In this document: positions 1-64,000 of the stretch, piece by piece | Position numbering within the stretch: position 1 is the stretch's first letter | How the letters are laid out: each line of letters begins with the position of its first letter | Assembly: GCA_000002445.1 (NCBI GenBank) | Contig: CP000069.1 | Coordinates: forward strand, 1,056,001 to 1,120,000 | Direction of reading: 5' to 3' | Origin: Trypanosoma brucei | Lineage: Eukaryota | DNA length: 64,000 bases | Program-made: the position numbers and the translations under genes | The notes under the pieces: generated by a model | Databases searched by the model: none | Seen by the model: the letters and a program-made list of their open reading frames with translations, nothing else | Told to the model about the DNA's origin: nothing

Positions 1-158
1 TGAGCAAAACCGAAGTGTGAAATCACAGGTAGAGTCAGCGGTGGTGGTTCAGGGGGCGCCAAGCAAAATTATTAAAAGAATGTTACAAAATAATGTAACG
101 AAACGAAGCCCTATCACTATTATCCCTTTTCCTTTCCACGAAACGTAAACCACGGTTT

Positions 159-3100
159 CTACACAGAGTTTGCGTTCCTTATCGTCAGTTCATCATCTGC
201 AAGTACAACTGTGACATACGTGGATGGCTCCTCTGGGACACACCATAAGCAGCGGGAGAGACGCGAGACACTCGCTCGTTTCTCCACAGCCAATGGGTCA
301 TTCGCTTGACGTCGTAATTCTGCCGAGCGCATAACATCTCGCGGATCGGGGCGCCAAATCTTGATAAGAGTCAAGACACCAAGCACAGGAACAACCAAGG
401 CACTCACCACTGCAATACATGTCAAAAATGAAACAATATCCGTTGTTTTCTTCCACACACCGTAGTAATAAAAACTCTCTAGGGAAGAGTAAATCATGTT
501 GGCTGCAACGTATACTACTGGCATTCCGAAGATAAAAATCGCATTTAATGCCGTAACAGTGTGTGATTCCATGAGGACAGTTACCACTTGCAATAGGATT
601 AAAATGGCATATGTTAGGGTGAATGCCACATCCTTTGCGCTTTGACCAGCATCATTTGGGGAGGCGAATCCCGTCCCATGCACACTTAAAACAAGGAAAT
701 AAGCCAAGATAGATTGGAACACTCCACGGAAAATGAACGACCCAAAAAACTGACAAACACCCAGATCCACACCGCTGCGGGTCACCTTGTAGAGAGCAGG
801 AGTTTGTTCAAGAACTCTTCGTGGAACCTTTCGATCAAGACAGTAGAGCATCGTCTGTGGAAGTGAATACAGACCGTTCCAAAGAGTTAGTCCAAAACCA
901 TCCCAAAAACTACCACCAGAATAATGGGTGTGAAAGATATTATGCACCAATTGAATTATGCCAATTAATACCGACTTGTAGAAGCTATACTTAATGACGA
1001 ACGCCGTACGGTTGTATGCCAGCTGTCCATGAACGAAAACAAGCGATCGAAGGTCGGAAAATCGAGAAATGCTAAAATCCGCTGCACGAGCCGCTTGTTT
1101 CCCTTCCCGCCCCGTAATCCCAACACCCACCTGCGCTTCCTGAATCATGGCCACATCGTTACCACCATCGCCAACTGCAAGAGTGATGAATCCACGGGAA
1201 CGAACGAGGCGCGTGACAGCTGCCTTTTGCTTGGGCGTCGTGCGTGCACAGATAACACTGGCGCAGTTTTCACTCAGCTCAGTTAGTAACTTTAACAGCG
1301 ATGGTGTCGTCAGGATTCTTTCAAGCACCTGACCACCTTCTATCACTAGCACGTAAGAAGATCCGGTTGACAGTGGATTCACATCAGCACTCTCATTTGT
1401 TTCTGTTGTCACACTTCCGTTTCGTTTTTGCATCATCCCCATCGCACACACTTTTTCACCCACCGCTGGATCACTACTAGACCCTGTTGGGAAGCCAGCA
1501 TCACCATACTGTACATCCATCATCACGCCCTTTGAGAACTGCAGAAGTGATTCCATGTACCCTTCCCAAGATTCAAAGGCATCTAACTTATCTGCGAGTA
1601 CACGTAGCACACAATCACCCGGTGAACACAAAGAACAGGTTAGTGCAATTTGTTCAGCCGTTTGTACCTTGTCACCAGTAAGCATCCATACCTTAATACC
1701 AGCTTGCAAGAAACTCCGGATAGTTTCAGGCACATGATCCTGTAACTTGTCCTCTATGGCGGTCACACCCAAGATAGTCACGGAGTTCTCCATCTCCAAA
1801 CGCAGCTTATAGATTTCCTCCTTCCGGTTATTCATTGAAAGTTCCGCCTCTCTCACCTTCTCCAAAAACTCATCAAGCTCGTTCCTTGTTAGGCGCTTCT
1901 CAGCGACTAGAAGCGTGCGCAAACCAAACACCGCATAATGTTCTACTTCAGCAAGAATGGCAGCTTTCGAAGACATTCGCTCCCCTTTACCCCACTGCGG
2001 CCCTCCAGTGGAAGAATTCTCATCGAGGGCCATCTCAAGAATGCGGTCATCCGCCCCCTTTACGAAGTAATATATCGCATTGGTGCTTTTTTCCTCAACA
2101 ATAACACCCATTGTCTTGAACTCCGATGCGAACGCAAACACATAATGAACAAACCACTCCTCCTTAATACCGTTCACCTCCACCGCCGCAGTGGTCGCAT
2201 CCCGTGCAACGAGTCTCACGTTCAGTTTCTCACACCCATTACACAGTGCCACTTCATCTGGTGATGCTGCTTGATAACGCATCGTCCCTACTGCACCACA
2301 CCCAGTTGATAAGCCACTCTGAGTCATCTCTTGGCTAACGTCATCATAGACAACTTCTACAGTGTTACACAACGACAAAACACGTCCGAAGTGTAGAACA
2401 TGCTCTCCACAAGAGACCTGCACCTCTTCCGCTTCTACTGGCGCCAGGCACTTTCGCTCACCATTTATCGTTGCAAACAGAAACTCCATTACATTTTGCG
2501 TTAGCGTACCTGTTTTGTCCGAAAGCACGTAGTCCACTTGCCCCAGGTCCTCCACAATGCTGGAGTTCCTCACATTACACCATTCACCATCGTGGTGCAT
2601 GGCCACATCGTTTTCAATAACCAATGCAAAGTAGTATTTGGACATGTCCGTAACGAATTTGAATGAAATTGGTATGAAAACGGTTGTCAAGAGGAAAAAA
2701 CGAAGAGTATAAATGCCGAAGGCGAGCCCATCTTCACCCGTTGTCATCGGAAGGTACCAGTATGTTTTTTCCACATTTTTGTTCATGAGGTAACCTACAG
2801 CCCCAAACAAAAAACCACAGCTTATTTGGAAAATAAAGACGAAAATAGCATACTTTGATATATCTCGGTCGATTTGGGCCCACTTTACCTTTGGGTTCCG
2901 CTTATTCAAGCAGCATTTAGTATCCTCTCCCGTATATACTGCTAAACAAATTGCTGTTTTTGTGTTCTTCAATACGCACGATTGAGGTAAAATATTGTTC
3001 TCAGATAAGGAAACCCGCATCGGAGCGCTGTTATTCGCCGCCACAGTCTCAGCCGCTGGTGATCTGGAGAAAAAGAACTCTGCAACCCCATCGAAACAGT

Positions 3101-3749
3101 TGATCATAGGGGAGGGATCAGAACACGTGACGCGCATTTGGCCCAACTTTCCCACAATCGATGCACAGCTATCATCAACAGAAAGCAACTGATGAGCAAT
3201 GGCATTGGGCACATCGTCGCCTCCCCTGTGATCACTGGATAATTGAGGAGCAACAACATCCCGCGGTTTCAAATCAAGCTCACCATCAAGATTGTCAGTC
3301 CTTATATACACTATAGGATTCGTTGCAGCCAGTACCACCACGTCACACGGAATATCTTCGCCTTCGCGAAGTAGGATCACATCTCCAACCCGAATGCTGC
3401 GGTTCGTGCGTGTCTCCCATGTCATTGCTTCCCTGTTGAGGACTTTCCGTTCTTTCTTGTTGTATATGGCATCCTGTTTATGACGCTTAATATCGTCCCT
3501 TGCCGCCTTTATTGCAGTGAGGGAAAACGTCAGTGCCAGTGGCAGTAGGGTTGAAAGCGGATTGACCGGAGCAACGATGGAAATAAACTTTAGTGATGCC
3601 ACAAGTAAGAAGTAAAAGTTCACCGGACGCCGAAACTGCTCATAAAAGTTCAGAAACAAGAAATTCCAAACGGTGTAGCGGCTATTCGTGACTTTGTTAT
3701 CGCAAAACGCCGCGGCTGTCGAACCATCCAACGGAGCTACGATTCGCAT
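159..3749 (-). CDS. Phospholipid-transporting P4-type ATPase (aminophospholipid flippase)
   Basis: 1196-aa ORF with P-type ATPase signatures. These are the phosphorylation motif VSDKTGTLTQN, the TGDK motif (MLTGDKVQTAEQIA) and the hinge motif AVGDGGNDVAMIQEAQVGVGI. The N-terminus (SRYTVWNFLFLNFYEQFRRPVNFYFLLVASL) matches the P4-ATPase family pattern, and the hydrophobic C-terminal half is consistent with 10 transmembrane helices. Confidence 0.9.
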   Translation of the reverse strand: MRIVAPLDGSTAAAFCDNKVTNSRYTVWNFLFLNFYEQFRRPVNFYFLLVASLKFISIVAPVNPLSTLLPLALTFSLTAIKAARDDIKRHKQDAIYNKKERKVLNREAMTWETRTNRSIRVGDVILLREGEDIPCDVVVLAATNPIVYIRTDNLDGELDLKPRDVVAPQLSSDHRGGDDVPNAIAHQLLSVDDSCASIVGKLGQMRVTCSDPSPMINCFDGVAEFFFSRSPAAETVAANNSAPMRVSLSENNILPQSCVLKNTKTAICLAVYTGEDTKCCLNKRNPKVKWAQIDRDISKYAIFVFIFQISCGFLFGAVGYLMNKNVEKTYWYLPMTTGEDGLAFGIYTLRFFLLTTVFIPISFKFVTDMSKYYFALVIENDVAMHHDGEWCNVRNSSIVEDLGQVDYVLSDKTGTLTQNVMEFLFATINGERKCLAPVEAEEVQVSCGEHVLHFGRVLSLCNTVEVVYDDVSQEMTQSGLSTGCGAVGTMRYQAASPDEVALCNGCEKLNVRLVARDATTAAVEVNGIKEEWFVHYVFAFASEFKTMGVIVEEKSTNAIYYFVKGADDRILEMALDENSSTGGPQWGKGERMSSKAAILAEVEHYAVFGLRTLLVAEKRLTRNELDEFLEKVREAELSMNNRKEEIYKLRLEMENSVTILGVTAIEDKLQDHVPETIRSFLQAGIKVWMLTGDKVQTAEQIALTCSLCSPGDCVLRVLADKLDAFESWEGYMESLLQFSKGVMMDVQYGDAGFPTGSSSDPAVGEKVCAMGMMQKRNGSVTTETNESADVNPLSTGSSYVLVIEGGQVLERILTTPSLLKLLTELSENCASVICARTTPKQKAAVTRLVRSRGFITLAVGDGGNDVAMIQEAQVGVGITGREGKQAARAADFSISRFSDLRSLVFVHGQLAYNRTAFVIKYSFYKSVLIGIIQLVHNIFHTHYSGGSFWDGFGLTLWNGLYSLPQTMLYCLDRKVPRRVLEQTPALYKVTRSGVDLGVCQFFGSFIFRGVFQSILAYFLVLSVHGTGFASPNDAGQSAKDVAFTLTYAILILLQVVTVLMESHTVTALNAIFIFGMPVVYVAANMIYSSLESFYYYGVWKKTTDIVSFLTCIAVVSALVVPVLGVLTLIKIWRPDPRDVMRSAELRRQANDPLAVEKRASVSRLSRCLWCVPEEPSTYVTVVLADDELTIRNANSV

Positions 3750-4493
3750 TGAACAGACGTGTCAACCACCACCTCCGCACCGTACCGGCGTAAACTGCAA
3801 CAAACGCCCAGGTTCAAGAGTGCAGGAATAACGTACTCAAGAGACAAACAGCAATTTCTTTTTTAAAAAAAAGGCAAGCACAGTCAAAGAATCGAATACT
3901 AATGACAGAAGATATTTGCGCTCCGATACTTATTTTTCTGTGAACTTTACTTTTACTACAAAACATAAAGAATAGTAATAAAAACAAACAAAAAAGTAGA
4001 TATGAAACGTAATAAAGGAAACAAGGGCACTCATGGCATTGACAACGATTACAGTGTCATGCAAGAAAAAACAAAAGTCTCCTACCTTTTTAAGGCTAAT
4101 TAAAAACAAACCACACACACACCTTCAAAAATATATATAATTGAAGTACACCACACTATCAACGACAATGGCGAGGAGATCATAAGAATTTTCTCGAATT
4201 TCTCTTGTTACAACCTCACGAACGTTTTAAACGACAACATCGTGGATAATAAAGGTAAAATGACCTTTTTACTTCCCTTGGGAATTCCCATATCCCAAGA
4301 GACTTCCATGATATTTACAAGAAAAAAAAAGCAACCACATCACAGATAACATTCGGGTGTTATGAATCTTATAGAAATAAGCAGTTAATTGATGCTCTCT
4401 AGTACCCTTCAGAGAAAAAGGGATAAATTTGGCGAACAAAAATATCCCCATACTCGAGAACCGCATTCATGACCATTTGATATGGGACACCGC

Positions 4494-4520
4494 AAACACA
4501 CACACACACATATATATATA
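4494..4520. repeat. (CA)n(TA)n compound microsatellite
   Basis: Direct read: acacacacacacacacatatatatatatg, in the flippase/LRR intergenic region. A second (CA)12 lies at 4921-4947. Confidence 0.9.
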
Positions 4521-4991
4521 TGCAAGAACATGTGATACACCGCTTCTTTCCCGTTACGTTTCCCTTTTATGTTCCCTTTTGGCATCCTTTCAACGAGATG
4601 TCAGTCATCACATGCGGGAAGTAAGACCCTAAGAATTTGCCAAACTTCTCTAAGAATAGAATGTTGGGAAAAGGCAAAGAAGCAAACCTGCACAACGTAA
4701 CCAGCCACACGCAAAACAAGGGTAAATGCTCGAGCGTACGCTTGGAAATCATATTGTATGAGAAGCAGAAAAAAAAATAACGGGAAACAATACACTGAAT
4801 TTTTATAGAAGTGCACAAAATGGAATTCAATATGTTCCCATCGCCTCAGCTAGGTTATAGTGAAGACACGTGAACCGCAGCTCTGACACGCATGTCACAA
4901 AGAATTTGTCTCCCCTCCCACAACACACACACACACACACACACGCCAACCATATCTCAGTAACTGCCGTTGCCTAACAAATGGATTCCCT

Positions 4992-7900
4992 TCACCTTCT
5001 CTGGAGCTCTCTTTTGATTCTGAGAGGGTCCTTCAAAAACTCTCGCTGCATCTCTTCTCGTCGGGAGCGTTCTATCTTCTTTTGCCTTCGCTCAAAATGC
5101 GAGGAAACAAACTCATTCAAATCATCGCCGCCGTTCGAAGGTGGTGCACGCTCCACCTGCGGTTGGCTGTCCGGACGTTTTACGGTATCCAAAAGCTTGT
5201 GTGTATTGCTGACACGAATCTGCCCCGCAGAATTCGTACGAGGTGGCACATCCTTATTTGCAAAACTTGTTAAATGACAATCGAATGTGATGTTGAGTTC
5301 CGCTCCGCGGTTCTCCAAAACGCGCTGAAGAACCGCGCCAACTCCGTCGTATTCAGCTGTTGCATCATCGAGGAAATCAAGAGATACCGGCTTAAAATTA
5401 TCGTCATCATCCTCCAGATTAGACTTCATAATACGCTTGAGGCGGGAACGAACAACAGCCCCACGCCACAGCGGTTGGATGGTACGTGCAGCCACTTCAA
5501 GGCGCCGCCTCTGAACATTTTCGTAGGAATTCCTTAGTTCTTCTAGTTCCATTTTGGCCTTCTTTACAAGGAAGCAACCGTACATCCAGTTGCATATGAA
5601 CTTTTTCGCTCTCATTTCCTTATAAGCATTAGCCCGTTGGGTGTAGAGAGCGTCGACTATATGGATATTCCCTCGCACACGGGGCACATGCTCCATCTGA
5701 ATTAGGTGTTGCTCCATCATTTTTGTTGACTCACGACGGTTACGAACTTCCACTCTGTCAGAAAGACGTTGTGTTATTGGATTAAGGCTTTGCTTCGAGT
5801 CGCGTAATCGTTTTTTTAAATCTTCCTCTACGCTTACCGCATCATGATATCGGCGCCTACGTATGGTGCAGAGATCATCCTGCTCGCGTTGCATAGAGGT
5901 AAGAAAAATGTCGCTCTCCAAAGCTTTGAACAGATCCGCGTAGGTGTCGAGTGGGCCTCGTTCGCAACCCCAACAACTCATGAGACCGCAGAATTGACGC
6001 ATGTGATCTGCTGAAACAGACACTGGCCAATCCCACATGTCAGCGGGTTTATCTTCTGTGACTCTCCATCGGAGCCGGCGAGCGACACAATACGGCATAA
6101 GAGACGAGAACTCCTCAGTTTCAGATATCTGACGGTGCCCCTCCAACACCTTTTCATTGTTCAACTCGGAAAGGTGCGGAAACCACGCAAGCAGTTTGTT
6201 TCTAACTTTATCCAAATTCTTTCCCAAACTGTTATCGTCCATTTGCCTTGCTGAAAAGGGGTTCTCATTCACCGACAGCACCTGTACCATCCGGCATGCC
6301 GTTAGCGGCAGCAGATCTTCTATGCGCTGCAACTGGTTGAACGAAAGATTTACTGTGGTGAGCCGTGGGCAGTGCCGAAGCCCGGACACATCGCGTAGGT
6401 TATTGTTTTCCACGTGAAGCACCGTTAGCAGGGGAAACCAGCAGAAGCTCTCGTCAGATAATGCAACAAGAGCATTTCCATTTAAAAAGAGTTGACGGAG
6501 AAAACCAAGCGATAGCGTGGGCGGAACATCTCGAACTTTGTTTCGTGACAAGTATAGGTTCTGCAACAACACTTGATGAGCAATGGGATCTATGGTTTCG
6601 ATACGGTTGTCACTTAAGTCAATAGTTTGCAGCAGGCGGAGCTGCTTAAGTTCCACCAACGATGTGACCAAGTTGCGACTCGCCTCCAAACACTCAAGGC
6701 GCGTGCACTGAGCCAGTGGCAACAACGATTCCACCTTATTAGAGAATATAAGCAGCGTTCGGAGGTGGTACGAGAGGAGTTTACCCACAGCTTCAACATT
6801 ATCAAGCGCATTTGCAGATATGTCTAGACGCGTAACTCTCGCTGACTGCGCCACGGAGTTCGCTTGAGCCTCTGAAACACCCCGGAGTGGCGCGACGCGA
6901 CACCTAATATCACGGATTTTATTATCGTTTACATTGAGGCTACGAAGCGAGGGAAACACCCGCAACGCATCATCAAGCTGTAGCTGCTGGAGCGCGTTAC
7001 CACCCAAGTCGAGTTCCTTCACGTAAGAAGTTATCGATGTGGAACCTGCCTCTGCGCATGGCACTGTGAGAGTTGCAAGACTAGAGAAGTCGATATCAGA
7101 AATGTGCTCCAAAGCAAAAGACAACGAGTGACAGCGCTGCGCAACATCACGAGCATCAAGCCTCCCACCACCCAAAGCGAGAGGCTGAAGCCGCCTGGCA
7201 AGTTGAGCATTCAAACAGTTACTTGTATGACCATTTAAATTCGTGTCTCTGTCGCCCAATAATGGTGTTGAATGATTGTTTGCAGTGGAGAGGGAGCTGG
7301 AAGAGCCTGCCGTTGCGGGTCGGCTTCCCGGTGGTGGCTCCACTCGACAGGAATGTGAATCATCAGCACGTAACTGAGTTTTAAGTAGGTCCAAAGTATC
7401 GTTAATATCCTGATGGTACTCTTTCAACCATTTCTCTCCAAAGCATCGTTCCATTAAAAGCATTTTTATGCGAAGTGAGTTGCCAATACCAAGTTGAGCG
7501 GCCAGACCTGTTTTTAGAGCAGATAAGGATTCACCACACGCCTTTAGGGTCTCAGACGAGCGTCGCCACGATGCCTCCGTTGTGAACGTGGCGATATTCC
7601 GAGTGTGGAGAATCCTGTGATTCTGATTACCACAACTTTCCATACTGCCATTGCTGCAGCCCAACATTGAATCTGATATTTTCTGCAAGGTTTTTTTGCG
7701 CAGGGATCGAAGACCCTGAAGTGCACGTTGTGCTTCCTGATACATTTCACCAGCGACCTCCTCCTCCCTTGCAACTATTTCACAGCGGATGTGTTCATGC
7801 TCCTCCATAACCCGACCGAGATCTGCTTCCAGTGCCTGCCGCTGGCGAGTAACTTGCACCTGAGTAACCGCTGCAACGTCATCTCGTTCCTTCCCACAAA

Positions 7901-9440
7901 GTTGCTGAAAGGATATTTCTTCCTCTTCGACAATTTGTCTTTGCAGTGTTTCCTCGCGTCGTATAAAGTCTGCGATCGCGCTCGCCAAGGTATTTTCCTG
8001 CTCCTCAAGACGACGTCGCCACTCCTGGGCGGCCTTAAGGTCTTCTTTTCCCATTAGCAATGTCTCCCGCTCCTCGCATATGAGCCGAAAGCTTTCGCGT
8101 CCAGCCACTTTTCTACTCCGTTCCGCGCTAGAAACACACCGCTCCCCAACCGCTGTCACGTCTACACTTTCTCCTTCCATGGCAAGAATACCACGAATCT
8201 GCACTTCCAGTTCTCCTGGGGGTAATAAATCATCCACCCGCTTTGTGAAACTCTCAAACACAAGCCTACCATGATTCGCTCGTGGAAGCTGAAGCTGCTG
8301 CTGACGCTCTCGATGATGCAACTCCAGCTGCCTTGATGCAGCTGCCTCTAAGTCGCTGTCCCTCGCCTCTATAGTTGCAATGGATTGCAGTACCGTCGCT
8401 TGTTCCTCCTCCCAAGCAGGAGAGGCATGTATGCACATTTTTTTCTCATCTTGTTCGGTAGAAATTGTGTCTAAATCAAGCGCACTTGCAGAACTTGGCA
8501 TGCCTCCATTACGTATCAACTTTGGTGCATAATTAGGGTCCACTTCCAATTGGGTGACACTTTCTGCTCGCTTTTCACAATCCCTTACTGCGTTGTCCCA
8601 TTCCAACAGAATTTGTTGTTCCTCCAGTGTGGGTCCGTACTCAAAGGAAAAAAGTGTTTCCCCCCCTTCATAATCACGTTCTTCATCGATCACTTTCCTT
8701 TCTTCTCCAAATGCTCTAATAGCCCTAATTGCTGAGAGACTTACACTGCCGTCATCATCATCATCATCATCATCACTAGAGTCATCATCCCTTTGAACTG
8801 GGTTCCACAGGCGCTCCTCTTCTTCAAATGCGCGATTCCTCTCCATCAAGAATGTTTCATCCATTGGATCTATATATTGCTTCTTCCGACTTGCGAGAAA
8901 GCGATCTGCTTCCTCCAGCATTCCATCAAGCTTCTTTAAGAGTTCTGTGTCGTCGTTGGAGCGTAAACATGAACGCGTCAAATTGAACATATCCAAATCA
9001 TCAATGCCTAAACCATCATCCATGACGTTCCGCGTTCCATACCTTAACGAACCATCATCAACGGGTCCAACCGTCAGTGATACGGAAGAACTTTCACCCC
9101 CAAGCAATTTATTCACCTCTTCCAAAAGGGGTTGAGCTGTGGACGAAGATATAATGTCTGTATAGTGCATCACTACAGACTCAAGAGGCCATGTGTGATC
9201 CACATCAGCAGCAACGGGCTTCTTTCCATCGGCATCGTTTTCGACTTCAGCCTCCGTTTCCGCGTTGGTTCCTGTGAGGAAAACGTCTCGGCCGCCATAG
9301 TCAAAGACACTATTGGAAACAGCTTGGATGTCAAGCAGATCATCAAATGGGCCGCTAGCGCCATACTCCGCGAGAAGTTCGGCAACTTCCTCAGGCGTCA
9401 TCCCCCGCAATGACTTTCGTGGGGGATCCGAATCATCCAT
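4992..9440 (-). CDS. Leucine-rich-repeat protein with C-terminal IQ (calmodulin-binding) motif and acidic poly-Asp tract
   Basis: 1482-aa ORF with a run of canonical LRRs (LDLGGNALQQLQL, LRSLNVNDNKIRDI, LDISANALDNVEAV, LEASRNLVTSL, IDLSDNRIETID, LYLSRNKVRDV, LFLNGNALVAL, LHVENNNLRDV, VNLSFNQLQRI). An IQ motif (IQPLWRGAVVRSRLKRI) lies near the C-terminus, and there is a DDDSSDDDDDDDDGS acidic tract. Product name beyond LRR/IQ is inference. Confidence 0.7.
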   Translation of the reverse strand: MDDSDPPRKSLRGMTPEEVAELLAEYGASGPFDDLLDIQAVSNSVFDYGGRDVFLTGTNAETEAEVENDADGKKPVAADVDHTWPLESVVMHYTDIISSSTAQPLLEEVNKLLGGESSSVSLTVGPVDDGSLRYGTRNVMDDGLGIDDLDMFNLTRSCLRSNDDTELLKKLDGMLEEADRFLASRKKQYIDPMDETFLMERNRAFEEEERLWNPVQRDDDSSDDDDDDDDGSVSLSAIRAIRAFGEERKVIDEERDYEGGETLFSFEYGPTLEEQQILLEWDNAVRDCEKRAESVTQLEVDPNYAPKLIRNGGMPSSASALDLDTISTEQDEKKMCIHASPAWEEEQATVLQSIATIEARDSDLEAAASRQLELHHRERQQQLQLPRANHGRLVFESFTKRVDDLLPPGELEVQIRGILAMEGESVDVTAVGERCVSSAERSRKVAGRESFRLICEERETLLMGKEDLKAAQEWRRRLEEQENTLASAIADFIRREETLQRQIVEEEEISFQQLCGKERDDVAAVTQVQVTRQRQALEADLGRVMEEHEHIRCEIVAREEEVAGEMYQEAQRALQGLRSLRKKTLQKISDSMLGCSNGSMESCGNQNHRILHTRNIATFTTEASWRRSSETLKACGESLSALKTGLAAQLGIGNSLRIKMLLMERCFGEKWLKEYHQDINDTLDLLKTQLRADDSHSCRVEPPPGSRPATAGSSSSLSTANNHSTPLLGDRDTNLNGHTSNCLNAQLARRLQPLALGGGRLDARDVAQRCHSLSFALEHISDIDFSSLATLTVPCAEAGSTSITSYVKELDLGGNALQQLQLDDALRVFPSLRSLNVNDNKIRDIRCRVAPLRGVSEAQANSVAQSARVTRLDISANALDNVEAVGKLLSYHLRTLLIFSNKVESLLPLAQCTRLECLEASRNLVTSLVELKQLRLLQTIDLSDNRIETIDPIAHQVLLQNLYLSRNKVRDVPPTLSLGFLRQLFLNGNALVALSDESFCWFPLLTVLHVENNNLRDVSGLRHCPRLTTVNLSFNQLQRIEDLLPLTACRMVQVLSVNENPFSARQMDDNSLGKNLDKVRNKLLAWFPHLSELNNEKVLEGHRQISETEEFSSLMPYCVARRLRWRVTEDKPADMWDWPVSVSADHMRQFCGLMSCWGCERGPLDTYADLFKALESDIFLTSMQREQDDLCTIRRRRYHDAVSVEEDLKKRLRDSKQSLNPITQRLSDRVEVRNRRESTKMMEQHLIQMEHVPRVRGNIHIVDALYTQRANAYKEMRAKKFICNWMYGCFLVKKAKMELEELRNSYENVQRRRLEVAARTIQPLWRGAVVRSRLKRIMKSNLEDDDDNFKPVSLDFLDDATAEYDGVGAVLQRVLENRGAELNITFDCHLTSFANKDVPPRTNSAGQIRVSNTHKLLDTVKRPDSQPQVERAPPSNGGDDLNEFVSSHFERRQKKIERSRREEMQREFLKDPLRIKRELQRR
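8752..8776. repeat. Coding trinucleotide repeat (TCA)8 on plus = (GAT/GAC)n on coding strand, encoding poly-Asp in the LRR-IQ protein
   Basis: Direct read tcatcatcatcatcatcatcatcac. It corresponds to DDDDDDDD in the 4992-9440 ORF. Confidence 0.9.
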
Positions 9441-10023
9441 AGGCTGTGGAATTGCTCCTCAAGCCCAGTGTTTCAGTACTTACCTTCGCACAAGCACGGA
9501 CATAAAGAAAAGAAAAGACAACAAATATTTAACGTTTTTTCCTCCTCTTTAATTCTGAAAAAAAAATCATAAACAAACATAATATGAACGTGGGCGTTTG
9601 TGGGTATGCTTAGCCACGAAAGAGTTCGTCCAACACGACGGATCCGCATATAGGCACACTTCCACGCATCATTCACTTTACAAATAATTACGTCCCTGAT
9701 ACTTTAATTAAGCAGTGGAGTATCACCTTTTTCTTCGTGCGAAGAAATTTAAAGTACAAAGTGTGTTCACACCCCTCCGTTACCCTAACGTGAAAAAAAA
9801 AATGTATCAAAAAATCGTCTTTACACGTTTTTTTTGTGGCACCCCTCTTTCCTCCCCTTAAAAAATGAGCGAACCCGATAATTCACTACTACTTCACGTA
9901 AATCTAAATATTCTATGAAATAGTAACCTCATTACCAAATAACACCACAGAAAGATCAGCTGCTACCCCTTTTCGTTCCCGCAGAATCGCTTTATACAAG
10001 GGTGAAAACATTTTTTTTTGTAA

Positions 10024-11925
10024 TCAAGCCTCCAATGCCCACATATCGGCTTTGGTTAAATTAACATGCGGTGCTAAGACATCCACATCAGCTAGAGGAA
10101 AAGATGTTGAGTGGGAGGTGAGAAGTGGCGGAAAGATTCGACGGAAGCCGCGGCAGTACGCCAGTTCATCCTGCAGGCGCAACCACACTTCTTCCCTCTT
10201 CTCCAGATCCCCCAGTTGTGTGGGATTATAATGGCTCCGGTGATGGCCCTTCCAACGATGCACCGATTCCGCAGCTTCTAACGTAAGAGAGTCGCACAAT
10301 CCCATAGAGTGTAGACGTTGCTCGTCAATTACCCCCTTGAGACACTCCAAGGGCCGCTCAAAAGGTTCGATCATGGCGAGATTTAGTAAGTCAGAAATAA
10401 TGTTGGTTTTAACGGTATAGTCGAATGTAGATGTACTGGCGAGAGATGGTAGCGTATTGACTTCAACAAGCCATGGTTTCAGACTCGAATCTAACATCAT
10501 ATCGAAACCGTACAACTCAAAAAAGCTTCCAGGTGAGAGATTGCTTTTAACTCCTTTCGACATTGTTGATTTGACAGCTAACAGTGTTTTTACGATTACC
10601 TGTGCAATACTGTTCCACACATGGTCAGACGTTCGCATTTTCGGTGGCTCCGTGGCACAGATTGTTGACACCGACCGCTGTTGTGCTACAGGGCATAGCG
10701 AATCAATATGGTTCCAAAGCTCTTCCATGCTTTTCTTCAAATGTAGTGCTTGAATATCACGTCTTTCTTCACTTGCAATGAGATCAGCATCTTCTAAGTT
10801 CTCTTCCGAAGATCCAAATTGCTTCCCCTTCTTTACCCACTTACGTCCAATTGAGTAGTTCGTCAAGTCACGAAATGGGTCAAAATGAGACAAAGAGACC
10901 TCCACAGGGTCACATCGGGTCGCCTCATCGGGTGCGCCTTCGTTATACTGTTGAACGGCTAATCGAACTAATCCCTCATCGTGAAGGTACACCGTAAGTG
11001 GGTCATAACTAGTAACAGCAACGTAGAGGCGAAGATCCATCTTACGCCCCTCCAAGAGCAGTGGGTCATCCACGTATTCCTGCACCACATAACTGCGGTT
11101 CACCAACGATGGGCTCGTTAAGACGCGTCGCTCCATCTTCTCCAGAACACGCTTCCAATGCACGGAGTTCTTTTCCCCTCCGGGACAAACAAATATACCT
11201 TTTCCACAGCTTCCCCTCGCAGGTTTCCAAATGAAGCGCTGCGTGGGTCTTGCTTGATCCATTGCCTTCATGAGAGATTCTTTCTGCTCGGGGAATATCC
11301 ATGTTTGGGGGAAGAAATCAAATACGTCTCTCTTCACCCCTTCCCTTTCAAGTGACTTCTTTACACGGTGAAGCCGTTGCGCCAAACCCAGTTTACAGCC
11401 GAGTGTACTGTAGGTGCGTGGAAAGTGATTAAAACGCTGATGTGCACAAACCATCTGCAATGCTTCGGTGCTGCTCACTCCTTCTACACCCATAATATGT
11501 GGAGATGTGAGTTGGACAGCACCTCCAGTGTTCCCCGCGTCTGTCTTAATGGGTGCCGTAGGCCGAATCATCAATGAGCGCCCCCAGAGTAGATTACTGG
11601 GGATTTTCGGCGCTAAATGTGTGTGGAGTCGTTTGAATCCAGCCTTCAACAGTGGCAGACGTAGGGCATAATATTCACACGAAGGAGACGTTATACAGAA
11701 CATTGGTGAGGCCGTGCTGAGCGAGGGTGCCCTATAGGCGTAAGATGGGAGATGATCCCTCATACGTGGAAAAACGAAGCTGGGTTTACGGTACTTACTT
11801 CGACTTGGTTTCAGGTAAATGGGCTGTTCCGCTGGTACGGTGTCTTGCTGCTCTGTAGGCATAACAGACGCCCCCACCGTTGGGGATGCGCATGGCCCTC
11901 GCAGCGATCGGCACAGTTTTATCAT
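10024..11925 (-). CDS. Tubulin-tyrosine-ligase-like (TTLL) family protein
   Basis: 633-aa ORF with the TTL ATP-grasp core. Motifs are RFIWKPARGSCGKGIFV, VVQEYVDDPLLLEGRKMDLRLYVAVTSYDPLTVYLHDEGLVRLA and FELYGFDMMLDSSLKPWLVEVN. The true start may be at the internal Met MPTEQQ. Confidence 0.8.
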   Translation of the reverse strand: MIKLCRSLRGPCASPTVGASVMPTEQQDTVPAEQPIYLKPSRSKYRKPSFVFPRMRDHLPSYAYRAPSLSTASPMFCITSPSCEYYALRLPLLKAGFKRLHTHLAPKIPSNLLWGRSLMIRPTAPIKTDAGNTGGAVQLTSPHIMGVEGVSSTEALQMVCAHQRFNHFPRTYSTLGCKLGLAQRLHRVKKSLEREGVKRDVFDFFPQTWIFPEQKESLMKAMDQARPTQRFIWKPARGSCGKGIFVCPGGEKNSVHWKRVLEKMERRVLTSPSLVNRSYVVQEYVDDPLLLEGRKMDLRLYVAVTSYDPLTVYLHDEGLVRLAVQQYNEGAPDEATRCDPVEVSLSHFDPFRDLTNYSIGRKWVKKGKQFGSSEENLEDADLIASEERRDIQALHLKKSMEELWNHIDSLCPVAQQRSVSTICATEPPKMRTSDHVWNSIAQVIVKTLLAVKSTMSKGVKSNLSPGSFFELYGFDMMLDSSLKPWLVEVNTLPSLASTSTFDYTVKTNIISDLLNLAMIEPFERPLECLKGVIDEQRLHSMGLCDSLTLEAAESVHRWKGHHRSHYNPTQLGDLEKREEVWLRLQDELAYCRGFRRIFPPLLTSHSTSFPLADVDVLAPHVNLTKADMWALEA

Positions 11926-12310
11926 GAGAAACTCGGATACAATATTATGTTGTATCTATAAGAGCTGACACGCCACTTTGAACCTAGTGAAAAGAGGTGA
12001 TGATATGGGCGTACAAAGAGCGGATGATATGTGAAAATAAGTAAGTCCAAAAATTTAATTAAATCATTACACTCATCTTCACCATGCACATTTCTTTACA
12101 ACATTCACGAACGAGTAGAACCAAAGTTCCTCCATAGTGTAAAAGGAAAAAAACAAGTGTATTTGCCTCTTTAAAGTGTCCCCCACTTGTCGTACTGACA
12201 TGTGTTTATAACTGCACGATTAAACGAGAAATCAAGCGAAAGTGAAAACAGTAGCCGTTGCAGTTGGCGTATCCCGTGGTCCGTAAAACATCATCCACTT
12301 TCACATTTTT

Positions 12311-15097
12311 CTACGTTTCTTCCTTTTCGTCCAAGTTGTGTGGTGTAAGTAACTTTAAAATCAACTGCAAATCAAACTCCCTCAGCAACCCAAAGTGGGG
12401 AGAACGCACATACCAACTCAGAGCAAGAGGAAGTTCACCGGCATATTTGCCGCGACTTGTTAGACTCTTCGGCAGAACGCCAAGTAATGCCCGAGCGGCC
12501 TCATAAGAACCGTTAATTCGCGTGCGGTTCTTCTCCACAAAGTCATTTAATGTCATTACAGCATCCACTTTGGTCAAACTACGCCGCGGCGCCTGCCAGC
12601 ACGGAATTCCTTCCTTTTGCAAAAGAAACTCAGACGATAAGTTGCGTCTCGGATCCCATTCAAGTCCTGCCCGCACACTATCATGCGTTGGGCACCGCAA
12701 CACGGCAAATGTCAATTCGAGAGATTTGACGAGAGACTCAAGGCGGTTGTTATACAGCGACCATAGGCGCGTTGCTAGCTCTTGCCGAGCAGTGGGTGAA
12801 GAAACCTCAACGAAGCGATCCCCAACTGTTATGACATAACCTGTCGGCAGTTTCTGCAGTGACACGAATCCCGAGGCGGAGAGGTCATCAAGCCTAAAAT
12901 TAAAATCATTGAGAGACATATTCAACGCATTCGCTGCATTCACAACGCTCTCCATTCGCTTGTTGTTTCGACACGTCTCGAAAACACCATCTAACGCCTC
13001 GAGCTGAGCCAATGCGCTGCCAACACCCGATTGAACGTCCCGATCCCGCTTGCGCTTTCCACTTGTTGTTGTGTTGATTTCAGTAGACCAACGGATGACA
13101 CGATAACCAGTTGGTGACGTTCCATGGCATGCGGTCAAGACTCCACTTTCCAGTGTAAGCATCATGAAAAGAACAGTTTCCACCGTCTCTTCGCTCATCA
13201 TTAGCTCTTCCGAAATCTTTGACACAGACACCACGATAAGTTTGTCTCCAAACCTAGTAACGGGGCTGGAGAGAATGTGAGTCACAACCGACAGCATCTC
13301 CGTGGGGGACACCAGGGAGGAAAGCAGGCGAGAGCGCAGTGCATAAAAGTCGTATGGGTTGTACAAAAGTCTGCAAATGGATAATTTGCCATCACGTCCA
13401 GCGCGACCAGTTTCTTGGACGTAGCTTTCTATTGAGCTTGGCACCGACGCGTGAACCACAGAACGAATATTTGGCTTATCAATGCCCATTCCAAACGCAA
13501 CAGTCGCAATCAGTACGTCAATCCGATCATGCATAAACTGATTTTGGCACTTTGTTCGGGCATGCCGTTCGAGTGCTGCATGATAACTTTGGATTACGAG
13601 GGGTCTCCCTTCAACACCAGAAGTGATATTTTCCACCGTTCCGTTTTGTATCTTTTCATGAGTGGCGCTGGTAAACAATAAAGAACGTGTTTTATCCCCC
13701 TTTTTCCTCGCTTTTCCATTTTGTGCAGCCCCCAGCTTGGACGAGAGAAATTTAGCCAGTTCATCGGCGTCGGCCCGAGTTTGTACGTACACAAGCATCG
13801 GTTTTGGAAGCTCGAGCACTGTCTGCAACAGCTTCTCCCGCAAATCACTGTGAGTGGGAGGAGAGTCCTTCGTTACGTTTTCACTCAGGAGAGAAACTGC
13901 CTCCAATTGGAGGTTTGCTCGCTGATAGGGTACAACGACTGTTCGCCTAATATTGAATGTCGACTGCAAATCATCGATTACTGATGGCGTTGCCGTTGCT
14001 GTGAGACAAAGAAATGGGGGAGAAAAATCTCCTCCCAAGACTATATCTTCAAGCACACGATGAACGTACAGGAAGGATGGTCGAAAATCATACGCCCATT
14101 GGGAAACACAATGGGCCTCATCAATGCATATGAATGCGATACGGTGAACTTGACCCTTCAGTACTTGCCGAAGCTCACGGTGACGTACAATCTTTTCAGG
14201 TGATAGAAAAACCAAGTCAATATTACACACTGGGGAAGACAAACTTTCCAAGAGATCTTTATCACGTGCACCCGAGGTAGCTGAGGAAAGAATAACTGCC
14301 TTCAAGGAGCCATCCTTCGTAATCCTTTCAACCTGATCGGCCATTAACGACAGCAAGGGAGAAACGACCACACCAAATCGGGAGCACGGCGCCGTATATT
14401 CCGGTAACGATACATTTTCTAATTGCTTCTGTTTCCACAACATGAGCTTCTGCTGAAAGAGCAGTCTGTGAACAAGAATTGGCACCTGAAAGCAGAGCGT
14501 CTTTCCCCAGCCAGTGGGAAAGACAGCAAGAGTGCTTTCCCCTTGCAAAATGGCAAGCACAGCCTCTTGTTGTCCTTCACGGAACTCGCCCGAGGACACA
14601 CCCAAGTGGCTCTGTAACAAGTAGCTGCAAATGGGTATTGTCGAAGTGTTGGAACGTGGAGTTTCCTTGAACAGTCTTTCTAAAGTAACCTGCAAAATGC
14701 TCTTGTCGTCCTCGTCAACACCCTTTCGAATACAATTCATGGGGAAAGCCGCATTGGCAGGTAGTCCAACTGGGTTCTCATCTTGTGGCACTGAATGAGC
14801 GACATGACAAACTGTGAGTCCATTGCTGTTATTTCTATGGTCTGAAGGAGGAGTGTTGCAGAAAGTTGATGCTCGACGTGGCGCCAAAAACGGAACACGC
14901 ATCAAATACTCCTCTTCCTCCTTCTCTTCCTCTGTATTATTCTTTTCATCGTGTACGAGCTCCACATTAACAGGGGTTAAGGCTTCCCCTTCAGAAGGTG
15001 TGTTGTCGCTAGCTACATCGTCGAAAAGAATCTCTTCATAACTATTTTGCATCTTATGTGTGCCTGCCCTCCAAAGGCTGCTTCCCAGTGCAGGCAA
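12311..15097 (-). CDS. ATP-dependent DNA helicase, RecQ family
   Basis: 928-aa ORF with Walker A (VFPTGWGKTLCFQVP), the RecQ-specific DEAH box context (ICIDEAHCVSQWAYDFRPSF), and motif VI (QETGRAGRDG). A C-terminal extension follows the helicase core. Confidence 0.9.
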   Translation of the reverse strand: MPALGSSLWRAGTHKMQNSYEEILFDDVASDNTPSEGEALTPVNVELVHDEKNNTEEEKEEEEYLMRVPFLAPRRASTFCNTPPSDHRNNSNGLTVCHVAHSVPQDENPVGLPANAAFPMNCIRKGVDEDDKSILQVTLERLFKETPRSNTSTIPICSYLLQSHLGVSSGEFREGQQEAVLAILQGESTLAVFPTGWGKTLCFQVPILVHRLLFQQKLMLWKQKQLENVSLPEYTAPCSRFGVVVSPLLSLMADQVERITKDGSLKAVILSSATSGARDKDLLESLSSPVCNIDLVFLSPEKIVRHRELRQVLKGQVHRIAFICIDEAHCVSQWAYDFRPSFLYVHRVLEDIVLGGDFSPPFLCLTATATPSVIDDLQSTFNIRRTVVVPYQRANLQLEAVSLLSENVTKDSPPTHSDLREKLLQTVLELPKPMLVYVQTRADADELAKFLSSKLGAAQNGKARKKGDKTRSLLFTSATHEKIQNGTVENITSGVEGRPLVIQSYHAALERHARTKCQNQFMHDRIDVLIATVAFGMGIDKPNIRSVVHASVPSSIESYVQETGRAGRDGKLSICRLLYNPYDFYALRSRLLSSLVSPTEMLSVVTHILSSPVTRFGDKLIVVSVSKISEELMMSEETVETVLFMMLTLESGVLTACHGTSPTGYRVIRWSTEINTTTSGKRKRDRDVQSGVGSALAQLEALDGVFETCRNNKRMESVVNAANALNMSLNDFNFRLDDLSASGFVSLQKLPTGYVITVGDRFVEVSSPTARQELATRLWSLYNNRLESLVKSLELTFAVLRCPTHDSVRAGLEWDPRRNLSSEFLLQKEGIPCWQAPRRSLTKVDAVMTLNDFVEKNRTRINGSYEAARALLGVLPKSLTSRGKYAGELPLALSWYVRSPHFGLLREFDLQLILKLLTPHNLDEKEET

Positions 15098-15324
15098 CGG
15101 AGGTGATGGGCAACAAAGCCGCTAAAGTGGTGGTAAAAAGGAGAGTGAAATGAATATATATATGCAAGTATATATCACCCGAAACAACCAGAAAGTGCTA
15201 TATTTTACAGAAAAACTAACGTTAACGCAACCTCAAGAAAAATTTTACGTTTTTGTTTTTTTTCGTTCTGATTAGCATATATCCAAAAGGCATATTTGCT
15301 CCACCCGGTAATACACTTACAGCG

Positions 15325-18300
15325 CTAAATGATCTCATCGCAAAATTGGACGACACTGGCATCGGCATCTGAGTCTGTTTCATACAGGTCCCTCTTGTTG
15401 TTCACTTCATCCGAATCATTCTCAGCATCACAACACTCACCATTTCCCTGACTTTCCATATTCCTCCGTGCAACCATTGCTCCAGCCTCACAGCGTCTAC
15501 GTTCCAGTTGTAAAACAAGTTTTGCATTGGGATCATGGAAGGGGACGTGATACCGGAACCCTAATGGAGTGAGCGTGCAACTACCGTCACGGATCACACA
15601 AAGACCCCGTTCCTGGCAGGCGAGAAGGGCATCGTAGACACTGGTAAATGAAGTTCTAGCTAATGTATCCTGTGGGAGTACACGCATGGCGGTGCGAACC
15701 TCAACCATAGGCAACGGGTTAGGGAAAACTTCGTTTCGTTTTAGTGAGTAATCGAAAAGATTCAGAATGGGGGTAACCCGCTTGTGGAAAGAAGCACCAT
15801 TACTGAGTGCAGTATCAGCCGTCGCAACCTGCGTCAAAGAACTTTGTTTTTTTGCTTTATTATCGACATCATCCGTGTTTTCAACATCCTCAGCTGTTGA
15901 TTTGACAAGTTGCATCACACTCTCCCAAAACGTCGGCTTTTCATTTCCAAATGTTGCATGTTCAGCATCCTCCACACTTTCACAACTTGGCACTCTCTCG
16001 ACATTCGCACTTTTAGCGCCGATGGTACAGCCCACACCATCGGTGGGATGTATATCTCCTGGTACCTCACGGTTACCCGTTACGACATACTCCAACAACG
16101 CGTCCTGTGTCATGGTGGAAATATAATGGCGAAGTGTGTTCATTATGGTCATTACTCGCGCAGAACTGAGTTGAAGAGACTCAAGAAATGACGACATTCG
16201 AGATATGGCACCAAAATGGATCCTATACAGCCGTAAACGCTCCTTTTGTTCAACTTCTTTGGCATTTTTGGTTTTTACATTCATTTCGGTAAGAGTCATG
16301 AGAGCCTTTTGCATATTTTCTTGCGCTAGCAATCTCTCCCGAGTATGCCTTTCCTCCCTTTCCCGAAGCCGCCCCTCTCTGATATTTTGTATAAAGGCGT
16401 GCTCCCTCTCCCGTGATTCGTTACGTAATCTTAAGTTTTCCTCAAACTCCGCTGCCTTTTTGAGAATTTCCTCTGTTCTCTGTACAGACGCAAACACCTG
16501 CACTCTCATTGCCTCTTCCTCACGTCTTTGCTGCTCCTCACGCCCCCGGCACCGTAACTCCATGGAACTCAATAAGCAACGCTGCATGTTTAAAAAAGCA
16601 CTAAGTAACAGTTGATCATTCAATTCTCCCTCATCGATCGCCCTTTCGACAGCTGAAGCCAGCAGCGACGCGGCCAATTCATCTTCAGAGACAGCACAAA
16701 CCAGCTCCATCATTTGTTCCTGACCAATAAAACTAAGAACAAGTCCAATTGATTGCGTAGGTGACGGGAAACCATTCACTACATAAAAATTTTCTAGCAG
16801 GGGTACACCGCCAAGCCAAACATTAAGAAGTGATTTGTAGACGCCTAGCGAAAACTGTTGCGAGGTGTAGCTCTCCGGAAGGCGCAGCGCCAGAAGTCCA
16901 CAGCACTGAAGCTTGTGAGTAACTTGCACTGCCGCTATCAGCGCCGTGTTACTTTTGTGCCCTAATTTAGCGGTAACACTAGCTCCGTCGCGATTTTCAA
17001 CACTCCCTTCACAAGGCACCCAGATGTATAAGGTTGACAAAAGTGCATGAAGAAAACACTCCCAAGTTGCAGTGGGGGGTCGTGCTCGTCCATCAAAACT
17101 GTTTTTTACGGCAAGAAGCAAACTTGCAATCGACTCAATTGCTTTTTTAATCATTTCGTACATAGACCCATTAGAGGATGGTGACAGCCATATAACGAGA
17201 CAGAGGGCTTCCAAAATGAAGCCGCAGCGACAACATATGTCATCTTCTGCTCGCTCACAGTTTTGCTGATGGGATTGGCTCGTTTTGCCCTTCTCACTCC
17301 TTTTCTTCCCTCCAGAGGCACTCGGCTGTGCGCAGCTTATTGCTGCGGCAGGTGTTTGCTGTGAATCAATCAGCGTCAATAGTTTCTCCAGTAGTGCCAT
17401 TGCATGTGTGGGCGACAGAATACCCGACTCAACTAAGTTTAACTCCCGAACAACGTCAATCTTATGTCTAAGCCGTATACACTGTGAAAGAATGGATAAA
17501 GGTTTCACAAACCGATCAGTTTTTTCCGCAGTCGATGGAACTATGAGCGATGCGTTCACGACAGCACACCACAATCGTGCCTCCAACTCAATAGAGCAAG
17601 CAGATAATGCATCTTCTCTCCACTTAGCTAGTACTCTGTACAAGAAAACATACACCAAAACGCTACCAAACGCATCTTCATTTCTTACAACACGATTCAC
17701 GCAGTATCGTAGAAGGCGTTCGAGGCGCTCAGCTGCCCATGTTGTCAATGGATTCTCCAAGAACACCAATTCCGTCAAGAGGGACATTTTCTCACCATGT
17801 GTTTGTACAATGTCGATGAACACGTCCAACACTGGTACATCCAAACAAGGTATGAGTGCCATGGGGTGCAATGAGGGAATCAAGTGATCGCCGTACACAC
17901 CAAGGATTCGCGATGCCAACTCAGCATCACTTCCAACGACATGTTGGAACTTCTCGACACCATTCATCAATGATAAAAGCAGTTTTACACAATCTTGTGG
18001 AAGGACCACATCAAGTGCGGCGCGGATCATGACTTTAGGGACGAGAAAAGAAGACGTCTCGCGCTCGCCGTTCCCACTGCCCTGTGGTACTTCTTTTTTT
18101 GGTGTCCCCTTCACCTTCTCTGTGCGATTTCTTCGACCCTTTGTCTTTTCATTCCCAGTTTTGCACGCTGTCTGTGGTAAACTGAAGAAAAAGCACATCG
18201 AGTCCACATCCAGTGCTCCCGTCAGAGCGAACAACTTCAAAGTCAACGGCGAGTTTGGAAGAACCTCCTTTGCATCCTTTAATGTGGAATGAAGCGGATA

Positions 18301-18660
18301 CGATGACAATCCGTGCACATAGCAAAGCCCCTCGAGCAACAGTTCCATCAACTGGGGACACGGTTGCCTTCCCTCTGAGCCACTCCTTAGCGACGCACAA
18401 AGAACGGGGAATATCATGTTGATCTCCTCACATTTATCAAGCGCAGACACACGACCTCTACGTTGAAGATGGTTCAGTAAACTAATTAAATTTTGCGCCA
18501 TTGAGCGGCAACAGGGCGACGATGGGTTGGGAAAAGGTGGACGCCCAAGTGCATCATCCAGCTGCCGAACTGCCAAACACGCGTGTGTTTTAACCTCGTC
18601 CACCGTCAACCTGTCGAGTTCATCCGCATTGAAAACTTGCTGTGATGTCGCAAAATTCAT
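15325..18660 (-). CDS. Hypothetical conserved protein with central charged coiled-coil segment
   Basis: 1111-aa uninterrupted ORF in the same orientation as its neighbours. A Glu/Arg-rich predicted coiled coil (EEQQRREEEAMRVQ...REREERHTRERLLAQENMQ) is present. No recognisable catalytic motif. Confidence 0.6.
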   Translation of the reverse strand: MNFATSQQVFNADELDRLTVDEVKTHACLAVRQLDDALGRPPFPNPSSPCCRSMAQNLISLLNHLQRRGRVSALDKCEEINMIFPVLCASLRSGSEGRQPCPQLMELLLEGLCYVHGLSSYPLHSTLKDAKEVLPNSPLTLKLFALTGALDVDSMCFFFSLPQTACKTGNEKTKGRRNRTEKVKGTPKKEVPQGSGNGERETSSFLVPKVMIRAALDVVLPQDCVKLLLSLMNGVEKFQHVVGSDAELASRILGVYGDHLIPSLHPMALIPCLDVPVLDVFIDIVQTHGEKMSLLTELVFLENPLTTWAAERLERLLRYCVNRVVRNEDAFGSVLVYVFLYRVLAKWREDALSACSIELEARLWCAVVNASLIVPSTAEKTDRFVKPLSILSQCIRLRHKIDVVRELNLVESGILSPTHAMALLEKLLTLIDSQQTPAAAISCAQPSASGGKKRSEKGKTSQSHQQNCERAEDDICCRCGFILEALCLVIWLSPSSNGSMYEMIKKAIESIASLLLAVKNSFDGRARPPTATWECFLHALLSTLYIWVPCEGSVENRDGASVTAKLGHKSNTALIAAVQVTHKLQCCGLLALRLPESYTSQQFSLGVYKSLLNVWLGGVPLLENFYVVNGFPSPTQSIGLVLSFIGQEQMMELVCAVSEDELAASLLASAVERAIDEGELNDQLLLSAFLNMQRCLLSSMELRCRGREEQQRREEEAMRVQVFASVQRTEEILKKAAEFEENLRLRNESREREHAFIQNIREGRLREREERHTRERLLAQENMQKALMTLTEMNVKTKNAKEVEQKERLRLYRIHFGAISRMSSFLESLQLSSARVMTIMNTLRHYISTMTQDALLEYVVTGNREVPGDIHPTDGVGCTIGAKSANVERVPSCESVEDAEHATFGNEKPTFWESVMQLVKSTAEDVENTDDVDNKAKKQSSLTQVATADTALSNGASFHKRVTPILNLFDYSLKRNEVFPNPLPMVEVRTAMRVLPQDTLARTSFTSVYDALLACQERGLCVIRDGSCTLTPLGFRYHVPFHDPNAKLVLQLERRRCEAGAMVARRNMESQGNGECCDAENDSDEVNNKRDLYETDSDADASVVQFCDEII

Positions 18661-18690
18661 CCCACAGTTACACGACCATACGTCCTACAC

Positions 18691-18693
<3 letters not shown>

Positions 18694-18731
<38 letters not shown>
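18694..18731. repeat. (TA)19 microsatellite 33 nt upstream of the start codon of the 1111-aa gene
   Basis: Direct read: tatatatatatatatatatatatatatatatatatatat, immediately 5' of the ATG at 18658-18660. Confidence 0.9.
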
Positions 18732-18732
<1 letters not shown>

Positions 18733-19114
18733 CTTATATCAAAAGGGTAAAGATTAGTTTCTCACACATGAGTTTGTTAGCGCAGAAACTGCCAGATGGT
18801 AAAAAGGAAGGGGACAGAAATCTGTCCCACCGCTTCAACGGAGGGATGTAGAAAAGCTGAAAGTTACTGATACACACTTCCTCAAAAGCTCGTCGGTGAG
18901 GCAGAGAAATAATGTTTTCACGAAGAAACTTAACACGTTGAGTAAAAAAAAAATGTGATGAAAAGTGTTGATAGAGGTAGAAAGGGTGAAAAAAAGACGA
19001 GGAAGTAATGCCTTATTTATCCCACAGTAAGCTCACTTTCTCTCCCTTCTTTTAAAAAAAAGAAAATAAGTGAGAAGTGTCGAAAGGTTATAGGGAAGCG
19101 GAGTGAAAGTGTTC

Positions 19115-20497
19115 CTACGATGCTAGTTCTAGCAAGAAAGCGTAAGAGTAGCAGCCAGCCTCCACTGCTGGTAGCGTTGGGTAATCAATGGATGGCCCAA
19201 AGAAGCGAAGGAGTCGCGCTCTTAAACCATGCTCAGCGGTTACTCTGTTAAAAACGTTGAACATTTCACTCCGTGTGGCACGAACAACAGAAGCCGCCAC
19301 ACCACCTCCGGATGCCACATAATCATGCATTCCAAGCAATGCCACTTCCTGCGCTACGACTACAATAGAACCTTTGCCACAAACACCTCGAAACAACATG
19401 ACCTTCAACAAATTTTGCCACTGCTCAGGTGAAGACAGTGTGTCGAAACGGTGCTCCAGAAAAACAACATCCTGCTGACGCATGCTTAGTTCTTCGATAG
19501 GTGAATTTGTCGTTTCACAAGTGTTGAAAACAGCACTTGCATGGTTTGCTACCAGGTTTTCACGCACTCGGTTAAGGAGTGACTCATCTGATTCCGCGAA
19601 AACAACACTTTTCGCCGTCATTACTGCTTGAAGTGCAGCAGCTCCACCACGATCGTTAACACACAAAACGCGCTTACCATGGCATAAATCCCTAAGTACG
19701 GCACGTATTCGACGATGGGCTGTGTTGATAAGCCAACGATTACTTGATGTGGTGGGATATTCATCTCTTGGCAACCACATGTTACTCGCGCCATTTTCCA
19801 TGTATGTTTCGGGTAGAGTTATGGTTGGAGTAATAAGAGTTAGCTTTTCGTGATCCTTTAGGTGTGGAGTATCCAATAGTACCTCTTCGACTCCGTGCTG
19901 CCGCAGCAATTCGGTTACCGCAGGAACAATCCGTTCTGCACCCGCAGATGTTGCAACCACTCGCGCAAAGCTGGAAGAAAAGAGATCAACGTAAAGAGAG
20001 GGAACACCATCTGCATAACCATTCACGACGCGGTAGGCATTGGTGCTGCCGGTCCTTACATGACGGAAAACAGATTGTCGTCGCCCCCACGCCTCTTTAA
20101 CGCGATTAACGAAAAAATCCTCACTAATCCTTGGTAGGTCCGTCACTACTTTAGGTGTATGGTGAAAAATATCAACACGCAGCAGCGCTGGTTCATAAAA
20201 TGCCAGCGCTAGCAGCTTCCGGTGATCCGCATCTCTTAACTCCACAACACTTCCTGGTTCTATCTCACGTCGAGCAAAGTCAAGACTATGAGAATCGAAG
20301 GAGCTCAGCGGAATGGAAAGTTGTCGGCCACACGTGACTCGTCGCTGCTGTCCCACACGTAGTTGCAGTTGCGGAAACTTTTCTGCTGGTGTGAGTCTGT
20401 GGGTAAGCAATGGTGTAAACACCTTGGACCACATGGCAGCTGGAAGTTGTGTCCTCCTCCTATGTGTTAATGTTTCTTCCCTTATACTACCGCACAA
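19115..20497 (-). CDS. Putative SAM-dependent methyltransferase (RlmI/YccW-like, PUA-like N-terminus)
   Basis: 460-aa ORF. The C-terminal half has a Rossmann-type MTase motif I-like segment (RVLCVNDRGGAAALQAVMTAKSVVFAESDESLLNRVRENL). The N-terminal region resembles a PUA/EVE-like domain. Assignment is by pattern only. Confidence 0.45.
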   Translation of the reverse strand: MCGSIREETLTHRRRTQLPAAMWSKVFTPLLTHRLTPAEKFPQLQLRVGQQRRVTCGRQLSIPLSSFDSHSLDFARREIEPGSVVELRDADHRKLLALAFYEPALLRVDIFHHTPKVVTDLPRISEDFFVNRVKEAWGRRQSVFRHVRTGSTNAYRVVNGYADGVPSLYVDLFSSSFARVVATSAGAERIVPAVTELLRQHGVEEVLLDTPHLKDHEKLTLITPTITLPETYMENGASNMWLPRDEYPTTSSNRWLINTAHRRIRAVLRDLCHGKRVLCVNDRGGAAALQAVMTAKSVVFAESDESLLNRVRENLVANHASAVFNTCETTNSPIEELSMRQQDVVFLEHRFDTLSSPEQWQNLLKVMLFRGVCGKGSIVVVAQEVALLGMHDYVASGGGVAASVVRATRSEMFNVFNRVTAEHGLRARLLRFFGPSIDYPTLPAVEAGCYSYAFLLELAS

Positions 20498-20931
20498 TAT
20501 TTTTCCTTTATTGCACGGCTATATTCATCCGTTCATTCATTGTTCGTCCGATTAATTCACAAATGGCGGTCCCGGACACAAGAAAGATCAAAATATGTGG
20601 AGAAAAAAGAGGGGGACAGCAAGGATGTGACCATAAAAAGCAAGTTTGAAAAAGAAAATGACGTGCACACCGCAGAGTCCAATGATCAGTACACCTACAG
20701 GTACACCAAAAAAAAAAGTATAAGGAATAAAGGGATAATGATGAAAAAATAGAGAACTGTGTTGGAGCACTGACCGGAAAAACCGACCGTCCCCAATTAA
20801 TGGCAAGAAATTGGTTTTTTTTGTCGCATAAGTACACGCAGGACAACTGCATCCACTAGTACACCGCCGCTTCACACATGTAGTGTCAAGCATCACTGCA
20901 CGCGGGAAAATGAAGAGAAAATCATTCGATA

Positions 20932-21969
20932 TCATTCGAAGTGGTCGTGCTCACCTCCTGCAACTTCACGAGAAAACAAATAACGCGATTCCCACATATA
21001 ATCCTCATCCTCTTCTTCATCGGTGAGTTCATTGGCATTTGTGAAAGAATTACGGTGGCTACGAGGAAACATTCTCTTGCCTTTGTGTTCTCCATAGTCA
21101 AGTGTGAGTTCCTCGCCCACATTAATATCCCTTGCAGCCCGTACAACAACTGTAGCAGTTGGAAGCGACACACAAGCAGCACATGCAGGTGATGAGGCAC
21201 TGTGATTTAACATGTCAACAATTGGTACGATGGCTGACGTTACCGTATCTGTCCTAACGTCATCCGTCCGTATCACCTTCAATTTAAGCACACGAGCACG
21301 CACAACGTAGATGGAAGTAAGAATGGCACTGTCCAATTCGGACGGATGGGCATCGTAAAATCTGTACTCCTCCTGAGGGGCATGTAATAATATGCAATCT
21401 CGCAGATTCCACGCGATCTGCTCGATGGTGGAGTGCACATTTGACCCACACCCACCTTCCGAAAAGTATGGTGCCTCCAAACCATAAGAAAGATACTCAG
21501 TTAAAGGAAGGGAGCTTACGTATAAATCCGCCTTGCGATCTTTTACAGGTCCTAAAGAAGGATTTCCAATACCGACACGAGTTTTGAGTTTCATGACGCT
21601 CTGCCAAAAGTACCGAAGCGCAATGGACACGGCAAGCGACGCCTCCACGGGGGAGAGTGTTAGGGTTACAACTTCATTTTCGTCTGTTGACACGGACGCG
21701 GTAAGTGAAACGCGGTCTTGAGGAAAATCGGGCGACAGTCGCCACAGCCACATCGTTGCCTCGGGGAAAAGTGTGGACCGGTTCCAGCGGCGTAAAGTGC
21801 GAGGGACACGAGACGCATGAGGGAAATAACAGTTACGAGAGGGAACAGAGAGCAACAAATCCCCTTTTCGAAAACAACGGCGCGCGAATAATCCACGGAC
21901 GCTATCATGTCCCCGTCTCGCTTGTAACATAGGTGCCGCACGAGCCCCCAACATGTGAAGCAGCGTCAT
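20932..21969 (-). CDS. SET-domain protein (putative protein lysine methyltransferase)
   Basis: 345-aa ORF with SET N-region (RGLFARRCFRKGDLLLSVP). The C-terminal SET signature is MLNHSASSPACAACV ... GEELTLDYG, i.e. NHSxxPN-like plus ELTxxY. An acidic tail follows. Confidence 0.65.
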   Translation of the reverse strand: MTLLHMLGARAAPMLQARRGHDSVRGLFARRCFRKGDLLLSVPSRNCYFPHASRVPRTLRRWNRSTLFPEATMWLWRLSPDFPQDRVSLTASVSTDENEVVTLTLSPVEASLAVSIALRYFWQSVMKLKTRVGIGNPSLGPVKDRKADLYVSSLPLTEYLSYGLEAPYFSEGGCGSNVHSTIEQIAWNLRDCILLHAPQEEYRFYDAHPSELDSAILTSIYVVRARVLKLKVIRTDDVRTDTVTSAIVPIVDMLNHSASSPACAACVSLPTATVVVRAARDINVGEELTLDYGEHKGKRMFPRSHRNSFTNANELTDEEEDEDYMWESRYLFSREVAGGEHDHFE

Positions 21970-22665
21970 GCCGTAACTTGCGGTAAAAGGTCCTTCTGGT
22001 TGTGGTAGTTGGCACCAAAACAGCAGTAATGTAAGAAAGATACTAATAAATAATTGAACTTACACATAGGACAAGAGATGTAAAACGGAAAAGAATGAAA
22101 GATGAAGAACAATGTGCGGAATGTTCCTTGTATCATCATTTCATCGCTCATACTCGGTAAATATGTCAGATATACAGCACAACTACAATAGAACAAGAAT
22201 TCAAAAAAGCAACAACTAACCCCACAAACCGACGTACTCTCTGTCAAGGGAACACTCTTTCGATATACTACAGTTGCTACATAATGAACAAATACAAAAT
22301 AGAGGGAGGGAATTAGGTAGTATAGAATCAAATATTCACCGAAAGATGGTTCGTATCTCTCTTTTAAGTGAAATCAAATAGCTGCACGTGCAAGACATGG
22401 AGGAAAAGGCATACGGCACTCACGTGGACAGGCCTGCGATTGTGCAGTACGCTTGTGACACACTAAACGAACACAAAAAAAAACGTGCATACACACAGGG
22501 CAGAATGACTATTGATATCTGAACCATCTAAACGCTAATTGATCGACTTTTTTGTTTTCACGCATTCACTCACGGTTGAAACATACAGATAGTTCAATAC
22601 GACGAAGCAATTTTTTAAAAAAACATTATAAGTAACACCAAGATTAGCGCTGCATGATACAACTG

Positions 22666-22690
22666 CTATTATTATTATTATTATTTATTA
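22666..22690. repeat. (TTA)n microsatellite in long gene-free interval
   Basis: Direct read: ctattattattattattatttattac. Confidence 0.9.
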
Positions 22691-24057
22691 CACTCAACCT
22701 CGAGTAACAGCTGGGGGAACAAATCCCTTGTTGGTGTTGAGTGTCTACAGGACGGAGTTTTTAACATTTGTTCAGTGTCCCTTACACGCAGTATAATACA
22801 ATGAACAGGACTTTGATTCCCTTCCACTCTTTCCGTTAATGTGCCCACTCATCGCGCGAAGAAAAAAGGGTGAGGAAAAAGGAAGGAGGCACCTCGAAAA
22901 ACGGATGGAAAAGGGTCGAAAAACATGTAAAATATCGCGAAAATGATGTTTGGAAGAAACATGTGAATCGCAGGAACAAACGCAAGAAAAAGAACCACAA
23001 GTACAAGTACCCCACAATAAGAGGGAAAGGTTTGTGAAAGGCAACGAAGCAAAAAAAAAAATTGCATATGGATATAAAAATACGTTCACAATTCACCTCC
23101 AACTAACGGTAAAGAAAACAAAAAAAAAGTCCTCACGAGCACCCCAACGTAAAGGATTGATTAACACTCGATTTTTTTTTTTAAAAAAAGCGCATAAATG
23201 AACGAAAAGGAAACACCTCTTTACCTCTTCATCTCGATATATCCATTGTTTTCGTACTTTACAAGTCTGACAGCGTGCTATCACCATTCCTTTGAGTGTC
23301 GAGCCGCCCTGACCTTAGCGGTAAAAAATTACAAACAACGCATCAACGCATTTATGTGTAGTGAGGAAAGAAAACCTTGACCCAAACATGAGGTTAACGA
23401 AAAGTAGTAGAACCCAGATAACAACTGTCCCACAGGTCCCACAAACGGGAAAGAAAAAGATATTTACGGTCTGGGCGGGTGCAGTGAGGGATCCATCTAA
23501 AGATGTACAAACTTTTTACAAATAATTACCATGAATCCCAGGTGCGCCATATCCCCTCATTGACAAAACGGAGGAGCCAGAAAAATTACCGCCGCTTCCG
23601 CCCGAGTCCGTTTTAGAGACATGAGTTGACGAAACGGAAGTTGCCTTCGTAGTGGTTGAGGATTCTTTCGGCTTCTCCGACTCGAAGTAACTATTCACTC
23701 TTACTGACGATTTAATCGAGGTTTCCCCAGGTGCAACTGACACAAGCGTACATCCGCTCCCCGACGGCGCAGTGGTGGGCTGATCGTTGGGAAAAGTACG
23801 AGAATAATCGCGAGACTGTACGGCACCGCATACATCGAATTGAGTGTGAGAGGCGCTCGGTGGCAGAATAGCGCTATCGTGAGAGAATGCGGCGCTGTGG
23901 CAAGATCTGCTGCCAAATCCCATAAACGTTCCCTCATTGAGCACTATGGCTTGATGTCCAGGACGGACGTTTACATCAACCCTTTCGGAGATTCCAACTG
24001 CCCCTGAGAAATAAAGAGGTCGTAAATTTGGTCCTTGCGTGGGTTCAAGGCTATTGT

Positions 24058-25287
24058 CTAGTGAATCACCTTGTCGATACAGCGCACTTGTGTCCTTGTT
24101 CCCAAGAGCATCACTGAGGTGTCGAAAGCAGATGATGCATCATCGTTTCCACTTAGTGTCAGTTGCTCTACTTTCAGGCTACCAGTATCACAACTTCTCT
24201 GCCGTAAAGAGCTATGGTACGGATCCGGTGTAGTGCTGCCACTCGCATTATTCCAAAGTACCTCGACACTGGGAAGACTATACACTTCTGCTGGCGATGC
24301 AAATGATACACAATTAAGTACCTTCGGCTCAGCAGTCGAGGTGTTTACAACATCACAGTGTCGATGGAAGTTGCAGCTACCTACGTTTCGTTGCCTAATC
24401 GAAGCCTCCAACTGCGCCACGCGCAACTGTGTCGCATGTAGCTCCTCCTGAAACTTTTTAATTATCATTTCTTGCTCCACCTGCTTTCTTTGCAGGGAAA
24501 TGTTGATATCGTCAGGGGGAGGTGAACATGGCTGACTTGCCACAGGTAACGCTGCATTACCAGTGGAAGCTAACATGGCATTGTCATTCTTGTTTTGTTT
24601 ATTGCAACGTTGCTCGTTTGTCACGAACTCACGCAAAAACGCCAAATCGTGCTTAATTTGTGACACCTCCGCCATCAGTGGGTCATTTGACGCCTCAATT
24701 GCAGCTGATGATTCTGGTGGTGATGCGGTGGCTTCTTCTGTTAATGGATAGTGTTGGACCCTACGGTGACGTTTTATCATGTGAGAATTTAAGGATGAGT
24801 TAGAGGGATAGCTGTTGCCACAATATAAACAAGTGTGTAGCTGCTCCGTTATTCGAGAATGACCCCTCCAGCGTTCGTGCGCGACCTTACGATTAGTTGG
24901 GGAAGCGTCTTGTCGTTTCACGCCGCTCATGGAAACAATCTCTCGCAGTTCCGCCAGTTCTGCAAACACCCGATCACTTTCCTCACGCATGTCACGAAGT
25001 TTTTCTTCAGCTCTTTTTGCCTCAGTTTCCAGCATTTGCTGGCGGTACGAAAGGTACTGAATGGTGCACTGCATCGTACGACTAACTCGCCTCACCAAGT
25101 GATATGCCCTTTTTGAGAAAAACCATTCCAGAGGGAGGTCAAGTTCCTGCCAGCCGATTTGTCGTATCATTGATTCTTTCATTGACGTCTGAGTTCCTTC
25201 CTCAGAGCTGTAAAGCGCAGGCCCATCCACAACGGAAAGAAATGCAATATCACATGGTGGCTGGTGCAACTTAAATTCAAAACCCAT
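24058..25287 (-). CDS. C2H2 zinc-finger, coiled-coil protein (hypothetical)
   Basis: The ORF extends to 25434, but its first 49 codons are read through a telomere-like hexamer repeat (RVRVRVGF) and an upstream Cys/Phe-rich low-complexity stretch. The likely start is Met at 25285-25287 (MGFEFKLHQPP...). The protein has a single C2H2 finger (LHTCLYCGNSYPSNSSLNSHMIKRH) and heptad-rich segments. Confidence 0.55.
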   Translation of the reverse strand: MGFEFKLHQPPCDIAFLSVVDGPALYSSEEGTQTSMKESMIRQIGWQELDLPLEWFFSKRAYHLVRRVSRTMQCTIQYLSYRQQMLETEAKRAEEKLRDMREESDRVFAELAELREIVSMSGVKRQDASPTNRKVAHERWRGHSRITEQLHTCLYCGNSYPSNSSLNSHMIKRHRRVQHYPLTEEATASPPESSAAIEASNDPLMAEVSQIKHDLAFLREFVTNEQRCNKQNKNDNAMLASTGNAALPVASQPCSPPPDDINISLQRKQVEQEMIIKKFQEELHATQLRVAQLEASIRQRNVGSCNFHRHCDVVNTSTAEPKVLNCVSFASPAEVYSLPSVEVLWNNASGSTTPDPYHSSLRQRSCDTGSLKVEQLTLSGNDDASSAFDTSVMLLGTRTQVRCIDKVIH

Positions 25288-25296
25288 CGCCGCGAG

Positions 25297-25328
25297 TCTA
25301 AACCCAACCCTAACCCTAACCCCCCTCA
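25297..25328. repeat. Interstitial telomere-like hexamer repeat (CCCTAA)n on plus / (TTAGGG)n on coding strand, G-quadruplex-capable
   Basis: Plus strand reads ctaaacccaaccctaaccctaacccccc. The minus strand therefore reads GGGGGGTTAGGGTTAGGGTTGGGTTTAG, four G-runs with loops of 3, 3 and 2 nt. Confidence 0.85.
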
Positions 25329-25857
25329 TCAGTTCATTAACAATGCAAATAAAGGGTAAATAAAAAGACACACATACACATAGACTTGAGAATAACTCAC
25401 ACGTGTAGAATACGAAGTAACAAGCAAAAAACAATTAACGGAGCGACCAATACAATTCGTCGGCGTGAGGGGGGGAAGTCATGGCAATTACCAACTTATG
25501 TAGACCTCATGGGCAAAAAGTGTTTCGACCAATATATATGTATACTCTGTACTCTCAACGATAAAAGAGAATACGCATACGAATGCGCCCTCGTTCTGAC
25601 AAACTCAACGATATCACCAAATTATAGTCGCACAAGGGTGTTGTTCTGTCTCCACCAGTAAAAACGGAAGGTGACATTATTCCTCAGGCAGCACTATCTT
25701 ATTCCCATTTCACACTCACAGTGATGAGACCGAGTGAATGGGTGTACGGCTATTTCCTCCGAGGAAGGTAAAATAGTTAGGTATCTTTAAGAAATTATAT
25801 AAAAAACCCTTGGGAAACACCAATAAAAAAAGCGCATCTCGGCATAACCAACTTTTT

Positions 25858-27474
25858 CTAATGTTCGGTGCTGTAGTACTTGTTGAGAAATTCTTTTAAC
25901 ACATCCTTTATTATAGTTCTGTCGCTTACCTTCTGCTGTGATCCGTAAATAGTTGATTTAGCGTTGACAGCACCGTGGCGTCGGCCATTCTTCGTTGCAT
26001 CCTCATATTCCGCAAACATTCTGCCACCAATCTCCGTAACGTCCTCTATAAAGCGATCAGCAACTTCCCCAACCGTCTGCAGTAGCGTGACAGAAAATTG
26101 GAGACCAGATGGAAATTGCAAGCAGTTCAGAACCCAACCTCGGCTACGCAACTCTTCGTTTAAAACGAAAATGTCAATTATGTTACTTCCAAAGGCAAAA
26201 ACACAAGCGGTTGGTTTCCCAATAATGTGTATGTAAGGCAGTTTGGATAACGCATCCGTGATCCTAATCCTCGTTTGTACAATCTTCCGGCAGCAGTCCA
26301 CATAACCCTCCTCTCCGAGTCGTACCATTGATGCCCAGGCGCCAGCAATGACGCTTCCATTCTTTGAACCACAAACTGCTGGGGAACAGTACATGCCACC
26401 AGGCCAGTCCGCTACGCAACAGAACTGGTGGGACCGCAACTCCTGTGTTCTGTAGAGAACAGTCGATGTACCTTTGGGAGCAAAACCATACTTGTGTGTA
26501 TCACAACTGATGGAAGTAACCCCGGGGAGGCGGAAGTCCACAACCGGTGCCGGTAACCCCGCCTTCGCCATGAATGGCACAATGAAACCACCCAAACAAC
26601 AGTCAACATGAAGACCAACGTTGTGCCGGCATGCAATCTCTGACAACTCCTCTATGGGATCAATGACACCGTGAGGAAATGTTGGTGCCGATCCTACAAT
26701 AGCGACTGTGTCATATCTGATGTACTTCTCCATTTCTTTCGCGTCAACCTGCTTCGTGATCGGATCGACAGGTATCTTTACAAGATTAATGCCAAAATAT
26801 TCCGCACCCTTATCAAATGCTGGGTGTGCTGTGATGCCGACAATAACAGAAGGTCGCTCGATCCCCCGGCGAGCCCGTCCCCAATCACGATATGCCTTTA
26901 GAGCCATAACAATACTTTCCGTACCCCCCGATGTAACGGTACCACATGCGTCGGGAAGTAGGTGGCCGTTGAACATGTGAACGACCATCGACACCACCTC
27001 AGCCTCCATTTTACGCACAGCCCCAAAAACATCAGAATGCAGCGGGTTGCTCCACGCAAACATCTTAACAACACGGTTCAACAATTTAGTATGGGAATGC
27101 TCTCCATGATACACTGCGCCGCTTAGAGTGCCATCCTCAAAGGTTTTATCGAGATTTTGGTGAAACTCACTAACCAGGTTGATCACCTCCTCATCTGAAA
27201 AACCCTCCTTCGGTAGCCGTTTGGCTTTAAATTCTCCAGGTTTTGACGGCATCTTTATGCCTTCGGCACTTTTCTTTACTTCCTTCTTTATAATGGGCTC
27301 TACAAAGAACCTCACAACGCGCCACTTTGCGGCATGTAACCGCTTAATGATGCTGCCGTCACGTGCCACATAAATTAGGACTTTGGTTGCAAAGATAGCG
27401 CCGACGGTGAGACACACGATGTGTGACGGTCTTTTCCCCTGAAGACTCCTGTCCAAAAAGCATGACAGCGACAT
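25858..27474 (-). CDS. SPL: Sphingosine-1-phosphate lyase (PLP-dependent group II decarboxylase fold)
   Basis: 538-aa ORF with an N-terminal membrane anchor. SPL-type motifs are GTVTSGGTESIVMALKAYRDW and the PLP-lysine segment SISCDTHKYGFAPKGTSTVLYR. Confidence 0.9.
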   Translation of the reverse strand: MSLSCFLDRSLQGKRPSHIVCLTVGAIFATKVLIYVARDGSIIKRLHAAKWRVVRFFVEPIIKKEVKKSAEGIKMPSKPGEFKAKRLPKEGFSDEEVINLVSEFHQNLDKTFEDGTLSGAVYHGEHSHTKLLNRVVKMFAWSNPLHSDVFGAVRKMEAEVVSMVVHMFNGHLLPDACGTVTSGGTESIVMALKAYRDWGRARRGIERPSVIVGITAHPAFDKGAEYFGINLVKIPVDPITKQVDAKEMEKYIRYDTVAIVGSAPTFPHGVIDPIEELSEIACRHNVGLHVDCCLGGFIVPFMAKAGLPAPVVDFRLPGVTSISCDTHKYGFAPKGTSTVLYRTQELRSHQFCCVADWPGGMYCSPAVCGSKNGSVIAGAWASMVRLGEEGYVDCCRKIVQTRIRITDALSKLPYIHIIGKPTACVFAFGSNIIDIFVLNEELRSRGWVLNCLQFPSGLQFSVTLLQTVGEVADRFIEDVTEIGGRMFAEYEDATKNGRRHGAVNAKSTIYGSQQKVSDRTIIKDVLKEFLNKYYSTEH

Positions 27475-28314
27475 TTTTGTAAATGATGCTAAACTTTATG
27501 TGAATTATTCTTCACACGAGAAAGCGAAAAAAGTATTAAAAAGGCGTGAAAACAACAACTGAATGACAGCACAAAGAATGGGGAGAACTAATTTTTTTGC
27601 TAGCAGAACTAATCACATCCTTCGTGTTTCTACTCGTTAATCCCGCACCTCTCTTATTCATTTTCCCCTCTTCTCCTCCCCCCTTCCGCTTTTTTTATCG
27701 AGTCCACTCTATCTTCGTCTCAAAACAATGCAGCACATGAAATAACTCTATTTTTTAGACACGCACAACAAAAAGAAAAAAAATTGAAACAGAAACGGAA
27801 AAGAAAGCGAAAAGTGAAGAAAAAAAAAGGAAAGAGGAACGAAGCGCCGCCTCTTCGCCTCTCAGCGTCTTCTCTCTCCTTTTTTTTTACGCTGTGAATT
27901 AACCGGAAGATTCCCCGACGTTTTTTCCACGCGTAAGAGCAAAGTTAAACACCAAGAGAAAAACTGACGGTACCTCATTGTCATTGTCATGGGGCACTAA
28001 TAAGGCGGTAAATAATCATTTTTTTTTTAAAAAATGAAGTCAGCAGTATTTATTATGAAAGAGTGGGTCTTTATTTTTTTAAAATCCCATAAGCGGTGAA
28101 ATTACAACCCAGAATTAGAGGTTAAAGAGGAATTGAACAAAAAGAAAAAAAAGTTGCTTCGGGCTACACAAGCGGCCAAACGCGTTCCTCAAGGCGCCAA
28201 GAAGGGGGTGTAGGAAAATGTCGAAAGAAAAAAAAAAAGAAATGACTGCACAAAAAAAAACATGTACAGTGAGCCAAGTAGAGGCATTCAAACAGCAAAA
28301 CGAAGCACAAACGT

Positions 28315-28352
28315 ACGCACACACACACATTATATATATATATATGTGTGTG
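28315..28352. repeat. Compound (CA)n(TA)n(TG)n microsatellite
   Basis: Direct read: cacacacacacattatatatatatatatgtgtgtgc, in the intergenic region upstream of the SPL gene. Confidence 0.9.
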
Positions 28353-28720
28353 CATGTATGAATATGTGCTACGTGAAAGATTTTTATCTAGTTAAAAACA
28401 ACGGAAAAGAAATCCGACGCAGAGAAGGTGAAAATAATAAACAAAAAAATTAAAAGCAAGAAAGTAAAGTTGTATGACACGCACATACGAATATAAAGAG
28501 ACAAACCTACACAACATGGAAGAAACACTCACGAGTACCTGCCATCGTTTCGCATCACCCATTATTCCACGATCCTGTTCCTGCGTTTCGGCAACATTAT
28601 TCCCAGTAACAAAAAAAAATCTAACTAACACAACCCCTTCGCATAAACAAGTTTACAGTTTTTTTTCTTGTTTTAATTTATGTGGAAGAACGTTACAAAG
28701 CACTTTATTTAAATAACTAC

Positions 28721-30406
28721 TCAGCACGACACAATCAAGGATTCCTTGGGGTAGAGGATGAAACAGGGAGATATTCGCGGATGAAGGCTAGTAACCAGAT
28801 TTCCGTAGTACTTTCCATTTACATTAATGCCGAGTGAACCTTCATCTACGCTATATGTGAAGGTCAAAACGTCACCGATACAACACACAGGTAATTCCTT
28901 GAAGGATTGACCAATTCTACCAATGCCTCCATCAACAACACCGAGTTTTGTGGGTTTCCAGTAGAACCCTCCTGGAACAAGGGAAGTGTCTGTCCTTTCA
29001 ACCACACCGACAAATGATTTGTCAAACCCCTTTCCGAGCTGGACACGCCACGTCACACGCCCACGCTCCTCAGGAAACAAGCGCGCAATTTCCTCCACAG
29101 TTTGTTCAGTACGGATACCAATTTGCTTTAAACTATCGGCTTCATTGGGCTGAGCAGTTACATGAACGACACTGTTCAACACCTTCAAGTCAATGCCTTC
29201 ACGCTCCGTTAATGTGAAGCGTCTACCTGTTCGCAGTGGTATCATGCTACCGTCTTGTGCGCAAACATTCAACACTTTTCCCGATTGTGGTCGGGAATCG
29301 TCATCCACTTGTGAATGTGGAATACATCTCCTGAGGTTTGTGTCCCTTCTAATGCCGTTTTTGGAATGTTCTTCCGACCTCAAATCTAGAAATAATTTAA
29401 ATTGAGGTAAACCAAAATCACCAACCTCAAAAAACTTAAAACCAAGCCCTTCTACATCCGGAGTTTCTTCACTGAGGTGGTACGAAAGATATGATCGATT
29501 CTCTAATATCTTATAATCTGAACAACCGCGTTTCATGTGTTGCAGTAGAACAACCGACTCATTAATAGCATTTGCTTTTGCCAACACCCTTCCCCTACAT
29601 TGATTTAAGGAGGCATGGCCGGTATCGCACAACGACCCGAGGGCTTCAAGAAGCTCCTTTTCACGTTGTGACACCATCATCTGTAGTTGGCTAAAGCGTT
29701 CTTTTATTGATTTCTTAACCTCCTCTAAGGAGTCAAAGTATCTTGTCGTCACGACATTTAACTGATTCACCTTCTTTTCTAATCTCTCCTTCTTGTCTGT
29801 CATGAGGGTAATCTCACCGGGAGCTCTATTCCTAAATATGGCAGCCGCCTCTGGTACGCTAATGCTTTCATGACCGTTATGAGGGCCGGTGAGCAAACAA
29901 TATGCGCAGCAAAGACTTTCACAAACCTTGCAGTAAAACTCTAATCGATACTCTTCATGGCCTTGAACGCCGCAGCATCTATAAAGCTTTCGTGTTTCTT
30001 GAGCGTCATCAAGTGGGAAAAATGTATGGTGGCGCTTCGTGGCGTTTTTGTGCACAGCAGTGTTGCAATCCATGCAATAAGCGCCTGCACATTCATCACA
30101 TTGTATCGCAGCAGCAACCTCTTGGCACCATTGGCAAACCGGTTGCTGGGCGAGGCCCTCAACTCTCGCCTTAACGTAAGCCCTAAGTTCATTGTCCACT
30201 AATTTCGGTAATGTTTCATTGTTAATGTGCTCCTGTTTGGTGCTACAAAGAAGGCAAATGAAATCTCTACCTTCCAAGCATTCCAACCTCCCTAGCACAC
30301 AAGATGCGCAAAAGCTGTGTTTGCAGCTGAGCGTGACGGGATCGTGAAGAATTCCAAAACATATCCCGCAGGTAATAGTGACTGGTATCCCCGGAACCTC
30401 CGTCAT
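28721..30406 (-). CDS. RING / B-box1 / B-box2 / coiled-coil / SPRY protein (TRIM-like E3 ligase architecture)
   Basis: 561-aa ORF. C3HC4 RING: CGICFGILHDPVTLSCKHSFCASCV...CLLC. B-box1-like: CQWCQEVAAAIQCDECAGAYCMDCNTAVHKNATKRHH. B-box2: CCGVQGHEEYRLEFYCKVCESLCCAYCLLTGPHNGH. Heptad coiled coil (KKERLEKKVNQLN...LQMMVSQREKELLEAL). C-terminal SPRY-like region (VTWRVQLGKGFDKSFVGVV...LPVCCIGDVLTFTYSVDEGSLGINVNGKYYG). Confidence 0.75.
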   Translation of the reverse strand: MTEVPGIPVTITCGICFGILHDPVTLSCKHSFCASCVLGRLECLEGRDFICLLCSTKQEHINNETLPKLVDNELRAYVKARVEGLAQQPVCQWCQEVAAAIQCDECAGAYCMDCNTAVHKNATKRHHTFFPLDDAQETRKLYRCCGVQGHEEYRLEFYCKVCESLCCAYCLLTGPHNGHESISVPEAAAIFRNRAPGEITLMTDKKERLEKKVNQLNVVTTRYFDSLEEVKKSIKERFSQLQMMVSQREKELLEALGSLCDTGHASLNQCRGRVLAKANAINESVVLLQHMKRGCSDYKILENRSYLSYHLSEETPDVEGLGFKFFEVGDFGLPQFKLFLDLRSEEHSKNGIRRDTNLRRCIPHSQVDDDSRPQSGKVLNVCAQDGSMIPLRTGRRFTLTEREGIDLKVLNSVVHVTAQPNEADSLKQIGIRTEQTVEEIARLFPEERGRVTWRVQLGKGFDKSFVGVVERTDTSLVPGGFYWKPTKLGVVDGGIGRIGQSFKELPVCCIGDVLTFTYSVDEGSLGINVNGKYYGNLVTSLHPRISPCFILYPKESLIVSC

Positions 30407-30799
30407 CGTTGAAGAGGTACTGCCGCAATGAGCGGTTCAGGGGTGGAAAGAAAAAAAAAAAAAGAAAGGAACCACAAACGGAACTCGCTTTTACCTCTAA
30501 CGGGAGAATAATCTAGGGGGTTTAATCCAGTCTTTTTTTCCCCTCCTCAGGTGATGAAGAATTGAAGCGAACAACTTTTTAAAAAAGCAGTCAGTAGGGG
30601 AGAAGAATGAAAATAAAAGTGTGGCGAGTACTCAAACAAGCAGCGGACCATTCAACACACAGAGCGAGGGCAACCAGAAAGAGGGAGGGGGAAAGGGGAA
30701 AGGGAAGGTGGATGAGTTTAACGTGCTCAAAAGAAATAGGGGAGAAGAAAACACCCACAATTATGCCGCAAAAAACTTTCTTAACAAACACCACTGTGC

Positions 30800-30820
30800 T
30801 CCCCCCCCCCAAAAAAAAAA
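30800..30820. repeat. Homopolymer junction C11/A10
   Basis: Direct read: ctcccccccccccaaaaaaaaaag. A second C9 run lies at 30969-30977. Confidence 0.85.
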
Positions 30821-31818
30821 GACTCAAAAATATGGTCAATTTATGAATGACTCATGGTAGCGACAGAAGGTGTAGTGTGAAGAAAGCCAAGTGTCTCACA
30901 CACAATATGCCGAGGGAGACATTTAAACGAAAAAGTGACCGTACAGTAAATATTTTATCTTCTCTTCACCCCCCCCCCGCCATTTGCGTGTTTGCTTTTC
31001 TTTTTCCACGTACAAATTTGTAAGCGGCACATTTTTTTTAAAAAAATGGACAATTAATGTGGCTTGGAGACATGGCCCACACACACCTTTGCATTATTTT
31101 TTTTTGTTTCATTTCTTCCTCCGACTTGTCCATCTTCACACCTCCTATCCGGACTCAATTTCTCTTTATTCATTTTTCTAGGGGCCCTCCCACATTGTCC
31201 TCCACGTAAAAATATAAAGCCAGAGCACAAACAAAAAAATTCAAATGGTGCCACCACAAAATGATTGTTTCCCTTACAACGGCAAAAGCGTCAAAAAAAA
31301 TCAATGAAAAAGTAAAAGGGAAGGAGTAGACTTCACAAGCACTTCATTTCGCTCCCCTCTCGCTCATTCTAACTTCAAACGGTACCTTCATCCTTCTTTC
31401 ACACACACCTTTGCACGTCCCTTCTGTTCCGACCACAATAATACGCTCCGTAAAAACGTATTTAATTCCCCCTCTTTTCTCTATTCATGTCTTTCCGACC
31501 GCATCTAAGCTCAAATGACAATTAATTCACCCATCCTTCCTAACGAAAGAAACAATATTATTAATATCAATAAGAAGAGTCACACACACTCACACAACCA
31601 AAGTGTCCCCATTATCGGTTACGCTTTTGCAATGCAATCGCTCAACCAGAGGAACCAAAAGAGGGAAGGTAGTGGCAGTGACATCAATGTTATATATGAC
31701 ATGGAGATAAACGTAAACATATATGAATATCATATGTGAGTGAGGCATGAGCGTGTCTATTGAAGTCTTCCCCCAGGAAATTATTTGCTTTCAGCGCCTT
31801 ACAGACATCAGCTTCCAA

Positions 31819-32370
31819 TTACGGGGCACAAGTGCTAAGTATCCATGCCACGCCTTCCTCCAGTCCTGCTCCCGTTTTGGCGCTACAGCCTTGGATGTGC
31901 CACTTGCGGTCTCGGAAGTCATGCAAATGAAGGCATTCTGCGATCGCCTGAGCATCTTTTGCGGTTGCAAGATCTTGTTTATTCGCAAACACCAAAACCG
32001 GAGCACCTTCAATGCCCTTTAGAACATCCACAAATGCAGCGTGAGATTCTTCGAGTCGGCGGTGGTCAGAAGAATCCACCACGTACATAATGCAGTCCGT
32101 GTTGCTGTAGTAATCCTGCCAATAGTCTCGCAGCGCCCGCTGGCCACCGAGATCACATAACTTAGCCCGTTTATTCCCACGTGTGAGTGTTTTGATATTA
32201 AACCCTTGCGTTGGTCCCTCAGGTGCGGCGTGGGAAACTTTTCCCTCCACAGGCACCTCGTCTTCTCCCAATGCATTCAGTACGGTAGTCTTTCCAGCGT
32301 TGTCAAGTCCCACTATCAGTACACGCGGCTCATTATCACGTTTCGCACGGCTACGGATCCCCTTAAGCAT
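31819..32370 (-). CDS. ADP-ribosylation-factor-like GTPase (ARL2/ARL3 subfamily)
   Basis: G1 LIVGLDNAGKTTVLNAL, PTQGFNIKTL, G3 DLGGQRALRDYWQDYY, G4 FANKQDL, and HIQGCSAKTGAGLEEGVAWIL closely parallel ARL2/ARL3. The ORF as given starts at 32517, but its first 49 codons (CLCACVCVCVCV) are translation of the upstream (CA)n repeat. Start assigned to Met at 32368-32370 (MLKGIRSRAK). Confidence 0.85.
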   Translation of the reverse strand: MLKGIRSRAKRDNEPRVLIVGLDNAGKTTVLNALGEDEVPVEGKVSHAAPEGPTQGFNIKTLTRGNKRAKLCDLGGQRALRDYWQDYYSNTDCIMYVVDSSDHRRLEESHAAFVDVLKGIEGAPVLVFANKQDLATAKDAQAIAECLHLHDFRDRKWHIQGCSAKTGAGLEEGVAWILSTCAP

Positions 32371-32448
32371 TATCAAATAGATTACCCTTATTCCTCTTTC
32401 TTTTTTCTTCTTTTTTATTGTTACCTTGGTGCTCCTCACAGACACAAG

Positions 32449-32476
32449 CACACACACACACACACACACACACGCA
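32449..32476. repeat. (CA)n microsatellite immediately 5' of ARL gene
   Basis: Direct read: cacacacacacacacacacacacgcacaa. Confidence 0.9.
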
Positions 32477-33106
32477 CAAAGACAGAGAGGCACAAACAAA
32501 CAGTAAAACAGATACACAATTAAGCGGGACTACCTTTGAGAATACGATGCCCCCTGTAATGTTCTTTCTCCTTGTTCTCATCATCACATCTGTGAGTCTT
32601 CTTCACGCTGTGCAGAAGAAAGTGTTCGATCTTCACACAGTCAAAAATGCTTCACAAATATTAGTAACTGTAACGTTCGAATAGGAGATCAAACAATAAA
32701 TACAAAAAAATTAAAAAATAAAAGAATGAAACACCAACACACGAAATACGGTAGAGAAGAAAAAAAACATAAAATCAAATTTAAAAAAGACGATAAAACA
32801 CAAAAGTATTTTCCGGAAACCAGAGTAAACAAGTCGACAATTTTTTGCGACCAGTTAAGAGAAAAAGGTCATTATAATGTGATGTGCAGCTTCACTTTCC
32901 AAAAAAAAAAAGATCAGAATGCTGCAAGCATTTCTCCTTCGGATAGAAGCGCTTGTGTTCTGTAATGACACGCAAATGTCGGATGTACTGAATAATAAAG
33001 GAGCCAGTGATGCAAAAATATCCTCACTCCATTTAATATCCTCTTTGTCCTGGCGGGCAAAATCAGGAGGAAATGGAAGTACAATTGTTATAAAGCATTG
33101 AGTTAC

Positions 33107-33937
33107 TCAAGAATTGCTGCTACACGACACACACAGTTTGTTCTTGAGACACGTTGGCAATAACTCAATGCTGGAAAGTGTTTGATCCCTTGCACCGATG
33201 GTATCAGTCAGCCACTGCTCCAACTCAGTGGAACGTCCCACAAGATCTGCTACCTCACGGTCGAGAACGGCTATTTGGCGGGCGTTTTGTGCCCCCAGTT
33301 CCTCCAAATCGCGTTGCTCCAATTCAAGTTGCTCTCTTAGTTGCGCAACTGCGGCAGCGTATTCCTCCTCCTCCTCGCATCTTTCTGTTGGTGGCCCGGG
33401 GACCACAACGGCGGGGTTCAGCGCCCCTGCACCCCGGATCATGCTGGCTTCGAGGGCTTTCTTAACATCCTTCTCGAGTCTCTCTTTCTCGCTGTGAAGT
33501 TTTACGATATCCTCCTTAAGAGCATTAATGCGTATCTGAAGGGAAGTTGCGGCATTATCGCTCTCCCACAATTTTTGTAAGTTATCTAACTCCTGCAAGT
33601 GGCACACCCACTCGGCAACTAGGGTTTCCGATTTACTCACCTGTTTCTGTACATGCTCAGTAAGCAAAGTCTCTTCCACCTCACTTTGACGAATAGTGTC
33701 CGCACCAGACATTAGTTGCAACTGAGCTTGACGCTGCTCTTCCAATAGATGATCGAGTTCCTTTTTCAGTTCAACCTCACGTGCCTCACTCAACACCCGC
33801 TGCTGTTCCAGCTGTTGGTGCTCCTCTGTGACAAACGACAGTCGTGTTTCGGCTTCCTTCCGTTTCATCATCACCACACGCCGGCGAGTTTCGACAGCAT
33901 TGAGATGCTCCATCAGTGAAGCAACAGACGACTCCAT
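33107..33937 (-). CDS. Coiled-coil protein (hypothetical)
   Basis: Start taken at internal Met (MESSVASLMEHLNAVE). Continuous heptad-rich, Glu/Leu/Gln/Arg-rich sequence (EEHQQLEQQRVLSEAREVELKKELDHLLEEQRQAQLQL...). No enzymatic motif. Confidence 0.5.
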   Translation of the reverse strand: MESSVASLMEHLNAVETRRRVVMMKRKEAETRLSFVTEEHQQLEQQRVLSEAREVELKKELDHLLEEQRQAQLQLMSGADTIRQSEVEETLLTEHVQKQVSKSETLVAEWVCHLQELDNLQKLWESDNAATSLQIRINALKEDIVKLHSEKERLEKDVKKALEASMIRGAGALNPAVVVPGPPTERCEEEEEYAAAVAQLREQLELEQRDLEELGAQNARQIAVLDREVADLVGRSTELEQWLTDTIGARDQTLSSIELLPTCLKNKLCVSCSSNS

Positions 33938-34476
33938 AATTACAGTACAGCGAAATATATGTATATGTGTGTTGTTGGTTTCTTTCTGGTATGATATTCT
34001 CCTTCTTCTATAAACTGTTCTTTTTTCGTTCCGTATGTCAACCACGCCCCCCCCTCACAACGTGAAAAAGAAACAAAATAGGGTAGAGGAAACAAAAAAA
34101 AATGAATTATACGACAACGAAGACACTGTTTAGTGTCACACGTTCACTCATTATTACAAAGAGGATGCGAGGAGAAGGAAGAAAGCCACCAGTAAGTCAC
34201 TTCCCACACACACTTATGGAAGCGAAAAATTTTAAAAAACATGTGAGTGGCCACAAGCACCACTATCAAACAAGGAATTAAGGGGATGCGCCCCGTGTAT
34301 GTCTTTTGTACATAAACAGCACCAAACAATAATATTGAGTGCCCACAAAGACACAAACCATTTGCACCACGTGATACCAACAGAAACCAAGCACGAATAA
34401 GAATTTAGACCTACCCGCGGACACAAAAAACTCGGTGGCACATCACAAGAACAAAGAAATGAGGTATTTGTCAGCT

Positions 34477-37400
34477 CTACAACCCCTCCTCGAATACGCC
34501 GCGCTCTTGCTGGATCCACCGAGAAAGAAACACACCATCACACTGCCTTCTGGATGTGTCACCCCGCTGGGGACGAGAAGCGCTTCCCTCCACAGACAAA
34601 TTCGTGCCGTCACTGTTGTTATCATCAGCATCACCGCCCTCCCCACCTGAAGCCGCAGACCCGCACCTTTCAACGCAACCAACGAACATGTGGTAAAGTG
34701 CCCATAGCGGCATGTCACATTGCTCTATAACCCGCGGTAGAAGTTCCTTGCTTATTTTCTTCGCCTCCTCCACGGTGTTATCAGGTTGTGTTACGGGAAC
34801 CGTAACATCGAAGTAACACCCCATCAGCACTCCCCTCACGGTAATAAACACAAGTTGCCGCTCTAGCATGCACTGGGGTGCAAACACATCATCTACCACA
34901 AAAGAGAACTCCACGCCTTTCGCCAAGAGTGCCGTGATCAACGGTATCTCACGCAACTCCTCTTCAAGACATTTGGAAAAGAGATCTTTCGATAGAAGAA
35001 CGTTGGCGTATTTTTTTGACGGGAAAATAGAATCTTCCTCAATGCAAACATCATAAAAGACCCCTGTTGAGATACACACCACGCCCCTCTGCGATATCTC
35101 CACTCTCGTTGGATACGGGCGTGGTGCGAACAAATAACTGTAGCCATCCAACCGCACACTCAAGTGCCCGTTAGCTAAGGAAGCCACATTTACAAGGACT
35201 TGATGTCTTTCATCTTTTCCCTGCAAGCAAACAGCACCAATGCGCACTGTATTGAAATTACCCGTAGCACCAAAACCTTGAGTTGATAAAGTGACTAAGA
35301 CGTCCCCTTCGATTCCATCCAACGTGAAGGTACCCCGTCCTGTCAGCCGACGCTCAACATACTCCAACTGGAGCTCAAGAGAGAAGTACATAGGAATACC
35401 TTCCATCCAGCTCACATCAACACCTTTTTGCAATGACCCAACAAGTTTGTCGCTCAGTGTAACAAGACTTGCAAGCGGCATTTCAGACACTTCCATGGAT
35501 AGCGACTCAAAATTCCGGTTTAGTGCAACACGCTGAAGGCGACAAACAAAACTACCGCAGGCTGGCACCACCAATGTACCACTCAAGTTAACAGTCGGTT
35601 GTAGGAAAGACTGTGGCTGGTGTCCTAGCACGGCGTTAAAGTTAATGCTTAAATCACTGATAAAGGCATCAGGAAAGACATCCCCGATATCATATCGCGC
35701 ACTGGGTGACATTCCCGAGATCAAAATCTGTTCATCAGGGTAACCAATGCTGCCGGCCAACGTCAATTCAATAATGGGTTCCGTCCCCTCACCACTATCA
35801 AATTGCGTGTCATACGATACAAAGTTTATTCTCTTATGCTCCGTTACTGGCAATGCCATTTCCGATGGATCAACATTCGTAGCTTTCATACAAAGCTCAA
35901 TCTCAAACACCATATATCCAATCACCAAACCTCGTAAGCCAAAGTTGATATCATTCCCTGGTAACGTGAACCGAACGGTTGCATTAGGGCTATCCATCGT
36001 TGGCGCAGAAAGAATTATTTCCGTTTTCGTATTTTCCAAAAACTGCAGGGTGTACAGCAGTAGCAGTTTGTCGAAAATGGGACATGGGCAAGTTGCGAGG
36101 GAGGTGCGGCGGATAAAATTCACGCCAGGAAACAGCTGCATTTGGTGGTTGAGGGGTAATGGAGAGCACCCAGGAAACGTCAGTCGGTACCTCGGCGTGA
36201 ACACTAACGTATTGAGTGTAAACGCAATGAGTACCGGTTGACCGGAGAACCCGACATGATAGAGTAGAGGTAGTCTAGGGAAGTGTTCAATGGCCAGCCA
36301 GTTGATTTCCTTGATTTCCACTAATACCATCACCGACGCAACGTGCTCATTTAATGCATTGATTTTTTTTGTAACCAGCAAGTCCGTGTTTCTCTGTACG
36401 TGCAGAGACATGCTCCACAAAATGATTACGAAAGCACGAGCATTATGGAATCCGTAAAAGCTCTCTGCTAGCGTACCACCCTCCACAATCTTTGGATAAA
36501 ACCACGAAACGCTTTCCTTTTCGATGGAAAAATCACGAGACACCAACATTGGATTAGCAATTAACATGTTCAGCTTATCCACGCCACAGGAGTACCTTTC
36601 TGCTACCGCATGCAGTAAATACATGAAATCGTTTCCGGAGCGCCTTTCCGTGGATATGTACTTGTTGTCCGGAAGGTTCTTTGCCTTGGACGCATTCCTA
36701 AACACTTTACTCTGAAACGCAATATATTCTGATTTAAACCGCATGAAGTATTGGGCGATACGCCCATGGTGTTCAATGTCCTCAGGCTCACGGAGGCCAC
36801 TAACAACGCTCCTTGCTTGATCGTAGCCTGCACGGCACTGTTGACAAAATTCGTCTTCATGGCTATAGGCAGCATTTTTCCACGTCTCGTACATGCTGTC
36901 ACTGAGTGGACACCGTAAAAGGGATGATAATTTTGTCCTTGCGCCTTTCTCGAGTGACCAAAACACTTCAAAAAGCTCAAGAAATGACGCTTTGGGGATC
37001 CCCTTGAATCTCACTCGCCAGTATGATGTTGGAGTGTCTACAAAGAAGGACAATGAGTTTCCTTTTGGCGAGAAGGGTCTCTCCGCCACGGGGACGTAAT
37101 CTACTCCATTGTTACTTGTCTCAACAACTATAACCAACACCTCTTCTTCCATCTCTATAGCTTTAACGATCTCCTCCTGTTGAGCAGTTGAAGCCTTACT
37201 GATTTTCTTCCCGGTTTTCTTGGGAGCTCGTGGAGAAGAAGCGGAAGTCACCTCCAATGCTGCTAATTTTTCTAATTCCGCCTCTGCGTCGGGATTGGTT
37301 TCAACACGGCCGTTGACAAACACCTGCTTGAAATGTGGAGATGTATCGCTGTCAAAAAACCATGAAACAGAGGCTTCCGTTTCCATCCCACGCGAACGCA

Positions 37401-40400
37401 ATACAACAGTTTTTGCATTGTTATCAGACAAAAATATCGGCAACCGCACTTCATCGAATTTTTCTACTGCCATTTTCACATCGGGCGCCTTGGAGAAGTC
37501 GTAGCGAACGAATGCTTTACCGATAAAAGAATACCATTCAGCTTGGACATCGCACTCCTTTTTCCAACTTATAAAAGGCCCTGATTTAGAACTGAAACAC
37601 GTTTCCTCCAGATTATCTTCTGCAAGAACGGGTCGAAGCCGCCAGTGCGACGACATTCCTCGTGGTTTCCACCCTTGGCGCACCTTCCGAGAATCTGCAC
37701 TGTCATCGTTCCTCAGCGTAGCAACCGCTTGCCACGAGGAACCGTCAACAGAACGCTTTTCAACTACAAATGAAGAAAGTGGCGGCAACTCCGCCTCAAC
37801 AGCAACTACCTCGGTACAATTTCCCCTCAGGTTCAGGTCCTTTCCACTTGAGCCGGCTGCAATATCTCCCTTTGAGTCCACATGGTGGTAAAGGGTTGGT
37901 TTTGGGGTGTCGAATCGTATGCTACATATTCTTAGCGGCGAAGTTCCCACACGCTGTGTGACCCGAAGTCGCCAATACTGACAACAATCGCTTACATCCC
38001 ATGCTGCCTGCGCTAAGTTACCCCGAAGATTAAACGTTACCCCAACACCTCGCCACTCTACCGCATCGGAGCTACACTCAACCACGAACGCAGTGTAGGG
38101 ACTTTTGTTTTCATGGCATATCATGCAGACACCAACAACTTGCGTGGCGTCTTGCTTGCTGTCAAGAACTATTGACGACCCAACTTCTGCCGGCACAACC
38201 ACGTTTGCCACAGTATCACCGGAGGACCCCACTTCACACAGTACGAAGGGATCCAATAAACAGCTTAGATACAAAGAGTCCTCCAAATAAACGGACGGAC
38301 CCGTATACTCGAAGAAAGTTAAGTTTTCGTATATCGTGCTTTGTTCCCGTGCCTCCAGTTCTACGCTCCAGAATCGACGGGGTCCCCTGGGATGCCATGC
38401 AGCTCTGAAATAGTGGTCATGACTGTGCCACGTGCCGCATACCTCCCACTGTTCACCATTTGAACTGCAGGATATGATCCACATCACAGGTCGCGGTTTT
38501 CCAACACAAATACATGAAAACTCCATGACGTCAGACGGTTCCCTTTCCCCATAGTCTACTATGAGGTGCTGTCTGACAACCTTAGTAGCCCCGCTCTCGT
38601 CGACGGGGTTTTCGAACGCAACTGTGACCTTATCATCAACGAATAGCGAAGACATGGGTCCATTCAATGTACCGCTGCAAGCAACTCTTACCGGCAAAAC
38701 TCTGGAAGAAACCGAAGAAACTGTAAGAAGCAACATATGGAAATACAATACGGGATATTCGTGCCGACTGTCCACCTCCTCACATTCCAAACTGAAACGC
38801 CAGAACCTCCGTGAATGGTGTCCAACCCTCTCACTCCCCCAAATTGTCCGACACCGACTAGTTATTTGATGATGTCTTCCCACCGTTTGCCATAGAACAC
38901 CATCATCGCTGCACTCCACCACCCAGTTATCGTCGCATGGTTCTGAGCTCTGCATAGTCACCCCAACCAACAGCTTTTGGTAATTTTTAAAGTCAAGATT
39001 GATGACACAGTCGTGCCGCCTTATTCCCCATCTCAAATACCACGTAACGGGGAAAAATACTTCTGATTGAGAGACAGGCTTAGCCTCCGTTAGGTTAGTT
39101 ATCCCTTGTGTCTCCACGTCAAGCGCTGCCACAAGGTCCTCACAAAATGTATAAAAACGGGTTGGATATTTCGGGAACGAAGCGGCGCAGAGAATCTTTT
39201 TACCCTCAAAGGCAGGATGACGGAAATAGGTTGAGTTGCTCAACCTCATTGGTCCCTCCACAAGTTCCGATGTTACGATGTTCCAGCGAAGAACATGAGG
39301 GGACTTGATAACAAAGACCTCCTCCGGTTGGCTCCATATCTGGACAATATTCTCCACTTCCTCCATCTTCCATGGCAAATCTTTAAACATCGTCGCAGCG
39401 CTTTGAACACCACCACCCCCAGATGCGAATGCCCCCTTCTCAATGTCCCATAAAATAACATGACTTCCGCTAATGAACGCGACGATGTTGGGGGTCCTCA
39501 CGTTGGGATAAAATGCCGCGTTAACCCCTCTCAGGAATGGTGCAGGCAGTGTATCAAATGCAGGATGGGCTGCTATCGGTACCGCACGATGGCCAACCAC
39601 AACACCATTGGAACAATCTAATTCAACAAAGTGAGGGCCGCAGAACAACAGGCAGAAATCCCCATTTGGAAGAAGAGGAAGTATGCAATGCCGCTCGAAC
39701 CAACCTGCACTTGTCGACGTTGTGAAAACGGCACCAGGTGTCAAACAGTTTAATATATCCCTTGCTGGCGAAAGGAGACAGGGTGCATCGATTGTCACCA
39801 ACGTAGACTCCAATGGCGGTAGTGCAACGGTGGGATCGACAGGTATAGTTCCAACAACGTGCATTACCTCGTACAGAAGAAGACGCACAACGCCCGTGCC
39901 AACAGGCAGTTTGCTGACGAAGCGCACACGCCAAACGCACCCTACATGCGATACGCCCCAACAAACAGGTGTGATTGATGATGTAATAAAGAAATGTGCG
40001 TGTCTTACATACGCGATCCCGTCATCACTACTCTCGAGAAGGACTTCAACGGGCGCGACCTGAAGAACTCGGGGTTCTATGCACGACAGATTCAGTACAA
40101 TCACGAGCGCGCCGAAGGCGCAGGGATTCATAGGATCGTACCGAACCTCGATAGTCTGGGAAGGTTCTCCCAACAAACTCTCCTCAGTTTGTACAAACAC
40201 CGCACTTTCACACAGGAGCGGTGCGACCGTGGTAAAGTTATGGGGTAACACAACTGACAGAAGGTTTTCTGCGCACTCCGCACTCTGAGTAAGAGTACTT
40301 GTAACTGTACACTCCCTGTGAACGCTTCGATGAGCATCACATAAAATAACATCGTGAACACTGCACTCTGTTTCCAGCACCGTTCTACATATACTGCCAA

Positions 40401-43400
40401 GTGCTGTCATCGTATTTTGTCGAAACGCCATCGGCAGTCTCGACAAAACGGAAGAAGGAATGGTCTCAAACCGAACCTCGCACTTCGCGTCAGGGGAGTA
40501 AATGAAGTTTTTTACGGTTGCAACACGTCCACAGCGACCAATAAGCATCACCACCATCTCCTTCTCATGTGTAATGGAGCTCCCCTTTCCGTCACCGTTA
40601 TTGTTGTTTGCACTGATCTTTGCCGTTGTCCCCACCAAACTCTCTTCCCTTGTAGACCTAATACTCCCCATGCTCGCCCAATTATTGTTATTATTATCCT
40701 CTTGCTCTTGGCTCTCTTCCGTTTCACCACTTTTCTCCCACATCAGCATCGTCGCCATTGGGCCGTGAGGAAACACTTTCGACAGTGACGGTCCGAATAT
40801 GGTTTCACCTGCGTTACCCTTCCCATGATCCCCAACTCGCATCGGTCCTCCAACAAGGCACCTTTCCGTGATGTTGAACACAACGTATTCAAGCTGACAG
40901 AAGAAAAACACGAGCGGCGTGTTTGCCACCGGAACAGCGGCATTAATTCCTGAAAGAAACTTTTCTGGTAGCGATCGAAACTGTTTGTGACACCTCAATT
41001 TGAATAAACCACCACTACACCTCTGGCGGTAGCTATCCCACTCCAACCACTCCTCACCACAAAAAAAATATGCAGTTCGTGGGTTGACTGGGGAATTGAA
41101 GGCACAATCAAATCCACCCATAAAAGGAAAACTGTTCAGCCCCAACGTCTTGGACATGGGTTGTAAGGGAATATTCATGGAACGATTCTCCACGTTGAAA
41201 CAACACACGTGGTCTTTGATAAAAAACAGAGCATATTCGGTCAAATTTCCATCCTTTGTGCAAAGACAAATGGAATGCCATGTTTCACCGATGAGTGATG
41301 GCGGAACAACCTCAGGTTCCTGTGCTAACGCCCGTGCAGTAATCCCTTTTTCCATTTGTGCTGACAAGGGAAGCACCAACCGACCTCCGTTGGGTTTAGA
41401 ACGTCCCCCAGACTTCCTTTGCGATTCCGCCTCTTTCCTCATAAAGGACCACATACCCAACAAATCCTCATGAAATGGATCTTGTGTTATGATAGGGGCA
41501 TCTTTCTTGCGGTTCGCCGGCCTGGACACACGCTTAGTCAAACGTTTTTTTTCCACACGATCTACGGGAAGAGACGAAGACAAGGTGAGCATAGTTGTAG
41601 ACTCTGAGAGTAACCCCATAACTTGATTCCACTCAATATCACCGCTGCGTTCCCGGACATGTTCACGAGTCGCCGTCCCACTGCCCATCTGTAGACGTGC
41701 TGGATAGGGTGGAAGATTCACCAAATCATGTAGAAGCCGAGCAACCCATTCCACTGCGTTAGGACCAAGTACCTCGCTCAGGTAAAAGAGAACAAGGGAG
41801 CGAGTACTTTCAGTGAGACAAAGCTGTCGCAGCGTTCGCAGAAGTTTCCATTGACTTTGCGAAATATGGCACTCACCCGTGCGGTATGCAAAGAAAAGTA
41901 ACGCAGGTGGAAACCGAATAGCTTCCGAGAAAACTCTCGAGCCTTCAAGCCCCCCACCGTCGGTTGACAGGCAAATATCGCTCATGTAGTTGAAAGCTTC
42001 ATGGAGCACTTGACAGTTCTCCACTATGCCAATAACTTTCTTCGGAAGGTACCGCGAGGCGTGCAGTGAAATCTTCTCACCGTTGCTCAAAGCAAAGACA
42101 TTGGAATCAACAAAAATACACGCGTCACTGGATACATAGAGGTTAAAAACACTGCGGGGCACGTAAAAGAATCCACGATTCCCCACATTCTCCCCGAAGT
42201 TGCTTTGGCAGATAACATAGATGGTGTTGTGTATGTTTGTCTGCCCAACGACCTTAAGGGTCGTGTGAAATGAACGACCCATGGGCGATTCATTTGGTAT
42301 CACACCGTTCGGCAGTGCGAGCCACTCTACGCAAAAGCGCATGACGATAAGTATTGATCGCCGCATTTTACGAAACGCCCACAAAACAGCCCGTGTGTTG
42401 TCAAACAAGTTCGAGTGAGGGCCATCGACAATAAACAACCCTTGACGACGTCGCGAAAATGCAGCTCGAACCAAAGTCTCCATGTCAGCTACCTTACACC
42501 ACTTTTCCCATAGATAATAAAAGTCTCGTGTGGGTCTTTCTTTTCGACGGTTAAACGGTGCCGATTCCACAGGAAGGCAACCGACCATCAGCGCCACTTC
42601 ACACGCATGCCGCAACTCCATTCCCAAAGAAGTGGGAGGTATCTTAGCTAAGAAACGACCAACCGCATAGATCATATATGGATCAATAGCCACACCCTCG
42701 ATATCCGTCATCGCGCTCGCAACAGTAAGTGCACAACAGGTGTCTTCCCCAGCCGCATCGTCAATGTAGGCAGAAGCGAAGTTGATAATAGAAAAATCGT
42801 CATTTGATAACTGGGTCAACGGAATATCCAGCGAGGATAAAAGACTTATGCCGGTCATACTGTTCGTAACCTGCACACCGCCATAGCTATACAACCCAAA
42901 TCGTACAAGATGCTGCACGCACAGTTGAGAGCAAGGTTTGAACCTTTGGTGTTTTATCATTACTCTTGACAAGTGAAGAAGCGCCGACGGTCGCAGATAA
43001 CAGTCCACCGTTACGTCATCATGGAGTTGAGATAAGAATCTATACGCACCATTGGACAAACATAGAGTGTGATTTCCACATACGCTACACGCATCCGCAT
43101 CGTCATGGTTCTTCCTATGCATCTCCTCAGCGTCACTGCTGTCAGCTGACGAGCTGTCGAAACACCGTGTGGCTCCCGATGAGGCAGACGATAACGGGTT
43201 TACCACTTTCGTACTGCCCTCAGCGTTCAATTTTTCTGAATTTACGCGCTTTCTCTCCAGTCTAGCGACATTGTCTACCAGACAGCGCTGCAACGTTGTA
43301 TTCCGAGGACAAGTGCCCTTAACACCGTGGAGGTGCTCGCTCAACACACTCTCAATCATGATCACGATATCATCGCTCAGTTTATTCTTGCATTCATAAG

Positions 43401-44145
43401 AGCATATGAATAACACACCATTGTTCGTATCACAGCATACGAGCAAGGTCCGAAACAAAACTCCCAGCGCAACCTCGCAGTAACTCTCTCCACGATTCAT
43501 GAGTGCCTTCGAAAGCGCCAGGAGAATCTGTCCTTCAACCCTTTGGTCAGGGGAATAGATGACAGCCCTGTTGCAAACCAAACAACGGGAAGCCACTAAC
43601 TTCATGTTCGCATTGGAAAAGCACTGCCGTTGTATAGACAGGTACTTGGGTGTGTCCTTGTCCAATAGGATTTCCGTCAAGCAATTGTTTTTTAATGCGA
43701 GGGCGAAGAGCTTACGTCCACTGCTCACACTCAATGGAACGTCACGTAGGTCAATCTTTTGCAATGTTTCGTGAAAACCAAGGTACTGCAACATTTGAGC
43801 GATATCTTCCGCAGTCAACTTACATCCTCTCATGGACAAACTCGCAACGGAAAGGCGCTGTAGTGTTGTGAGAATAGGGATGATACCGCGTTCACCCAAG
43901 TAGCCGTTATCAAAGTTGAAAACTGTCGACCCGGCTCGTAATTGCTTTACAAACGCGTTGTTTACATTTATTCCAATGCGCGCACACTCCGAACGGTAAA
44001 ACCTCTCAGCTTCACTGACTGAATGGATCCGATTCGAAGTGGTTGAGCTTGAAGGCGAAGGTGGAGCTAAGGGATCCACTGTCTCCTCACTGGGGGACGC
44101 GGCCAAACACTTAGTGGCCCCTTTCAAGTTTTCTTCCCCTTGCAT
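34477..44145 (-). CDS. Giant (3222-aa) multidomain protein: N-terminal RNI-like LRR, long central region with six copies of a conserved repeat module, Gly/Asp-rich C-terminus
   Basis: Single uninterrupted 9.67-kb ORF co-oriented with its neighbours. Leu-rich RNI-like segment at aa ~90-170 (LTTLQRLSVASLSMRGCKLTAEDIAQMLQYLGFHETLQKIDLRDVPL). Repeat module at aa ~1369-2385. No catalytic motif recognised. Confidence 0.8.
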   Translation of the reverse strand: MQGEENLKGATKCLAASPSEETVDPLAPPSPSSSTTSNRIHSVSEAERFYRSECARIGINVNNAFVKQLRAGSTVFNFDNGYLGERGIIPILTTLQRLSVASLSMRGCKLTAEDIAQMLQYLGFHETLQKIDLRDVPLSVSSGRKLFALALKNNCLTEILLDKDTPKYLSIQRQCFSNANMKLVASRCLVCNRAVIYSPDQRVEGQILLALSKALMNRGESYCEVALGVLFRTLLVCCDTNNGVLFICSYECKNKLSDDIVIMIESVLSEHLHGVKGTCPRNTTLQRCLVDNVARLERKRVNSEKLNAEGSTKVVNPLSSASSGATRCFDSSSADSSDAEEMHRKNHDDADACSVCGNHTLCLSNGAYRFLSQLHDDVTVDCYLRPSALLHLSRVMIKHQRFKPCSQLCVQHLVRFGLYSYGGVQVTNSMTGISLLSSLDIPLTQLSNDDFSIINFASAYIDDAAGEDTCCALTVASAMTDIEGVAIDPYMIYAVGRFLAKIPPTSLGMELRHACEVALMVGCLPVESAPFNRRKERPTRDFYYLWEKWCKVADMETLVRAAFSRRRQGLFIVDGPHSNLFDNTRAVLWAFRKMRRSILIVMRFCVEWLALPNGVIPNESPMGRSFHTTLKVVGQTNIHNTIYVICQSNFGENVGNRGFFYVPRSVFNLYVSSDACIFVDSNVFALSNGEKISLHASRYLPKKVIGIVENCQVLHEAFNYMSDICLSTDGGGLEGSRVFSEAIRFPPALLFFAYRTGECHISQSQWKLLRTLRQLCLTESTRSLVLFYLSEVLGPNAVEWVARLLHDLVNLPPYPARLQMGSGTATREHVRERSGDIEWNQVMGLLSESTTMLTLSSSLPVDRVEKKRLTKRVSRPANRKKDAPIITQDPFHEDLLGMWSFMRKEAESQRKSGGRSKPNGGRLVLPLSAQMEKGITARALAQEPEVVPPSLIGETWHSICLCTKDGNLTEYALFFIKDHVCCFNVENRSMNIPLQPMSKTLGLNSFPFMGGFDCAFNSPVNPRTAYFFCGEEWLEWDSYRQRCSGGLFKLRCHKQFRSLPEKFLSGINAAVPVANTPLVFFFCQLEYVVFNITERCLVGGPMRVGDHGKGNAGETIFGPSLSKVFPHGPMATMLMWEKSGETEESQEQEDNNNNNWASMGSIRSTREESLVGTTAKISANNNNGDGKGSSITHEKEMVVMLIGRCGRVATVKNFIYSPDAKCEVRFETIPSSVLSRLPMAFRQNTMTALGSICRTVLETECSVHDVILCDAHRSVHRECTVTSTLTQSAECAENLLSVVLPHNFTTVAPLLCESAVFVQTEESLLGEPSQTIEVRYDPMNPCAFGALVIVLNLSCIEPRVLQVAPVEVLLESSDDGIAYVRHAHFFITSSITPVCWGVSHVGCVWRVRFVSKLPVGTGVVRLLLYEVMHVVGTIPVDPTVALPPLESTLVTIDAPCLLSPARDILNCLTPGAVFTTSTSAGWFERHCILPLLPNGDFCLLFCGPHFVELDCSNGVVVGHRAVPIAAHPAFDTLPAPFLRGVNAAFYPNVRTPNIVAFISGSHVILWDIEKGAFASGGGGVQSAATMFKDLPWKMEEVENIVQIWSQPEEVFVIKSPHVLRWNIVTSELVEGPMRLSNSTYFRHPAFEGKKILCAASFPKYPTRFYTFCEDLVAALDVETQGITNLTEAKPVSQSEVFFPVTWYLRWGIRRHDCVINLDFKNYQKLLVGVTMQSSEPCDDNWVVECSDDGVLWQTVGRHHQITSRCRTIWGSERVGHHSRRFWRFSLECEEVDSRHEYPVLYFHMLLLTVSSVSSRVLPVRVACSGTLNGPMSSLFVDDKVTVAFENPVDESGATKVVRQHLIVDYGEREPSDVMEFSCICVGKPRPVMWIISCSSNGEQWEVCGTWHSHDHYFRAAWHPRGPRRFWSVELEAREQSTIYENLTFFEYTGPSVYLEDSLYLSCLLDPFVLCEVGSSGDTVANVVVPAEVGSSIVLDSKQDATQVVGVCMICHENKSPYTAFVVECSSDAVEWRGVGVTFNLRGNLAQAAWDVSDCCQYWRLRVTQRVGTSPLRICSIRFDTPKPTLYHHVDSKGDIAAGSSGKDLNLRGNCTEVVAVEAELPPLSSFVVEKRSVDGSSWQAVATLRNDDSADSRKVRQGWKPRGMSSHWRLRPVLAEDNLEETCFSSKSGPFISWKKECDVQAEWYSFIGKAFVRYDFSKAPDVKMAVEKFDEVRLPIFLSDNNAKTVVLRSRGMETEASVSWFFDSDTSPHFKQVFVNGRVETNPDAEAELEKLAALEVTSASSPRAPKKTGKKISKASTAQQEEIVKAIEMEEEVLVIVVETSNNGVDYVPVAERPFSPKGNSLSFFVDTPTSYWRVRFKGIPKASFLELFEVFWSLEKGARTKLSSLLRCPLSDSMYETWKNAAYSHEDEFCQQCRAGYDQARSVVSGLREPEDIEHHGRIAQYFMRFKSEYIAFQSKVFRNASKAKNLPDNKYISTERRSGNDFMYLLHAVAERYSCGVDKLNMLIANPMLVSRDFSIEKESVSWFYPKIVEGGTLAESFYGFHNARAFVIILWSMSLHVQRNTDLLVTKKINALNEHVASVMVLVEIKEINWLAIEHFPRLPLLYHVGFSGQPVLIAFTLNTLVFTPRYRLTFPGCSPLPLNHQMQLFPGVNFIRRTSLATCPCPIFDKLLLLYTLQFLENTKTEIILSAPTMDSPNATVRFTLPGNDINFGLRGLVIGYMVFEIELCMKATNVDPSEMALPVTEHKRINFVSYDTQFDSGEGTEPIIELTLAGSIGYPDEQILISGMSPSARYDIGDVFPDAFISDLSINFNAVLGHQPQSFLQPTVNLSGTLVVPACGSFVCRLQRVALNRNFESLSMEVSEMPLASLVTLSDKLVGSLQKGVDVSWMEGIPMYFSLELQLEYVERRLTGRGTFTLDGIEGDVLVTLSTQGFGATGNFNTVRIGAVCLQGKDERHQVLVNVASLANGHLSVRLDGYSYLFAPRPYPTRVEISQRGVVCISTGVFYDVCIEEDSIFPSKKYANVLLSKDLFSKCLEEELREIPLITALLAKGVEFSFVVDDVFAPQCMLERQLVFITVRGVLMGCYFDVTVPVTQPDNTVEEAKKISKELLPRVIEQCDMPLWALYHMFVGCVERCGSAASGGEGGDADDNNSDGTNLSVEGSASRPQRGDTSRRQCDGVFLSRWIQQERGVFEEGL
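36993..40041 (-). repeat. Six intragenic protein-level repeats of a module marked by [LV]VE-x-S-x-[DN]G-x-x-W ... ~32 aa ... [FYHV]W[RS][VLF][RSE][LFV]
   Basis: Six copies by manual residue counting, at aa 1371, 1743, 1891, 2021, 2124 and 2341. They are: ESSDDGIAYV...VWRVRFVS, VVECSDDGVLWQTVG...FWRFSLEC, IISCSSNGEQWEVCG...FWSVELEA, VVECSSDAVEWRGVG...YWRLRVTQ, VVEKRSVDGSSWQAVA...HWRLRPV and VVETSNNGVDYVPVA...YWRVRFKG. Spacing is 110-370 aa. Confidence 0.6.
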
Positions 44146-44711
44146 TAATGACTCTTTTCGCCTCTTCTTTTTGTTTTTATCGTTTTTTCCTTCTTCCCCT
44201 TCTACTTCCTTCCTCCACTTTAAAAATAGATCTAACCTTTATATTAACCCTTCGGTGGTCTCTAAATGGTAAGGGACTGTGTGCACCTTGTTTTATTATT
44301 TTACCTTCTGTTTCAATTTATGTGGTCCTTTTCGGCAGCACGCGGCCGTGCAGACGTACGGACTTTAATATTTAGTTACCGACGTAAGTGAGCACGCGGA
44401 ACCCCCGTCACAAAATAATGAGGAAATAATAAAAAGAAATTAACCAGGAGAATATAACATAAAACCCTCACTACCATGACAGTGCGACCCCTCTCCTCCT
44501 CCTGGTACGAGGAATAATTATGTTGAATTAGTAAATAGAGAGCGGCTCACAAAACAAATGCTTTTTCCTTCGTTCAATACCAACCTTCAAAAAAAAAGCG
44601 TGGCAATTAATTTACCCTTGCCAACTTCGCACACGACAATCACATTGCCTCTGGTGCCAACAGTTACACCTGATTGATGGATATGGTGCTGTCAAAGCTA
44701 TTTTTCCTTTT

Positions 44712-45596
44712 TTATTCTTGCTTTTTATTTGCGTCTTCCCTTTCCCCAGCCTGAGAACCTATCGAGTGGTGTTTTAAGGTTCCGACTAGGCGCAGTTTAT
44801 TATTCTCCTCTACGAAAGGGGAAGTGTTGCGGATTATATAAGCCGACACGCCAGCCTCCAACCCAGCAGAGACGATAGCCTCCAATAGTTCCTCGCCACA
44901 TTCAGGAATCATAACGGAAAATGAAGAAAGGTACGCCCGCAAAAGTATTTGAAGGGGAAGCATTAGTAAAACACGTGTGGTGCAGCATTTTTTGGTCCCG
45001 AGATGGCGGCGACGGTACCATAGTTTTGCAAGTGTGAGCGCCACTGAGGGCATTTGCCACACGAAAAAGTCCAAATCCCACTCCGATGTAGACGAGAAGG
45101 CATAAACGGCGTACGATGCAAAGCGTCCCGGAGAAAAGAGGTCCAACGTTCGCAAAATCTCCGACCAGCCAGTGAGCGTGTAATCAAAAAGGAAACGTGG
45201 GGTTGTCACCGCAGCAAGGTACCGCACTGGGCAAATAATCACTGAAACACCAATTTCTAGTCCCTGGGAAGCCACATACGAAATCATTGACTGCTTCGAC
45301 TGTGAAACAGAACCTCTACGACGTAGCACATACTGCGAAAACAGGCCTCGTCCCGTGTAGTAAGTGACAGAATAAATAATGAGACGTAAAAAAGATCCAA
45401 AGACCAGCCGGAGTGTCTCTACACGCGAGTCGATAGTTGGTAGATGCTCCATAACATCTATGCACAAGACTAAAAATTGACACTGCCAAGTGGAATCCTT
45501 TTGTGTCTTCAAAACATCAAATAACAAGAAGAAAAGCAAAAAGCAATGAAATTGGAAATTGGAAGGGAAGTGCGGCAACAAACTTGTGCAACACAC
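44712..45596 (-). CDS. Hypothetical small multi-pass membrane protein
   Basis: 294-aa ORF, with a probable real start at the internal Met (MEHLPTIDSRVE, ~45452). Four to five hydrophobic segments carry small-xxx-small motifs (GLEIGVSVII, SAGLEAGVSAYII). No family assignment possible by eye. Confidence 0.4.
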   Translation of the reverse strand: MCCTSLLPHFPSNFQFHCFLLFFLLFDVLKTQKDSTWQCQFLVLCIDVMEHLPTIDSRVETLRLVFGSFLRLIIYSVTYYTGRGLFSQYVLRRRGSVSQSKQSMISYVASQGLEIGVSVIICPVRYLAAVTTPRFLFDYTLTGWSEILRTLDLFSPGRFASYAVYAFSSTSEWDLDFFVWQMPSVALTLAKLWYRRRHLGTKKCCTTRVLLMLPLQILLRAYLSSFSVMIPECGEELLEAIVSAGLEAGVSAYIIRNTSPFVEENNKLRLVGTLKHHSIGSQAGEREDANKKQE

Positions 45597-45786
45597 AAAC
45601 TAAAAGAGATCAGCGTTGCAGTTCGTAAATCGGAATGAAAAGCAGACGAGAAATGAAGCAGCGTGCACATGCGCGGACAGAAGAAAATAAAAAATTATAG
45701 TGGTTGAACGGGACACAGTTACAACAGAACAACACAGAACATGAAGTTTTTCGCACCGACAAGTATGAAAGAAAGAACTGAAATTT

Positions 45787-47082
45787 TCATGGGGCTTGTA
45801 AAGGTGGCACTTTATCCCGTGGAAGCCTGATAGTCGGCGAAACCAAAATGAAAGGTTTGGGAAGCGTACCCGCTACCGGGGAGAGAAACGAAAAGAATGT
45901 TTCCCCTACCTCCAGAAGAACAATAAACCCGGCAACATTTATATCGTTGACTGCTTCTAGGGAATCTGTCCAAGAAACAGCAGCTAAACTAAGAGGTTCA
46001 ACGTCCTTCCAGGAAAGAGGTTCCAACTTTAAAGCGTGGATGAAGTGAACGTCCTTTACGTAACAAACAGCTCTGTAAGACAATAAAGGGGTACGTTTCG
46101 TCCCTTGAAAGTAACTTACAATTTGCTCTGCACGCCAGCTGTCGCGAACGTTACCCTTGCGCTTGAACACTCCCGTTTGCTTTGGGTATTTGAGAAAAAT
46201 GATTTTCTCGTCGATCACTGCATTACGCAAGGTTTCTGTAAGTTTGTTACCTGAACCACAGACTACAACATGCGTGATACTGAACACGGAAAGTAGCTGA
46301 AAAAGGAGGTCAAGCCCCATGTCAGTTACCCACCCCATAGTATTCACAATAACGCCACCGGCAGCAAATTTTGGGGTGGCCAAACTAAAAGATATAATTC
46401 CCCGTGCCAACGATGCACATAGATCCAAATATCGTCCTCGAGTGGAAGCATTTACGGTTTTATCACCAAAGAAGGCCGTTAATGGCATCACCGTATTAAA
46501 CCCCTCATCAATCGGTAAATAGTTATCAACAAACGCTGTTGCAACACTTCCTGGGCAGGTAATACCTTGTTGCCCAACATCCACGTCCACAAGGGCAACC
46601 CCATGAACCTGCGATGCGACTGCCATATTCGCAAGTGAGCGGCACAAACTACTCTTCCCGGTATTCACGTCACCAACTACGAGGACACGTGGGCCCCATG
46701 GCCCCTCCTTCAAAGAGTTTGATGACGTGCCTCCAGGATTGGTGTCGTTTAAAGACGGTACACCGCGTTTGCTGGCTTCATGGCGCGCGAAATCAAGCAC
46801 AGCATGGATGTCATACACATCAGTACGAATATATGTTACCACGCTGGTGAAATCCCCTCCCACGTGAAGTCGACACGCCACAGGAGATACCACTGGTATG
46901 CTACACATGGAAAAGTCGTAGCGGGTATTTTTTTTTAGAGGTGCACCAAAAATGGTCGCTGCTCCATCCGTAAGTACAACATACCCCGAACTACGAAAGC
47001 GGATTTTTAGTTCTTTGCGCTCCAAATTGAATTCTTCAGTGCGACAATTAGAAGACATGCCGCTGCTATTCACCACGGCCAA
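45787..47082 (-). CDS. CLP1: Clp1-family polynucleotide 5'-hydroxyl kinase (mRNA 3'-end cleavage factor Clp1 homologue)
   Basis: 431-aa ORF. The P-loop and flanking context (GPRVLVVGDVNTGKSSLCRSLANMAVASQVHGVALVDVDVGQQGITCPGSV) aligns with the Clp1 Walker A region (PRVMVVGPTDVGKSTVCR...YVELDVGQGS) recalled from memory. Confidence 0.8.
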   Translation of the reverse strand: MAVVNSSGMSSNCRTEEFNLERKELKIRFRSSGYVVLTDGAATIFGAPLKKNTRYDFSMCSIPVVSPVACRLHVGGDFTSVVTYIRTDVYDIHAVLDFARHEASKRGVPSLNDTNPGGTSSNSLKEGPWGPRVLVVGDVNTGKSSLCRSLANMAVASQVHGVALVDVDVGQQGITCPGSVATAFVDNYLPIDEGFNTVMPLTAFFGDKTVNASTRGRYLDLCASLARGIISFSLATPKFAAGGVIVNTMGWVTDMGLDLLFQLLSVFSITHVVVCGSGNKLTETLRNAVIDEKIIFLKYPKQTGVFKRKGNVRDSWRAEQIVSYFQGTKRTPLLSYRAVCYVKDVHFIHALKLEPLSWKDVEPLSLAAVSWTDSLEAVNDINVAGFIVLLEVGETFFSFLSPVAGTLPKPFILVSPTIRLPRDKVPPLQAP

Positions 47083-47087
47083 CGAAA

Positions 47088-47111
47088 GATAATAATAATA
47101 ATAATAATAAT
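47088..47111. repeat. (ATA)n microsatellite directly 5' of Clp1 start codon
   Basis: Direct read: gataataataataataataataatc, beginning 6 nt upstream of the ATG at 47082. Confidence 0.9.
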
Positions 47112-47442
47112 CTATCTCCGGTCTCCCTTCAACCGTTTGTTTCTTCCCTCGTACTGTGCTGGTAATCGCGGTGCTTGTGTGTGTTACGGAAAAGGGGAGC
47201 GCGAAAGTAATCCAAAGTTATTCGATGTTTTCGAAAACGAAGCCCCTACCTTCACTTTGAACCGAAAGAGGAAAGCGAAACGACCCACGCACCATCATAC
47301 CGAAGTGCCAATTGGGCCGAAAAGAGAAACATAAATACCCTCGCAACAACACATGGAAATAAGTAGTGAAACCCATAAATGGGGGTATAAACGAGGACGA
47401 AACAACCAATTCATAGTCCAAAGCACACTGACGAGCGCAGCT

Positions 47443-48267
47443 TCAGGGGAAAAGTTTCAAATTCCCAGTAATGGGATTAACTTCACTCGAGGGAACAGGT
47501 CCAACAGCCACAACTACTAAATCCTCCTCAATATCTCTCACCGCACTTGGAGGATTCCCCACAGGAACACCAGGAGCATCACCACGGCTTCTGCTGCAGC
47601 ACGGCAATCCACGCTCCTGTGCACTCACCAAGACACGTCGCAATGTTTCCACATCGGGACCTTTCAGTGCTATTTTTGCGCAACCAACCATGTTCCACCA
47701 CAGATACCATCTTTTCCACTGTACGCATGCCCCATCACTTTGTATAGTTTGAGCGAGATGCATAGCTGCACCAGCGGCGTGCGTGGCCACCTCACTGGCA
47801 GGTGTCTTCTTACCGTCACAACGGATGACAAGAACCATTTTGAGACCAAGCTCCTCCATTCTCTCAAACCCGCTGCTTCCAGAAGAATATGAAGTCTCCT
47901 CCTCGTCTCCCTCGCTGGACTCGGCACTGTCGCTGCTATCACTATGCAAACATTGCTCTTGAGATTCGTCAGCTGATTGCTGCCCCAGTTTAGATAAAGT
48001 AGCCGCACGTTCCTTTTTCAACAGTTCTTTCAACGCCTCGCTAGCACGATCGATCCGCGGAGGCAAAGGCTTCTGTTTTCTAGTTTTCATTTGCCACACC
48101 CCAAGTTGCGCGACAACCCCAGGGAGAATGAAGCCGAGGAAGAAACCAGCCAAACAGGATAGCAAGGTTTGTATGCTGGTTCCTGTATCCCCCAACACGT
48201 TTCCCTCCAACATACACCACTTTAAACAAGCGAAAACACCAAACAAGCAAGTGAAAAAGGAAGGGAT

Positions 48268-48273
<6 letters not shown>
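47443..48273 (-). CDS. PTH2: Peptidyl-tRNA hydrolase PTH2 with N-terminal transmembrane anchor
   Basis: C-terminal ~115 aa match the PTH2 fold signature. Compare LKMVLVIRCDGKKTPASEVATHAAGAAM...GCAKIALKGPDVETLRRVLVSAQERGLPCCSRSRGDAPGVPVGNPPSAVRDIEEDLVVVAVGPVPSSEVNPITGNLKLF with human PTRH2 ...YKMVLVVRNDLKMGKGK...VVKAPDEETL...[26 protein letters not shown]. An N-terminal hydrophobic helix precedes a Ser/Asp/Glu-rich linker. Confidence 0.85.
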
Positions 48274-48298
<25 letters not shown>

Positions 48299-48318
48299 GA
48301 TAGATAGATAGATATAGA
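48271..48318. repeat. (TA)n(TAGA)n compound microsatellite overlapping the ORF-track start of the PTH2 gene
   Basis: Direct read: atatatatatatatatatatatatatagatagatagatagatatagatgg. Confidence 0.9.
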
Positions 48319-49607
48319 TGGACATAACGATTGTACAAGCGCTCATCTACAGTTTCAAATCAAGCATGTGGCTGAAGGCATGAGCACGCGTTTTAAGTGC
48401 TTATGCCCTCATGTGGCTGTGTAGTAGTGAATGTATAAAGGTTTGAATGACAAGGTGTATATTAGTTCACAAAGGAACATGCGCCAAAAGAAATCAGGTA
48501 ATATACTTCAATGCACGACCGCAATGCCTTGAAAAGCTAATGTGTTTATTCTACAGATATACATACGTCGCACCAGACCACAACACATGAACTCACATAC
48601 ACACTTCGTCCCTCTTTCGATCCGCTTAACACAATTTGCCGCACCCACAACAATACATATTAACATATATAAATATATTTATGCATATTTGTATATATGT
48701 ATTATTTCTTTGATTATTTGATTATTTTTTTTCTTTTAAAAGTAGAAAGTGAAAGGAATGATTAGCAGGAGGAAAGTTGCTGCTACCAACCACGTAACGC
48801 TGACTGTGTTTATGTGTGAAACCGCACACCAGATGAGCTGGGTAGCATAGTAGGCCGCAAAAAAAAAAAATGGTGATTGTAAAAAAAAAAAGGTAAACAA
48901 AGCGATTGATAAACGATGGACAAGGTAAGCGAGGGAAAGAATGCCACAAACAAAACAACAGAGAAAACGAAGGGAAAAAACATGAATGTTCAGAAATAAA
49001 CAAACTAAACGCTTTAGAGAACGCATCGGGTTGACGCTGGCAAATGCAGCCAGAAGAGATATACATCGTGTGCTATATATCTGCATTCACATGCTTGTTT
49101 GCTTGCTCGCGCTCGCCAGTGCGAACTCTGTTTTTTTCCCCCCTTCTCCCTCCATGTGGCATAACGGTAAAATACAATTCTTCTGCTTTCTTTTTGCGGC
49201 TCCTTTGTGGATGAAACCCGGGGAACACGCAGCGTATCGTCCACCGCCCCTTTTCCGACATACCGGTATCTCACCGTTGTCGATATGCATTATCCAATAG
49301 CATAAACAAACCAAATTATTTCTCTCTCTCTCTCTTAAGAAAACAAAAAGTAAGGAGTCAGAACGATGACTGTTCTCGCTCATTAACCCCAACACAATAA
49401 CTGTTCTATAAATAAGCATAACAAAAAAGGTAAGCACTGAAACTTCCGTCCCAGGGAGGGTGTAGTCGTAATTCCCTGAACTTCATAACACCGACCAAAA
49501 ATGAAACAAACTTGTTCACACAACACCTTACCCAATGTGCCTTATAAAGTAAAAAAAGACAACGTACCGTATGAAAATAGACACAGATACACGTACACAT
49601 ATGTACC

Positions 49608-51764
49608 TTAAGACACGCGGGTCCGGACAGTGCCGCCACAACTTCGCGTCCGGCGAGAGTTGCTGACACGACCAGGTGCGTTCGCGGAGATTCTTTCAAA
49701 CCCGTTGAGTCTCGAGTTGCCCATTTGAGTGGGTTTGTTGGATCTTGCCGTTTGCGCAGGTGTGGGAACGAACGTTCGCCGCCCCGAGGCTGCTTTCTTG
49801 AGATTTATCGCAGGAGGTTTGCATGCGGGTGCTGCACGCGGCGTTGCAACAGGCCTGACGGGACGAAGAAAGGATGGACGTTCCCTCGCAGATGTTGCAG
49901 TAGCGAAAGTCCTTACCGATTGCGTCACTGACGACTCCACTCGCTTGTTGGCGCCATTCGTATTGTGGCTAGTTACAGTATTGACGGCGGTATTGCTAAG
50001 CTGATGTCCCCGTTGCCTCGGTTTATTTGGTGAAACATTGTTTATAACACTAGCGATTCGCGAAGCTGAATGGGGTGCCTGCTTTTGTGAAGGGGGTAAA
50101 TCCTTGGGGAACGTTGGGGACGAAAAGCGCGGAACGACCTGCCTTGTCCGCGGAGACGAACACTTCGCTAATGGCGGTGTCGCTTCAATAAACGACGGTA
50201 CAGCGGCTGGACCACCATTTCCCGCAGAGCCGCGCACCGCTTTCAGCGTTGCCTTTTCACCTGCGCTTGTAGACGCAGCGGGGTAGCGGCTCGAAAGTAA
50301 CGGTTGCGAACCCGACGATGGTGACCTTACCCCATTAGATGATTTCCACCGTCGCGCAAGACCAAAAGAAGACCGCAAAAGCATAGAATAGAGTGCGTCA
50401 CGGTGAATTTTGCTAGCAACGTCCTCGTTTCGGCGATTCTCAGCATCACGCTGTGAAGCAGTGTCAATCAACTCCGCTAGCCTTGTCAAAACGCAAAGTT
50501 TGTTCTCTTGCATCTCTGGTGACTGCCATCCTCTTCCGGGAGTTGGGGAAATTTTAGTAAGTGCCTCACTTGCCGTAACAGAGTTCCCAAAATCTGGAAA
50601 GTACATGGGCCTCTCCGAGTCCTCGAGGTCCTGGTCGTTCGCGCGCCGAGCTGAAGACACGCTTACACTCAATCCCTCCACGCTCTTTCCACTACTGCTG
50701 CTTCTGAGACCGCTCCCACTGGCGGAAACCACCTTTTGCTTCCGACTGTTATGAATAATCCGCTGCTCTCTCCGTAGACTTTGCTGATGCTTGGAAACCA
50801 AATCAACTAAGTGGGTGGGCGCATCTGTACTCTCCACATGGGGAGACGGCTCCTCCTCAGCCGCCAACGGAGAACTGCAAACTGAAGAGTTATAAATTTG
50901 GGAATTAACAACCAACGCACGACTTCTGCACCACACGCCTGTCGCCAGACCTAACCTAATGCGTTCAATAGTATCGTTTATCCGAGACTCCAGTACATCT
51001 TCCCGCAAAACAGTACCATCGGCCTCACACAATACATTTAACTTTGAGAAGGTTGAATGAAGCAACCATTCCAAGTCACTGACCACTTCTTCAGGTTGAC
51101 GTTGCTCACCGCTGTGTGGCGCCAGTAACCAATCCCCAATAACCCACCGAGACCTATGGTTAGTTTCCGCCGCACCTGTTCGAACGTTTAGTTGCCTAAG
51201 AATTGAACTAAAACTCAAGTTACAATGAGGTGGCAACTGCATACATACAGATCCGTACTCCTCTACGCAGCTGAGAATATCCTCAAAGTCAGCCTCCTCA
51301 ATGAGTCGCCAGCCGGAACGTATGACATCTCCTAAAGATAAACCGGTGAAAGCTGAAAGAGACACGACAAAGCGCTCTCCACTGGATGGCAACTGACGCA
51401 CGTACGCGTCGACAGGAAGAGCTATTGACAGCGGTAAATCGCGTCGATGTGAGGCTGACACCAATGCTTCCAGCCTCTCCTGTTGTGCAAGCAGAAACGC
51501 ATCGTTAGTATTTGTGTCTTCCTCTGTTCGTGCACCTCGGTCCGTGGATGACGGCGCAATCTTTCTTGGTTCTTTCTGTGCCAGTGGAAGGCAGCGCAGC
51601 TCGTACATGCATTTAGTGTATTTATCTTTCGCACAGTAACGTGGTCCGTTTGCACTCTCCGCCGCGTCACTAATGCAGTTGCAGATGGTGAACATGGGGA
51701 AAAGCTCCGCAGTGTTTACCGACGGTGAGAGTAGCGAAAACGATGCTACTTCGGGCTCCTGCAT
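49608..51764 (-). CDS. Hypothetical protein, Ser/Arg/Pro-rich low-complexity C-terminal half
   Basis: 718-aa ORF co-oriented with the cluster. The N-terminal half is globular-looking. The C-terminal half is S/R/P/A-rich (SSSGKSVEGLSVSVSSARR..., RSPSSGSQPLLSSRYPAASTSAGEK...PRTRQVVPRFSSPTFPKDLPPSQKQAP). No motif recognised. Confidence 0.5.
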   Translation of the reverse strand: MQEPEVASFSLLSPSVNTAELFPMFTICNCISDAAESANGPRYCAKDKYTKCMYELRCLPLAQKEPRKIAPSSTDRGARTEEDTNTNDAFLLAQQERLEALVSASHRRDLPLSIALPVDAYVRQLPSSGERFVVSLSAFTGLSLGDVIRSGWRLIEEADFEDILSCVEEYGSVCMQLPPHCNLSFSSILRQLNVRTGAAETNHRSRWVIGDWLLAPHSGEQRQPEEVVSDLEWLLHSTFSKLNVLCEADGTVLREDVLESRINDTIERIRLGLATGVWCRSRALVVNSQIYNSSVCSSPLAAEEEPSPHVESTDAPTHLVDLVSKHQQSLRREQRIIHNSRKQKVVSASGSGLRSSSSGKSVEGLSVSVSSARRANDQDLEDSERPMYFPDFGNSVTASEALTKISPTPGRGWQSPEMQENKLCVLTRLAELIDTASQRDAENRRNEDVASKIHRDALYSMLLRSSFGLARRWKSSNGVRSPSSGSQPLLSSRYPAASTSAGEKATLKAVRGSAGNGGPAAVPSFIEATPPLAKCSSPRTRQVVPRFSSPTFPKDLPPSQKQAPHSASRIASVINNVSPNKPRQRGHQLSNTAVNTVTSHNTNGANKRVESSVTQSVRTFATATSARERPSFLRPVRPVATPRAAPACKPPAINLKKAASGRRTFVPTPAQTARSNKPTQMGNSRLNGFERISANAPGRVSNSRRTRSCGGTVRTRVS

Positions 51765-52868
51765 GCTACCAGCGTATGGGAACTAGAGAATAACGATAAC
51801 TGGTTAAAGAACACCCTTCCGCTACGCTTTCCAAAAGTGGCGATTGAACCACTTCCGGCACTAACTTTGAGTGGGTAAACAAGGAAATACACCACCTATA
51901 GATTTCTTTTTTAAAAAAAAGGAGCGGGAACAGGTTTGAATAGTAGTAACAGCCGAATAGGCATAAGAGACATTAAGAAATAGAAAGACAATATCACGGA
52001 AATGAGTTCAAGCTGATGTAAAGAGGATTCCGGCAAAAACTCTTATTGCAGAGCGCCTCCGATGAGCCCGTTGGCAGCTGCTATGCCGCATTTTCTCCAG
52101 TGCGCACCTTTTCTACTAATCCTTTAGTGGATTCTAGTTGCCGAAAAGTGAGTCTGGGGGTCATGCGACCGCCGCTGAGGGAGTTCACCGCCACCGCTTG
52201 CACTTAAAAAGGAGGAAAGGAAGAATCCCTTAAATCTTTCACCAACCCACCAAAGAAGCAACTGACGAAGTAAGGAAGTGGAAAGAGCAACGACCAAACT
52301 TAAAACTAAGAGACAAATATATATATAAATATATACTTGAATAAATCTTTAACCCTCAGTAACAACAAAGACAAACAAAACAGCTTTATTCAAGAAATTA
52401 AAGAGAGATCAAAAAGAAAGTCAAATACGGAGCATGAAACACAAAAAAGATATTATTAGTAAGCAGAGCAGCGGTAGTGTAAGAGAAAAAGTAAAGATAA
52501 GGCAAATGATAATGTGTGCAAAGCGAAACGAACACCAACGCATACAAAACAAACAGAAAAAGAAAAAAAAACATACACAAAAGTGTGAAAAAAAAACATG
52601 GAAGGTAAACACGTTCTTTGGCTATGAAGTAATAAAATTTACAGCTTTGATGCCTCCAGTGGCCATCCAAGGATGAACTTCATCACAAAAATTACGGAAG
52701 CTGAATATAGTTAACGACACCAAAAAGTATATTGTATTAATCGCGCATGACAAGCGAAGGGATGAATTGTTTTTGTTTTTCTCTCATTTTTTTCGTTCCT
52801 ACCCTCCTTTTGATCCCAATCACCTTTAAGTAAGTAAATGTGAGGTGTCCTTCACTTCCCTGTTTGGT

Positions 52869-54881
52869 TCACAAATGTGGAGCAACATCCCATGAAGGAA
52901 TCGACAAGTCTTCGTTAGCACCGATATCTCTTAAGGCGACAAGTTTAACAGACGAACTTGTCTCATCGACGACTACTTTACAGTTTGCTTCATTGAGTGA
53001 TACACGGCGCACCGCACCAAGCAGTTGGGGAAGATAATACAAGACCGAGCCGTTTTCGCAGTTTGAACCCTTTACCCCAACCGCAAAAACCGAGACGTAT
53101 TCGTATAGCGCGTAAAACAAGTGAAGCGAGAACATCTCTTTTTCGTCTTTTGTAAAGAAGGTAGTTAGGTTATCATACACCATATACACTTTCTTATTTA
53201 TGTTGCCTTGTGGATCCGCGTTAACCAATGGAAAGACACCAAGCTGCTGCAAAGCTGATTGCAAAGGTAAAACCCCATCGTTTCCCGACACACGTGGTTC
53301 GGAGAAACCTTCGTAGGAAGATACTGAATCTTGTTGCTCATCTTCACGCGAATTGTCCTGCTGGGCGCGTAGTCGTCCGTACGTGACGTAGACCATAAGG
53401 AACAACCGCGTTGCCATATACGTCAAATCAAACAATGTGCGTTTCTCCCCAGGGGCAGAGTTGACACCAATAAGATCACGTGCCCGGTCAACAGCAGCGC
53501 GGTGACGCCCGTATTCTATGCTAAAGAAAAGCGACGAGCGTTGACGGCATTCCTCGCTACAGAAGAGTGCTATGCGCTTACCCGGAAGAGGTGAACACTC
53601 CGCGGACACGGGCGTCAGACTAGAGGCAGGTTTGAGGCACACGCAACATCTATCAGACGGCTCTGACCAAGGGGACTCCATGGCGAGAATTATGCTGGCC
53701 TCAGCATAAACAATTTCCGATGCTCGGAAATAGCGACGGGCGACAAGTTGCTTCCTATACTGTCCATCAATGTAGAGTCCCAAACTGTCGACTGGCAGAG
53801 TTCCTTGGAGGGAAAGCATGAACGAATTCAGTTCCTCTACTGCGTGCAGCTCTTGCGAGTTCGGAAGCATCCGCAACGCGCACTTGACGTTGTCACATGC
53901 TTCCTTAAACTTTCCCATTCCACTTAAAGCACGTGCAGCACAGAGATACCCCTTTACCCAAAGTGGTTCAAGGGCTATAATCCGCTGAGCATCCGCCATC
54001 GCCTCTTCGTAGCGTCCAAGAGACACCTTGGCGCGGGAACGTAGAATCAATGAGCTCACCGTGACACTAGACTCATTCTCAAAGGTCTCTAAAAGGTGCA
54101 GTGCTTCTTCACCCCTTCCGCCGACGATATGATCCCGTATCTCCACTAACCGCGGAGATTGTACCTCTAAAATGTATAGAGACTCGTAATACTGACTGAC
54201 ACAGCGAAGCACTTCACAATTATTAGGACCATCTTGACAGCATCCAGGTTGGCTGGCAAAGTTTCCAAAAACCCGCAACAGTGGACCTGATCTGCTACTA
54301 TAACTTCCAGATTCCTCATACGCCTCTATAGGCTCAGTCGATAGACATATCCGTGGGAACGTCAGAGCATAGTCCAACTCGGCGTGATCATTGCGAAAAG
54401 CGACGAGTGTCATTTTACCGGAGTGCCGGACCACTGTCCCTCGTGACCTGCCATTACAAACAACGCGGTGTGACTCGCTCCAGTATTCCCGCAACAAATG
54501 GCAGACATCGTACTCATCCACAATCCACACAGAGGACCCTGCAGGAAGGGATTCCACTGGAAGTCGGGGAAGTTTCGGCCTCTTTCTGCGGCTAAACGTG
54601 AAGGCTGATTCGGGAATATAAAGTTGCGTTTTATCATCCCACTCCTCCTCACGCCCCTCATCATTATCCGCATGCTTGCCATCCAATTTTTCCCCTGTGC
54701 CGTTCATAATCTCCTCAATTGAAAAATTTTCCTTCACGGTACCCCAAACAGATTCGTCAAATGAGGTTTCAGCAGCCGCAGTCAATTTTTCATCACCAAC
54801 GTTAAGTAGTGAAAAGGGCTGCAAATCGGCCTCTTCCTCATCAATCGCTTCTTCCAAGTCAGGACACCCAGTGTGGGACAT
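52869..54881 (-). CDS. TPR-repeat protein with MYND-like Cys cluster
   Basis: Start placed at Met MSHTGCPDLEE (54879-54881), because the 16 codons upstream (MCVCVLCLCV) translate a CA-rich repeat. TPR-like helical pairs (LGRYEEAMADAQRIIALEPLWVKGYLCAARALSGMGKFKEACDNVKCALRMLP). Cys/His cluster CCVCLKPASSLTPVSAECSPLPGKRIALFCSEECRQRS. Acidic N-terminus. Confidence 0.6.
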   Translation of the reverse strand: MSHTGCPDLEEAIDEEEADLQPFSLLNVGDEKLTAAAETSFDESVWGTVKENFSIEEIMNGTGEKLDGKHADNDEGREEEWDDKTQLYIPESAFTFSRRKRPKLPRLPVESLPAGSSVWIVDEYDVCHLLREYWSESHRVVCNGRSRGTVVRHSGKMTLVAFRNDHAELDYALTFPRICLSTEPIEAYEESGSYSSRSGPLLRVFGNFASQPGCCQDGPNNCEVLRCVSQYYESLYILEVQSPRLVEIRDHIVGGRGEEALHLLETFENESSVTVSSLILRSRAKVSLGRYEEAMADAQRIIALEPLWVKGYLCAARALSGMGKFKEACDNVKCALRMLPNSQELHAVEELNSFMLSLQGTLPVDSLGLYIDGQYRKQLVARRYFRASEIVYAEASIILAMESPWSEPSDRCCVCLKPASSLTPVSAECSPLPGKRIALFCSEECRQRSSLFFSIEYGRHRAAVDRARDLIGVNSAPGEKRTLFDLTYMATRLFLMVYVTYGRLRAQQDNSREDEQQDSVSSYEGFSEPRVSGNDGVLPLQSALQQLGVFPLVNADPQGNINKKVYMVYDNLTTFFTKDEKEMFSLHLFYALYEYVSVFAVGVKGSNCENGSVLYYLPQLLGAVRRVSLNEANCKVVVDETSSSVKLVALRDIGANEDLSIPSWDVAPHL

Positions 54882-54900
54882 CACCAATGGTGGAGTAAAT

Positions 54901-54929
54901 ACACACAAACACAACACACACACACACAA
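54901..54929. repeat. Imperfect (CA)n repeat at 5' end of TPR gene
   Basis: Direct read: acacacaaacacaacacacacacacacaag. Confidence 0.85.
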
Positions 54930-55467
54930 GCAGTGGGTCCCTTTTCCAACCCAACGTAAATTAGTACCTAAAACGAAATAAAATAATAACCACTTTTATC
55001 TATTTTTATCTTTTTTTTCCGTTTTAAAGATAAATATATTTGTATGTATATATGCGTTAAATAAATGTGTAAAGAAAGAAAAAAAAGGTAAAAAAGAAAA
55101 CGGGGTAGATAGAGAGGTGACCTCCAACTCCTACCCTTGATACCTCACTGTTAAGCACCCGTCCTTCTTTCCCACGTCCTTAAGAATACCTCCACTACCA
55201 AAAGAAGATGTTTTCCACCACAAGAGGTACCTTAAGTGAGACCTTCGGGAACGGCGAGTCACCTTTGCCTATCAATGAATGTCCCCTAACACTACGTTAA
55301 AGAGAGAATAGAAACAATCAAAGCAGCAGAAGAAACAAAATATGACAGAGCATTCCTAACATGACAATAGCAACACAGTAAAACAATAAGAGCAATGGTT
55401 CCAAATTAATAATTGTATGGAAACAGCAATTTGGAAAACTCACAAACCTCTAACAACACGCAGTCAC

Positions 55468-56436
55468 CTAACCACCAGCCACAATGCTGAAATGATCTTT
55501 CGGCGGCTGCACAGTCCTAAAGTGTCTCCCCGGTTTGACTGGTACAACAGGGTCCGACTCAACCTTTCCCTCGCTGGCGGCAATCAAAACAATCGCCGCA
55601 GCGACAACAGAAGTTTCCACCACTTTTCGATGACGCATGTACGTTTCCATCAATTCCTCCCGCTTTTCCACCAGAGATTCATAGAACCATGTACGATTGC
55701 GATGGTGCTTCCCCCACGCAAATGCACGCTGGTACATGAAGTAGATACTTACTAGTGCTAAAACCAAATACAAGCGCAAAAACGTCGGACTTCGAGACGG
55801 TAGGTCACCGCTATCACTCAAACGGTCGACTCCACGTTGAAACACTGTCTTTGCGTTGTCTTCTTTCTCGAGGTCCAACGACCGCCTTCGTAACTCCTCC
55901 GTCATCTCTGATTTCGCAGAGAAAGAAGCGTAGCGCGGCTGTTGTGCGCGCACTAATGGCCTGTCGAGCTCTACCCACTTGCCATCATCACGGTTTTGGT
56001 AAATATACTTCCCAGTAGGTGTCACACGCTCAGTAGAGGGATCAAGAGCGCTTAACTTGGCACATTCTTCTTCTGACAAGGTGGCACTCACATGTTCTTC
56101 CGATTGTTGTAACTGTTCAGTGGAGATGGGACTCGGCCAACGCGTCTCAGCATTAGGTTTTTGGCCAACTAACTTCGAGCGCAGCTGCTCATACGCTCCC
56201 TCTTTTAGTAAGAAATTATAAGCCTTATTTATTCGCTCCATTTTTTCACTGTCACCAGTTCCTGAGTCTGGATGGTGAAGTCGAGCCAACTCTCGATAAC
56301 GCATCTTCACCTCCGCCTTCGTAGCTGTGCGGGCAAGACCCAAAACCGCAAAAGGGTCTTTTGAAAGCAAAAAAAACGACGAGCGCATACTATCAAATAC
56401 GAAGGCACTCACCGCGAGCACAACACAAGCGGTCAC
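55468..56436 (-). CDS. Membrane-anchored J-domain (DnaJ-like) protein
   Basis: J domain with the HPD tripeptide (DPFAVLGLARTATKAEVKMRYRELARLHHPDSGTGDSEKMERINKAYNFLL). It is preceded by a hydrophobic N-terminal segment and followed by two C-terminal hydrophobic helices (FLRLYLVLALVSIYFMY, VVAAAIVLIAASEG). Confidence 0.75.
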   Translation of the reverse strand: MTACVVLAVSAFVFDSMRSSFFLLSKDPFAVLGLARTATKAEVKMRYRELARLHHPDSGTGDSEKMERINKAYNFLLKEGAYEQLRSKLVGQKPNAETRWPSPISTEQLQQSEEHVSATLSEEECAKLSALDPSTERVTPTGKYIYQNRDDGKWVELDRPLVRAQQPRYASFSAKSEMTEELRRRSLDLEKEDNAKTVFQRGVDRLSDSGDLPSRSPTFLRLYLVLALVSIYFMYQRAFAWGKHHRNRTWFYESLVEKREELMETYMRHRKVVETSVVAAAIVLIAASEGKVESDPVVPVKPGRHFRTVQPPKDHFSIVAGG

Positions 56437-56892
56437 AAAGCAACCCTAAGAGTGTACTTTCAATACAATCAAAAAGTAATATTGTGCTTTCAGCTGGAGT
56501 ACAGCGGAAACACACTATAGAAAGAAAACAATAATAATAAGAGTAATTTCTTTTTTAAAGAATTGTTTCACGGGGGAAACCAATAATAGTAAAATATAAA
56601 CAAATTTAAAAATCTTATAAAATTACTTATCAAAACCCCTTCAAACACTTTTAAAAAAGTCAATATCATTATATATTTGCCTAAAATTATAATAGCGAAA
56701 AAAAACGCTCAAAGTACAATAATAAAAAACCTTAAACCACAAATATTATGCCGTCAATTCGACCGACCGGCACAATCATTGAAGAAAAAACGACCGAAGA
56801 TAACACACACACAAAAAAAAATTACACCTCCATAAAATAGGCGTAAACATTTTTTTAAAAATGACTCAGTAATGCATCCACCAACATTTCAC

Positions 56893-58866
56893 TTACTCCT
56901 TCTTTTCACCAGATGCCTGCTGCTGTTGTTGCTCACCCTGACCTTCTGTGCTGCTGCTACCAGAGCTACCGCTGTTCGCTGCTGCCGCCTGTTGGTACTC
57001 CGTGCGACCACATTCCATCACTGCCTTTTGCAGTTTGTCAGTAGAAGCCGACAGTTCATCCTTCGTCACGTTTGGATTCTCCATCACCTTGCGAAGTTCA
57101 GCCAAAAGGGTACGCACATTCTCCTTCTCAGCGTCCGTCACGTACTTCCATTCCGTCAGTTGTCGCTCAGCAGTGTTAGCCTGAGTCTCAGCATTGTTAC
57201 GCACTTCCACAAGCTCCCGCTTCACACGGTCAGCTTCAGCGTGCATCTCAGAGTCGCGGATCATGTTCTCGATCTGCTCCTTCGTCAACCCACCATGAGC
57301 AGTAATGGTGATGTTCTGTGTTTTCCCAGTTGCCTTGTCCTTCGCAGTTACGTGACAAATACCATTAGCATCAATGTCAAATGTCACCTCAATTTGTGGT
57401 ACACCGCGTGGTGCAGGAGGAATTCCAACGAGGTCAAACTGACCCATCATTTGGTTGTCAGATGCCATTTCTCGTTCCCCTTGGAACACTTTGATTCCGA
57501 CCTGTGTTTGGTTGTCCGCAGCAGTTGAGAAGGTTTGACTCTTCTTCGTCGGGATTGTTGTGTTCTTGGGAATCATACGTGTGAAGACACCACCAAGTGT
57601 TTCGATTCCAAGTGATAGTGGTGTAACGTCAAGCAATACAAGACCCTTCACATCACCACGGAGAACACCACCAAGTGTTGCAGCACCCAGTGCAACGGCC
57701 TCGTCAGGGTTCACACCACGGAACGGTTCGCGACCGAAGAACTGCTTCACAGCCTCCACAACCTTTGGCATACGCGTCATACCACCAACAAGCACAACCT
57801 CAGAGATTTCCTTCAGGTCAACAGCAGCGTCCTTGATGCATTGCTTGCACGGTCCAAGTGAACGTTGTACGAGCTTATCAGCAAGGGACTCAAACTTGCT
57901 GCGGCTCACCATCATCTGCACGTGCTGCGCTCCGTCCTGGTTAGCTGTGATAAACGGAAGGTTTACCTCCGTCTCCATCGTCGTCGAAAGTTCACACTTC
58001 GCCTTTTCTGCAGCCTCACGAATACGCTGCAGTGCCATCCGCTCCTTGCTCAAGTCAATTCCAGATGTCTTGCGGAATTCCTCCAGAATGTGATCAGAGA
58101 GGCAGAGATCAAAGTCTTCTCCACCAAGGTGAGTGTCGCCATTCGTTGCCTTTACCTCAAAAACACCTCCGGCAATTTCAAGTACGGAGATATCAAATGT
58201 TCCACCACCAAGATCATACACGGCAATTAAGCTGTCCTTCGTTTTGTCCAAGCCATATGCCAGTGCAGCAGCAGTCGGTTCATTCACAACACGGATCACA
58301 TTCAGTCCAGCAATCGTACCGGCATCCTTCGTTGCCTGACGTTGCGCGTCATTGAAGTACGCGGGGCACGTCACCACAGCGTTAGATACTTTGCGTCCCA
58401 GGAAGTTTTCTGCCGTTTCCTTCATCTTCTCAAGTACGAATGCACCAACTTGTGAAGGTGAGTATTGCTTCCCATTCCCATCTTGCACCCACGCATCACC
58501 ATTATTGCTCCGAATAATCTTGTAGGGCACATTCTTGATGTCGTGTTGGATGTGCTCATCATCGAAGCGACGACCAATCAGCCGTTTCACCGCGAAGAAT
58601 GTCGACTGTGGGTTCGTAATCGCCTGACGTTTCGCTGCAAGGCCAACAAGTTTTTCCTGTCCTTTGAACGCAACCACAGACGGTGTCGTCCTGAAACCCT
58701 CTGTATTCTCAAGTACGCGTGGCCGGTCACCTTCCATTACTGCAACACAACTGTATGTCGTACCCAAATCAATACCAATCACGTCACCAGTTACCTTCGA
58801 TGACTGCCACCGCGCAAACGGGGCAGACGCCAGGCACATGGGTGCGCATACACGACGGGCCAACAT
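56893..58866 (-). CDS. mtHSP70: Mitochondrial HSP70 (mtHSP70 / mortalin-type DnaK), copy 1
   Basis: 657-aa ORF with DnaK signatures [24 protein letters not shown] and [13 protein letters not shown]. Arg-rich N-terminal mitochondrial presequence [20 protein letters not shown]. Gln/Gly/Ser-rich C-terminal tail without cytosolic EEVD. Confidence 0.95.
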
Positions 58867-59451
58867 TTTATTACTTCACAAACTACTTCTTACCTTAGAA
58901 ATACTTTACCTCCGAGAAAATATCTAAGAAGTATGCATGTCATATGATATAGAATAAAAAGGAATATCTCATATATTGAAATCAATGAATCTCTTCTATA
59001 ATTGAAGACGTTACAACTGCGTTTCAGATATGAGTGTATATGTAATAATAAAATTCGTAGTGATGTAATAATAATGTTGTATGGATCGGCTCCCTTCACG
59101 CTCAAAAATCACCAGGTACAGTTGAACTTTGTCGCAGCACCCAACAACAATCAACAAGGATTCGTTTATAACCCTCCAGTTTTCGTTCCTCAATTGTGCA
59201 GATAAACATATAGTGAAACGATAAAACTGAAGCACCCCACACTTCACTAGAAGAAATGAGGACAATAACTTAATAATACCCCATTATCCAAATTCGTTGC
59301 ACCATTTATCAAGTAGATCACAAGCCGGTCAAATTAAAGAAACAAAAAAAGCAATAAAACATAATAGTAATGATAATAATACTCCTTGATAGTAAAAAAC
59401 GTTAAAAAATCAGTTAGAAAAAAATCAGTAATGCATCCACCAACATTTCAC

Positions 59452-61425
59452 TTACTCCTTCTTTTCACCAGATGCCTGCTGCTGTTGTTGCTCACCCTGA
59501 CCTTCTGTGCTGCTGCTACCAGAGCTACCGCTGTTCGCTGCTGCCGCCTGTTGGTACTCCGTGCGACCACATTCCATCACTGCCTTTTGCAGTTTGTCAG
59601 TAGAAGCCGACAGTTCATCCTTCGTCACATTTGGATTCTCCATCACCTTGCGAAGTTCAGCCAAAAGGGTACGCACATTCTCCTTCTCAGCGTCCGTCAC
59701 GTACTTCCATTCCGTCAGTTGTCGCTCAGCAGTGTTAGCCTGAGTCTCAGCATTGTTACGCACTTCCACAAGCTCCCGCTTCACACGGTCAGCTTCAGCG
59801 TGCATCTCAGAGTCGCGGATCATGTTCTCGATCTGCTCCTTCGTCAACCCACCATGAGCAGTAATGGTGATGTTCTGTGTTTTCCCAGTTGCCTTGTCCT
59901 TCGCAGTTACGTGGCAAATACCATTAGCATCAATGTCAAATGTCACCTCAATTTGTGGTACACCGCGTGGTGCAGGAGGAATTCCAACGAGGTCAAACTG
60001 ACCCATCATTTGGTTGTCAGATGCCATTTCTCGTTCCCCTTGGAACACTTTGATTCCGACCTGTGTTTGGTTGTCCGCAGCAGTTGAGAAGGTTTGACTC
60101 TTCTTCGTCGGGATTGTTGTGTTCTTGGGAATCATACGTGTGAAGACACCACCAAGTGTTTCGATTCCAAGTGATAGTGGTGTAACGTCAAGCAATACAA
60201 GACCCTTCACATCACCACGGAGAACACCACCAAGTGTTGCAGCACCCAGTGCAACGGCCTCGTCAGGGTTCACACCACGGAACGGTTCGCGACCGAAGAA
60301 CTGCTTCACAGCCTCCACAACCTTTGGCATACGCGTCATACCACCAACAAGCACAACCTCAGAGATTTCCTTCAGGTCAACAGCAGCGTCCTTGATGCAT
60401 TGCTTGCACGGTCCAAGTGAACGTTGTACGAGCTTATCAGCAAGGGACTCAAACTTGCTGCGGCTCACCATCATCTGCACGTGCTGCGCTCCGTCCTGGT
60501 TAGCTGTGATAAACGGAAGGTTTACCTCCGTCTCCATCGTCGTCGAAAGTTCACACTTCGCCTTTTCTGCAGCCTCACGAATACGCTGCAGTGCCATCCG
60601 CTCCTTGCTCAAGTCAATTCCAGATGTCTTGCGGAATTCCTCCAGAATGTGATCAGAGAGGCAGAGATCAAAGTCTTCTCCACCAAGGTGAGTGTCGCCA
60701 TTCGTTGCCTTTACCTCAAAAACACCTCCGGCAATTTCAAGTACGGAGATATCAAATGTTCCACCACCAAGATCATACACGGCAATTAAGCTGTCCTTCG
60801 TTTTGTCCAAGCCATATGCCAGTGCAGCAGCAGTCGGTTCATTCACAACACGGATCACATTCAGTCCAGCAATCGTACCGGCATCCTTCGTTGCCTGACG
60901 TTGCGCGTCATTGAAGTACGCGGGGCACGTCACCACAGCGTTAGATACTTTGCGTCCCAGGAAGTTTTCTGCCGTTTCCTTCATCTTCTCAAGTACGAAT
61001 GCACCAACTTGTGAAGGTGAGTATTGCTTCCCATTCCCATCTTGCACCCACGCATCACCATTATTGCTCCGAATAATCTTGTAGGGCACATTCTTGATGT
61101 CGTGTTGGATGTGCTCATCATCGAAGCGACGACCAATCAGCCGTTTCACCGCGAAGAATGTCGACTGTGGGTTCGTAATCGCCTGACGTTTCGCTGCAAG
61201 GCCAACAAGTTTTTCCTGTCCTTTGAACGCAACCACAGACGGTGTCGTCCTGAAACCCTCTGTATTCTCAAGTACGCGTGGCCGGTCACCTTCCATTACT
61301 GCAACACAACTGTATGTCGTACCCAAATCAATACCAATCACGTCACCAGTTACCTTCGATGACTGCCACCGCGCAAACGGGGCAGACGCCAGGCACATGG
61401 GTGCGCATACACGGCGGGCCAACAT
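59452..61425 (-). CDS. mtHSP70: Mitochondrial HSP70, copy 2 (identical protein)
   Basis: Translation identical to copy 1 over all 657 aa. The nucleotide sequence differs at only 3 synonymous positions (for example 57070 g vs 59629 a, 57355 a vs 59914 g, 58853 a vs 61412 g). Confidence 0.95.
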
Positions 61426-62855
61426 TTTATTACTTCACAAACTACTTCTTACCTTAGAAATACTTTACCACTTACCAACTTGTCTATTAAACCGATAAGA
61501 AGAAGCATTGAGTGGGAGAATGTTTTTTTTTTTAAACAGCTTTAGAACTTTGTTCAATAGTTTTTGCTTATTGCTTTGGTTTTAGAGTCTTCGTATCTAT
61601 GTTATTTAACTGTGTACGTCGCTTGTTTTTAATATCGTACGTTGACGCTCTCTGTCGACAGGTTGACACGATAATAAAATATTATATTGTTGAAGTGGAA
61701 GGAAAGCTTCTTCGCAACATTTCATTTCTATCTTATGTTATTACAGTTACCAGTGTGCTTTGGCTGTTGAAAGAAATGCATTATCCTTTTTTTAAAAAAA
61801 GGGTGGTGTCTTTACAACATTCTCATCAGTTTTGCGAGGGAAGCGGCGACACACATGTCTTTTTCACAACGGCGGATGTCCCGTTGTTCCTTTTCCATAC
61901 CTTGGGCTGGATAAAGAATAATTTAAACAGATTTCATAATTTGCTGATAGGTCCCCCTTGTCATAAGGGTTGTGTGTTATCCAGGCAGCTATCGTGAGGT
62001 AACTGTAGCAATTAAGGCGGCGCGAGCGTGTATTGTAAACATAACGAATACCTCTTTCGCAATATGCCCGCGCATCCCTTAGAAAATTTGCGTGGTTTGC
62101 GAAGGCTGGAGCATCATTATACATTCTTCCTGGCGGCTTCCTTAAATTAATGTCCGTGATATCTCTTTGAGTGTCATTGTGCGACTCACTACAATTAGTA
62201 AGTGAGAGTAGCTGCAGTAAGTCATGAGGGCATCCTTTTTACCATTCCGGTACCTTCCCCTTGCATTGAAGTTTTAGGTTATCCTGTCATCCTGCACACA
62301 AACGAAACCCCCAAACCAAACGCCTTCGCCGTAGCCGTCGCATCTGCGTAGGAATATATTTACCCGCATTACTACGAAAACGATAAGAAGAAAATGGGAT
62401 ATGAACACGACACACAGGAAGAGAACCACTGATATTTCGTAGACGGTGTTACACGAATAACCAGTTGTATTCAGTGGCATAATTCGGAGACTTGCCACGA
62501 AGCACATGAAGAGGCCATTGACCAAATGTACAGAGTCTATTGGCATGTCGTAAACTTGCATGAGAATAAGAGAATGCTTTCTAATTAACGTGAAAATGTG
62601 AAAACGCTGGACTTACTGGACCCGCGCTGCACACTCGTGAAAAGTCACACAACTCTACTCGGCACGCGTATCTTGTTTTCTTAATTATTCTACGGCTCGC
62701 CAAGAATTCAGATAACGAGCGCAGTTTCTACCATTGATGCCGTCGTTTCGTGGAAAAGGCAGAAACAAGTCGATGCTCTCGTCGCAAAACAATACAAAAT
62801 AAACCCACAATCGCCTGCGACAGATTCACAAGAACGCACCACAGAGAACAAAACC

Positions 62856-63872
62856 TCAAATAGGAATGGCTAGTATGTGTGAAACACCGTATTTAGTCGA
62901 GGAGAGAGCAGCCCATAAATCACTCTGTTGCAACATAACGGCAGGCAGAGACCATGATTCGGTATCAGGGACCGTTACGGATGAGAGCTTCTCCGCTCCG
63001 CTTGAGGGTGGCCCAGACTCATTCGTAAGTAACGAATGCAAATCCCAGTACCTCGTGGGTTTGGGGTCCTCCTTCAAATCGAGACACGTCAGCTTCGCAG
63101 AGGTGTCTCCTGCCGCTATGTAGCCATTCCGCATCGCCACAGACCTGATAGGGGCCCGCTCTTTACCGGTTGAAAATGCTTCTTCCCTAACATTCCCCTC
63201 TAAGCACCTCAATACAAACACTCGACCACTAACAGTGCCGGTTGCCACCGCGCCAGTATCCGGGGAGGAGGTAATACTGATAATCTGGTCAGGAACGGCT
63301 AGAATCACCACGGGTTCGTGTCCACGTCTCACGTCATACAACATGGCTTTACCATCGTAAGCGGCAACAACAAGTGTGTTCTGAGTGAGTGCGGTACCAC
63401 CGACGACGCAGGGCTTTGGAATGTGGAGGTTGATTCGCGCGGTCGATGTCTCCAAGTCAATTATCTGTGCATCAGTGGGAGAGCAGGCCAGAAGAAGTGA
63501 AGGTTCATTCGGTACCTCCTTGAGTGAGAGCACAGCAGCTTTGTTCTGAAATGAATAGTGTTGCACCACATTCTTCGAGTGACGGGAGACAAGTACAATA
63601 TCGCCACTTGACGATCCAGTAGCAAAGCACGAATCATAAGAAACGAAACTCGAGGAAATGACGGCACCCTCACCAAAATTACCATGAGGAAAAGTTTCTA
63701 CATGCGTAACTGCTTGTCTTGCTCCGCATTGGGCGTGTTGTAAGTCTCCCATGTGAAATATGTGAGCCCCATTCATCATTGTGCTTGCAAGGCAGGCGTC
63801 CTCATTGCTTGCTTGCGTTAGGCACGATATACAGCCTTGCACCTCAAAGCAGGACGATCTCTCTAGCTTCAT
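62856..63872 (-). CDS. Hypothetical protein, probable WD40/beta-propeller fold
   Basis: 338-aa ORF co-oriented with the cluster. Periodic hydrophobic beta-strand-like segments with Gly/Asp turns (GDIVLVSRHSKNVV, LVVAAYDGKAMLYDVRRG, GTVSGRVFVLRC, GYIAAGDTSAKLTCLDL). No strict WD dipeptides, so the call is tentative. Confidence 0.4.
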   Translation of the reverse strand: MKLERSSCFEVQGCISCLTQASNEDACLASTMMNGAHIFHMGDLQHAQCGARQAVTHVETFPHGNFGEGAVISSSFVSYDSCFATGSSSGDIVLVSRHSKNVVQHYSFQNKAAVLSLKEVPNEPSLLLACSPTDAQIIDLETSTARINLHIPKPCVVGGTALTQNTLVVAAYDGKAMLYDVRRGHEPVVILAVPDQIISITSSPDTGAVATGTVSGRVFVLRCLEGNVREEAFSTGKERAPIRSVAMRNGYIAAGDTSAKLTCLDLKEDPKPTRYWDLHSLLTNESGPPSSGAEKLSSVTVPDTESWSLPAVMLQQSDLWAALSSTKYGVSHILAIPI

Positions 63873-64000
63873 TGTTTCCGGTTGCGGCTACCGGTTACTG
63901 CTTACAGCCAAACAGCAATACCTAGTAGTAGAAAGAATATCACAGCTATGCCGCTTTCGTGATGGGCCAAGAAAACTGGAGGGGAGAAATAGAAAATACG

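What the first reader, a model, noticed from the sequence alone, without database searches (positions are those of the whole stretch)
25285..25330. Telomere-type (TTAGGG)3 hexamer repeat, G4-capable, abutting the start codon of the zinc-finger gene
Starting 9 nt upstream of the probable ATG at 25285-25287, the coding strand reads GGGGGGTTAGGGTTAGGGTTGGGTTTAG. This is three telomeric hexamers plus flanking G-runs, which is a canonical four-tract G-quadruplex motif. Interstitial telomeric repeats are rare in kinetoplastid chromosome cores. The repeat sits in the trans-splice acceptor/5'UTR zone, and each TTAGGG supplies an AG dinucleotide. An RNA or DNA G4 here could modulate splicing or translation, or bind telomere/TTAGGG-binding factors. 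If the repeat is instead translated, from the upstream Met at 25327-25329, it yields RVRVRV.
Basis: partly seen in the sequence, partly recalled or inferred. Interest (0 to 1): 0.5.

Follow-up and report, generated by a model that had tools for sequence, protein, structure and literature searches.

The report
Telomere-like repeat in a trypanosome gene leader
A short stretch of telomere-type sequence really does sit just upstream of the true start codon of a Trypanosoma brucei zinc-finger gene, but it is a species-specific, non-coding oddity in the mRNA-leader attachment zone, with no evidence so far that it regulates anything.

Summary
On the minus strand, 25325-25303 reads GGGGGGTTAGGGTTAGGGTTGGG. 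That is a 17-nt perfect telomeric match (about 2.8 units; TRF.8 copies at 94%) and a canonical four-tract G4 motif (G4Hunter 2.08, one of the three strongest sites in 64 kb). It is far beyond chance (0.002-0.02 expected per 26-Mb chromosome core). It is identical in T. b. gambiense and T. equiperdum, so it is not an assembly artefact.

The gene is Tb927.6.3620 on chromosome 6. GenBank starts its CDS at the upstream ATG (25329), which makes the repeat "coding" (MRGVRVRV...). Orthologues in T. vivax, T. grayi, T. rangeli and Angomonas all start at the downstream Met (25287) and lack the repeat. The repeat is therefore most likely a T. brucei-clade-specific, non-coding 5' leader.

It lies right after a 46-nt polypyrimidine tract and 113-140 nt from the upstream gene's mapped poly(A) site. 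It holds the first four AG acceptors. Only the first, a disfavoured GAG, would leave four G-tracts in the mature mRNA. No spliced-leader junction data could be retrieved, so G4 or TRF function remains untested.

Verdict: a real, mildly unusual new instance of known kinds of element. Modest interest.

The parts
25303..25325 (-). Telomere-like tract and four-tract G4 motif, GGGGGGTTAGGGTTAGGGTTGGG. The perfect telomeric 17-mer spans 25306-25322. The TRF array spans 25301-25322.
   Evidence: PQS regex, G4Hunter 2.08; 17-nt perfect match, chance expectation; TRF 3.8 copies. Identical in T. b. gambiense and T. equiperdum.
25285..25287 (-). Probable true start codon of Tb927.6.3620 (MGFEFKLHQPP...).
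   Evidence: This Met is invariant and is the first residue in the T. vivax, T. grayi, T. rangeli (x2) and Angomonas orthologues. In T. vivax an in-frame stop lies 33 nt upstream.
25327..25329 (-). Upstream in-frame ATG, used as the annotated start in GenBank (XP_845480.1, 423 aa). It would translate the repeat as MRGVRVRVGFRLAA. It is probably not in the mature mRNA.
   Evidence: the CDS range ends at chr6 1081329, which is window 25329. The extension is absent from all non-brucei orthologues. The ATG lies immediately 5' of the first acceptor AG.
25298..25326 (-). Four candidate trans-splice acceptor AGs: GAG at 25326/25, TAG at 25317/16, TAG at 25311/10 and TAG at 25299/98. They would give 5'UTRs of 37, 28, 22 and 10 nt.
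   Evidence: AG list, -3 base, distance to the poly(A) site. (Kolev 2010 rules: AG plus polypyrimidine tract, G excluded at -3). (only the GAG isoform and the pre-mRNA fold into a G4). This is inference; no SL junction data were obtained.
25339..25384 (-). Polypyrimidine tract (46 nt by Kolev's definition) that should direct SL addition to Tb927.6.3620.
   Evidence: The definition and genome-wide statistics come from PMC2936537.
25437..25437 (-). Major poly(A) site of the upstream gene Tb927.6.3630 (sphingosine-1-phosphate lyase). The 3'UTR is 421 nt.
   Evidence: Kolev 2010 Table S13 gives chr6 1081437. The window offset of 1,056,000 is confirmed by the Tb927.6.3620 coordinates in Vasquez 2014.
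24058..25287 (-). Tb927.6.3620 coding sequence as it reads in this strain (C2H2 zinc-finger protein). A 1-nt deletion near 24100/24101 truncates it. The full-length frame continues to 23516.
25858..27474 (-). Upstream gene Tb927.6.3630, sphingosine-1-phosphate lyase.

Best explanation
This is a genuine short interstitial telomere-like tract of about 2.8 GGGTTA units preceded by a G6 run. It lies on the sense strand of Tb927.6.3620, between the gene's polypyrimidine tract and its conserved start codon.

It is non-coding. The annotated upstream ATG and the 'MRGVRVRVGFRLAA' extension are artefacts of a longest-ORF annotation.

The tract is specific to the T. brucei clade. It most likely arose by telomere-templated or telomerase-assisted break repair, or by hexamer slippage (inferred).

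Its main mechanistic role is passive. It is the spliced-leader acceptor zone, and the SL is most probably added at one of its T-preceded AGs (TTAG). Mature mRNAs would then carry a very short leader of 10-28 nt with at most three G-runs. Only the pre-mRNA, the non-template DNA strand, or a minor GAG-spliced isoform carries the full four-tract G4 motif.

Any regulatory effect is unproven and probably small.

Shown: the sequence, its non-randomness, its conservation within the T. brucei clade, its absence in outgroups, the orthologous start codon, and the neighbouring poly(A) site.
Inferred: the acceptor site(s), G4 formation, and the origin.
For: - Sequence and G4 scores.
- Beyond chance.
- Identical in two other T. 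brucei-clade assemblies.
- Six orthologue N-termini all start at the downstream Met, and the upstream DNA of T. vivax and T. grayi has no telomere-like tract.
- The gene order RING-SPL-ZnF-SET is kept in T. grayi, and RING-SPL-ZnF in T. vivax up to the end of the contig. The tract is therefore not a chromosome-fusion scar.
- A 46-nt polypyrimidine tract ends 13 nt before the first AG.
- The poly(A) site of the upstream gene is at 25437, which places the four AGs 113-140 nt downstream. The genome median is 142 nt and the interquartile range is 123-178.
- G is excluded at -3 of T. brucei splice sites. This disfavours the only acceptor that preserves four G-tracts.
- ViennaRNA with G-quadruplex energies predicts a G4 only for the GAG isoform and the pre-mRNA.
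- Thousands of G4 sites exist in T. brucei, and most G4-seq K+ peaks are intergenic. A PQS in a leader region is therefore not special in itself: PMC13316426.
Against: - No SL-junction data for this gene could be retrieved.
- Tb927.6.3620 is absent from Kolev's complete Table S1, which lists 532 genes whose SAS maps inside the annotated ORF, and from Table S2, which lists genes with no transcript. If the SAS lay in the repeat and enough reads existed, the gene should have been listed. The transcript is low-abundance (148 RNA reads) and Kolev dropped sites with fewer than 10 reads, so this is weak counter-evidence, not refutation.
- Perfect conservation of the last ~170 nt before the ATG between TREU927 and gambiense is compatible with constraint. 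The overall divergence is too low (~98-99%) to tell.
- T. congolense, the key intermediate outgroup, could not be examined.
Confidence: 0.55

Rival explanations
1. Functional G-quadruplex switch. The four-tract motif folds in the pre-mRNA, in a GAG-spliced mRNA, or on the non-template DNA strand. The fold modulates acceptor choice among the embedded AGs and/or represses translation of a very short 5'UTR.
For: - Canonical PQS with G4Hunter 2.08.
- TERRA-like loops.
- ViennaRNA gquad gains about 7 kcal/mol for the GAG isoform and about 4 kcal/mol for the pre-mRNA, and the fold covers the acceptor AGs.
- The tract is unchanged in three T. brucei-clade genomes.
- G4 ligands alter expression of G4-bearing genes in T. 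brucei (PMC12267983 and PMC13316426).
Against: - The tract is not conserved in T. vivax or T. grayi.
- The favoured acceptors remove at least one G-tract.
- Conservation within the T. brucei clade has no statistical power, because the flanking DNA is ~98-99% identical.
- There is no experimental G4 or expression data for this locus.
Confidence: 0.2
2. The repeat is translated. An mRNA spliced upstream, for example at the AG at 25386/85, starts translation at ATG 25329. This gives an Arg/Val-rich 14-residue N-terminal extension (MRGVRVRVGFRLAA), possibly a targeting presequence. Alternative trans-splicing might produce it alongside the short form.
For: - The ATG is in frame with no stop.
- It is the annotated start in three GenBank genomes.
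- The gene is not flagged as start-misannotated by Kolev 2010.
- Alternative trans-splicing that gives N-terminal isoforms is documented in T. brucei (PMC2916883 and PMC3273800).
- The extension is basic and lacks acidic residues (read directly from the sequence).
Against: - The extension is absent from all orthologues outside the T. brucei clade, which start exactly at the downstream Met.
- The 46-nt polypyrimidine tract would lie inside such a 5'UTR. The AG at 25386 is only 53 nt from the upstream poly(A) site, against a median of 142 nt.
- The ATG context has C at -3, where the downstream ATG has G at -3 and G at +4. This is weak evidence (PMC13069569).
- The single substitution in T. equiperdum is non-synonymous (R to G).
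Confidence: 0.1
3. Protein-bound interstitial telomeric site. Duplex TTAGGG-binding factors (TbTRF with TIF2/RAP1) or base-J machinery recognise the tract and locally affect chromatin, transcription elongation or RNA processing. Alternatively, TbTRF binds the UUAGGG-containing RNA.
For: - The site holds two perfect TTAGGG units and a 17-nt telomeric match.
- TbTRF binds duplex TTAGGG and TERRA (PMC4227783 and PMC8191777).
- In other eukaryotes TRF2 and telo-box factors act at short interstitial sites (PMC12536529, listed; telo-boxes from general knowledge).
Against: - The tract is very short.
- The published T. brucei TRF ChIP-seq description mentions enrichment only at chromosome ends (PMC12975129).
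- The tract is not conserved outside the T. brucei clade.
- No locus-specific data exist.
Confidence: 0.05
4. Chance resemblance or assembly artefact with no biological identity.
For: The 12-mer (TTAGGG)2 alone is not significant in a 64-kb window.
Against: - The 17-nt perfect match is expected 0.002-0.02 times per 26 Mb.
- The tract is identical in three independently assembled genomes.
Confidence: 0.03

Closest known systems
Short interstitial telomeric sequences (short ITS), as described in vertebrate, plant and fungal genomes
   Same: - A few tandem copies of the organism's own telomeric hexamer sit deep inside a chromosome. The site is chr6 position ~1.08 Mb of 1.62 Mb.
- The tract is lineage-specific.
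- No synteny break is associated with it, as expected for repair-mediated insertions.
   Different: - It is shorter than most catalogued ITS (about 2.8 units).
- It lies in a trans-splice acceptor / 5' leader, a context that exists only in SL-trans-splicing organisms.
- Its origin by telomerase or repair is inferred, not shown.
5'UTR RNA G-quadruplexes that repress translation (e.g. NRAS, TRF2 5'UTR) and TERRA-type UUAGGG G4s
   Same: - It has four G3+ tracts with UUA/UU loops on the sense strand, within 15 nt of the start codon.
- It is predicted to fold.
   Different: - Whether the motif survives in the mature mRNA depends on which AG is used. The favoured acceptors cut into it.
- There is no conservation across orthologues and no functional data.
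Plant telo-boxes (AAACCCTA) in promoters and 5'UTRs
   Same: Both are short telomere-derived motifs just upstream of a coding region. The plus strand here reads AACCCTAACCCTAA.
   Different: - Telo-boxes are recurrent across many genes and act on transcription initiation.
- Trypanosome genes have no individual promoters.
- This is a single locus with no evidence of recurrence.
Telomeric 22Ag-type PQS catalogued in T. brucei (PMC12267983)
   Same: It has the same G3-TTA loop architecture. It is a variant with a TT third loop and a G6 first run, like the 'variants of 22Ag' described there.
   Different: Those motifs are overwhelmingly in VSG, expression-site and unitig DNA. This one is in a housekeeping chromosome core, next to a non-VSG gene.

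Membership tests
Canonical putative G-quadruplex sequence (PQS) | G3+ N1-7 G3+ N1-7 G3+ N1-7 G3+ on one strand | tested here: met
   The regex hit at 25325-25303 (minus strand) is one of 3 in the window.
Canonical putative G-quadruplex sequence (PQS) | G4Hunter score above the usual thresholds (1.2-2.0, 25-nt window) | tested here: met
   The score is 2.08. Only 3 sites in 64 kb reach 2.0.
Canonical putative G-quadruplex sequence (PQS) | Experimental G4 formation (CD or melting, G4-seq, BG4 ChIP) | not testable with these tools
   Only a thermodynamic prediction is available: ViennaRNA gquad gives -14.5 kcal/mol for the isolated RNA motif.
Interstitial telomeric sequence | Tandem copies of the species' telomeric repeat (TTAGGG in T. 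brucei) beyond chance | tested here: met
   There is a 17-nt perfect match. TRF.8 copies at 94%. The expectation is 0.002-0.02 per 26 Mb.
Interstitial telomeric sequence | Non-terminal chromosomal location | tested here: met
   The site is at chr6 ~1,081,3xx of a 1,618,915-bp chromosome. It is flanked by conserved housekeeping genes in conserved order.
Interstitial telomeric sequence | Occupancy by telomere-repeat binding proteins | not testable with these tools
   The TRF ChIP-seq in PMC12975129 is described only for chromosome ends.
5'UTR RNA G-quadruplex regulator | The complete motif is present in the mature mRNA 5'UTR | tested here: inconclusive
   The SL junction was not retrievable. By sequence rules, 1 of 4 candidate acceptors keeps four tracts, and it is a disfavoured GAG.
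5'UTR RNA G-quadruplex regulator | Evolutionary conservation of the motif at the orthologous position | tested here: not met
   The motif is present in T. b. brucei, T. b. gambiense and T. equiperdum. It is absent upstream of the T. vivax and T. grayi orthologues.
Protein-coding N-terminal extension | The extension is conserved in orthologues, or at least an upstream in-frame start is present | tested here: not met
   All five proteins from outside the T. brucei clade start at the downstream Met. T. vivax has an in-frame stop 33 nt upstream.
Trypanosome trans-splice acceptor region | AG dinucleotide(s) directly downstream of a polypyrimidine tract, with a non-G base at -3 | tested here: met
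   A 46-nt polypyrimidine tract (25384-25339) is followed by GAG, TAG, TAG and TAG. The rules come from PMC2936537.
Trypanosome trans-splice acceptor region | Typical spacing from the upstream gene's poly(A) site | tested here: met
   The spacing is 113-140 nt. The genome median is 142 nt and the interquartile range is 123-178.
Trypanosome trans-splice acceptor region | Observed SL-mRNA junction reads | not testable with these tools
   The stored supplements of Kolev, Nilsson, Jensen and Vasquez do not hold the SAS of Tb927.6.3620. The supplements of Siegel 2010 and the paper of Parsons 2015 are not held.

The most novel reading that the evidence does not exclude
The telomeric hexamers act as a built-in toggle. 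Choice among the AGs embedded in TTAGGG units decides whether the mRNA carries a TERRA-like four-tract rG4 abutting the spliced leader. That element could be read by TERRA/TTAGGG-binding proteins such as TbTRF. This would couple expression of a T. brucei zinc-finger (DZIP1-like) protein to G4 or telomere-factor status. It would be a lineage-specific regulatory innovation built from a captured telomere fragment.
Probability: 0.05. Interest if true: 0.6.

Novelty: new member of a known kind. Interest (0 to 1): 0.27.

Why it matters
The practical value is mostly for annotation. The start codon of Tb927.6.3620 and of its gambiense and equiperdum orthologues is probably 42 nt too far upstream. The 'RVRVRV' N-terminus would then be an artefact of a telomere-like repeat that happens to be in frame.

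Biologically, the site is a clean, single-copy, chromosome-internal telomere-type G4 motif. It sits exactly where the spliced leader is added. That makes it a convenient natural test case for three questions:
- Do G4s influence trans-splice-site choice or translation in trypanosomes?
- Does TbTRF visit non-telomeric TTAGGG?
- How do short interstitial telomeric sequences arise in a genome whose cores otherwise almost lack them?

Nothing found here suggests that it is more than a neutral, recent insertion.

Tried and rejected
1. Direct SL acceptor mapping from the literature. None of the sources gave the splice acceptor site (SAS):
- Nilsson 2010 supplements had no entry.
- Kolev 2010 Tables S4 and S12 are truncated in storage. 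Only the neighbour's poly(A) site (Table S13) was recovered, plus the negative result that the gene is not in Tables S1 or S2.
- Siegel 2010 supplements are not held.
- Jensen 2014 had no entry.
- Vasquez 2014 gave only CDS coordinates and the ribosome-release score.
- The ORFeome paper and the Kozak paper had no entry or no files.
- Parsons 2015 is not held.

2. An exact-sequence look-up of the window's 423-aa ORF in assemblies, in the hope of finding RNA-seq contigs that carry the SL, found nothing on record. The protein cluster contains only three NCBI genome entries.

3. T. congolense is the most informative outgroup, but only a UniRef protein without DNA is available for the neighbouring gene.

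4. A known structured RNA, including a telomerase-RNA-like template on the C-rich strand, was considered. Rfam gave no hit at E <= 1 over 24800-25900, so this was rejected.

5. A chromosome-fusion scar was rejected because gene order is conserved in T. grayi and T. vivax.

6. Kozak context cannot decide between the two ATGs. T. brucei lacks a genome-wide consensus (PMC13069569). The downstream ATG is only marginally better (-3G, +4G).

7. The window-level shuffle test of the 12-mer was not significant. It was replaced by a Markov expectation for the full 17-nt match.
Full report
**What is there**

The window is Trypanosoma brucei brucei TREU927 chromosome 6, and window coordinate = chromosome coordinate - 1,056,000. 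Two results fix this. The 423-aa ORF equals XP_845480.1 'zinc finger protein, putative'. Vasquez et al. 2014 list Tb927.6.3620 at Tb927_06_v4:1079977-1081329 with a 1272-nt CDS.

Genes here run on the minus strand in the order RING/B-box protein, sphingosine-1-phosphate lyase (Tb927.6.3630), the zinc-finger gene, then a SET-domain gene.

Upstream of the zinc-finger ORF the minus strand reads CTG-ATG-A-GGGGGG-TTAGGG-TTAGGG-TTGGG-TTTAG-ACTCGCGGCG-ATG-GGT.

Three small corrections apply:
- Only two TTAGGG units are perfect. In the GGGTTA register the perfect telomeric match is 17 nt (25322-25306), and the third unit lacks its A.
- Tandem Repeats Finder.8 copies at 94% identity. Its score of 37 is below the usual threshold.
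- 10 nt, not 9, separate TTTAG from the ATG.

**Is it more than chance, and is it real?**

The 12-mer (TTAGGG)2 alone is unremarkable in 64 kb (1 hit against 0.10 expected; 9 of 100 shuffles reach it). The 17-nt perfect match is a different matter. Under order 0-2 Markov models trained on the window it is expected 5e-6 to 4e-5 times per window and 0.002-0.02 times per 26 Mb of chromosome core.

The tract is base-for-base identical in T. b. gambiense DAL972 and T. equiperdum. In T. equiperdum the only nearby change is TTTAG to TTTGG.

The tract is a canonical four-tract G4 motif. It is one of three such motifs in the window, and one of three sites with G4Hunter (25 nt) of at least 2.0, scoring 2.08.

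For context, thousands of G4 sites have been mapped in T. brucei, and most G4-seq K+ peaks are intergenic (PMC13316426). Telomere-type (22Ag-like) motifs, by contrast, are reported almost exclusively in VSG, expression-site and unitig DNA and only sporadically in chromosome cores (PMC12267983). As a PQS the site is ordinary. As a telomere-type tract in a housekeeping core it is uncommon.

**Coding or not?**

GenBank starts the CDS at the upstream ATG (25329) in TREU927, gambiense and equiperdum. The repeat is therefore currently annotated as coding: MRGVRVRVGF(R/G)LAA-MGFEF....

Orthologues recovered through the protein search and through the flanks of the neighbouring lyase gene all begin at the second Met:
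- T. vivax: MEFRFELRQPP, with an in-frame stop 33 nt upstream
- T. grayi: MAFEFRLRHPP
- T. rangeli: MTFEFQLHQPP
- Angomonas: MTFHFQLLNPP

In the alignment that Met is invariant, and the 14-residue extension exists only in the T. brucei clade. The upstream DNA of T. vivax and T. grayi has no telomere-like tract. Gene order is conserved, so the tract is not a fusion scar. The extension is most likely an annotation artefact.

**Where is the spliced leader added?**

I could not retrieve SL junction data for this gene, so this part is inference.

Kolev et al. 2010 report the following rules:
- T. brucei acceptor sites are an AG downstream of a polypyrimidine tract.
- G is excluded at -3.
- The polypyrimidine tract starts a median 43 nt upstream of the site.
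- The acceptor lies a median 142 nt (interquartile range 123-178) downstream of the upstream gene's poly(A) site.

Their Table S13 places the lyase's major poly(A) site at chr6 1081437, which is window 25437.

By their definition the polypyrimidine tract is 46 nt long (25384-25339). The next four AGs are:

| Acceptor | Window position | Distance from poly(A) site |
|---|---|---|
| GAG | 25326/25 | 113 nt |
| TAG | 25317/16 | 122 nt |
| TAG | 25311/10 | 128 nt |
| TAG | 25299/98 | 140 nt |

All four lie at the edge of, inside, or just after the telomere-like tract, and all are downstream of the annotated ATG.

The first AG is in the disfavoured GAG context. The three T-preceded AGs are supplied by the hexamers themselves and by TTTAG. 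Splicing at GAG would give a 37-nt leader that keeps four G-tracts. Splicing at the TAGs gives leaders of 28, 22 or 10 nt with at most three G-runs.

ViennaRNA with G-quadruplex energies predicts a G4 only for the GAG isoform (-36.6 against -29.7 kcal/mol without the G4) and for the pre-mRNA. In the pre-mRNA the fold would cover the acceptor AGs.

One result points the other way. The gene is not in Kolev's complete list of 532 genes whose SAS maps inside the annotated ORF, nor in the list of genes with no transcript. The transcript is of low abundance (148 RNA reads), and Kolev discarded sites with fewer than 10 reads. This weakens the inference but does not overturn it.

**Most likely explanation**

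The tract is a recent, T. brucei-clade-specific short interstitial telomeric sequence that landed or expanded in the splice-acceptor / 5' leader region of Tb927.6.3620. It is non-coding. It passively supplies acceptor AGs. It is G4-capable on the non-template DNA strand and in the pre-mRNA. It probably has little or no dedicated function (confidence about 0.55).

The rivals are:
- a functional G4 switch on splicing or translation (about 0.2)
- a truly translated Arg/Val-rich extension from an upstream-spliced mRNA (about 0.1)
- a TRF- or base-J-bound interstitial site (about 0.05). The published TRF ChIP-seq description mentions only chromosome ends (PMC12975129).
- chance or artefact (about 0.03)

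No known RNA family matches the region.

**Comparison with known systems**

The tract meets the tested sequence and location criteria for a canonical PQS and for a short interstitial telomeric sequence. It also meets the sequence and spacing criteria for a trypanosome trans-splice acceptor region.

For a 5'UTR rG4 regulator, one criterion fails and one is inconclusive. Conservation across orthologues is not met. Presence of the full motif in the mature mRNA is unresolved.

It fails the test for a conserved coding extension.

It resembles plant telo-boxes and vertebrate short ITS in being a telomere-derived motif next to a gene start. It is a single locus, in an organism without gene-specific promoters.

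**Verdict**

The location and start-codon parts of the interpretation are supported. The functional parts are untested, and outgroup absence together with the splice-site rules makes them somewhat less likely.

This is a new instance of known kinds of element. Interest is modest (0.27). The main uses are as an annotation correction and as a convenient natural test locus for G4 effects on trans-splicing.

Noticed in passing
window 24100-24101 (minus strand); ORFs 24058-25329 and 23516-23944: In TREU927 the zinc-finger ORF is cut to 423 aa by a 1-nt deletion in an A-run (GGG-AACAAGG against GGGAAACAAGG). T. b. gambiense and T. equiperdum encode 604 aa, and the missing C-terminus is the next ORF (23516-23944) in another frame. 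Vasquez 2014 give a ribosome release score of only 1.20, so footprints continue past the TREU927 stop. This suggests a strain-specific or reference-sequence frameshift.
   Followed up: partly
window 24058-25287 (minus); alignment A3: The protein shows sub-threshold matches to the Iguana/Dzip1-like N-terminal domain (PF13815; best E 0.001; 4 of 8 orthologues). A single C2H2 finger and coiled coil follow. This architecture is reminiscent of the ciliary basal-body protein DZIP1.
   Followed up: partly
L002 5174-5178 (T. equiperdum), equivalent to window 25298-25302: T. equiperdum has TTTGG instead of TTTAG. This removes the fourth candidate acceptor AG and changes R to G in the annotated extension.
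   Followed up: no
window 27665-27689 (minus), 30679-30711 (plus), 30801-30810 and 30970-30979 (minus): Other strong G-rich sites lie in neighbouring intergenic regions. One is a purine-rich G-tract about 190 nt upstream of the lyase ATG (G4Hunter 2.0). One is a C/T-rich polypyrimidine block whose complement scores 2.24. Two are G10 runs upstream of the RING/B-box gene. None is telomere-like.
   Followed up: no
L003 6640-6699 (T. vivax contig end): The T. vivax orthologue runs into a long CAA/CAG (poly-Gln) repeat, and the contig ends there. This is probably why the gene is not called in that assembly.
   Followed up: no
window 21659-21668 (plus): This is the only other telomeric match of at least 10 nt in the window (GTTAGGGTTA). 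It is compatible with chance.
   Followed up: no

What the first reader, a model, noticed from the sequence alone, without database searches (positions are those of the whole stretch)
28721..30406. Complete TRIM-like architecture (RING - B-box1 - B-box2 - coiled coil - SPRY) in a kinetoplastid
All five modules of a class-IV tripartite-motif E3 ligase can be read in order: C3HC4 RING, two B-box-type Zn-binding clusters, a heptad coiled coil and a C-terminal SPRY-like beta-sandwich. TRIM proteins are generally regarded as a metazoan innovation. A protist protein with the full RBCC-SPRY arrangement would be either convergent domain shuffling or evidence for a much older origin. Functionally it would be a candidate E3 ligase with a SPRY substrate-recognition domain.
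Basis: partly seen in the sequence, partly recalled or inferred. Interest (0 to 1): 0.6.

Follow-up and report, generated by a model that had tools for sequence, protein, structure and literature searches.

The report
TRIM-type RING–B-box–SPRY protein in trypanosomes
This Trypanosoma brucei gene does encode a protein with the full domain layout of an animal TRIM ubiquitin ligase (RING, two B-boxes, coiled coil, SPRY), and the same protein occurs across trypanosomes, Leishmania, diplonemids and a euglenid, so this layout is not confined to animals.

The parts
28721..30406 (-). Complete coding sequence, 561 aa plus the stop codon at 28721-28723. Inferred gene ID Tb927.6.3640.
   Evidence: ORF list. 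100% identity to a T. brucei TREU927 protein. Flanked by SPL Tb927.6.3630 and TbArl3C Tb927.6.3650.
30245..30370 (-). C3HC4 RING finger, residues 13-54.
   Evidence: Pfam zf-C3HC4_2 and zf-C3HC4 score above their cut-offs. Seven of the eight zinc-ligand positions are invariant in 22 orthologues and H30 is kept in 21 of 22. I/L/M15, V/I37 and mostly P52 are conserved. Position 55 is never R or K.
30026..30136 (-). B-box type 1, residues 91-127.
   Evidence: Ligand pattern present in 18/18 members. ANCHR-like B-box 22.6 bits. The MID1 tandem B-box aligns profile positions 90-187 to chain residues 2-99 at E 3.8e-13.
29870..29974 (-). B-box type 2, residues 145-179. This is the most conserved block of the protein (GHEEYraEFYC..C..CCAYCLQVGPH..H).
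   Evidence: PF00643 34.9 bits against a cut-off of 24.1. Pattern present in 17/18 members. Conservation seen.
29471..29857 (-). Coiled-coil region, residues 184-312: two long helices plus a shorter third helix.
   Evidence: PML_CC and TRIM_CC Pfam hits. Model helices. Collinear alignment to the TRIM3, TRIM28 and TRIM25 coiled coils. Periodicity analysis.
29372..29455 (-). Conserved motif of unknown role after the coiled coil, residues about 318-345, with invariant G320, F323, G329, L340 and D341.
   Evidence: Alignment. Low pLDDT in the monomer model.
29243..29371 (-). Variable, predicted-disordered linker, residues about 346-388.
   Evidence: pLDDT 26-40. Length-variable and unconserved in the alignment.
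28724..29239 (-). SPRY domain, residues 390-561.

Best explanation
The gene encodes a euglenozoan TRIM-type (RBCC) protein: RING, B-box1, B-box2, a coiled coil of about 130 residues, a flexible linker and a C-terminal SPRY domain.

Shown here: the domain identities, their order, their collinearity with animal TRIM RBCC modules, and the conservation of the whole arrangement across Kinetoplastea, Diplonemea and a euglenid.

Inferred by analogy with structurally characterised TRIMs: the protein dimerises through an antiparallel coiled coil. The SPRY domains bind one or more still unknown target proteins. The RING recruits an E2~ubiquitin conjugate to modify that target or the protein itself. The very strongly conserved B-box2 probably controls self-association or RING activity.

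On origin, the most economical reading has two parts. The RBCC module is an old, pre-metazoan unit, as already argued from TRIM37-like proteins. The SPRY was joined to it in the euglenozoan stem independently of the animal TRIM-SPRY fusions.
For: [quoted passage not shown]
- Single-stretch alignment of the family RBCC profile to TRIM28 (profile 16-315 to chain 13-321, E 1.6e-18) and to TRIM25 (13-309 to 10-313, E 1.8e-17), plus TRIM3 at 2e-20.
- Zinc-ligand patterns conserved across the family.
- The best Foldseek hit for the full-length model is TRIM72 over 460 alignment columns.
- The RING residues expected to contact the E2 are conserved: I/L/M15, V/I37 and mostly P52.
- 22 full-length orthologues at 33-53% identity, and more distant members in Entosiphon, Lacrimia and a diplonemid-like contig.
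Against: - No activity, dimerisation or substrate data exist, and no paper in the library mentions the gene.
- The residue after the last RING cysteine, the 'linchpin' that is Arg in many active TRIM RINGs (my own knowledge), is S, G, N, T or A in all 22 orthologues and never basic.
- Only 7-12 residues precede the first RING cysteine in many orthologues. The N-terminal helix used for RING dimerisation in several TRIMs is therefore probably absent. This is an inference.
- T. brucei and T. congolense have CLLC instead of CPLC.
- One relative, P0038, has no match to the RING pattern.
Confidence: 0.65

Rival explanations
1. A non-catalytic assembly scaffold. The B-boxes and coiled coil build a structural lattice or organelle-associated complex, the SPRY acts as a docking module, and the RING has little or no ligase activity.
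For: - Toxoplasma Pcr4/Pcr5 are tandem-B-box coiled-coil proteins that form antiparallel heterodimers and are structural parts of the preconoidal rings.
- They match this family's B1-B2-CC profile at E 1.6e-12.
- B-box2 is the most conserved block of the protein.
- There is no basic linchpin residue.
- The relative P0038 shows no match to the RING pattern.
Against: - All eight RING zinc-ligand positions and the hydrophobic E2-contact positions are conserved across about 20 species. That is hard to explain if the RING were functionless.
- Pcr4/Pcr5 have no RING at all, so they are not a like-for-like analogue.
Confidence: 0.2
2. An E3 for SUMO or another ubiquitin-like modifier rather than ubiquitin, as proposed for TRIM28 and PML.
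For: TRIM28 and PML RBCC modules are among the collinear matches (E 1.6e-18 and 2.4e-9). Like this protein, they carry R-B1-B2-CC. The linchpin position is non-basic.
Against: The similarity covers the generic RBCC module and is equally strong to the ubiquitin ligases TRIM25, TRIM3 and TRIM72. No SUMO-interaction feature was tested or seen.
Confidence: 0.07
3. Origin rival. The complete RBCC-SPRY arrangement descends vertically from an ancestor shared by Euglenozoa and animals, so TRIM-SPRY ligases are far older than animals.
For: - The RBCC is collinear with animal TRIMs and has differentiated B-box1 and B-box2 in the animal order.
- The best match for the full-length model is a TRIM with SPRY, TRIM72.
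Against: - No member was found outside Euglenozoa in any search run here.
- The SPRY has no detectable sequence affinity to TRIM SPRYs.
- SPRY is a promiscuous, repeatedly shuffled domain (general knowledge).
- Marín 2012 found only MATH-type TRIMs outside animals.
Confidence: 0.15
4. Origin rival. The gene was acquired horizontally from an animal host, or the sequence is a contaminant.
For: Sardiello et al. 2008 raised horizontal transfer as a possibility for protist B-box proteins in general.
Against: - Codon usage and GC3 resemble the neighbouring genes.
- The gene is embedded in a 1.6-Mb chromosome between native genes.
- Orthologues occur in free-living or non-vertebrate-associated lineages such as Entosiphon and the diplonemids Lacrimia and Artemidia.
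- The best single-sequence E-values to any animal TRIM are only about 1e-7.
Confidence: 0.02

Closest known systems
Animal TRIM/RBCC E3 ligases with R-B1-B2-CC modules (TRIM25, TRIM28/KAP1, PML, MID1)
   Same: Same order and spacing of RING, B-box1, B-box2 and coiled coil. The family profile aligns in one stretch over about 300 residues to TRIM28 and TRIM25 (E about 1e-18) and to the MID1 tandem B-box. TRIM25 also ends in an SPRY-type domain.
   Different: Sequence identity is very low; single-sequence E-values are only about 1e-7. The first ligand gap of B-box2 is x4 rather than x2. There is no basic linchpin residue. The SPRY is not detectably related in sequence to the PRYSPRY of TRIM25. 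The lineage is Euglenozoa, not Metazoa.
Vertebrate class IV TRIMs (Marín subfamily G; TRIM5, TRIM21, TRIM72 and others) with a B30.2 (PRY/SPRY) domain
   Same: RBCC followed directly by an SPRY-fold domain. TRIM72 is the best Foldseek match for the full-length model.
TRIM37-like 'Subfamily A' (RING-B-box-(CC)-MATH), the only TRIM group previously reported outside animals (Marín 2012, PMC3503706)
   Same: A non-metazoan RING-B-box protein. It establishes that the RBCC module predates animals, and it is reported from excavates among other groups.
   Different: The C-terminal domain here is SPRY, not MATH; there is no MATH hit. Here there are two differentiated B-boxes. Marín deduced an ancestral RBM structure with a single B-box.
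Toxoplasma/Plasmodium Pcr4 and Pcr5 (tandem B-box plus antiparallel coiled coil; PDB 9ya0)
   Same: A non-metazoan B-box1-B-box2-coiled-coil module that matches this family's profile at E 1.6e-12 over positions 89-268.
   Different: These proteins have no RING and no C-terminal SPRY in the same chain. They are structural components of the preconoidal rings.
Stand-alone SPRY substrate receptors (RanBP9/RanBP10/Gid1 of the CTLH/GID E3, SPSB1-4, HERC1 SPRY)
   Different: In those systems the SPRY and the catalytic RING, HECT or cullin module lie in different architectures. Here the SPRY is fused to an RBCC module.

Membership tests
TRIM / RBCC family | N-terminal C3HC4 RING with all eight zinc ligands | tested here: met
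   PF13923 28.2 bits (cut-off 27) and PF00097 22.6 bits (cut-off 21). C13, C16, C28, C33, C36, C51 and C54 are invariant in 22 orthologues, and H30 is kept in 21 of 22.
TRIM / RBCC family | At least one B-box following the RING; here both B-box1 and B-box2, in that order | tested here: met
   PF00643 34.9 bits against a cut-off of 24.1, with two stretches. B-box1 pattern in 18/18 members and B-box2 pattern in 17/18, with a non-canonical x4 first gap. The MID1 tandem B-box aligns at E 3.8e-13.
TRIM / RBCC family | Long coiled coil immediately after B-box2 | tested here: met
   PML_CC 23.2 bits against a cut-off of 23. Predicted helices 184-312. Alignment through the TRIM3, TRIM28 and TRIM25 coiled coils. 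Periodicity evidence is only modest.
TRIM / RBCC family | The three modules form one collinear unit with conserved spacing | tested here: met
   Single HMMER stretch from profile positions 16-315 to TRIM28 residues 13-321, and from 13-309 to TRIM25 residues 10-313.
TRIM / RBCC family | Antiparallel coiled-coil homodimer | not testable with these tools
   Only a monomer model could be made. It breaks the long helix at residues 241-244 and folds it back, as expected when the partner chain is missing.
TRIM / RBCC family | RING-dependent E3 ligase activity | not testable with these tools
   E2-contact hydrophobic positions are conserved, but the linchpin position is never R or K.
SPRY domain (PF00622) | Pfam model scores above its gathering threshold | tested here: not met
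   No SPRY hit for the T. brucei protein at E<=10. Three of 15 orthologues give sub-threshold hits, the best at E 0.032.
SPRY domain (PF00622) | SPRY beta-sandwich fold | tested here: met
SPRY domain (PF00622) | Sequence-profile link to recognised SPRY proteins | tested here: met
   The family C-terminal profile hits Anaeramoeba proteins with Pfam SPRY (E 3e-32 and 6e-23) at E 3e-13 and 3e-12 in a 1.8-billion-protein library. 22 of 29 out-of-family hits carry PF00622. The top PDB profile hit is the HERC1 SPRY at E 0.083.
Class IV TRIM (B30.2 = PRY + SPRY; Marín subfamily G) | PRY motif preceding the SPRY | tested here: not met
   No PRY (PF13765) hit at E<=10. N-terminal strands that complete the sandwich are present in the model, as in all SPRY structures.
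Class IV TRIM (B30.2 = PRY + SPRY; Marín subfamily G) | Sequence clustering with the vertebrate subfamily (Marín used within-subfamily E <= 1e-22) | tested here: not met
   The best single-sequence E-value to any TRIM in the PDB is 1.1e-7, to TRIM72. The criterion is quoted.
TRIM37-like Subfamily A | C-terminal MATH/TRAF domain | tested here: not met
   No MATH hit. The C-terminal domain is SPRY.
Class I TRIM (MID1, TRIM9, TRIM67) | COS box and FN3 domain between the coiled coil and the SPRY | tested here: not met
   No FN3 or COS hit. Residues 313-389 are short and mostly predicted disordered.

The most novel reading that the evidence does not exclude
The complete RING-B-box1-B-box2-coiled-coil-SPRY arrangement, including the differentiation into two B-box types that Sardiello et al. 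2008 placed in early metazoans, was already present in a common ancestor of Discoba and animals. That would be close to the last eukaryotic common ancestor. The euglenozoan protein would then be a surviving representative of an ancestral TRIM-SPRY ligase.
Probability: 0.15. Interest if true: 0.7.

Novelty: new member of a known kind. Interest (0 to 1): 0.45.

Why it matters
TRIM ligases are usually presented as an animal family. The one systematic study that found them elsewhere reported only the TRIM37-like MATH type.

A conserved, single-copy-looking R-B1-B2-CC-SPRY protein across Euglenozoa has two consequences:
1. Either the architecture is much older than animals, or the RBCC-plus-SPRY combination has been assembled at least twice. 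Either answer is informative about why that combination works.
2. It gives trypanosome and Leishmania biology an uncharacterised candidate E3 ligase with a defined substrate-binding domain, in a genetically tractable organism with far fewer TRIM-type genes than vertebrates.

It is not a new kind of system. The gene is already in public databases, labelled only as 'zinc finger protein'.

Tried and rejected
- A Foldseek search of the full-length model against AFDB50, meant to give the taxonomic spread of the architecture, could not run because the library was unavailable.
- A widened full-length profile search of the 5.8-billion-protein index returned only the same kinetoplastid orthologues. A search with the divergent member P0051 returned only one diplonemid relative. 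Presence outside Euglenozoa therefore remains untested rather than excluded.
- The exhaustive HMMER search used only the SPRY profile. It does not reach animal TRIM SPRYs, so it cannot detect RBCC-SPRY proteins whose SPRY is divergent.
- Literature searches found nothing on Tb927.6.3640, on TRIM-like proteins in kinetoplastids or on Toxoplasma PCR14. PMC11384636, on T. cruzi and TRIMs, concerns DNA-level similarity of an antigen gene and is unrelated.
- Contamination or recent horizontal transfer was rejected on codon usage, synteny and phyletic spread.
- A strictly continuous heptad repeat across residues 184-312 is not supported (p 0.67 for the whole region). Periodicity is local and averages 3.6 residues.

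Full report
**What is there.** Window 28721-30406 holds one uninterrupted minus-strand ORF of 561 codons that starts with ATG. The translation is 100% identical to a Trypanosoma brucei brucei TREU927 protein on a 1,618,915-bp contig, annotated only as 'hypothetical protein, conserved' or 'zinc finger protein'. All large ORFs in the window lie on the same strand, as expected for a kinetoplastid polycistronic unit. The immediate neighbours are unrelated housekeeping genes. A PLP-dependent enzyme lies at 25858-27474 and an Arf-like GTPase at 31819-32517. These correspond to sphingosine-1-phosphate lyase Tb927.6.3630 (PMC7237492) and TbArl3C Tb927.6.3650. The gene is therefore inferred to be Tb927.6.3640. 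No paper in the library mentions that identifier. GC3 (0.44) and relative codon usage lie within the spread of neighbouring genes.

**The RBCC half.**
- Pfam calls a C3HC4 RING at residues 13-54 (PF13923 28.2 bits, PF00097 22.6 bits, both above their cut-offs).
- It calls a B-box (PF00643, 34.9 bits against 24.1) with two stretches, the best at residues 145-183.
- It calls an ANCHR-like B-box at 90-128 (22.6 bits, just under its cut-off) and the PML-type coiled coil at 215-311 (23.2 bits against 23).
- Across 18 family members, the first box always has C-x2-C-x8-C-x2-C-x4-C-x2-C-x4-H-x7-H, which is B-box1 type.
- The second box has C-x4-H-x8-C-x2-[CD]-x4-C-x2-C-x5-H-x2-H in 17 of 18, which is B-box2 type. 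The one departure from the canonical pattern is x4 instead of x2 in the first gap.
- A profile of residues 1-320 aligns in a single stretch to the whole RBCC of TRIM28/KAP1 (profile 16-315 to chain 13-321, E 1.6e-18) and of TRIM25 (13-309 to 10-313, E 1.8e-17).
- The same profile matches TRIM3 (E 2e-20), TRIM72 (2.6e-18), the MID1 tandem B-box (3.8e-13), PML RING-B1-B2 (2.4e-9) and the B1-B2-CC of Toxoplasma PCR5 (1.6e-12) (repeated with the full-length profile).

The tripartite motif is therefore present as one collinear unit, not as a chance juxtaposition of three zinc-binding clusters.

**The coiled coil.** It is supported by those alignments and by the AlphaFold2 model, which has helices at 184-239, 246-294 and 297-312. 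Hydrophobic periodicity is heptad-like only within each helix (p 0.014 and 0.043). Over the family it peaks at 3.6 residues. That fits a coiled coil with mixed repeat lengths, but also any amphipathic helix.

**The SPRY half.** Pfam does not report SPRY for the T. brucei protein even at E<=10. Three of 15 orthologues give sub-threshold hits (best E 0.032). A profile of the C-terminal domain has the HERC1 SPRY as its top PDB match at a non-significant E 0.083. Three stronger tests settle the matter:
1. With 22 orthologues as the alignment, AlphaFold2 models residues 390-561 at pLDDT about 90. The isolated domain gives pLDDT 90.1 and pTM 0.86.
3. An exhaustive HMMER search of 1.84 billion representative proteins with the domain profile finds 54 proteins at E<=1e-3. 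Two Anaeramoeba proteins hit at E 3e-13 and 3e-12 and carry canonical Pfam SPRY (E 3e-32 and 6e-23). Of 29 out-of-family hits scanned, 22 have PF00622.

The domain is a genuine but divergent SPRY. The PRY motif is not detected.

**Distribution.** Full-length orthologues at 33-53% identity exist in Trypanosoma, Leishmania, Leptomonas, Porcisia, Novymonas and Angomonas, and in unnamed environmental or transcriptome assemblies. More distant members with the same layout are:
- P0050 from the euglenid Entosiphon sulcatum, with RING, B-box and a C-terminal match at E 5e-9.
- P0051, with RING, B1, B2, CC and SPRY, on a 502-kb contig with same-strand genes.
- P0076 from the diplonemid Lacrimia lanifica, a 33%-identical relative of P0051.
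- P0037, a fragment from the diplonemid Artemidia motanka.

The family is therefore at least as old as Euglenozoa. I found no member outside Euglenozoa, but my searches were not designed to exclude that (see the 'tried and rejected' section).

**How it probably works.** Only the anatomy is shown. By analogy with solved TRIMs, I infer an antiparallel coiled-coil dimer that presents two SPRY domains for target binding and two RING-B-box heads for E2~ubiquitin recruitment. In favour of a working RING, all eight zinc-ligand positions and the hydrophobic positions expected to contact the E2 (I/L/M15, V/I37, mostly P52) are conserved.

Three observations argue for caution:
- The residue after the last RING cysteine is S, G, N, T or A in all 22 orthologues and never Arg or Lys. 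From my own knowledge, many active TRIM RINGs have an Arg 'linchpin' there.
- The N-terminal extension before the RING is very short, so the four-helix-bundle mode of RING dimerisation is doubtful.
- B-box2, not the RING, is the most conserved block.

A scaffold role like that of Toxoplasma Pcr4/Pcr5 is therefore a serious rival. A conserved motif at residues 318-345 (invariant G320, F323, G329, L340, D341) is modelled with low confidence in the monomer and is unexplained. It may need the dimer context.

**Comparison with what is known.**
- Sardiello et al. [quoted passage not shown] They mentioned protist B-boxes only as unpublished observations.
- Marín 2012 showed that TRIM37-like RING-B-box-MATH proteins occur in excavates, alveolates, plants, fungi and others, and treated every other subfamily as animal-specific, with class IV as vertebrate-only.
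- The present protein meets every testable defining feature of the TRIM/RBCC family.
- It fails the tests for class IV membership: no PRY, and no sequence clustering with that subfamily.
- It fails the test for Subfamily A (no MATH) and for class I (no COS or FN3).
- Its SPRY shows no special affinity to TRIM SPRYs. None of the 29 out-of-family hits has a RING or B-box. The PRYSPRY of TRIM25 adds no significant stretch although its RBCC matches.

I therefore read it as a separate, Euglenozoa-wide TRIM subfamily. In this reading an ancient RBCC module acquired an SPRY independently of the animal fusions. Vertical descent from an ancestral RBCC-SPRY protein is not excluded; I put it at about 0.15.

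**Verdict.** Its interpretation is supported, with three caveats: 'class IV' is descriptive only, non-metazoan TRIMs are already documented, and ligase activity is inferred. This is a new member, or lineage-specific subfamily, of a known kind of protein. It is of moderate interest for TRIM evolution and as an uncharacterised candidate E3 ligase in trypanosomatid parasites.

Noticed in passing
window 56893-58866 and 59452-61425 (minus strand): Two tandem 657-aa HSP70 genes with identical Pfam scores (885.7 bits each), so this looks like a recent or homogenised tandem duplication.
   Followed up: partly
window 34477-44145 (minus strand): A 3222-aa ORF with no Pfam family at E<=1e-5. It is a very large protein with no recognisable domain.
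   Followed up: partly
window 29372-29455 (protein residues about 318-345): A conserved motif between the coiled coil and the SPRY (invariant G320, F323, G329, L340, D341) is modelled at pLDDT 40-47 in the monomer. Its role is unexplained; it may be a dimer-dependent element.
   Followed up: partly
P0026 (EukProt protein, 4046 aa), residues 3881-4045: The family-type SPRY domain (E 5.6e-59 to the kinetoplastid profile) sits at the extreme C-terminus of a 4046-aa predicted protein. This is either a different architecture or a fused gene model.
   Followed up: no
P0038 (ENA, 515 aa): A family relative with B-box1, B-box2, coiled coil and the SPRY-like C-terminus but no match to the RING pattern. 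It may be a RING-less variant.
   Followed up: partly
P0022 (Angomonas deanei orthologue), last ~80 residues: The sequence departs from the otherwise well-conserved SPRY alignment and ends early. It looks like a frameshift or an assembly error in that record.
   Followed up: no
window 30245-30253 (protein residues 52-54): T. brucei and T. congolense have CLLC where most orthologues have CPLC at the last RING ligand pair. Some other members also carry L or S at this position, so the E2-contact proline has been lost in several members of the family.
   Followed up: partly
L001 (ENA ERZ25333188 ctg535, 21.6 kb around P0051): An unidentified 502-kb eukaryotic contig with a mostly same-strand gene array. 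Its RBCC-SPRY gene is 33% identical to a Lacrimia lanifica protein, so it probably comes from a diplonemid-related genome.
   Followed up: partly
window 159-3749, 10024-11925, 12311-15097, 20932-21969, 45787-47082, 47443-48273, 55468-56436: Other genes in the polycistronic unit: a P4-type phospholipid flippase, a tubulin-tyrosine-ligase family protein, a DEAD-box helicase, a SET-domain protein, CLP1, PTH2 and a DnaJ protein. None has an evident functional link to the TRIM-like gene.
   Followed up: partly

What the first reader, a model, noticed from the sequence alone, without database searches (positions are those of the whole stretch)
34477..44145. Giant 3222-aa ORF: LRR head, six-fold repeat-module body, no recognisable enzymatic domain
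A 9.7-kb uninterrupted ORF is far beyond chance in this 50%-GC context, so it is almost certainly a real gene. The protein has an RNI-like LRR segment near the N-terminus (aa ~90-170), about 1.2 kb of sequence with no motif I recognise, then six copies of a conserved module over aa 1369-2385. It ends with a Gly/Asp-rich acidic tail. Architectures of LRR plus repeated beta-sandwich modules in multi-thousand-residue proteins are typical of scaffold, adhesion-like or cytoskeletal linker proteins. There is no signal peptide or TM, so it is probably cytoplasmic. It deserves structure prediction.
Basis: partly seen in the sequence, partly recalled or inferred. Interest (0 to 1): 0.65.

Follow-up and report, generated by a model that had tools for sequence, protein, structure and literature searches.

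The report
Giant trypanosome flagellar-rod scaffold protein PFC8
The 9.7-kb ORF is a real trypanosome gene, by gene order the already named but unstudied paraflagellar-rod protein PFC8, and profile searches show it is a 359-kDa chain of binding modules that includes a papain-type protease domain which has lost its catalytic histidine.

Summary
The ORF is real: window 34477-44145, minus strand, 3,222 codons, chance of no stop about 1e-73. Gene order (SPL, RING/B-box, Arl3C, 312-aa ORF, giant, POMP31, CLP1, PTH2) identifies it as Tb927.6.3670, PFC8. PFC8 was called a paraflagellar-rod component from proteomics in 2009 and has not been characterised since. Colinear orthologues of 2,900-4,100 aa occur across Kinetoplastea and Diplonemea, and a published transcript of more than 10 kb covers the CDS, so it is not a fusion artefact. 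Pfam finds nothing in the window protein, but family profiles resolve most of it:
- RNI-type LRR
- two duplicated Cys4 zinc modules
- a papain-like (C1) domain
- a helical linker
- two hemopexin-like regions
- six F5/8 type C (discoidin/CBM32) modules
- a unique, conserved 750-aa C-terminal region

Its "no recognisable enzymatic domain" is wrong: the C1-like domain is the best-conserved part. In kinetoplastids it keeps the Cys but has Thr at the catalytic His column, so it is probably a pseudo-peptidase. The most likely function is a non-catalytic, multivalent flagellar scaffold. Both AlphaFold runs failed (pLDDT 31). The gene is known; the architecture is mostly new.

The parts
34477..44145 (-). 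Complete CDS, 3,222 codons plus stop, ~359 kDa; by synteny the orthologue of Tb927.6.3670 (PFC8)
   Evidence: synteny; transcript
43591..44013 (-). RNI-type leucine-rich repeat region, aa ~45-185 (about four 28-aa strand/helix units at aa ~75-175)
   Evidence: Family profile vs PDB: FAP101 E=4.5e-15, ribonuclease inhibitor ~1e-11, DRC5/TCTE1. Single sequence vs PDB: FAP101 E=5.7e-4. Alternating E/H pattern in the only part of the AF2 model with pLDDT 50-62.
43276..43590 (-). Zinc module 1, aa 186-290: invariant C188, C191, C248, C252 (CxxC...CSxxC) around a helical insert
   Evidence: Invariant across 18 orthologues. Homologous to module 2: hhalign 94%, E=1e-7. Type not established.
42850..43110 (-). 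Zinc module 2, aa 346-432: invariant C353, C356, C405, C409
42016..42849 (-). Papain-like (Peptidase C1-related) domain, aa 433-710. C471 sits at the papain C25 column, T628 at H159, A465 at Q19, S648 at N175. Probable pseudo-peptidase. Best-conserved segment of the protein.
   Evidence: E=4.6e-45; weak cathepsin K/S hits
41296..42015 (-). Poorly conserved linker, aa 711-950, part helical and part basic low-complexity; helices seen only in the low-confidence model
   Evidence: (low confidence)
40360..41295 (-). Hemopexin-like region 1, aa 951-1262. Four blade-like motifs by eye. An Asn/Glu-rich insert at aa 1136-1197 lies between blades 3 and 4.
   Evidence: Profile vs PDB: CP4 3oyo E=1.3e-9, plus other hemopexin-fold proteins. 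Relatives P0032 and P0100 hit Pfam Hemopexin. hhalign HPX1 vs HPX2 99.3%.
39859..40194 (-). F5/8 type C (discoidin/CBM32-like) module 1, aa 1318-1429
39046..39723 (-). Hemopexin-like region 2, aa 1475-1700
38713..39039 (-). F5/8 type C module 2, aa 1703-1811
38299..38607 (-). F5/8 type C module 3, aa 1847-1949
37897..38217 (-). F5/8 type C module 4, aa 1977-2083
37588..37860 (-). F5/8 type C module 5, aa 2096-2186
36946..37248 (-). F5/8 type C module 6 core, aa 2300-2400, preceded by a low-complexity insert at aa ~2291-2335. Its N-terminal half may start near aa 2195 (not shown).
   Evidence: weakest, E=0.06; module 1 vs T. congolense module 6, E=0.013; M6b vs M4, 98%
34696..36939 (-). Unique conserved C-terminal region, aa 2403-3150. 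No Pfam hit, no PDB hit, no internal repeat. aa 2501-2660 is the most conserved part. It ends in the invariant EQC...LW motif.
34480..34695 (-). Variable Gly/Asp/Ser-rich linker followed by the near-C-terminal FLSxW motif, aa 3151-3222

Best explanation
The ORF encodes the African-trypanosome orthologue of PFC8 (Tb927.6.3670), a ~359-kDa, non-membrane protein of the detergent-resistant flagellar skeleton whose flagellar level depends on the paraflagellar rod (PFR).

It is an ancient euglenozoan protein, found in Kinetoplastea and Diplonemea, with a fixed architecture:
- RNI-type LRR
- two duplicated Cys4 zinc modules
- a papain-fold (C1-like) domain
- a linker
- hemopexin-like region 1, then discoidin module 1
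- hemopexin-like region 2, then discoidin modules 2-6
- a unique C-terminal region

Shown here: the gene is real, the domains are as listed, the architecture is conserved, and the catalytic His column is lost in kinetoplastids.

Inferred: it works as a non-catalytic, multivalent scaffold or adaptor. The LRR, the dead-protease cleft, the hemopexin regions and the six discoidin modules would each offer a binding surface. The protein would thereby tether partner proteins, or possibly glycan or lipid ligands, to the PFR lattice or the PFR-axoneme interface. This parallels the catalytically dead calpain-like proteins that trypanosomes use as cytoskeletal components.
For: Gene reality and single product.
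- ORF statistics.
- Colinear full-length orthologues in T. vivax, Leishmania, Phytomonas, Angomonas, Papus and Diplonema, with six modules in every kinetoplastid.
- A transcript of more than 10 kb contains the complete Tb927.6.3670 CDS: bioRxiv 10.1101/2023.01.27.525864.

Identity.
- Neighbours match the published IDs 3630 SPL, 3650 Arl3C, 3680 POMP31 and 3690 CLP1, with exactly two ORFs between Arl3C and POMP31.
- Tandem HSP70 genes lie downstream.
- Synteny is conserved in T. conorhini.

Flagellar skeleton.
- PFC8 fell by log2 -1.51 in flagella after PFR2 RNAi: PMC2645819.
- It is listed in the DRC1-APEX2 pellet proximity proteome: PMC8141408 Table S1B.

Domains.
- LRR.
- C1-like.
- Hemopexin. 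Kima et al. independently noted LRR, hemopexin repeats and peptidase relatedness in LmjF30.2390: PMC2950143.
- Discoidin.
- Duplications.

Non-catalytic reading.
- Thr occupies the papain H159 column in nearly all kinetoplastid orthologues (Val, Ile or Met in the other three). Q19 and N175 are not conserved. Window H627 is Leu or Tyr in other species.
- The domain is nevertheless the most conserved segment.
- Precedent: ClpGM6 lacks the catalytic triad and is a flagellar cytoskeletal protein: PMC4121973.

No signal peptide or TM segment by hydropathy.
Against: - PFR assignment rests on two peptides in one iTRAQ experiment. PFC8 was not among the seven proteins validated by tagging, and I found no localisation entry in the TrypTag supplements held here.
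- The link between the window and Tb927.6.3670 is by gene order and CDS size, not by sequence identity to a named record.
- No binding partner or ligand is known.
- Discoidin and hemopexin domains are usually extracellular, so their ligands inside a flagellum are unexplained.
- The invariant Cys at the nucleophile column could mean residual or non-canonical chemistry.
- Both structure predictions failed (pLDDT 31), so every fold assignment rests on sequence profiles.
- A Leishmania antiserum study placed a fragment of the orthologue at the amastigote surface and in host cytosol.
- A table in PMC4632311 annotates LmjF.30.2390 as 'signal peptide/RNI-like domain'. I did not test the Leishmania N-terminus.
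Confidence: 0.6

Rival explanations
1. PFC8 is an active cysteine peptidase. C471 acts as the nucleophile, with a substitute general base such as the neighbouring H627 in T. brucei, and the enzyme processes flagellar or PFR proteins.
For: C471 and the surrounding motif (TCA.TVAS) are conserved in all trypanosomatid orthologues. The domain is the most conserved part of the protein. The window has a His one residue before the catalytic column.
Against: The His column is Thr in nearly all kinetoplastids. H627 is Leu in T. vivax and T. conorhini and Tyr, Cys, Asp or Asn elsewhere. Q19 and N175 equivalents are not conserved. The window domain does not reach Pfam Peptidase_C1.
Confidence: 0.1
2. The discoidin/CBM32-like and hemopexin-like modules are true lectin or lipid-binding domains. 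PFC8 would then link the PFR to glycosylated proteins or to the inner leaflet of the flagellar membrane, rather than acting only as a protein-protein scaffold.
For: The best PDB relatives of the modules are carbohydrate-binding CBM32 domains and the phospholipid-binding C domains of factor VIII and lactadherin. The best relatives of the blade regions are plant hemopexin-fold lectins and small-molecule binders.
Against: No ligand-binding residues could be assessed because the structure models failed. Related jelly-roll domains inside cells commonly mediate protein-protein contacts (general knowledge, not tested here). The protein stays in detergent-extracted skeletons.
Confidence: 0.2
3. The protein is a released or surface-exposed parasite factor, as proposed for the Leishmania orthologue LmjF30.2390 from antiserum labelling of infected macrophages.
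For: PMC2950143 reports labelling of the amastigote surface and of host cytosol and nucleus with antiserum to clone IVI-18. A table in PMC4632311 annotates LmjF.30.2390 as 'signal peptide/RNI-like domain'.
Against: The window protein has no signal peptide or TM segment by hydropathy. The family is conserved in free-living Papus and Diplonema. Flagellar-skeleton proteomics place it in T. brucei flagella. According to that paper, the reactive bands in infected cells were much smaller than a protein of over 350 kDa.
Confidence: 0.05
4. The giant ORF is an assembly or annotation artefact that fuses several genes.
For: None found. The only initial concern was that the first two database orthologues were partial proteins.
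Against: More than 15 full-length orthologues have the same domain order. A single transcript of more than 10 kb is published. The partial proteins are cut by contig ends.
Confidence: 0.01

Closest known systems
[quoted passage not shown] 2009, PMC2645819
   Same: By gene order and CDS size the window gene is this gene or its orthologue in a close relative. It has no individually published function.
   Different: The 2009 paper assigned no Pfam domain to PFC8, only a short MEME motif. Apart from the LRR and hemopexin repeats noted for the Leishmania orthologue in 2010, the domain map given here is not in the papers I could search.
Trypanosome calpain-like pseudo-peptidases of the cytoskeleton, such as ClpGM6; Hayes et al. 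2014, PMC4121973
   Same: A large flagellum-associated cytoskeletal protein that carries a clan CA cysteine-peptidase-fold domain without a complete catalytic site and is used structurally.
   Different: PFC8's domain is related to family C1 (papain), not C2 (calpain). It keeps the Cys. It is combined with LRR, hemopexin and discoidin modules rather than GM6 repeats.
Papain family (Peptidase_C1, PF00112) and an unannotated ~290-aa metagenomic subgroup (P0033-P0152)
   Same: Clear sequence homology over ~220-280 residues (E=4.6e-45). It includes the C25-region motif and the GxxGxxGFFY segment after the His.
   Different: The window domain fails Pfam's own model. H159, Q19 and N175 equivalents are missing in kinetoplastids. 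Diplonemid orthologues have Ser at the nucleophile column.
F5/8 type C (discoidin) / CBM32 domains: factor VIII C1/C2, lactadherin C2, neuropilin b1, bacterial CBM32
   Same: All 32 PDB hits of the module profile belong to this fold family. 7 of 44 modules hit PF00754 and 4 of 44 hit PF22633.
   Different: These modules lie in a cytoplasmic or flagellar protein, in six diverged tandem copies (9-24% identity to module 1 in the cross-species alignment). None of the window's own modules reaches Pfam significance.
Hemopexin-fold proteins: plant CP4 and LS-24, MMP hemopexin domains
   Same: Profile similarity at E=1.3e-9 to CP4. Four blade-like DAA...FF..G..Y..W/D motifs per region.
   Different: Intracellular context. 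Two copies, each followed by a discoidin module. The window sequence gets no Pfam Hemopexin hit. A protease-like domain followed by hemopexin recalls MMP architecture, but with a different protease fold, and that resemblance is only an analogy.
Axonemal RNI-type LRR proteins: Chlamydomonas FAP101 (central apparatus, 7n6g), DRC5/TCTE1
   Same: Best PDB matches of the N-terminal LRR.
   Different: The similarity is confined to ~85-125 residues of LRR, and no other region matches. It is not evidence of orthology or of a central-apparatus location.

Membership tests
PFC8 / PFR component (T. brucei Tb927.6.3670) | Same locus: flanked by Arl3C (3650) and a small ORF on one side, and by POMP31 (3680) and CLP1 (3690) on the other | tested here: met
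   Pfam on neighbours plus published IDs. Exactly two ORFs lie between Arl and POMP31, and the giant one is adjacent to POMP31. HSP70 tandem downstream.
PFC8 / PFR component (T. brucei Tb927.6.3670) | CDS long enough for the reported transcript of more than 10 kb | tested here: met
   CDS of 9,669 nt. The paper reports a transcript of more than 10,000 nt with the complete CDS.
PFC8 / PFR component (T. brucei Tb927.6.3670) | Physical location in the PFR (tagging or immuno-EM) | not testable with these tools
   Only proteomic dependency on PFR2 and DRC1-APEX2 proximity. Not among the tagged PFCs. Absent from the held TrypTag supplements.
Peptidase C1 (papain family) | Sequence homology to family members | tested here: met
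   The link is transitive. An HMM of eight small relatives hits the window at E=4.6e-45. Of those eight, P0035 and P0038 pass the PF00112 gathering score while P0034 and P0036 do not. Weak cathepsin K/S hits.
Peptidase C1 (papain family) | Direct match of the window protein to Pfam PF00112 | tested here: not met
   No hit at E<=10, whether whole protein or segment.
Peptidase C1 (papain family) | Catalytic Cys (papain C25) | tested here: met
   C471 aligns with C25. Conserved in trypanosomatids, Ser in diplonemids and Papus.
Peptidase C1 (papain family) | Catalytic His (papain H159) | tested here: not met
   T628 in the window. Thr in nearly all kinetoplastid orthologues. His is retained only in diplonemid sequences.
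Peptidase C1 (papain family) | Oxyanion Gln19 and Asn175 | tested here: not met
   A465 and S648 in the window. Neither column is conserved among the giants. An Asn is often one position later.
Peptidase C1 (papain family) | Papain fold (two-lobe alpha + beta) | tested here: inconclusive
   AlphaFold model unusable (pLDDT 31).
F5/8 type C (discoidin) / CBM32 | Profile similarity to family members | tested here: met
   The 44-module profile hits CBM32 5zu6 at E=1.6e-6, plus factor VIII C, lactadherin and neuropilin; all 32 hits are in this family. Pfam PF00754 7/44, PF22633 4/44. Orthologue scan.
F5/8 type C (discoidin) / CBM32 | Window modules individually reach Pfam thresholds | tested here: not met
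   No hit for the window protein or its segments (part A).
F5/8 type C (discoidin) / CBM32 | Ligand (glycan or phospholipid) binding | not testable with these tools
   Needs biochemistry or a confident model.
Hemopexin repeat / hemopexin fold | Profile similarity to hemopexin-fold proteins | tested here: met
   A three-sequence profile gives CP4 at E=0.0013, and all three hits are hemopexin fold. The family profile gives CP4 at 1.3e-9. Relatives P0032 and P0100 hit PF00045, as does one orthologue.
Hemopexin repeat / hemopexin fold | Four-bladed beta-propeller | tested here: inconclusive
   Four blade-like motifs per region by eye (sequence). The model failed.
RNI-type leucine-rich repeat | 28-29-residue strand/helix repeats with profile similarity to ribonuclease inhibitor | tested here: met
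   Strand/helix alternation with ~28-residue period at aa 75-175 in the only moderately confident part of the model. One orthologue hits LRR_6.
TRASH / FCS-type (treble-clef) zinc finger | CxxC...CxxxC cysteine pairs | tested here: met
   Both quartets are invariant in 18 orthologues.
TRASH / FCS-type (treble-clef) zinc finger | Spacer of about 19-22 residues, and significant profile similarity | tested here: not met
   Spacers are 56 and 48 residues. Only weak eL24 hits (E~1) and one zf-FLZ hit (E=0.23). Not filed as a member.

The most novel reading that the evidence does not exclude
PFC8 descends from an ancient papain-fold enzyme recruited into the euglenozoan flagellum, and its active site then diverged by lineage. 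Diplonemids would carry a Ser-His pair and so might be a working serine-nucleophile peptidase on a papain fold. Kinetoplastids keep Cys but lost His. The conserved Cys and cleft would then serve as a redox- or ligand-sensing, or substrate-trapping, module that couples PFR mechanics or signalling to the array of hemopexin and discoidin binders.
Probability: 0.15. Interest if true: 0.6.

Novelty: already known. Interest (0 to 1): 0.35.

Why it matters
The paraflagellar rod is essential for trypanosome motility and viability in the host (general knowledge), yet most of its roughly 30 proteomically defined components have no assigned role. PFC8 is one of the largest. This analysis turns it from a "hypothetical protein with no Pfam domain" into a defined chain of modules, each of which can be tested on its own:
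- LRR
- two zinc modules
- a dead papain-like domain
- two hemopexin-like regions
- six discoidin modules
- a unique C-terminal region

The family is conserved in Kinetoplastea and Diplonemea, two euglenozoan lineages known to build a PFR. Euglenids were not examined.

Hemopexin and discoidin domains inside a flagellum are unusual, and they raise a concrete question about what they bind there. The Cys/Thr versus Ser/His split at the catalytic columns is a tidy case of pseudo-enzyme evolution. None of this changes the fact that the gene itself is already annotated and named.

Tried and rejected
- **Pfam on the whole protein and on ten segments at E<=10:** nothing. Single-sequence methods cannot see these domains.
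- **Self-BLAST:** no internal repeats at E<1. The repeats needed HMM and hhalign methods.
- **Word-indexed homologue search:**
  - The full-length query timed out, and one call was out of frame.
  - The aa 1300-2450 query returned nothing, although two database proteins overlap it.
  - The other two searches gave only partial T. conorhini and T. congolense proteins.
  - The exact-sequence look-up of the window protein found no record.
- **Structure prediction:** both AlphaFold2 jobs (aa 61-1260 and aa 1955-3154, each with a two-sequence alignment) gave mean pLDDT 31. I discarded the models apart from the LRR secondary-structure pattern and did not spend fold searches on them. The deeper orthologue set could not be submitted to the predictor.
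- **Papain-like domain, two-sequence profile vs PDB:** only a spurious insulin hit. The link came from the exhaustive search instead.
- **C-terminal 750 aa:** no PDB, Pfam or internal-repeat signal, and no relation to the discoidin or hemopexin profiles. aa 2195-2290 could not be shown to be the N-terminal half of module 6.
- **Zinc-module type:** no significant PDB or Pfam match.
- **Small C1-like relatives:** PHROGs and NCBIfam gave only weak 'peptidase' hits.
- **Literature:** no paper combines 'paraflagellar rod' and 'hemopexin'. Only two trypanosome papers mention PFC8. The TrypTag supplements held here do not list the gene.
- **Considered and rejected:** central-apparatus orthology with FAP101, because the similarity is LRR-only, and the fusion-artefact reading.
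Full report
**1. The observation.**

The window holds an uninterrupted ORF of 3,222 codons plus stop at 34477-44145 on the minus strand. Given the window's composition, the chance of 3,222 codons without a stop is about 8e-74. All 22 other ORFs of 200 aa or more, except three short ones, are on the same strand, as expected for a trypanosomatid polycistronic unit. GC is about 46-49%. The protein is about 359 kDa. A Kyte-Doolittle scan shows no hydrophobic N-terminus and no convincing transmembrane segment. The finding's coordinates are right.

**2. Which gene it is.**

Pfam on the neighbours gives this order on the minus strand:
- PLP-dependent decarboxylase/SPL-like, 25858-27474
- RING/B-box protein
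- Arf/Arl GTPase, 31819-32517
- a 312-aa ORF
- the giant ORF
- a 294-aa ORF
- CLP1, 45787-47082
- PTH2
- further on, DnaJ and two identical tandem HSP70 genes

Published T. brucei IDs match this order:
- Tb927.6.3630 is SPL.
- Tb927.6.3650 is Arl3C.
- Tb927.6.3680 is POMP31.
- Tb927.6.3690 is CLP1.

Exactly two ORFs lie between Arl3C and POMP31, and the giant one is next to POMP31. It therefore corresponds to Tb927.6.3670. That ID is PFC8, 'paraflagellar rod component', with orthologue LmjF30.2390 in Leishmania.

A nanopore direct-RNA study lists Tb927.6.3670 among four transcripts of more than 10,000 nt that contain a complete CDS.

The same synteny (PTH2, CLP1, small ORF, giant) holds in T. 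conorhini. Identity levels of 44-50% to T. conorhini, T. congolense and T. vivax fit a T. brucei-group sequence. I could not compare the window directly with the TREU927 record.

**3. What is known about PFC8.**

- Portman et al. (PMC2645819) found it only by iTRAQ, with two peptides. It was reduced by log2 -1.51 in flagella after PFR2 RNAi.
- It was not among the seven candidates validated by tagging, and it received no Pfam domain, only a short MEME motif.
- It also appears in Table S1B of the APEX2 study (PMC8141408). That table lists proteins of the DRC1-APEX2 pellet proximity proteome that were already seen in earlier flagellar proteomes.
- Kima et al. (PMC2950143) noted by PSI-BLAST that LmjF30.2390 has an LRR, hemopexin repeats and 'relatedness to serine peptidases'. 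They reported antiserum labelling of the amastigote surface and of host cytosol.
- Only two trypanosome papers in the searchable library mention PFC8. None links the PFR with hemopexin.

**4. Homologues.**

The word-indexed search returned only two partial proteins, from T. conorhini (aa 1 to ~1500) and T. congolense (aa 1874-2489).

The exhaustive HMMER search used a two-sequence profile of aa 180-1300 and gave 325 hits. They fall into three groups:
- full-length giants of 2,900-4,100 aa
- about 100 representatives of a ~290-aa family that matches only profile positions ~283-505
- hemopexin-repeat proteins that match positions ~830-940

Named giants come from T. vivax, Leishmania mexicana, Phytomonas, Angomonas deanei, the prokinetoplastid Papus ankaliazontas and Diplonema papillatum. 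The protein is therefore ancient within Kinetoplastea plus Diplonemea.

**5. Domain map.**

Pfam finds nothing in the window protein, whether whole or in ten segments at E<=10. The domains appear only with family profiles.

(a) LRR, aa ~45-185.
- The 15-sequence family profile hits FAP101 (7n6g) at 4.5e-15, ribonuclease inhibitors at ~1e-11, and DRC5/TCTE1.
- This is the only part of the AlphaFold model with pLDDT 50-62. It shows strand/helix units with a ~28-residue period.

(b) Two zinc modules.
- C188/C191/C248/C252 and C353/C356/C405/C409 are invariant in 18 orthologues.
- The two regions are homologous to each other (hhalign 94%, E=1e-7).
- Their type is not established. The only hints are weak eL24 and zf-FLZ matches.

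(c) Papain-like domain, aa 433-710.
- Of the five ~290-aa relatives scanned, P0035 and P0038 pass Pfam Peptidase_C1 at 39 and 37 bits against a cutoff of 20.7, and P0033 just passes at 22 bits. P0034 and P0036 get no hit.
- An HMM built from eight of the relatives hits the window at E=4.6e-45.
- The family profile also collects cathepsin K and S at E~1 over the His-Asn segment.

(d) Hemopexin-like regions, aa 951-1262 and 1475-1700.
- A three-sequence profile gives only hemopexin-fold PDB hits (CP4 at E=0.0013, LS-24, MMP-12 hemopexin domain).
- The family profile gives CP4 at 1.3e-9 plus hemopexin-fold lectins.
- Relatives hit Pfam Hemopexin.
- The two regions are duplicates (hhalign 99.3%, E=1.5e-20).

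(e) Six F5/8 type C modules.
- They lie at aa 1318-1429, 1703-1811, 1847-1949, 1977-2083, 2096-2186 and 2300-2400.
- Leave-one-out HMMs rank each module above 3,000 decoys.
- Off-register BLAST against T. congolense gives E=6e-6.
- hhalign between modules gives 84-99% probability.
- A 44-module profile hits only discoidin/CBM32 structures: CBM32 5zu6 at 1.6e-6, factor VIII C domains at ~1e-4, lactadherin and neuropilin.
- 7 of 44 modules hit PF00754 and 4 of 44 hit PF22633.
- All kinetoplastid orthologues except two (five each) have six modules in the same order.

(f) C-terminal region, aa 2403-3150.
- It is conserved, with aa 2501-2660 at 63% identity to T. vivax.
- It has no Pfam hit, no PDB hit and no internal repeat.

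(g) Tail.
- A variable Gly/Asp/Ser-rich linker is followed by a conserved FLSxW motif.

**6. The catalytic site.**

| Papain position | Small C1 family | Kinetoplastid giants | Diplonemid giants |
|---|---|---|---|
| Q19 | Q | not conserved (window A465) | Q in 3 of 5 |
| C25 | C | Cys (window C471); Ser in Papus and one unnamed orthologue | Ser (Thr in one) |
| H159 | H | Thr in nearly all (window T628) | His in 4 of 6 sequences |
| N175 | N in about half the members, elsewhere Asn is two positions later | not conserved (window S648) | not conserved |

The window's H627 lies one residue before the catalytic column. It is Leu in T. vivax and T. conorhini, and Tyr, Cys, Asp or Asn elsewhere.

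No lineage has a canonical Cys-His dyad. Even so, this domain is the most conserved segment of the whole protein: 64% identity to T. vivax, 40% to Leishmania and 24-28% to Papus and Diplonema. The simplest reading is a pseudo-peptidase retained for binding. Non-canonical chemistry is not excluded.

**7. Mechanism.**

Shown:
- The gene is real.
- It is a single product.
- It is a conserved multi-domain protein.
- By published proteomics it belongs to the detergent-resistant flagellar skeleton, and its level depends on PFR2.

Inferred: it acts as a multivalent scaffold or adaptor, in which the LRR, the dead-protease cleft, the hemopexin regions and the discoidin modules provide separate binding sites.

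The nearest precedent in the same organism is the set of catalytically dead calpain-like proteins used as flagellar or cytoskeletal components, such as ClpGM6 (PMC4121973).

Rival readings are scored in their own section: an active peptidase, a lectin or lipid tether, a released factor as claimed for Leishmania, and an artefact. The last is refuted.

**8. Limits.**

- Both AlphaFold runs had two-sequence alignments and failed (pLDDT 31). All fold assignments are therefore sequence-based, and I ran no fold searches.
- PFR location has not been shown by imaging in any source I could read.
- The identification as Tb927.6.3670 rests on gene order and size.

**9. Verdict.**

The gene is already known and named. 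What is new here is most of the domain map, the broken and lineage-specific catalytic site, and the phylogenetic range. Interest is moderate.

Noticed in passing
window 56893-58866 and 59452-61425 (-), plus 55468-56436 (-): Two tandem 657-aa HSP70 ORFs with identical Pfam scores, hence probably identical copies. A DnaJ-domain ORF lies immediately downstream of them in transcription order.
   Followed up: partly
window 28721-30406 (-): A 561-aa ORF with a RING finger, B-box zinc fingers and a PML-like coiled coil. That is a TRIM-like architecture in a trypanosome.
   Followed up: no
window 34480-34560 (-), aa ~3196-3222; orthologues P0003-P0021: Many kinetoplastid orthologues share a near-C-terminal motif [GST]F[LMV]SxW after a variable low-complexity linker. 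It is absent in Leishmania and Angomonas. Diplonemid orthologues instead end in ...DW. This may be a targeting or interaction peptide.
   Followed up: partly
window 40555-40740 (-), aa 1136-1197: An Asn/Glu/Ser-rich low-complexity insert sits inside hemopexin-like region 1, between the third and fourth blade motifs. It is largely absent from T. conorhini.
   Followed up: no
window 35747-36241 (+): A 164-aa antisense ORF lies inside the giant CDS. It is most likely a chance ORF in a long stop-free region.
   Followed up: no
proteins P0033-P0152: About 100 cluster representatives form an unannotated ~290-aa papain-like family from metagenomes and sequencing-run assemblies. A few are fused to LysM (P0033) or SLT (P0043) domains, and PHROG 'peptidase' hits are weak. 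They are the closest non-euglenozoan relatives of the PFC8 peptidase-like domain and hint at a bacterial or phage origin.
   Followed up: partly
window 31819-32517, 10024-11925, 4992-9440, 159-3749 (all -): Other genes in the window: an Arl3C-like GTPase, a tubulin-tyrosine-ligase family protein, a 1,482-aa LRR protein and a P4-type phospholipid flippase. Several are cilium-related, but in a polycistronic unit this need not mean anything.
   Followed up: no
window aa 951-1812 (HPX1, M1, HPX2, M2): The order hemopexin-discoidin-hemopexin-discoidin, together with the strong HPX1-HPX2 similarity (hhalign 99.3%), suggests an ancient tandem duplication of a hemopexin-plus-discoidin unit that predates the kinetoplastid-diplonemid split.
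   Followed up: partly
The word-indexed homologue search returned nothing for aa 1300-2450, although two database proteins overlap that query. The exhaustive search found 325 relatives. Negative results from the indexed tool should not be read as absence.
   Followed up: yes

What the first reader, a model, noticed from the sequence alone, without database searches (positions are those of the whole stretch)
36993..40041. Six-copy intragenic repeat family with a conserved E-x-S-x-[DN]-G-x-x-W ... W-R-[VL]-R core
Manual counting places the modules at aa 1371, 1743, 1891, 2021, 2124 and 2341. Each has (i) a hydrophobic-hydrophobic-E-x-S-x-D/N-G-x-x-W or Y block and (ii) 30-36 residues later an aromatic-W-R/S-hydrophobic-R/E-hydrophobic block (VWRVRF, FWRFSL, FWSVEL, YWRLRV, HWRLRP, YWRVRF). 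Module spacing of 110-150 aa fits a beta-sandwich domain. The W...RY/W-R-L-R ending is reminiscent of galactose-binding-like/discoidin (F5/8 type C) domains. The inter-motif distance is shorter than in classical discoidins, so it could be a distinct or undescribed fold family. At nucleotide level the copies are divergent, so they are ancient duplications rather than recent repeats.
Basis: seen in the sequence. Interest (0 to 1): 0.55.

Follow-up and report, generated by a model that had tools for sequence, protein, structure and literature searches.

The report
Six divergent discoidin-like domains, giant trypanosome protein
A 3222-residue trypanosome protein, probably the little-studied flagellar protein PFC8, contains six very old, highly diverged copies of the common discoidin / carbohydrate-binding-module type beta-sandwich domain, so the repeat is real but its fold is ordinary.

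Summary
The 3222-aa ORF (window 34477-44145, minus strand) contains six copies of a module. Each has a [ES]-x-S-x-[DN]-[GA]-x-x-[WY] hairpin and, 33-38 residues later, an aromatic-W-[RS] strand. Leave-one-out HMMs recover each copy at 8.8-23.5 bits, against 4.3 bits or less in 300 shuffles. Profile-profile comparison links all 15 module pairs (E 2e-5 to 7e-19).

The subfamily falls below Pfam's threshold: the window's copy gives no hit, and orthologues reach at most 25.2 bits against a cut-off of 28.2. An exhaustive search found only about 22 orthologue clusters, from kinetoplastids, a prokinetoplastid and a diplonemid, with the six modules in the same order.

Gene order and literature identify the gene as probably Tb927.6.3670 (PFC8, paraflagellar-rod proteome). 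It has no signal peptide or transmembrane segment. The most likely role, which is inferred, is intracellular protein-docking or scaffold modules. Moderate-to-low interest.

The parts
34477..44145 (-). Whole ORF of 3222 aa (stop included). Probably Tb927.6.3670 / PFC8. No Pfam hit, no signal peptide and no TM-like segment.
   Evidence: Gene identity is inferred from gene order (Arl3C 3650, CLP1 3690) and from the LRR + hemopexin description of the listed Leishmania orthologue.
39811..40260 (-). Module M1 (aa ~1296-1445), an isolated galactose-binding-like beta-sandwich. LLESSDDGIAY starts at aa 1369; VWRVRF is at aa 1404.
38701..39048 (-). Module M2 (aa ~1700-1815). VVECSDDGVLW; FWRFSL at aa 1781.
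38278..38694 (-). Module M3 (aa ~1818-1956). IISCSSNGEQW; FWSVEL at aa 1925.
   Evidence: AF2 model residues 139-277, pLDDT blocks 73-90. Leave-one-out score 23.5 bits.
37900..38211 (-). Module M4 (aa ~1979-2082). VVECSSDAVEW; YWRLRV at aa 2057.
   Evidence: AF2 model residues 300-402. Leave-one-out score 23.2 bits. hhalign E down to 7e-19 against M2.
37528..37848 (-). Module M5 (aa ~2100-2206). A shortened copy with a one-residue insertion in motif (i) (VVEKRSVDGSSW) and HWRLRP at aa 2167. A disordered loop precedes the last conserved strand (V-x-W-x-x-F).
   Evidence: AF2 model residues 421-525. Leave-one-out score 8.8 bits against 2.9 or less in shuffles. hhalign E 2e-5 to 9e-11.
36910..37383 (-). 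Module M6 (aa ~2255-2412). VVETSNNGVDY; YWRVRF at aa 2375. It is split by a Lys/Ser/Ala-rich low-complexity insertion (aa ~2290-2335). No structure model was made.
   Evidence: Leave-one-out score 8.9 bits. hhalign to M1 1.6e-13 and to M4 1e-12. The insertion length varies among orthologues.
39232..39654 (-). Hemopexin-like region HX2 (aa ~1498-1638) lying between M1 and M2. This is context and not part of the repeat family.
   Evidence: hhalign to HX1: 99%, E 4.8e-18.
40825..41232 (-). Hemopexin-like region HX1 (aa ~972-1107), upstream of M1. Context.
   Evidence: The full-length orthologue profile hits the hemopexin-fold protein CP4 (3oyo) at E 1.1e-7, and plant hemopexin-fold lectins more weakly.
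43666..43953 (-). N-terminal RNI-type leucine-rich repeats (aa ~65-160). Context.
   Evidence: Profile hits to FAP101 (8.5e-15), ribonuclease inhibitor (3e-8) and DRC5/TCTE1 (2e-6 to 5e-6).

Best explanation
The six modules are six anciently duplicated, strongly diverged copies of the galactose-binding-domain-like jelly-roll beta-sandwich. The closest type is F5/8 type C (discoidin) / CBM32. They sit in a giant, probably cytoplasmic and flagellar protein of kinetoplastids and diplonemids, most likely Tb927.6.3670 = PFC8.

Motif (i) is the end of one strand, the S-x-D-G beta-turn, and the Trp that opens the next strand. Motif (ii), [RH]-[FY]-W-R-[LV], is the counterpart of the classical discoidin 'R-Y-[VI]-R-[IL]' strand. 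A third upstream block, h-x-h-D-h, corresponds to the 'vDLg' strand.

Shown here: the repeat is real, its fold, its family affinity, its age, and its restriction to this orthologue group.

Inferred: the protein has no signal peptide or membrane segment, starts with axoneme-type LRRs, and was found in a paraflagellar-rod proteome. The modules therefore most likely act as rigid protein-protein docking or spacer modules, like the intracellular relatives DOC/APC10, IFT25 and muskelin discoidin. They would anchor or space this scaffold within the flagellar cytoskeleton rather than act as secreted lectins.

Confidence in fold and family is about 0.9. Confidence in the docking/scaffold function is about 0.5.
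For: Repeat is real: leave-one-out HMMs; hhalign for all 15 pairs.

Fold: AF2 model of aa 1680-2205 has pLDDT 73.5, is all-beta, and contains four sandwiches with both motifs as strands. AF2 model of M1 has pLDDT 76.

Structural neighbours:
- Foldseek against PDB: neuropilin a1a2b1b2 1e-9, reelin, factor V/VIII C domains, allantoicase, CBM32.

Sequence level: the six-module profile hits the GH92 CBM32-like domain at E 0.007 and 4a42 at 0.5. With the 64-sequence profile, all 19 PDB hits at E<1 except one chain labelled only 'Carbohydrate-binding protein' (6n1a) are named CBM32 / alginate lyase, factor VIII C or lactadherin C domains. PF00754 and PF22633 give sub-threshold hits in 3 of 9 orthologues.

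Age and distribution: 22 clusters only. The four clusters that carry an organism name are T. vivax, Phytomonas, Papus and Lacrimia. The six modules are syntenic. Identity on the positional diagonal is 0.30-0.42 against 0.18-0.27 off it.

Cellular context: no TM or signal-like hydrophobic stretch; the LRR region resembles FAP101 and DRC5; PFC8 is in the PFR proteome.

Conservation pattern: conserved residues are the core D, S-x-D-G, three Trp and Arg. Loops are variable.
Against: - The window's own modules give no Pfam hit even at E<=10. The best orthologue score is 25.2 bits against the 28.2 cut-off, so formal PF00754 membership is not met.
- M6 was not modelled, and its N-terminal half is assigned only by a conserved block.
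- M5 is short, and its homology scores are the weakest.
- The function is entirely inferred. No binding partner, localisation or phenotype was seen here.
- PFC8 identity rests on gene numbering and an orthologue table. PFC8 was called from only 2 iTRAQ peptides.
- An antiserum study placed the Leishmania orthologue mainly at the parasite surface and in host cytosol. This would favour an exposed lectin or adhesin role.
- The AF2 alignments were shallow (9 and 14 sequences).
Confidence: 0.62

Rival explanations
1. The modules are working lectins (carbohydrate-binding modules), as CBM32 and discoidin domains typically are. They would recognise a glycan on the parasite surface, in the flagellar pocket or on host molecules.
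For: The closest structural and sequence relatives are sugar-binding CBM32 / F5-8C domains. The protein also carries hemopexin-fold regions whose nearest solved relatives include plant lectins. An antiserum to the Leishmania orthologue labelled the parasite surface.
Confidence: 0.15
2. The modules bind membrane phospholipid, like the factor V/VIII C2 and lactadherin C2 domains. They would tether the paraflagellar rod or cytoskeleton to the flagellar membrane.
Against: These hits score lower than CBM32 and DOC. No conserved hydrophobic or basic 'spike' loops were evident in the conservation scan.
Confidence: 0.08
3. The modules are inert structural spacers with no specific ligand. They only give length and rigidity to a giant filament-like protein.
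For: Conservation is concentrated in fold-determining core residues, with variable loops. The modules form a tandem array with short linkers.
Against: Each positional module has been kept distinct since before the kinetoplastid/diplonemid split. This argues that the copies have individual, non-interchangeable roles.
Confidence: 0.15

Closest known systems
CBM32 / F5-8 type C (discoidin) domains (Pfam PF00754, PF22633; e.g. C. perfringens GH89 CBM32-6, PDB 4a42; factor VIII C1/C2; lactadherin C2)
   Different: The modules score below Pfam gathering thresholds. A Trp replaces the V/I of R-Y-V-R. The setting is intracellular. There is no evidence for a sugar, Ca2+ or lipid site. The spacing is 5-9 residues shorter than in factor VIII C2; that figure comes from my recollection of the FVIII sequence and was not measured with a tool.
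Intracellular galactose-binding-like domains: DOC/APC10 (HECTD3, HERC2, CUL7, APC10), IFT25, muskelin discoidin, PITH
   Different: No sequence-level similarity was detected. Those proteins carry one copy, not six. The partners are unrelated and, for this protein, unknown.
Multi-domain arrays such as neuropilin a1a2b1b2 and reelin repeats
   Same: They also have tandem beta-sandwich domains of this superfamily. They are the best Foldseek hits to the four-domain model (E 1e-9 to 1e-7).
   Different: Those are extracellular and disulphide-rich. TM-scores are about 0.2, so the inter-domain geometry does not match.

Membership tests
Galactose-binding domain-like superfamily (structural level) | Jelly-roll beta-sandwich of about 8 strands and about 110-150 residues that superposes on known members. 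| tested here: met
Pfam PF00754 F5_F8_type_C | Score at or above the curated gathering threshold (28.2 bits). | tested here: not met
   Window protein and single modules: no hit. Orthologues: best score 25.2 bits, E 1.9e-5.
Pfam PF00754 F5_F8_type_C / CAZy CBM32 | Conserved sequence blocks (vDLg strand, S-x-D-G-x-x-W hairpin, R-Y-x-R strand) in the family's order and spacing. | tested here: met
   The HMM alignments to 4a42, 7nsn and 5zu6 cover these blocks with 3 or fewer residues of length difference. The Pfam partial matches cover HMM positions 34-99 of 127.
CBM32 / discoidin lectins | Demonstrable carbohydrate (or phospholipid) ligand site in the apical loops, often with a structural Ca2+. 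| not testable with these tools
Loops are poorly conserved among orthologues.
DOC/APC10 domain (PF03256) | Sequence match to the DOC profile. | tested here: not met
Paraflagellar rod component PFC8 (Tb927.6.3670) | Being the gene at that locus, with PFR-dependent presence in flagella. | tested here: inconclusive
   Gene order Arl3C(3650) - coiled-coil - giant - membrane protein (POMP31 = 3680) - CLP1(3690) fits. The listed Leishmania orthologue has LRR + hemopexin repeats, like this ORF. No direct sequence record was available for comparison.

The most novel reading that the evidence does not exclude
The hemopexin-like and discoidin-like modules are domain types best known from extracellular matrix and lectin proteins. 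They may form a Euglenozoa-specific intraflagellar ligand-binding array. In that case PFC8 would be a giant cytoplasmic 'lectin-like' tether that recognises a glycan, lipid or modified-protein mark and so links the paraflagellar rod to the membrane or axoneme. The six-module unit would then merit its own domain family.
Probability: 0.12. Interest if true: 0.55.

Novelty: new member of a known kind. Interest (0 to 1): 0.3.

Why it matters
It gives the first domain-level annotation of roughly a third of a 3222-aa 'hypothetical' protein conserved across kinetoplastids and diplonemids and probably part of the paraflagellar rod. The layout found is axoneme-type LRRs, then a first hemopexin-like region (HX1), module M1, a second hemopexin-like region (HX2), and modules M2-M6.

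This suggests concrete constructs for localisation, interaction and structure work. It also supplies a seed alignment for a domain subfamily that current Pfam models miss. It does not reveal a new fold or mechanism.

Tried and rejected
- Pfam on the whole protein and on each module, up to E 10: nothing relevant.
- phmmer of the region against PDB sequences: only noise.
- The search for homologous proteins: it timed out on the full protein. It returned no hits with the 1131-aa region, only the T. congolense fragment with the orthologue alignment, and nothing with the 64-sequence module profile. Its index evidently lacks these proteins, so the wider-family question rests on the exhaustive phmmer run.
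- The afdb50 fold library was unavailable, so no comparison with predicted eukaryotic structures was made.
- Nucleotide repeat search of the region: none found.
- A literature search for 'PFC8' alone returned mostly unrelated acronyms. Only two trypanosome papers mention it.
Full report
**Setting.** Every ORF of 300 aa or more in the window lies on the minus strand. The neighbours are ordinary eukaryotic genes: a P4-ATPase, a tubulin-tyrosine-ligase-like protein, a DEAD-box helicase, a SET-domain protein, a PLP-dependent decarboxylase, a RING/B-box protein, CLP1, a DnaJ protein and two identical HSP70 copies. This is a kinetoplastid polycistronic unit. The finding lies inside one ORF of 3222 aa (window 34477-44145, minus strand).

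**Observation.** Regular-expression and manual inspection find motif (i) at aa 1371, 1744, 1892, 2023, 2129 and 2342. The sequences are LLESSDDGIAY, VVECSDDGVLW, IISCSSNGEQW, VVECSSDAVEW, VVEKRSVDGSSW and VVETSNNGVDY. Motif (ii) lies 33-38 residues downstream (VWRVRF, FWRFSL, FWSVEL, YWRLRV, HWRLRP, YWRVRF).
- Only three copies fit the strict consensus; the others deviate by one substitution or a one-residue insertion.
- A third conserved block (h-x-h-D-h...h-x-h-x-h) lies 25-35 residues upstream of motif (i).

**Significance.** I built an HMM from five cores and searched the protein plus 300 shuffles of it. The omitted sixth copy was recovered every time at 8.8-23.5 bits, while the best shuffled score was 2.0-4.3 bits. 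No seventh copy appeared. With profiles made from 14 positional orthologues per module, hhalign links all 15 module pairs at 77-99% probability (E 2e-5 to 7e-19). The region has no nucleotide-level direct repeat.

**Relatives.**
- An exhaustive phmmer search of aa 1290-2420 against 1.84 billion representative proteins found only 22 proteins at E<=1e-3. Most are about 3000-aa giants or fragments of them.
- The four clusters that carry an organism name are Trypanosoma vivax (46% identity), Phytomonas, the prokinetoplastid Papus ankaliazontas and the diplonemid Lacrimia lanifica. All are 'hypothetical'. A T. congolense fragment was also found.
- The core HMM finds the six modules at corresponding positions in most full-length orthologues. 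Four or five are found in the most distant ones.
- Mean identity between modules at the same position across species is 0.30-0.42. Between different positions it is 0.18-0.27. The duplications therefore predate the divergence of these lineages, and each copy has since been kept distinct.

**Fold.**
- AlphaFold2 on aa 1680-2205 with nine orthologous sequences gave mean pLDDT 73.5. The model is all-beta, with four sandwich domains separated by low-confidence linkers. In each domain motif (i) is the end of a strand, a turn, and the start of the next strand, and motif (ii) is a later strand of the same domain.
- M1 modelled alone with 14 sequences gave pLDDT 76, with a core of 87-94.
- Foldseek against the PDB returned neuropilin a1a2b1b2 (1e-9), reelin, factor V/VIII C domains, allantoicase and CBM32 proteins.
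M6 was not modelled; it is tied to the others by hhalign (E about 1e-12 to 1e-13 against M1 and M4).

**Sequence-level family affinity.**
- The six-module profile hits the CBM32-like domain of a GH92 enzyme (E 0.007), 4a42 (0.5) and the laminin LN domain (0.83).
- With a 64-sequence profile, 18 of the 19 PDB hits at E<1 are named CBM32 / alginate lyase, factor VIII C or lactadherin C domains. The remaining one (6n1a) is labelled only 'Carbohydrate-binding protein'.
- Pfam gives nothing for the window's own sequence. Three of nine orthologues give sub-threshold PF00754 / PF22633 matches, with a best of 25.2 bits against a cut-off of 28.2.
- The alignment to 4a42 shows that [RH]-[FY]-W-R-[LV] corresponds to the discoidin R-[YF]-[VI]-R strand. 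The S-to-R spacing is 33-37 residues here and 36 in 4a42.
- The 'short' spacing is therefore normal for CBM32. It is short only relative to animal factor V/VIII C domains, which I recall as about 42; that figure is from memory and was not measured.
- The modules are a divergent subfamily of a known fold, not a new one.

**Context within the protein.**
- A full-length 14-sequence profile detects RNI-type LRRs at aa ~65-160. The best matches are the axonemal proteins FAP101 (8.5e-15) and DRC5/TCTE1.
- The same profile detects a hemopexin-fold region at aa ~955-1083 (3oyo, 1.1e-7).
- A second hemopexin-like region between M1 and M2 is homologous to the first (hhalign 99%, E 5e-18).
- The layout is LRR, Cys-rich region, HX1, M1, HX2, M2-M6, then about 800 unassigned residues.
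- There is no signal-like or TM-like hydrophobic stretch.

**Gene identity (inferred).**
- An Arf-like GTPase ORF lies at 31819-32517, followed by a coiled-coil ORF, the giant ORF, a 294-aa hydrophobic ORF and CLP1.
- This order matches the published identifiers TbArl3C = Tb927.6.3650, POMP31 = Tb927.6.3680 and CLP1 = Tb927.6.3690.
- That leaves Tb927.6.3670 for the giant ORF. This is PFC8, detected with two iTRAQ peptides as depleted from flagella when PFR2 is knocked down.
- The Leishmania orthologue listed for PFC8, LmjF30.2390, was independently described as having LRR and hemopexin repeats. That matches this architecture.
- Neither paper mentions discoidin-like domains.

**Function (inferred).** Among positional orthologues the strongly conserved residues are the core Asp, the S-x-D-G turn, three Trp and the Arg. 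Loops are variable. Taken with the cytoplasmic character, the axoneme-type LRR and the PFR proteomics, the most likely role is protein docking or spacing within a flagellar scaffold, as for DOC, IFT25 and muskelin domains. Lectin, phospholipid-binding and pure-spacer roles remain possible. The Leishmania antiserum data showing surface and host-cytosol signal are the main evidence for an exposed lectin role.

**Verdict.** It is wrong in suggesting a possibly new fold or a wider family. This is a new, sub-threshold member group of a very common domain superfamily in an uncharacterised lineage-specific giant protein. It is useful annotation of modest interest.

Noticed in passing
window 40825-41232 and 39232-39654 (minus strand; aa ~972-1107 and ~1498-1638 of the giant ORF): There are two hemopexin-like regions. 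The first hits the hemopexin-fold protein CP4 (3oyo, E 1e-7) with the orthologue profile. The second is homologous to the first (hhalign 99%, E 5e-18). This fold is unusual in an apparently cytoplasmic protein.
   Followed up: partly
window 43666-43953 (minus strand; aa ~65-160): The N-terminal RNI-type leucine-rich repeats have axonemal proteins as their best solved relatives: FAP101 of the Chlamydomonas central apparatus, and DRC5/TCTE1.
   Followed up: partly
giant ORF aa 188-252 and 353-409 (window ~42919-43584, minus strand): Cys pairs are invariant or nearly invariant across 14 orthologues (C188/C191, C248/C252, C353/C356, C405/C409). They look like zinc-knuckle motifs. No family match was found.
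   Followed up: no
giant ORF aa ~2290-2335 (window ~37141-37278, minus strand): A Lys/Ser/Ala-rich low-complexity insertion splits module M6. In orthologues the M6 segment as a whole ranges from about 155 to 384 residues.
   Followed up: partly
window 56893-58866 and 59452-61425 (minus strand): Two tandem 657-aa HSP70 ORFs give identical Pfam scores. They fit the tandem mitochondrial HSP70 array of T. brucei chromosome 6.
   Followed up: no
window 31819-32517 (minus strand): The Arf-like GTPase ORF (probably TbArl3C) has a mechanical N-terminal extension that reads through a (TG)n tract (CVCVCVCV). The real start is probably the internal Met before LKGIRSRAK.
   Followed up: no
window 33107-34045 and 44712-45596 (minus strand): The giant gene is flanked by a 312-aa coiled-coil ORF (weak DUF4407 match) and a 294-aa hydrophobic ORF. 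By gene numbering the latter would be POMP31 (Tb927.6.3680), a mitochondrial outer-membrane protein.
   Followed up: partly
giant ORF aa ~2420-3222 (window 34477-36885, minus strand): The C-terminal ~800 residues are conserved among orthologues, with several invariant Gly and Pro. They matched nothing in Pfam or in the PDB sequence-profile searches. The domain content is unknown.
   Followed up: no
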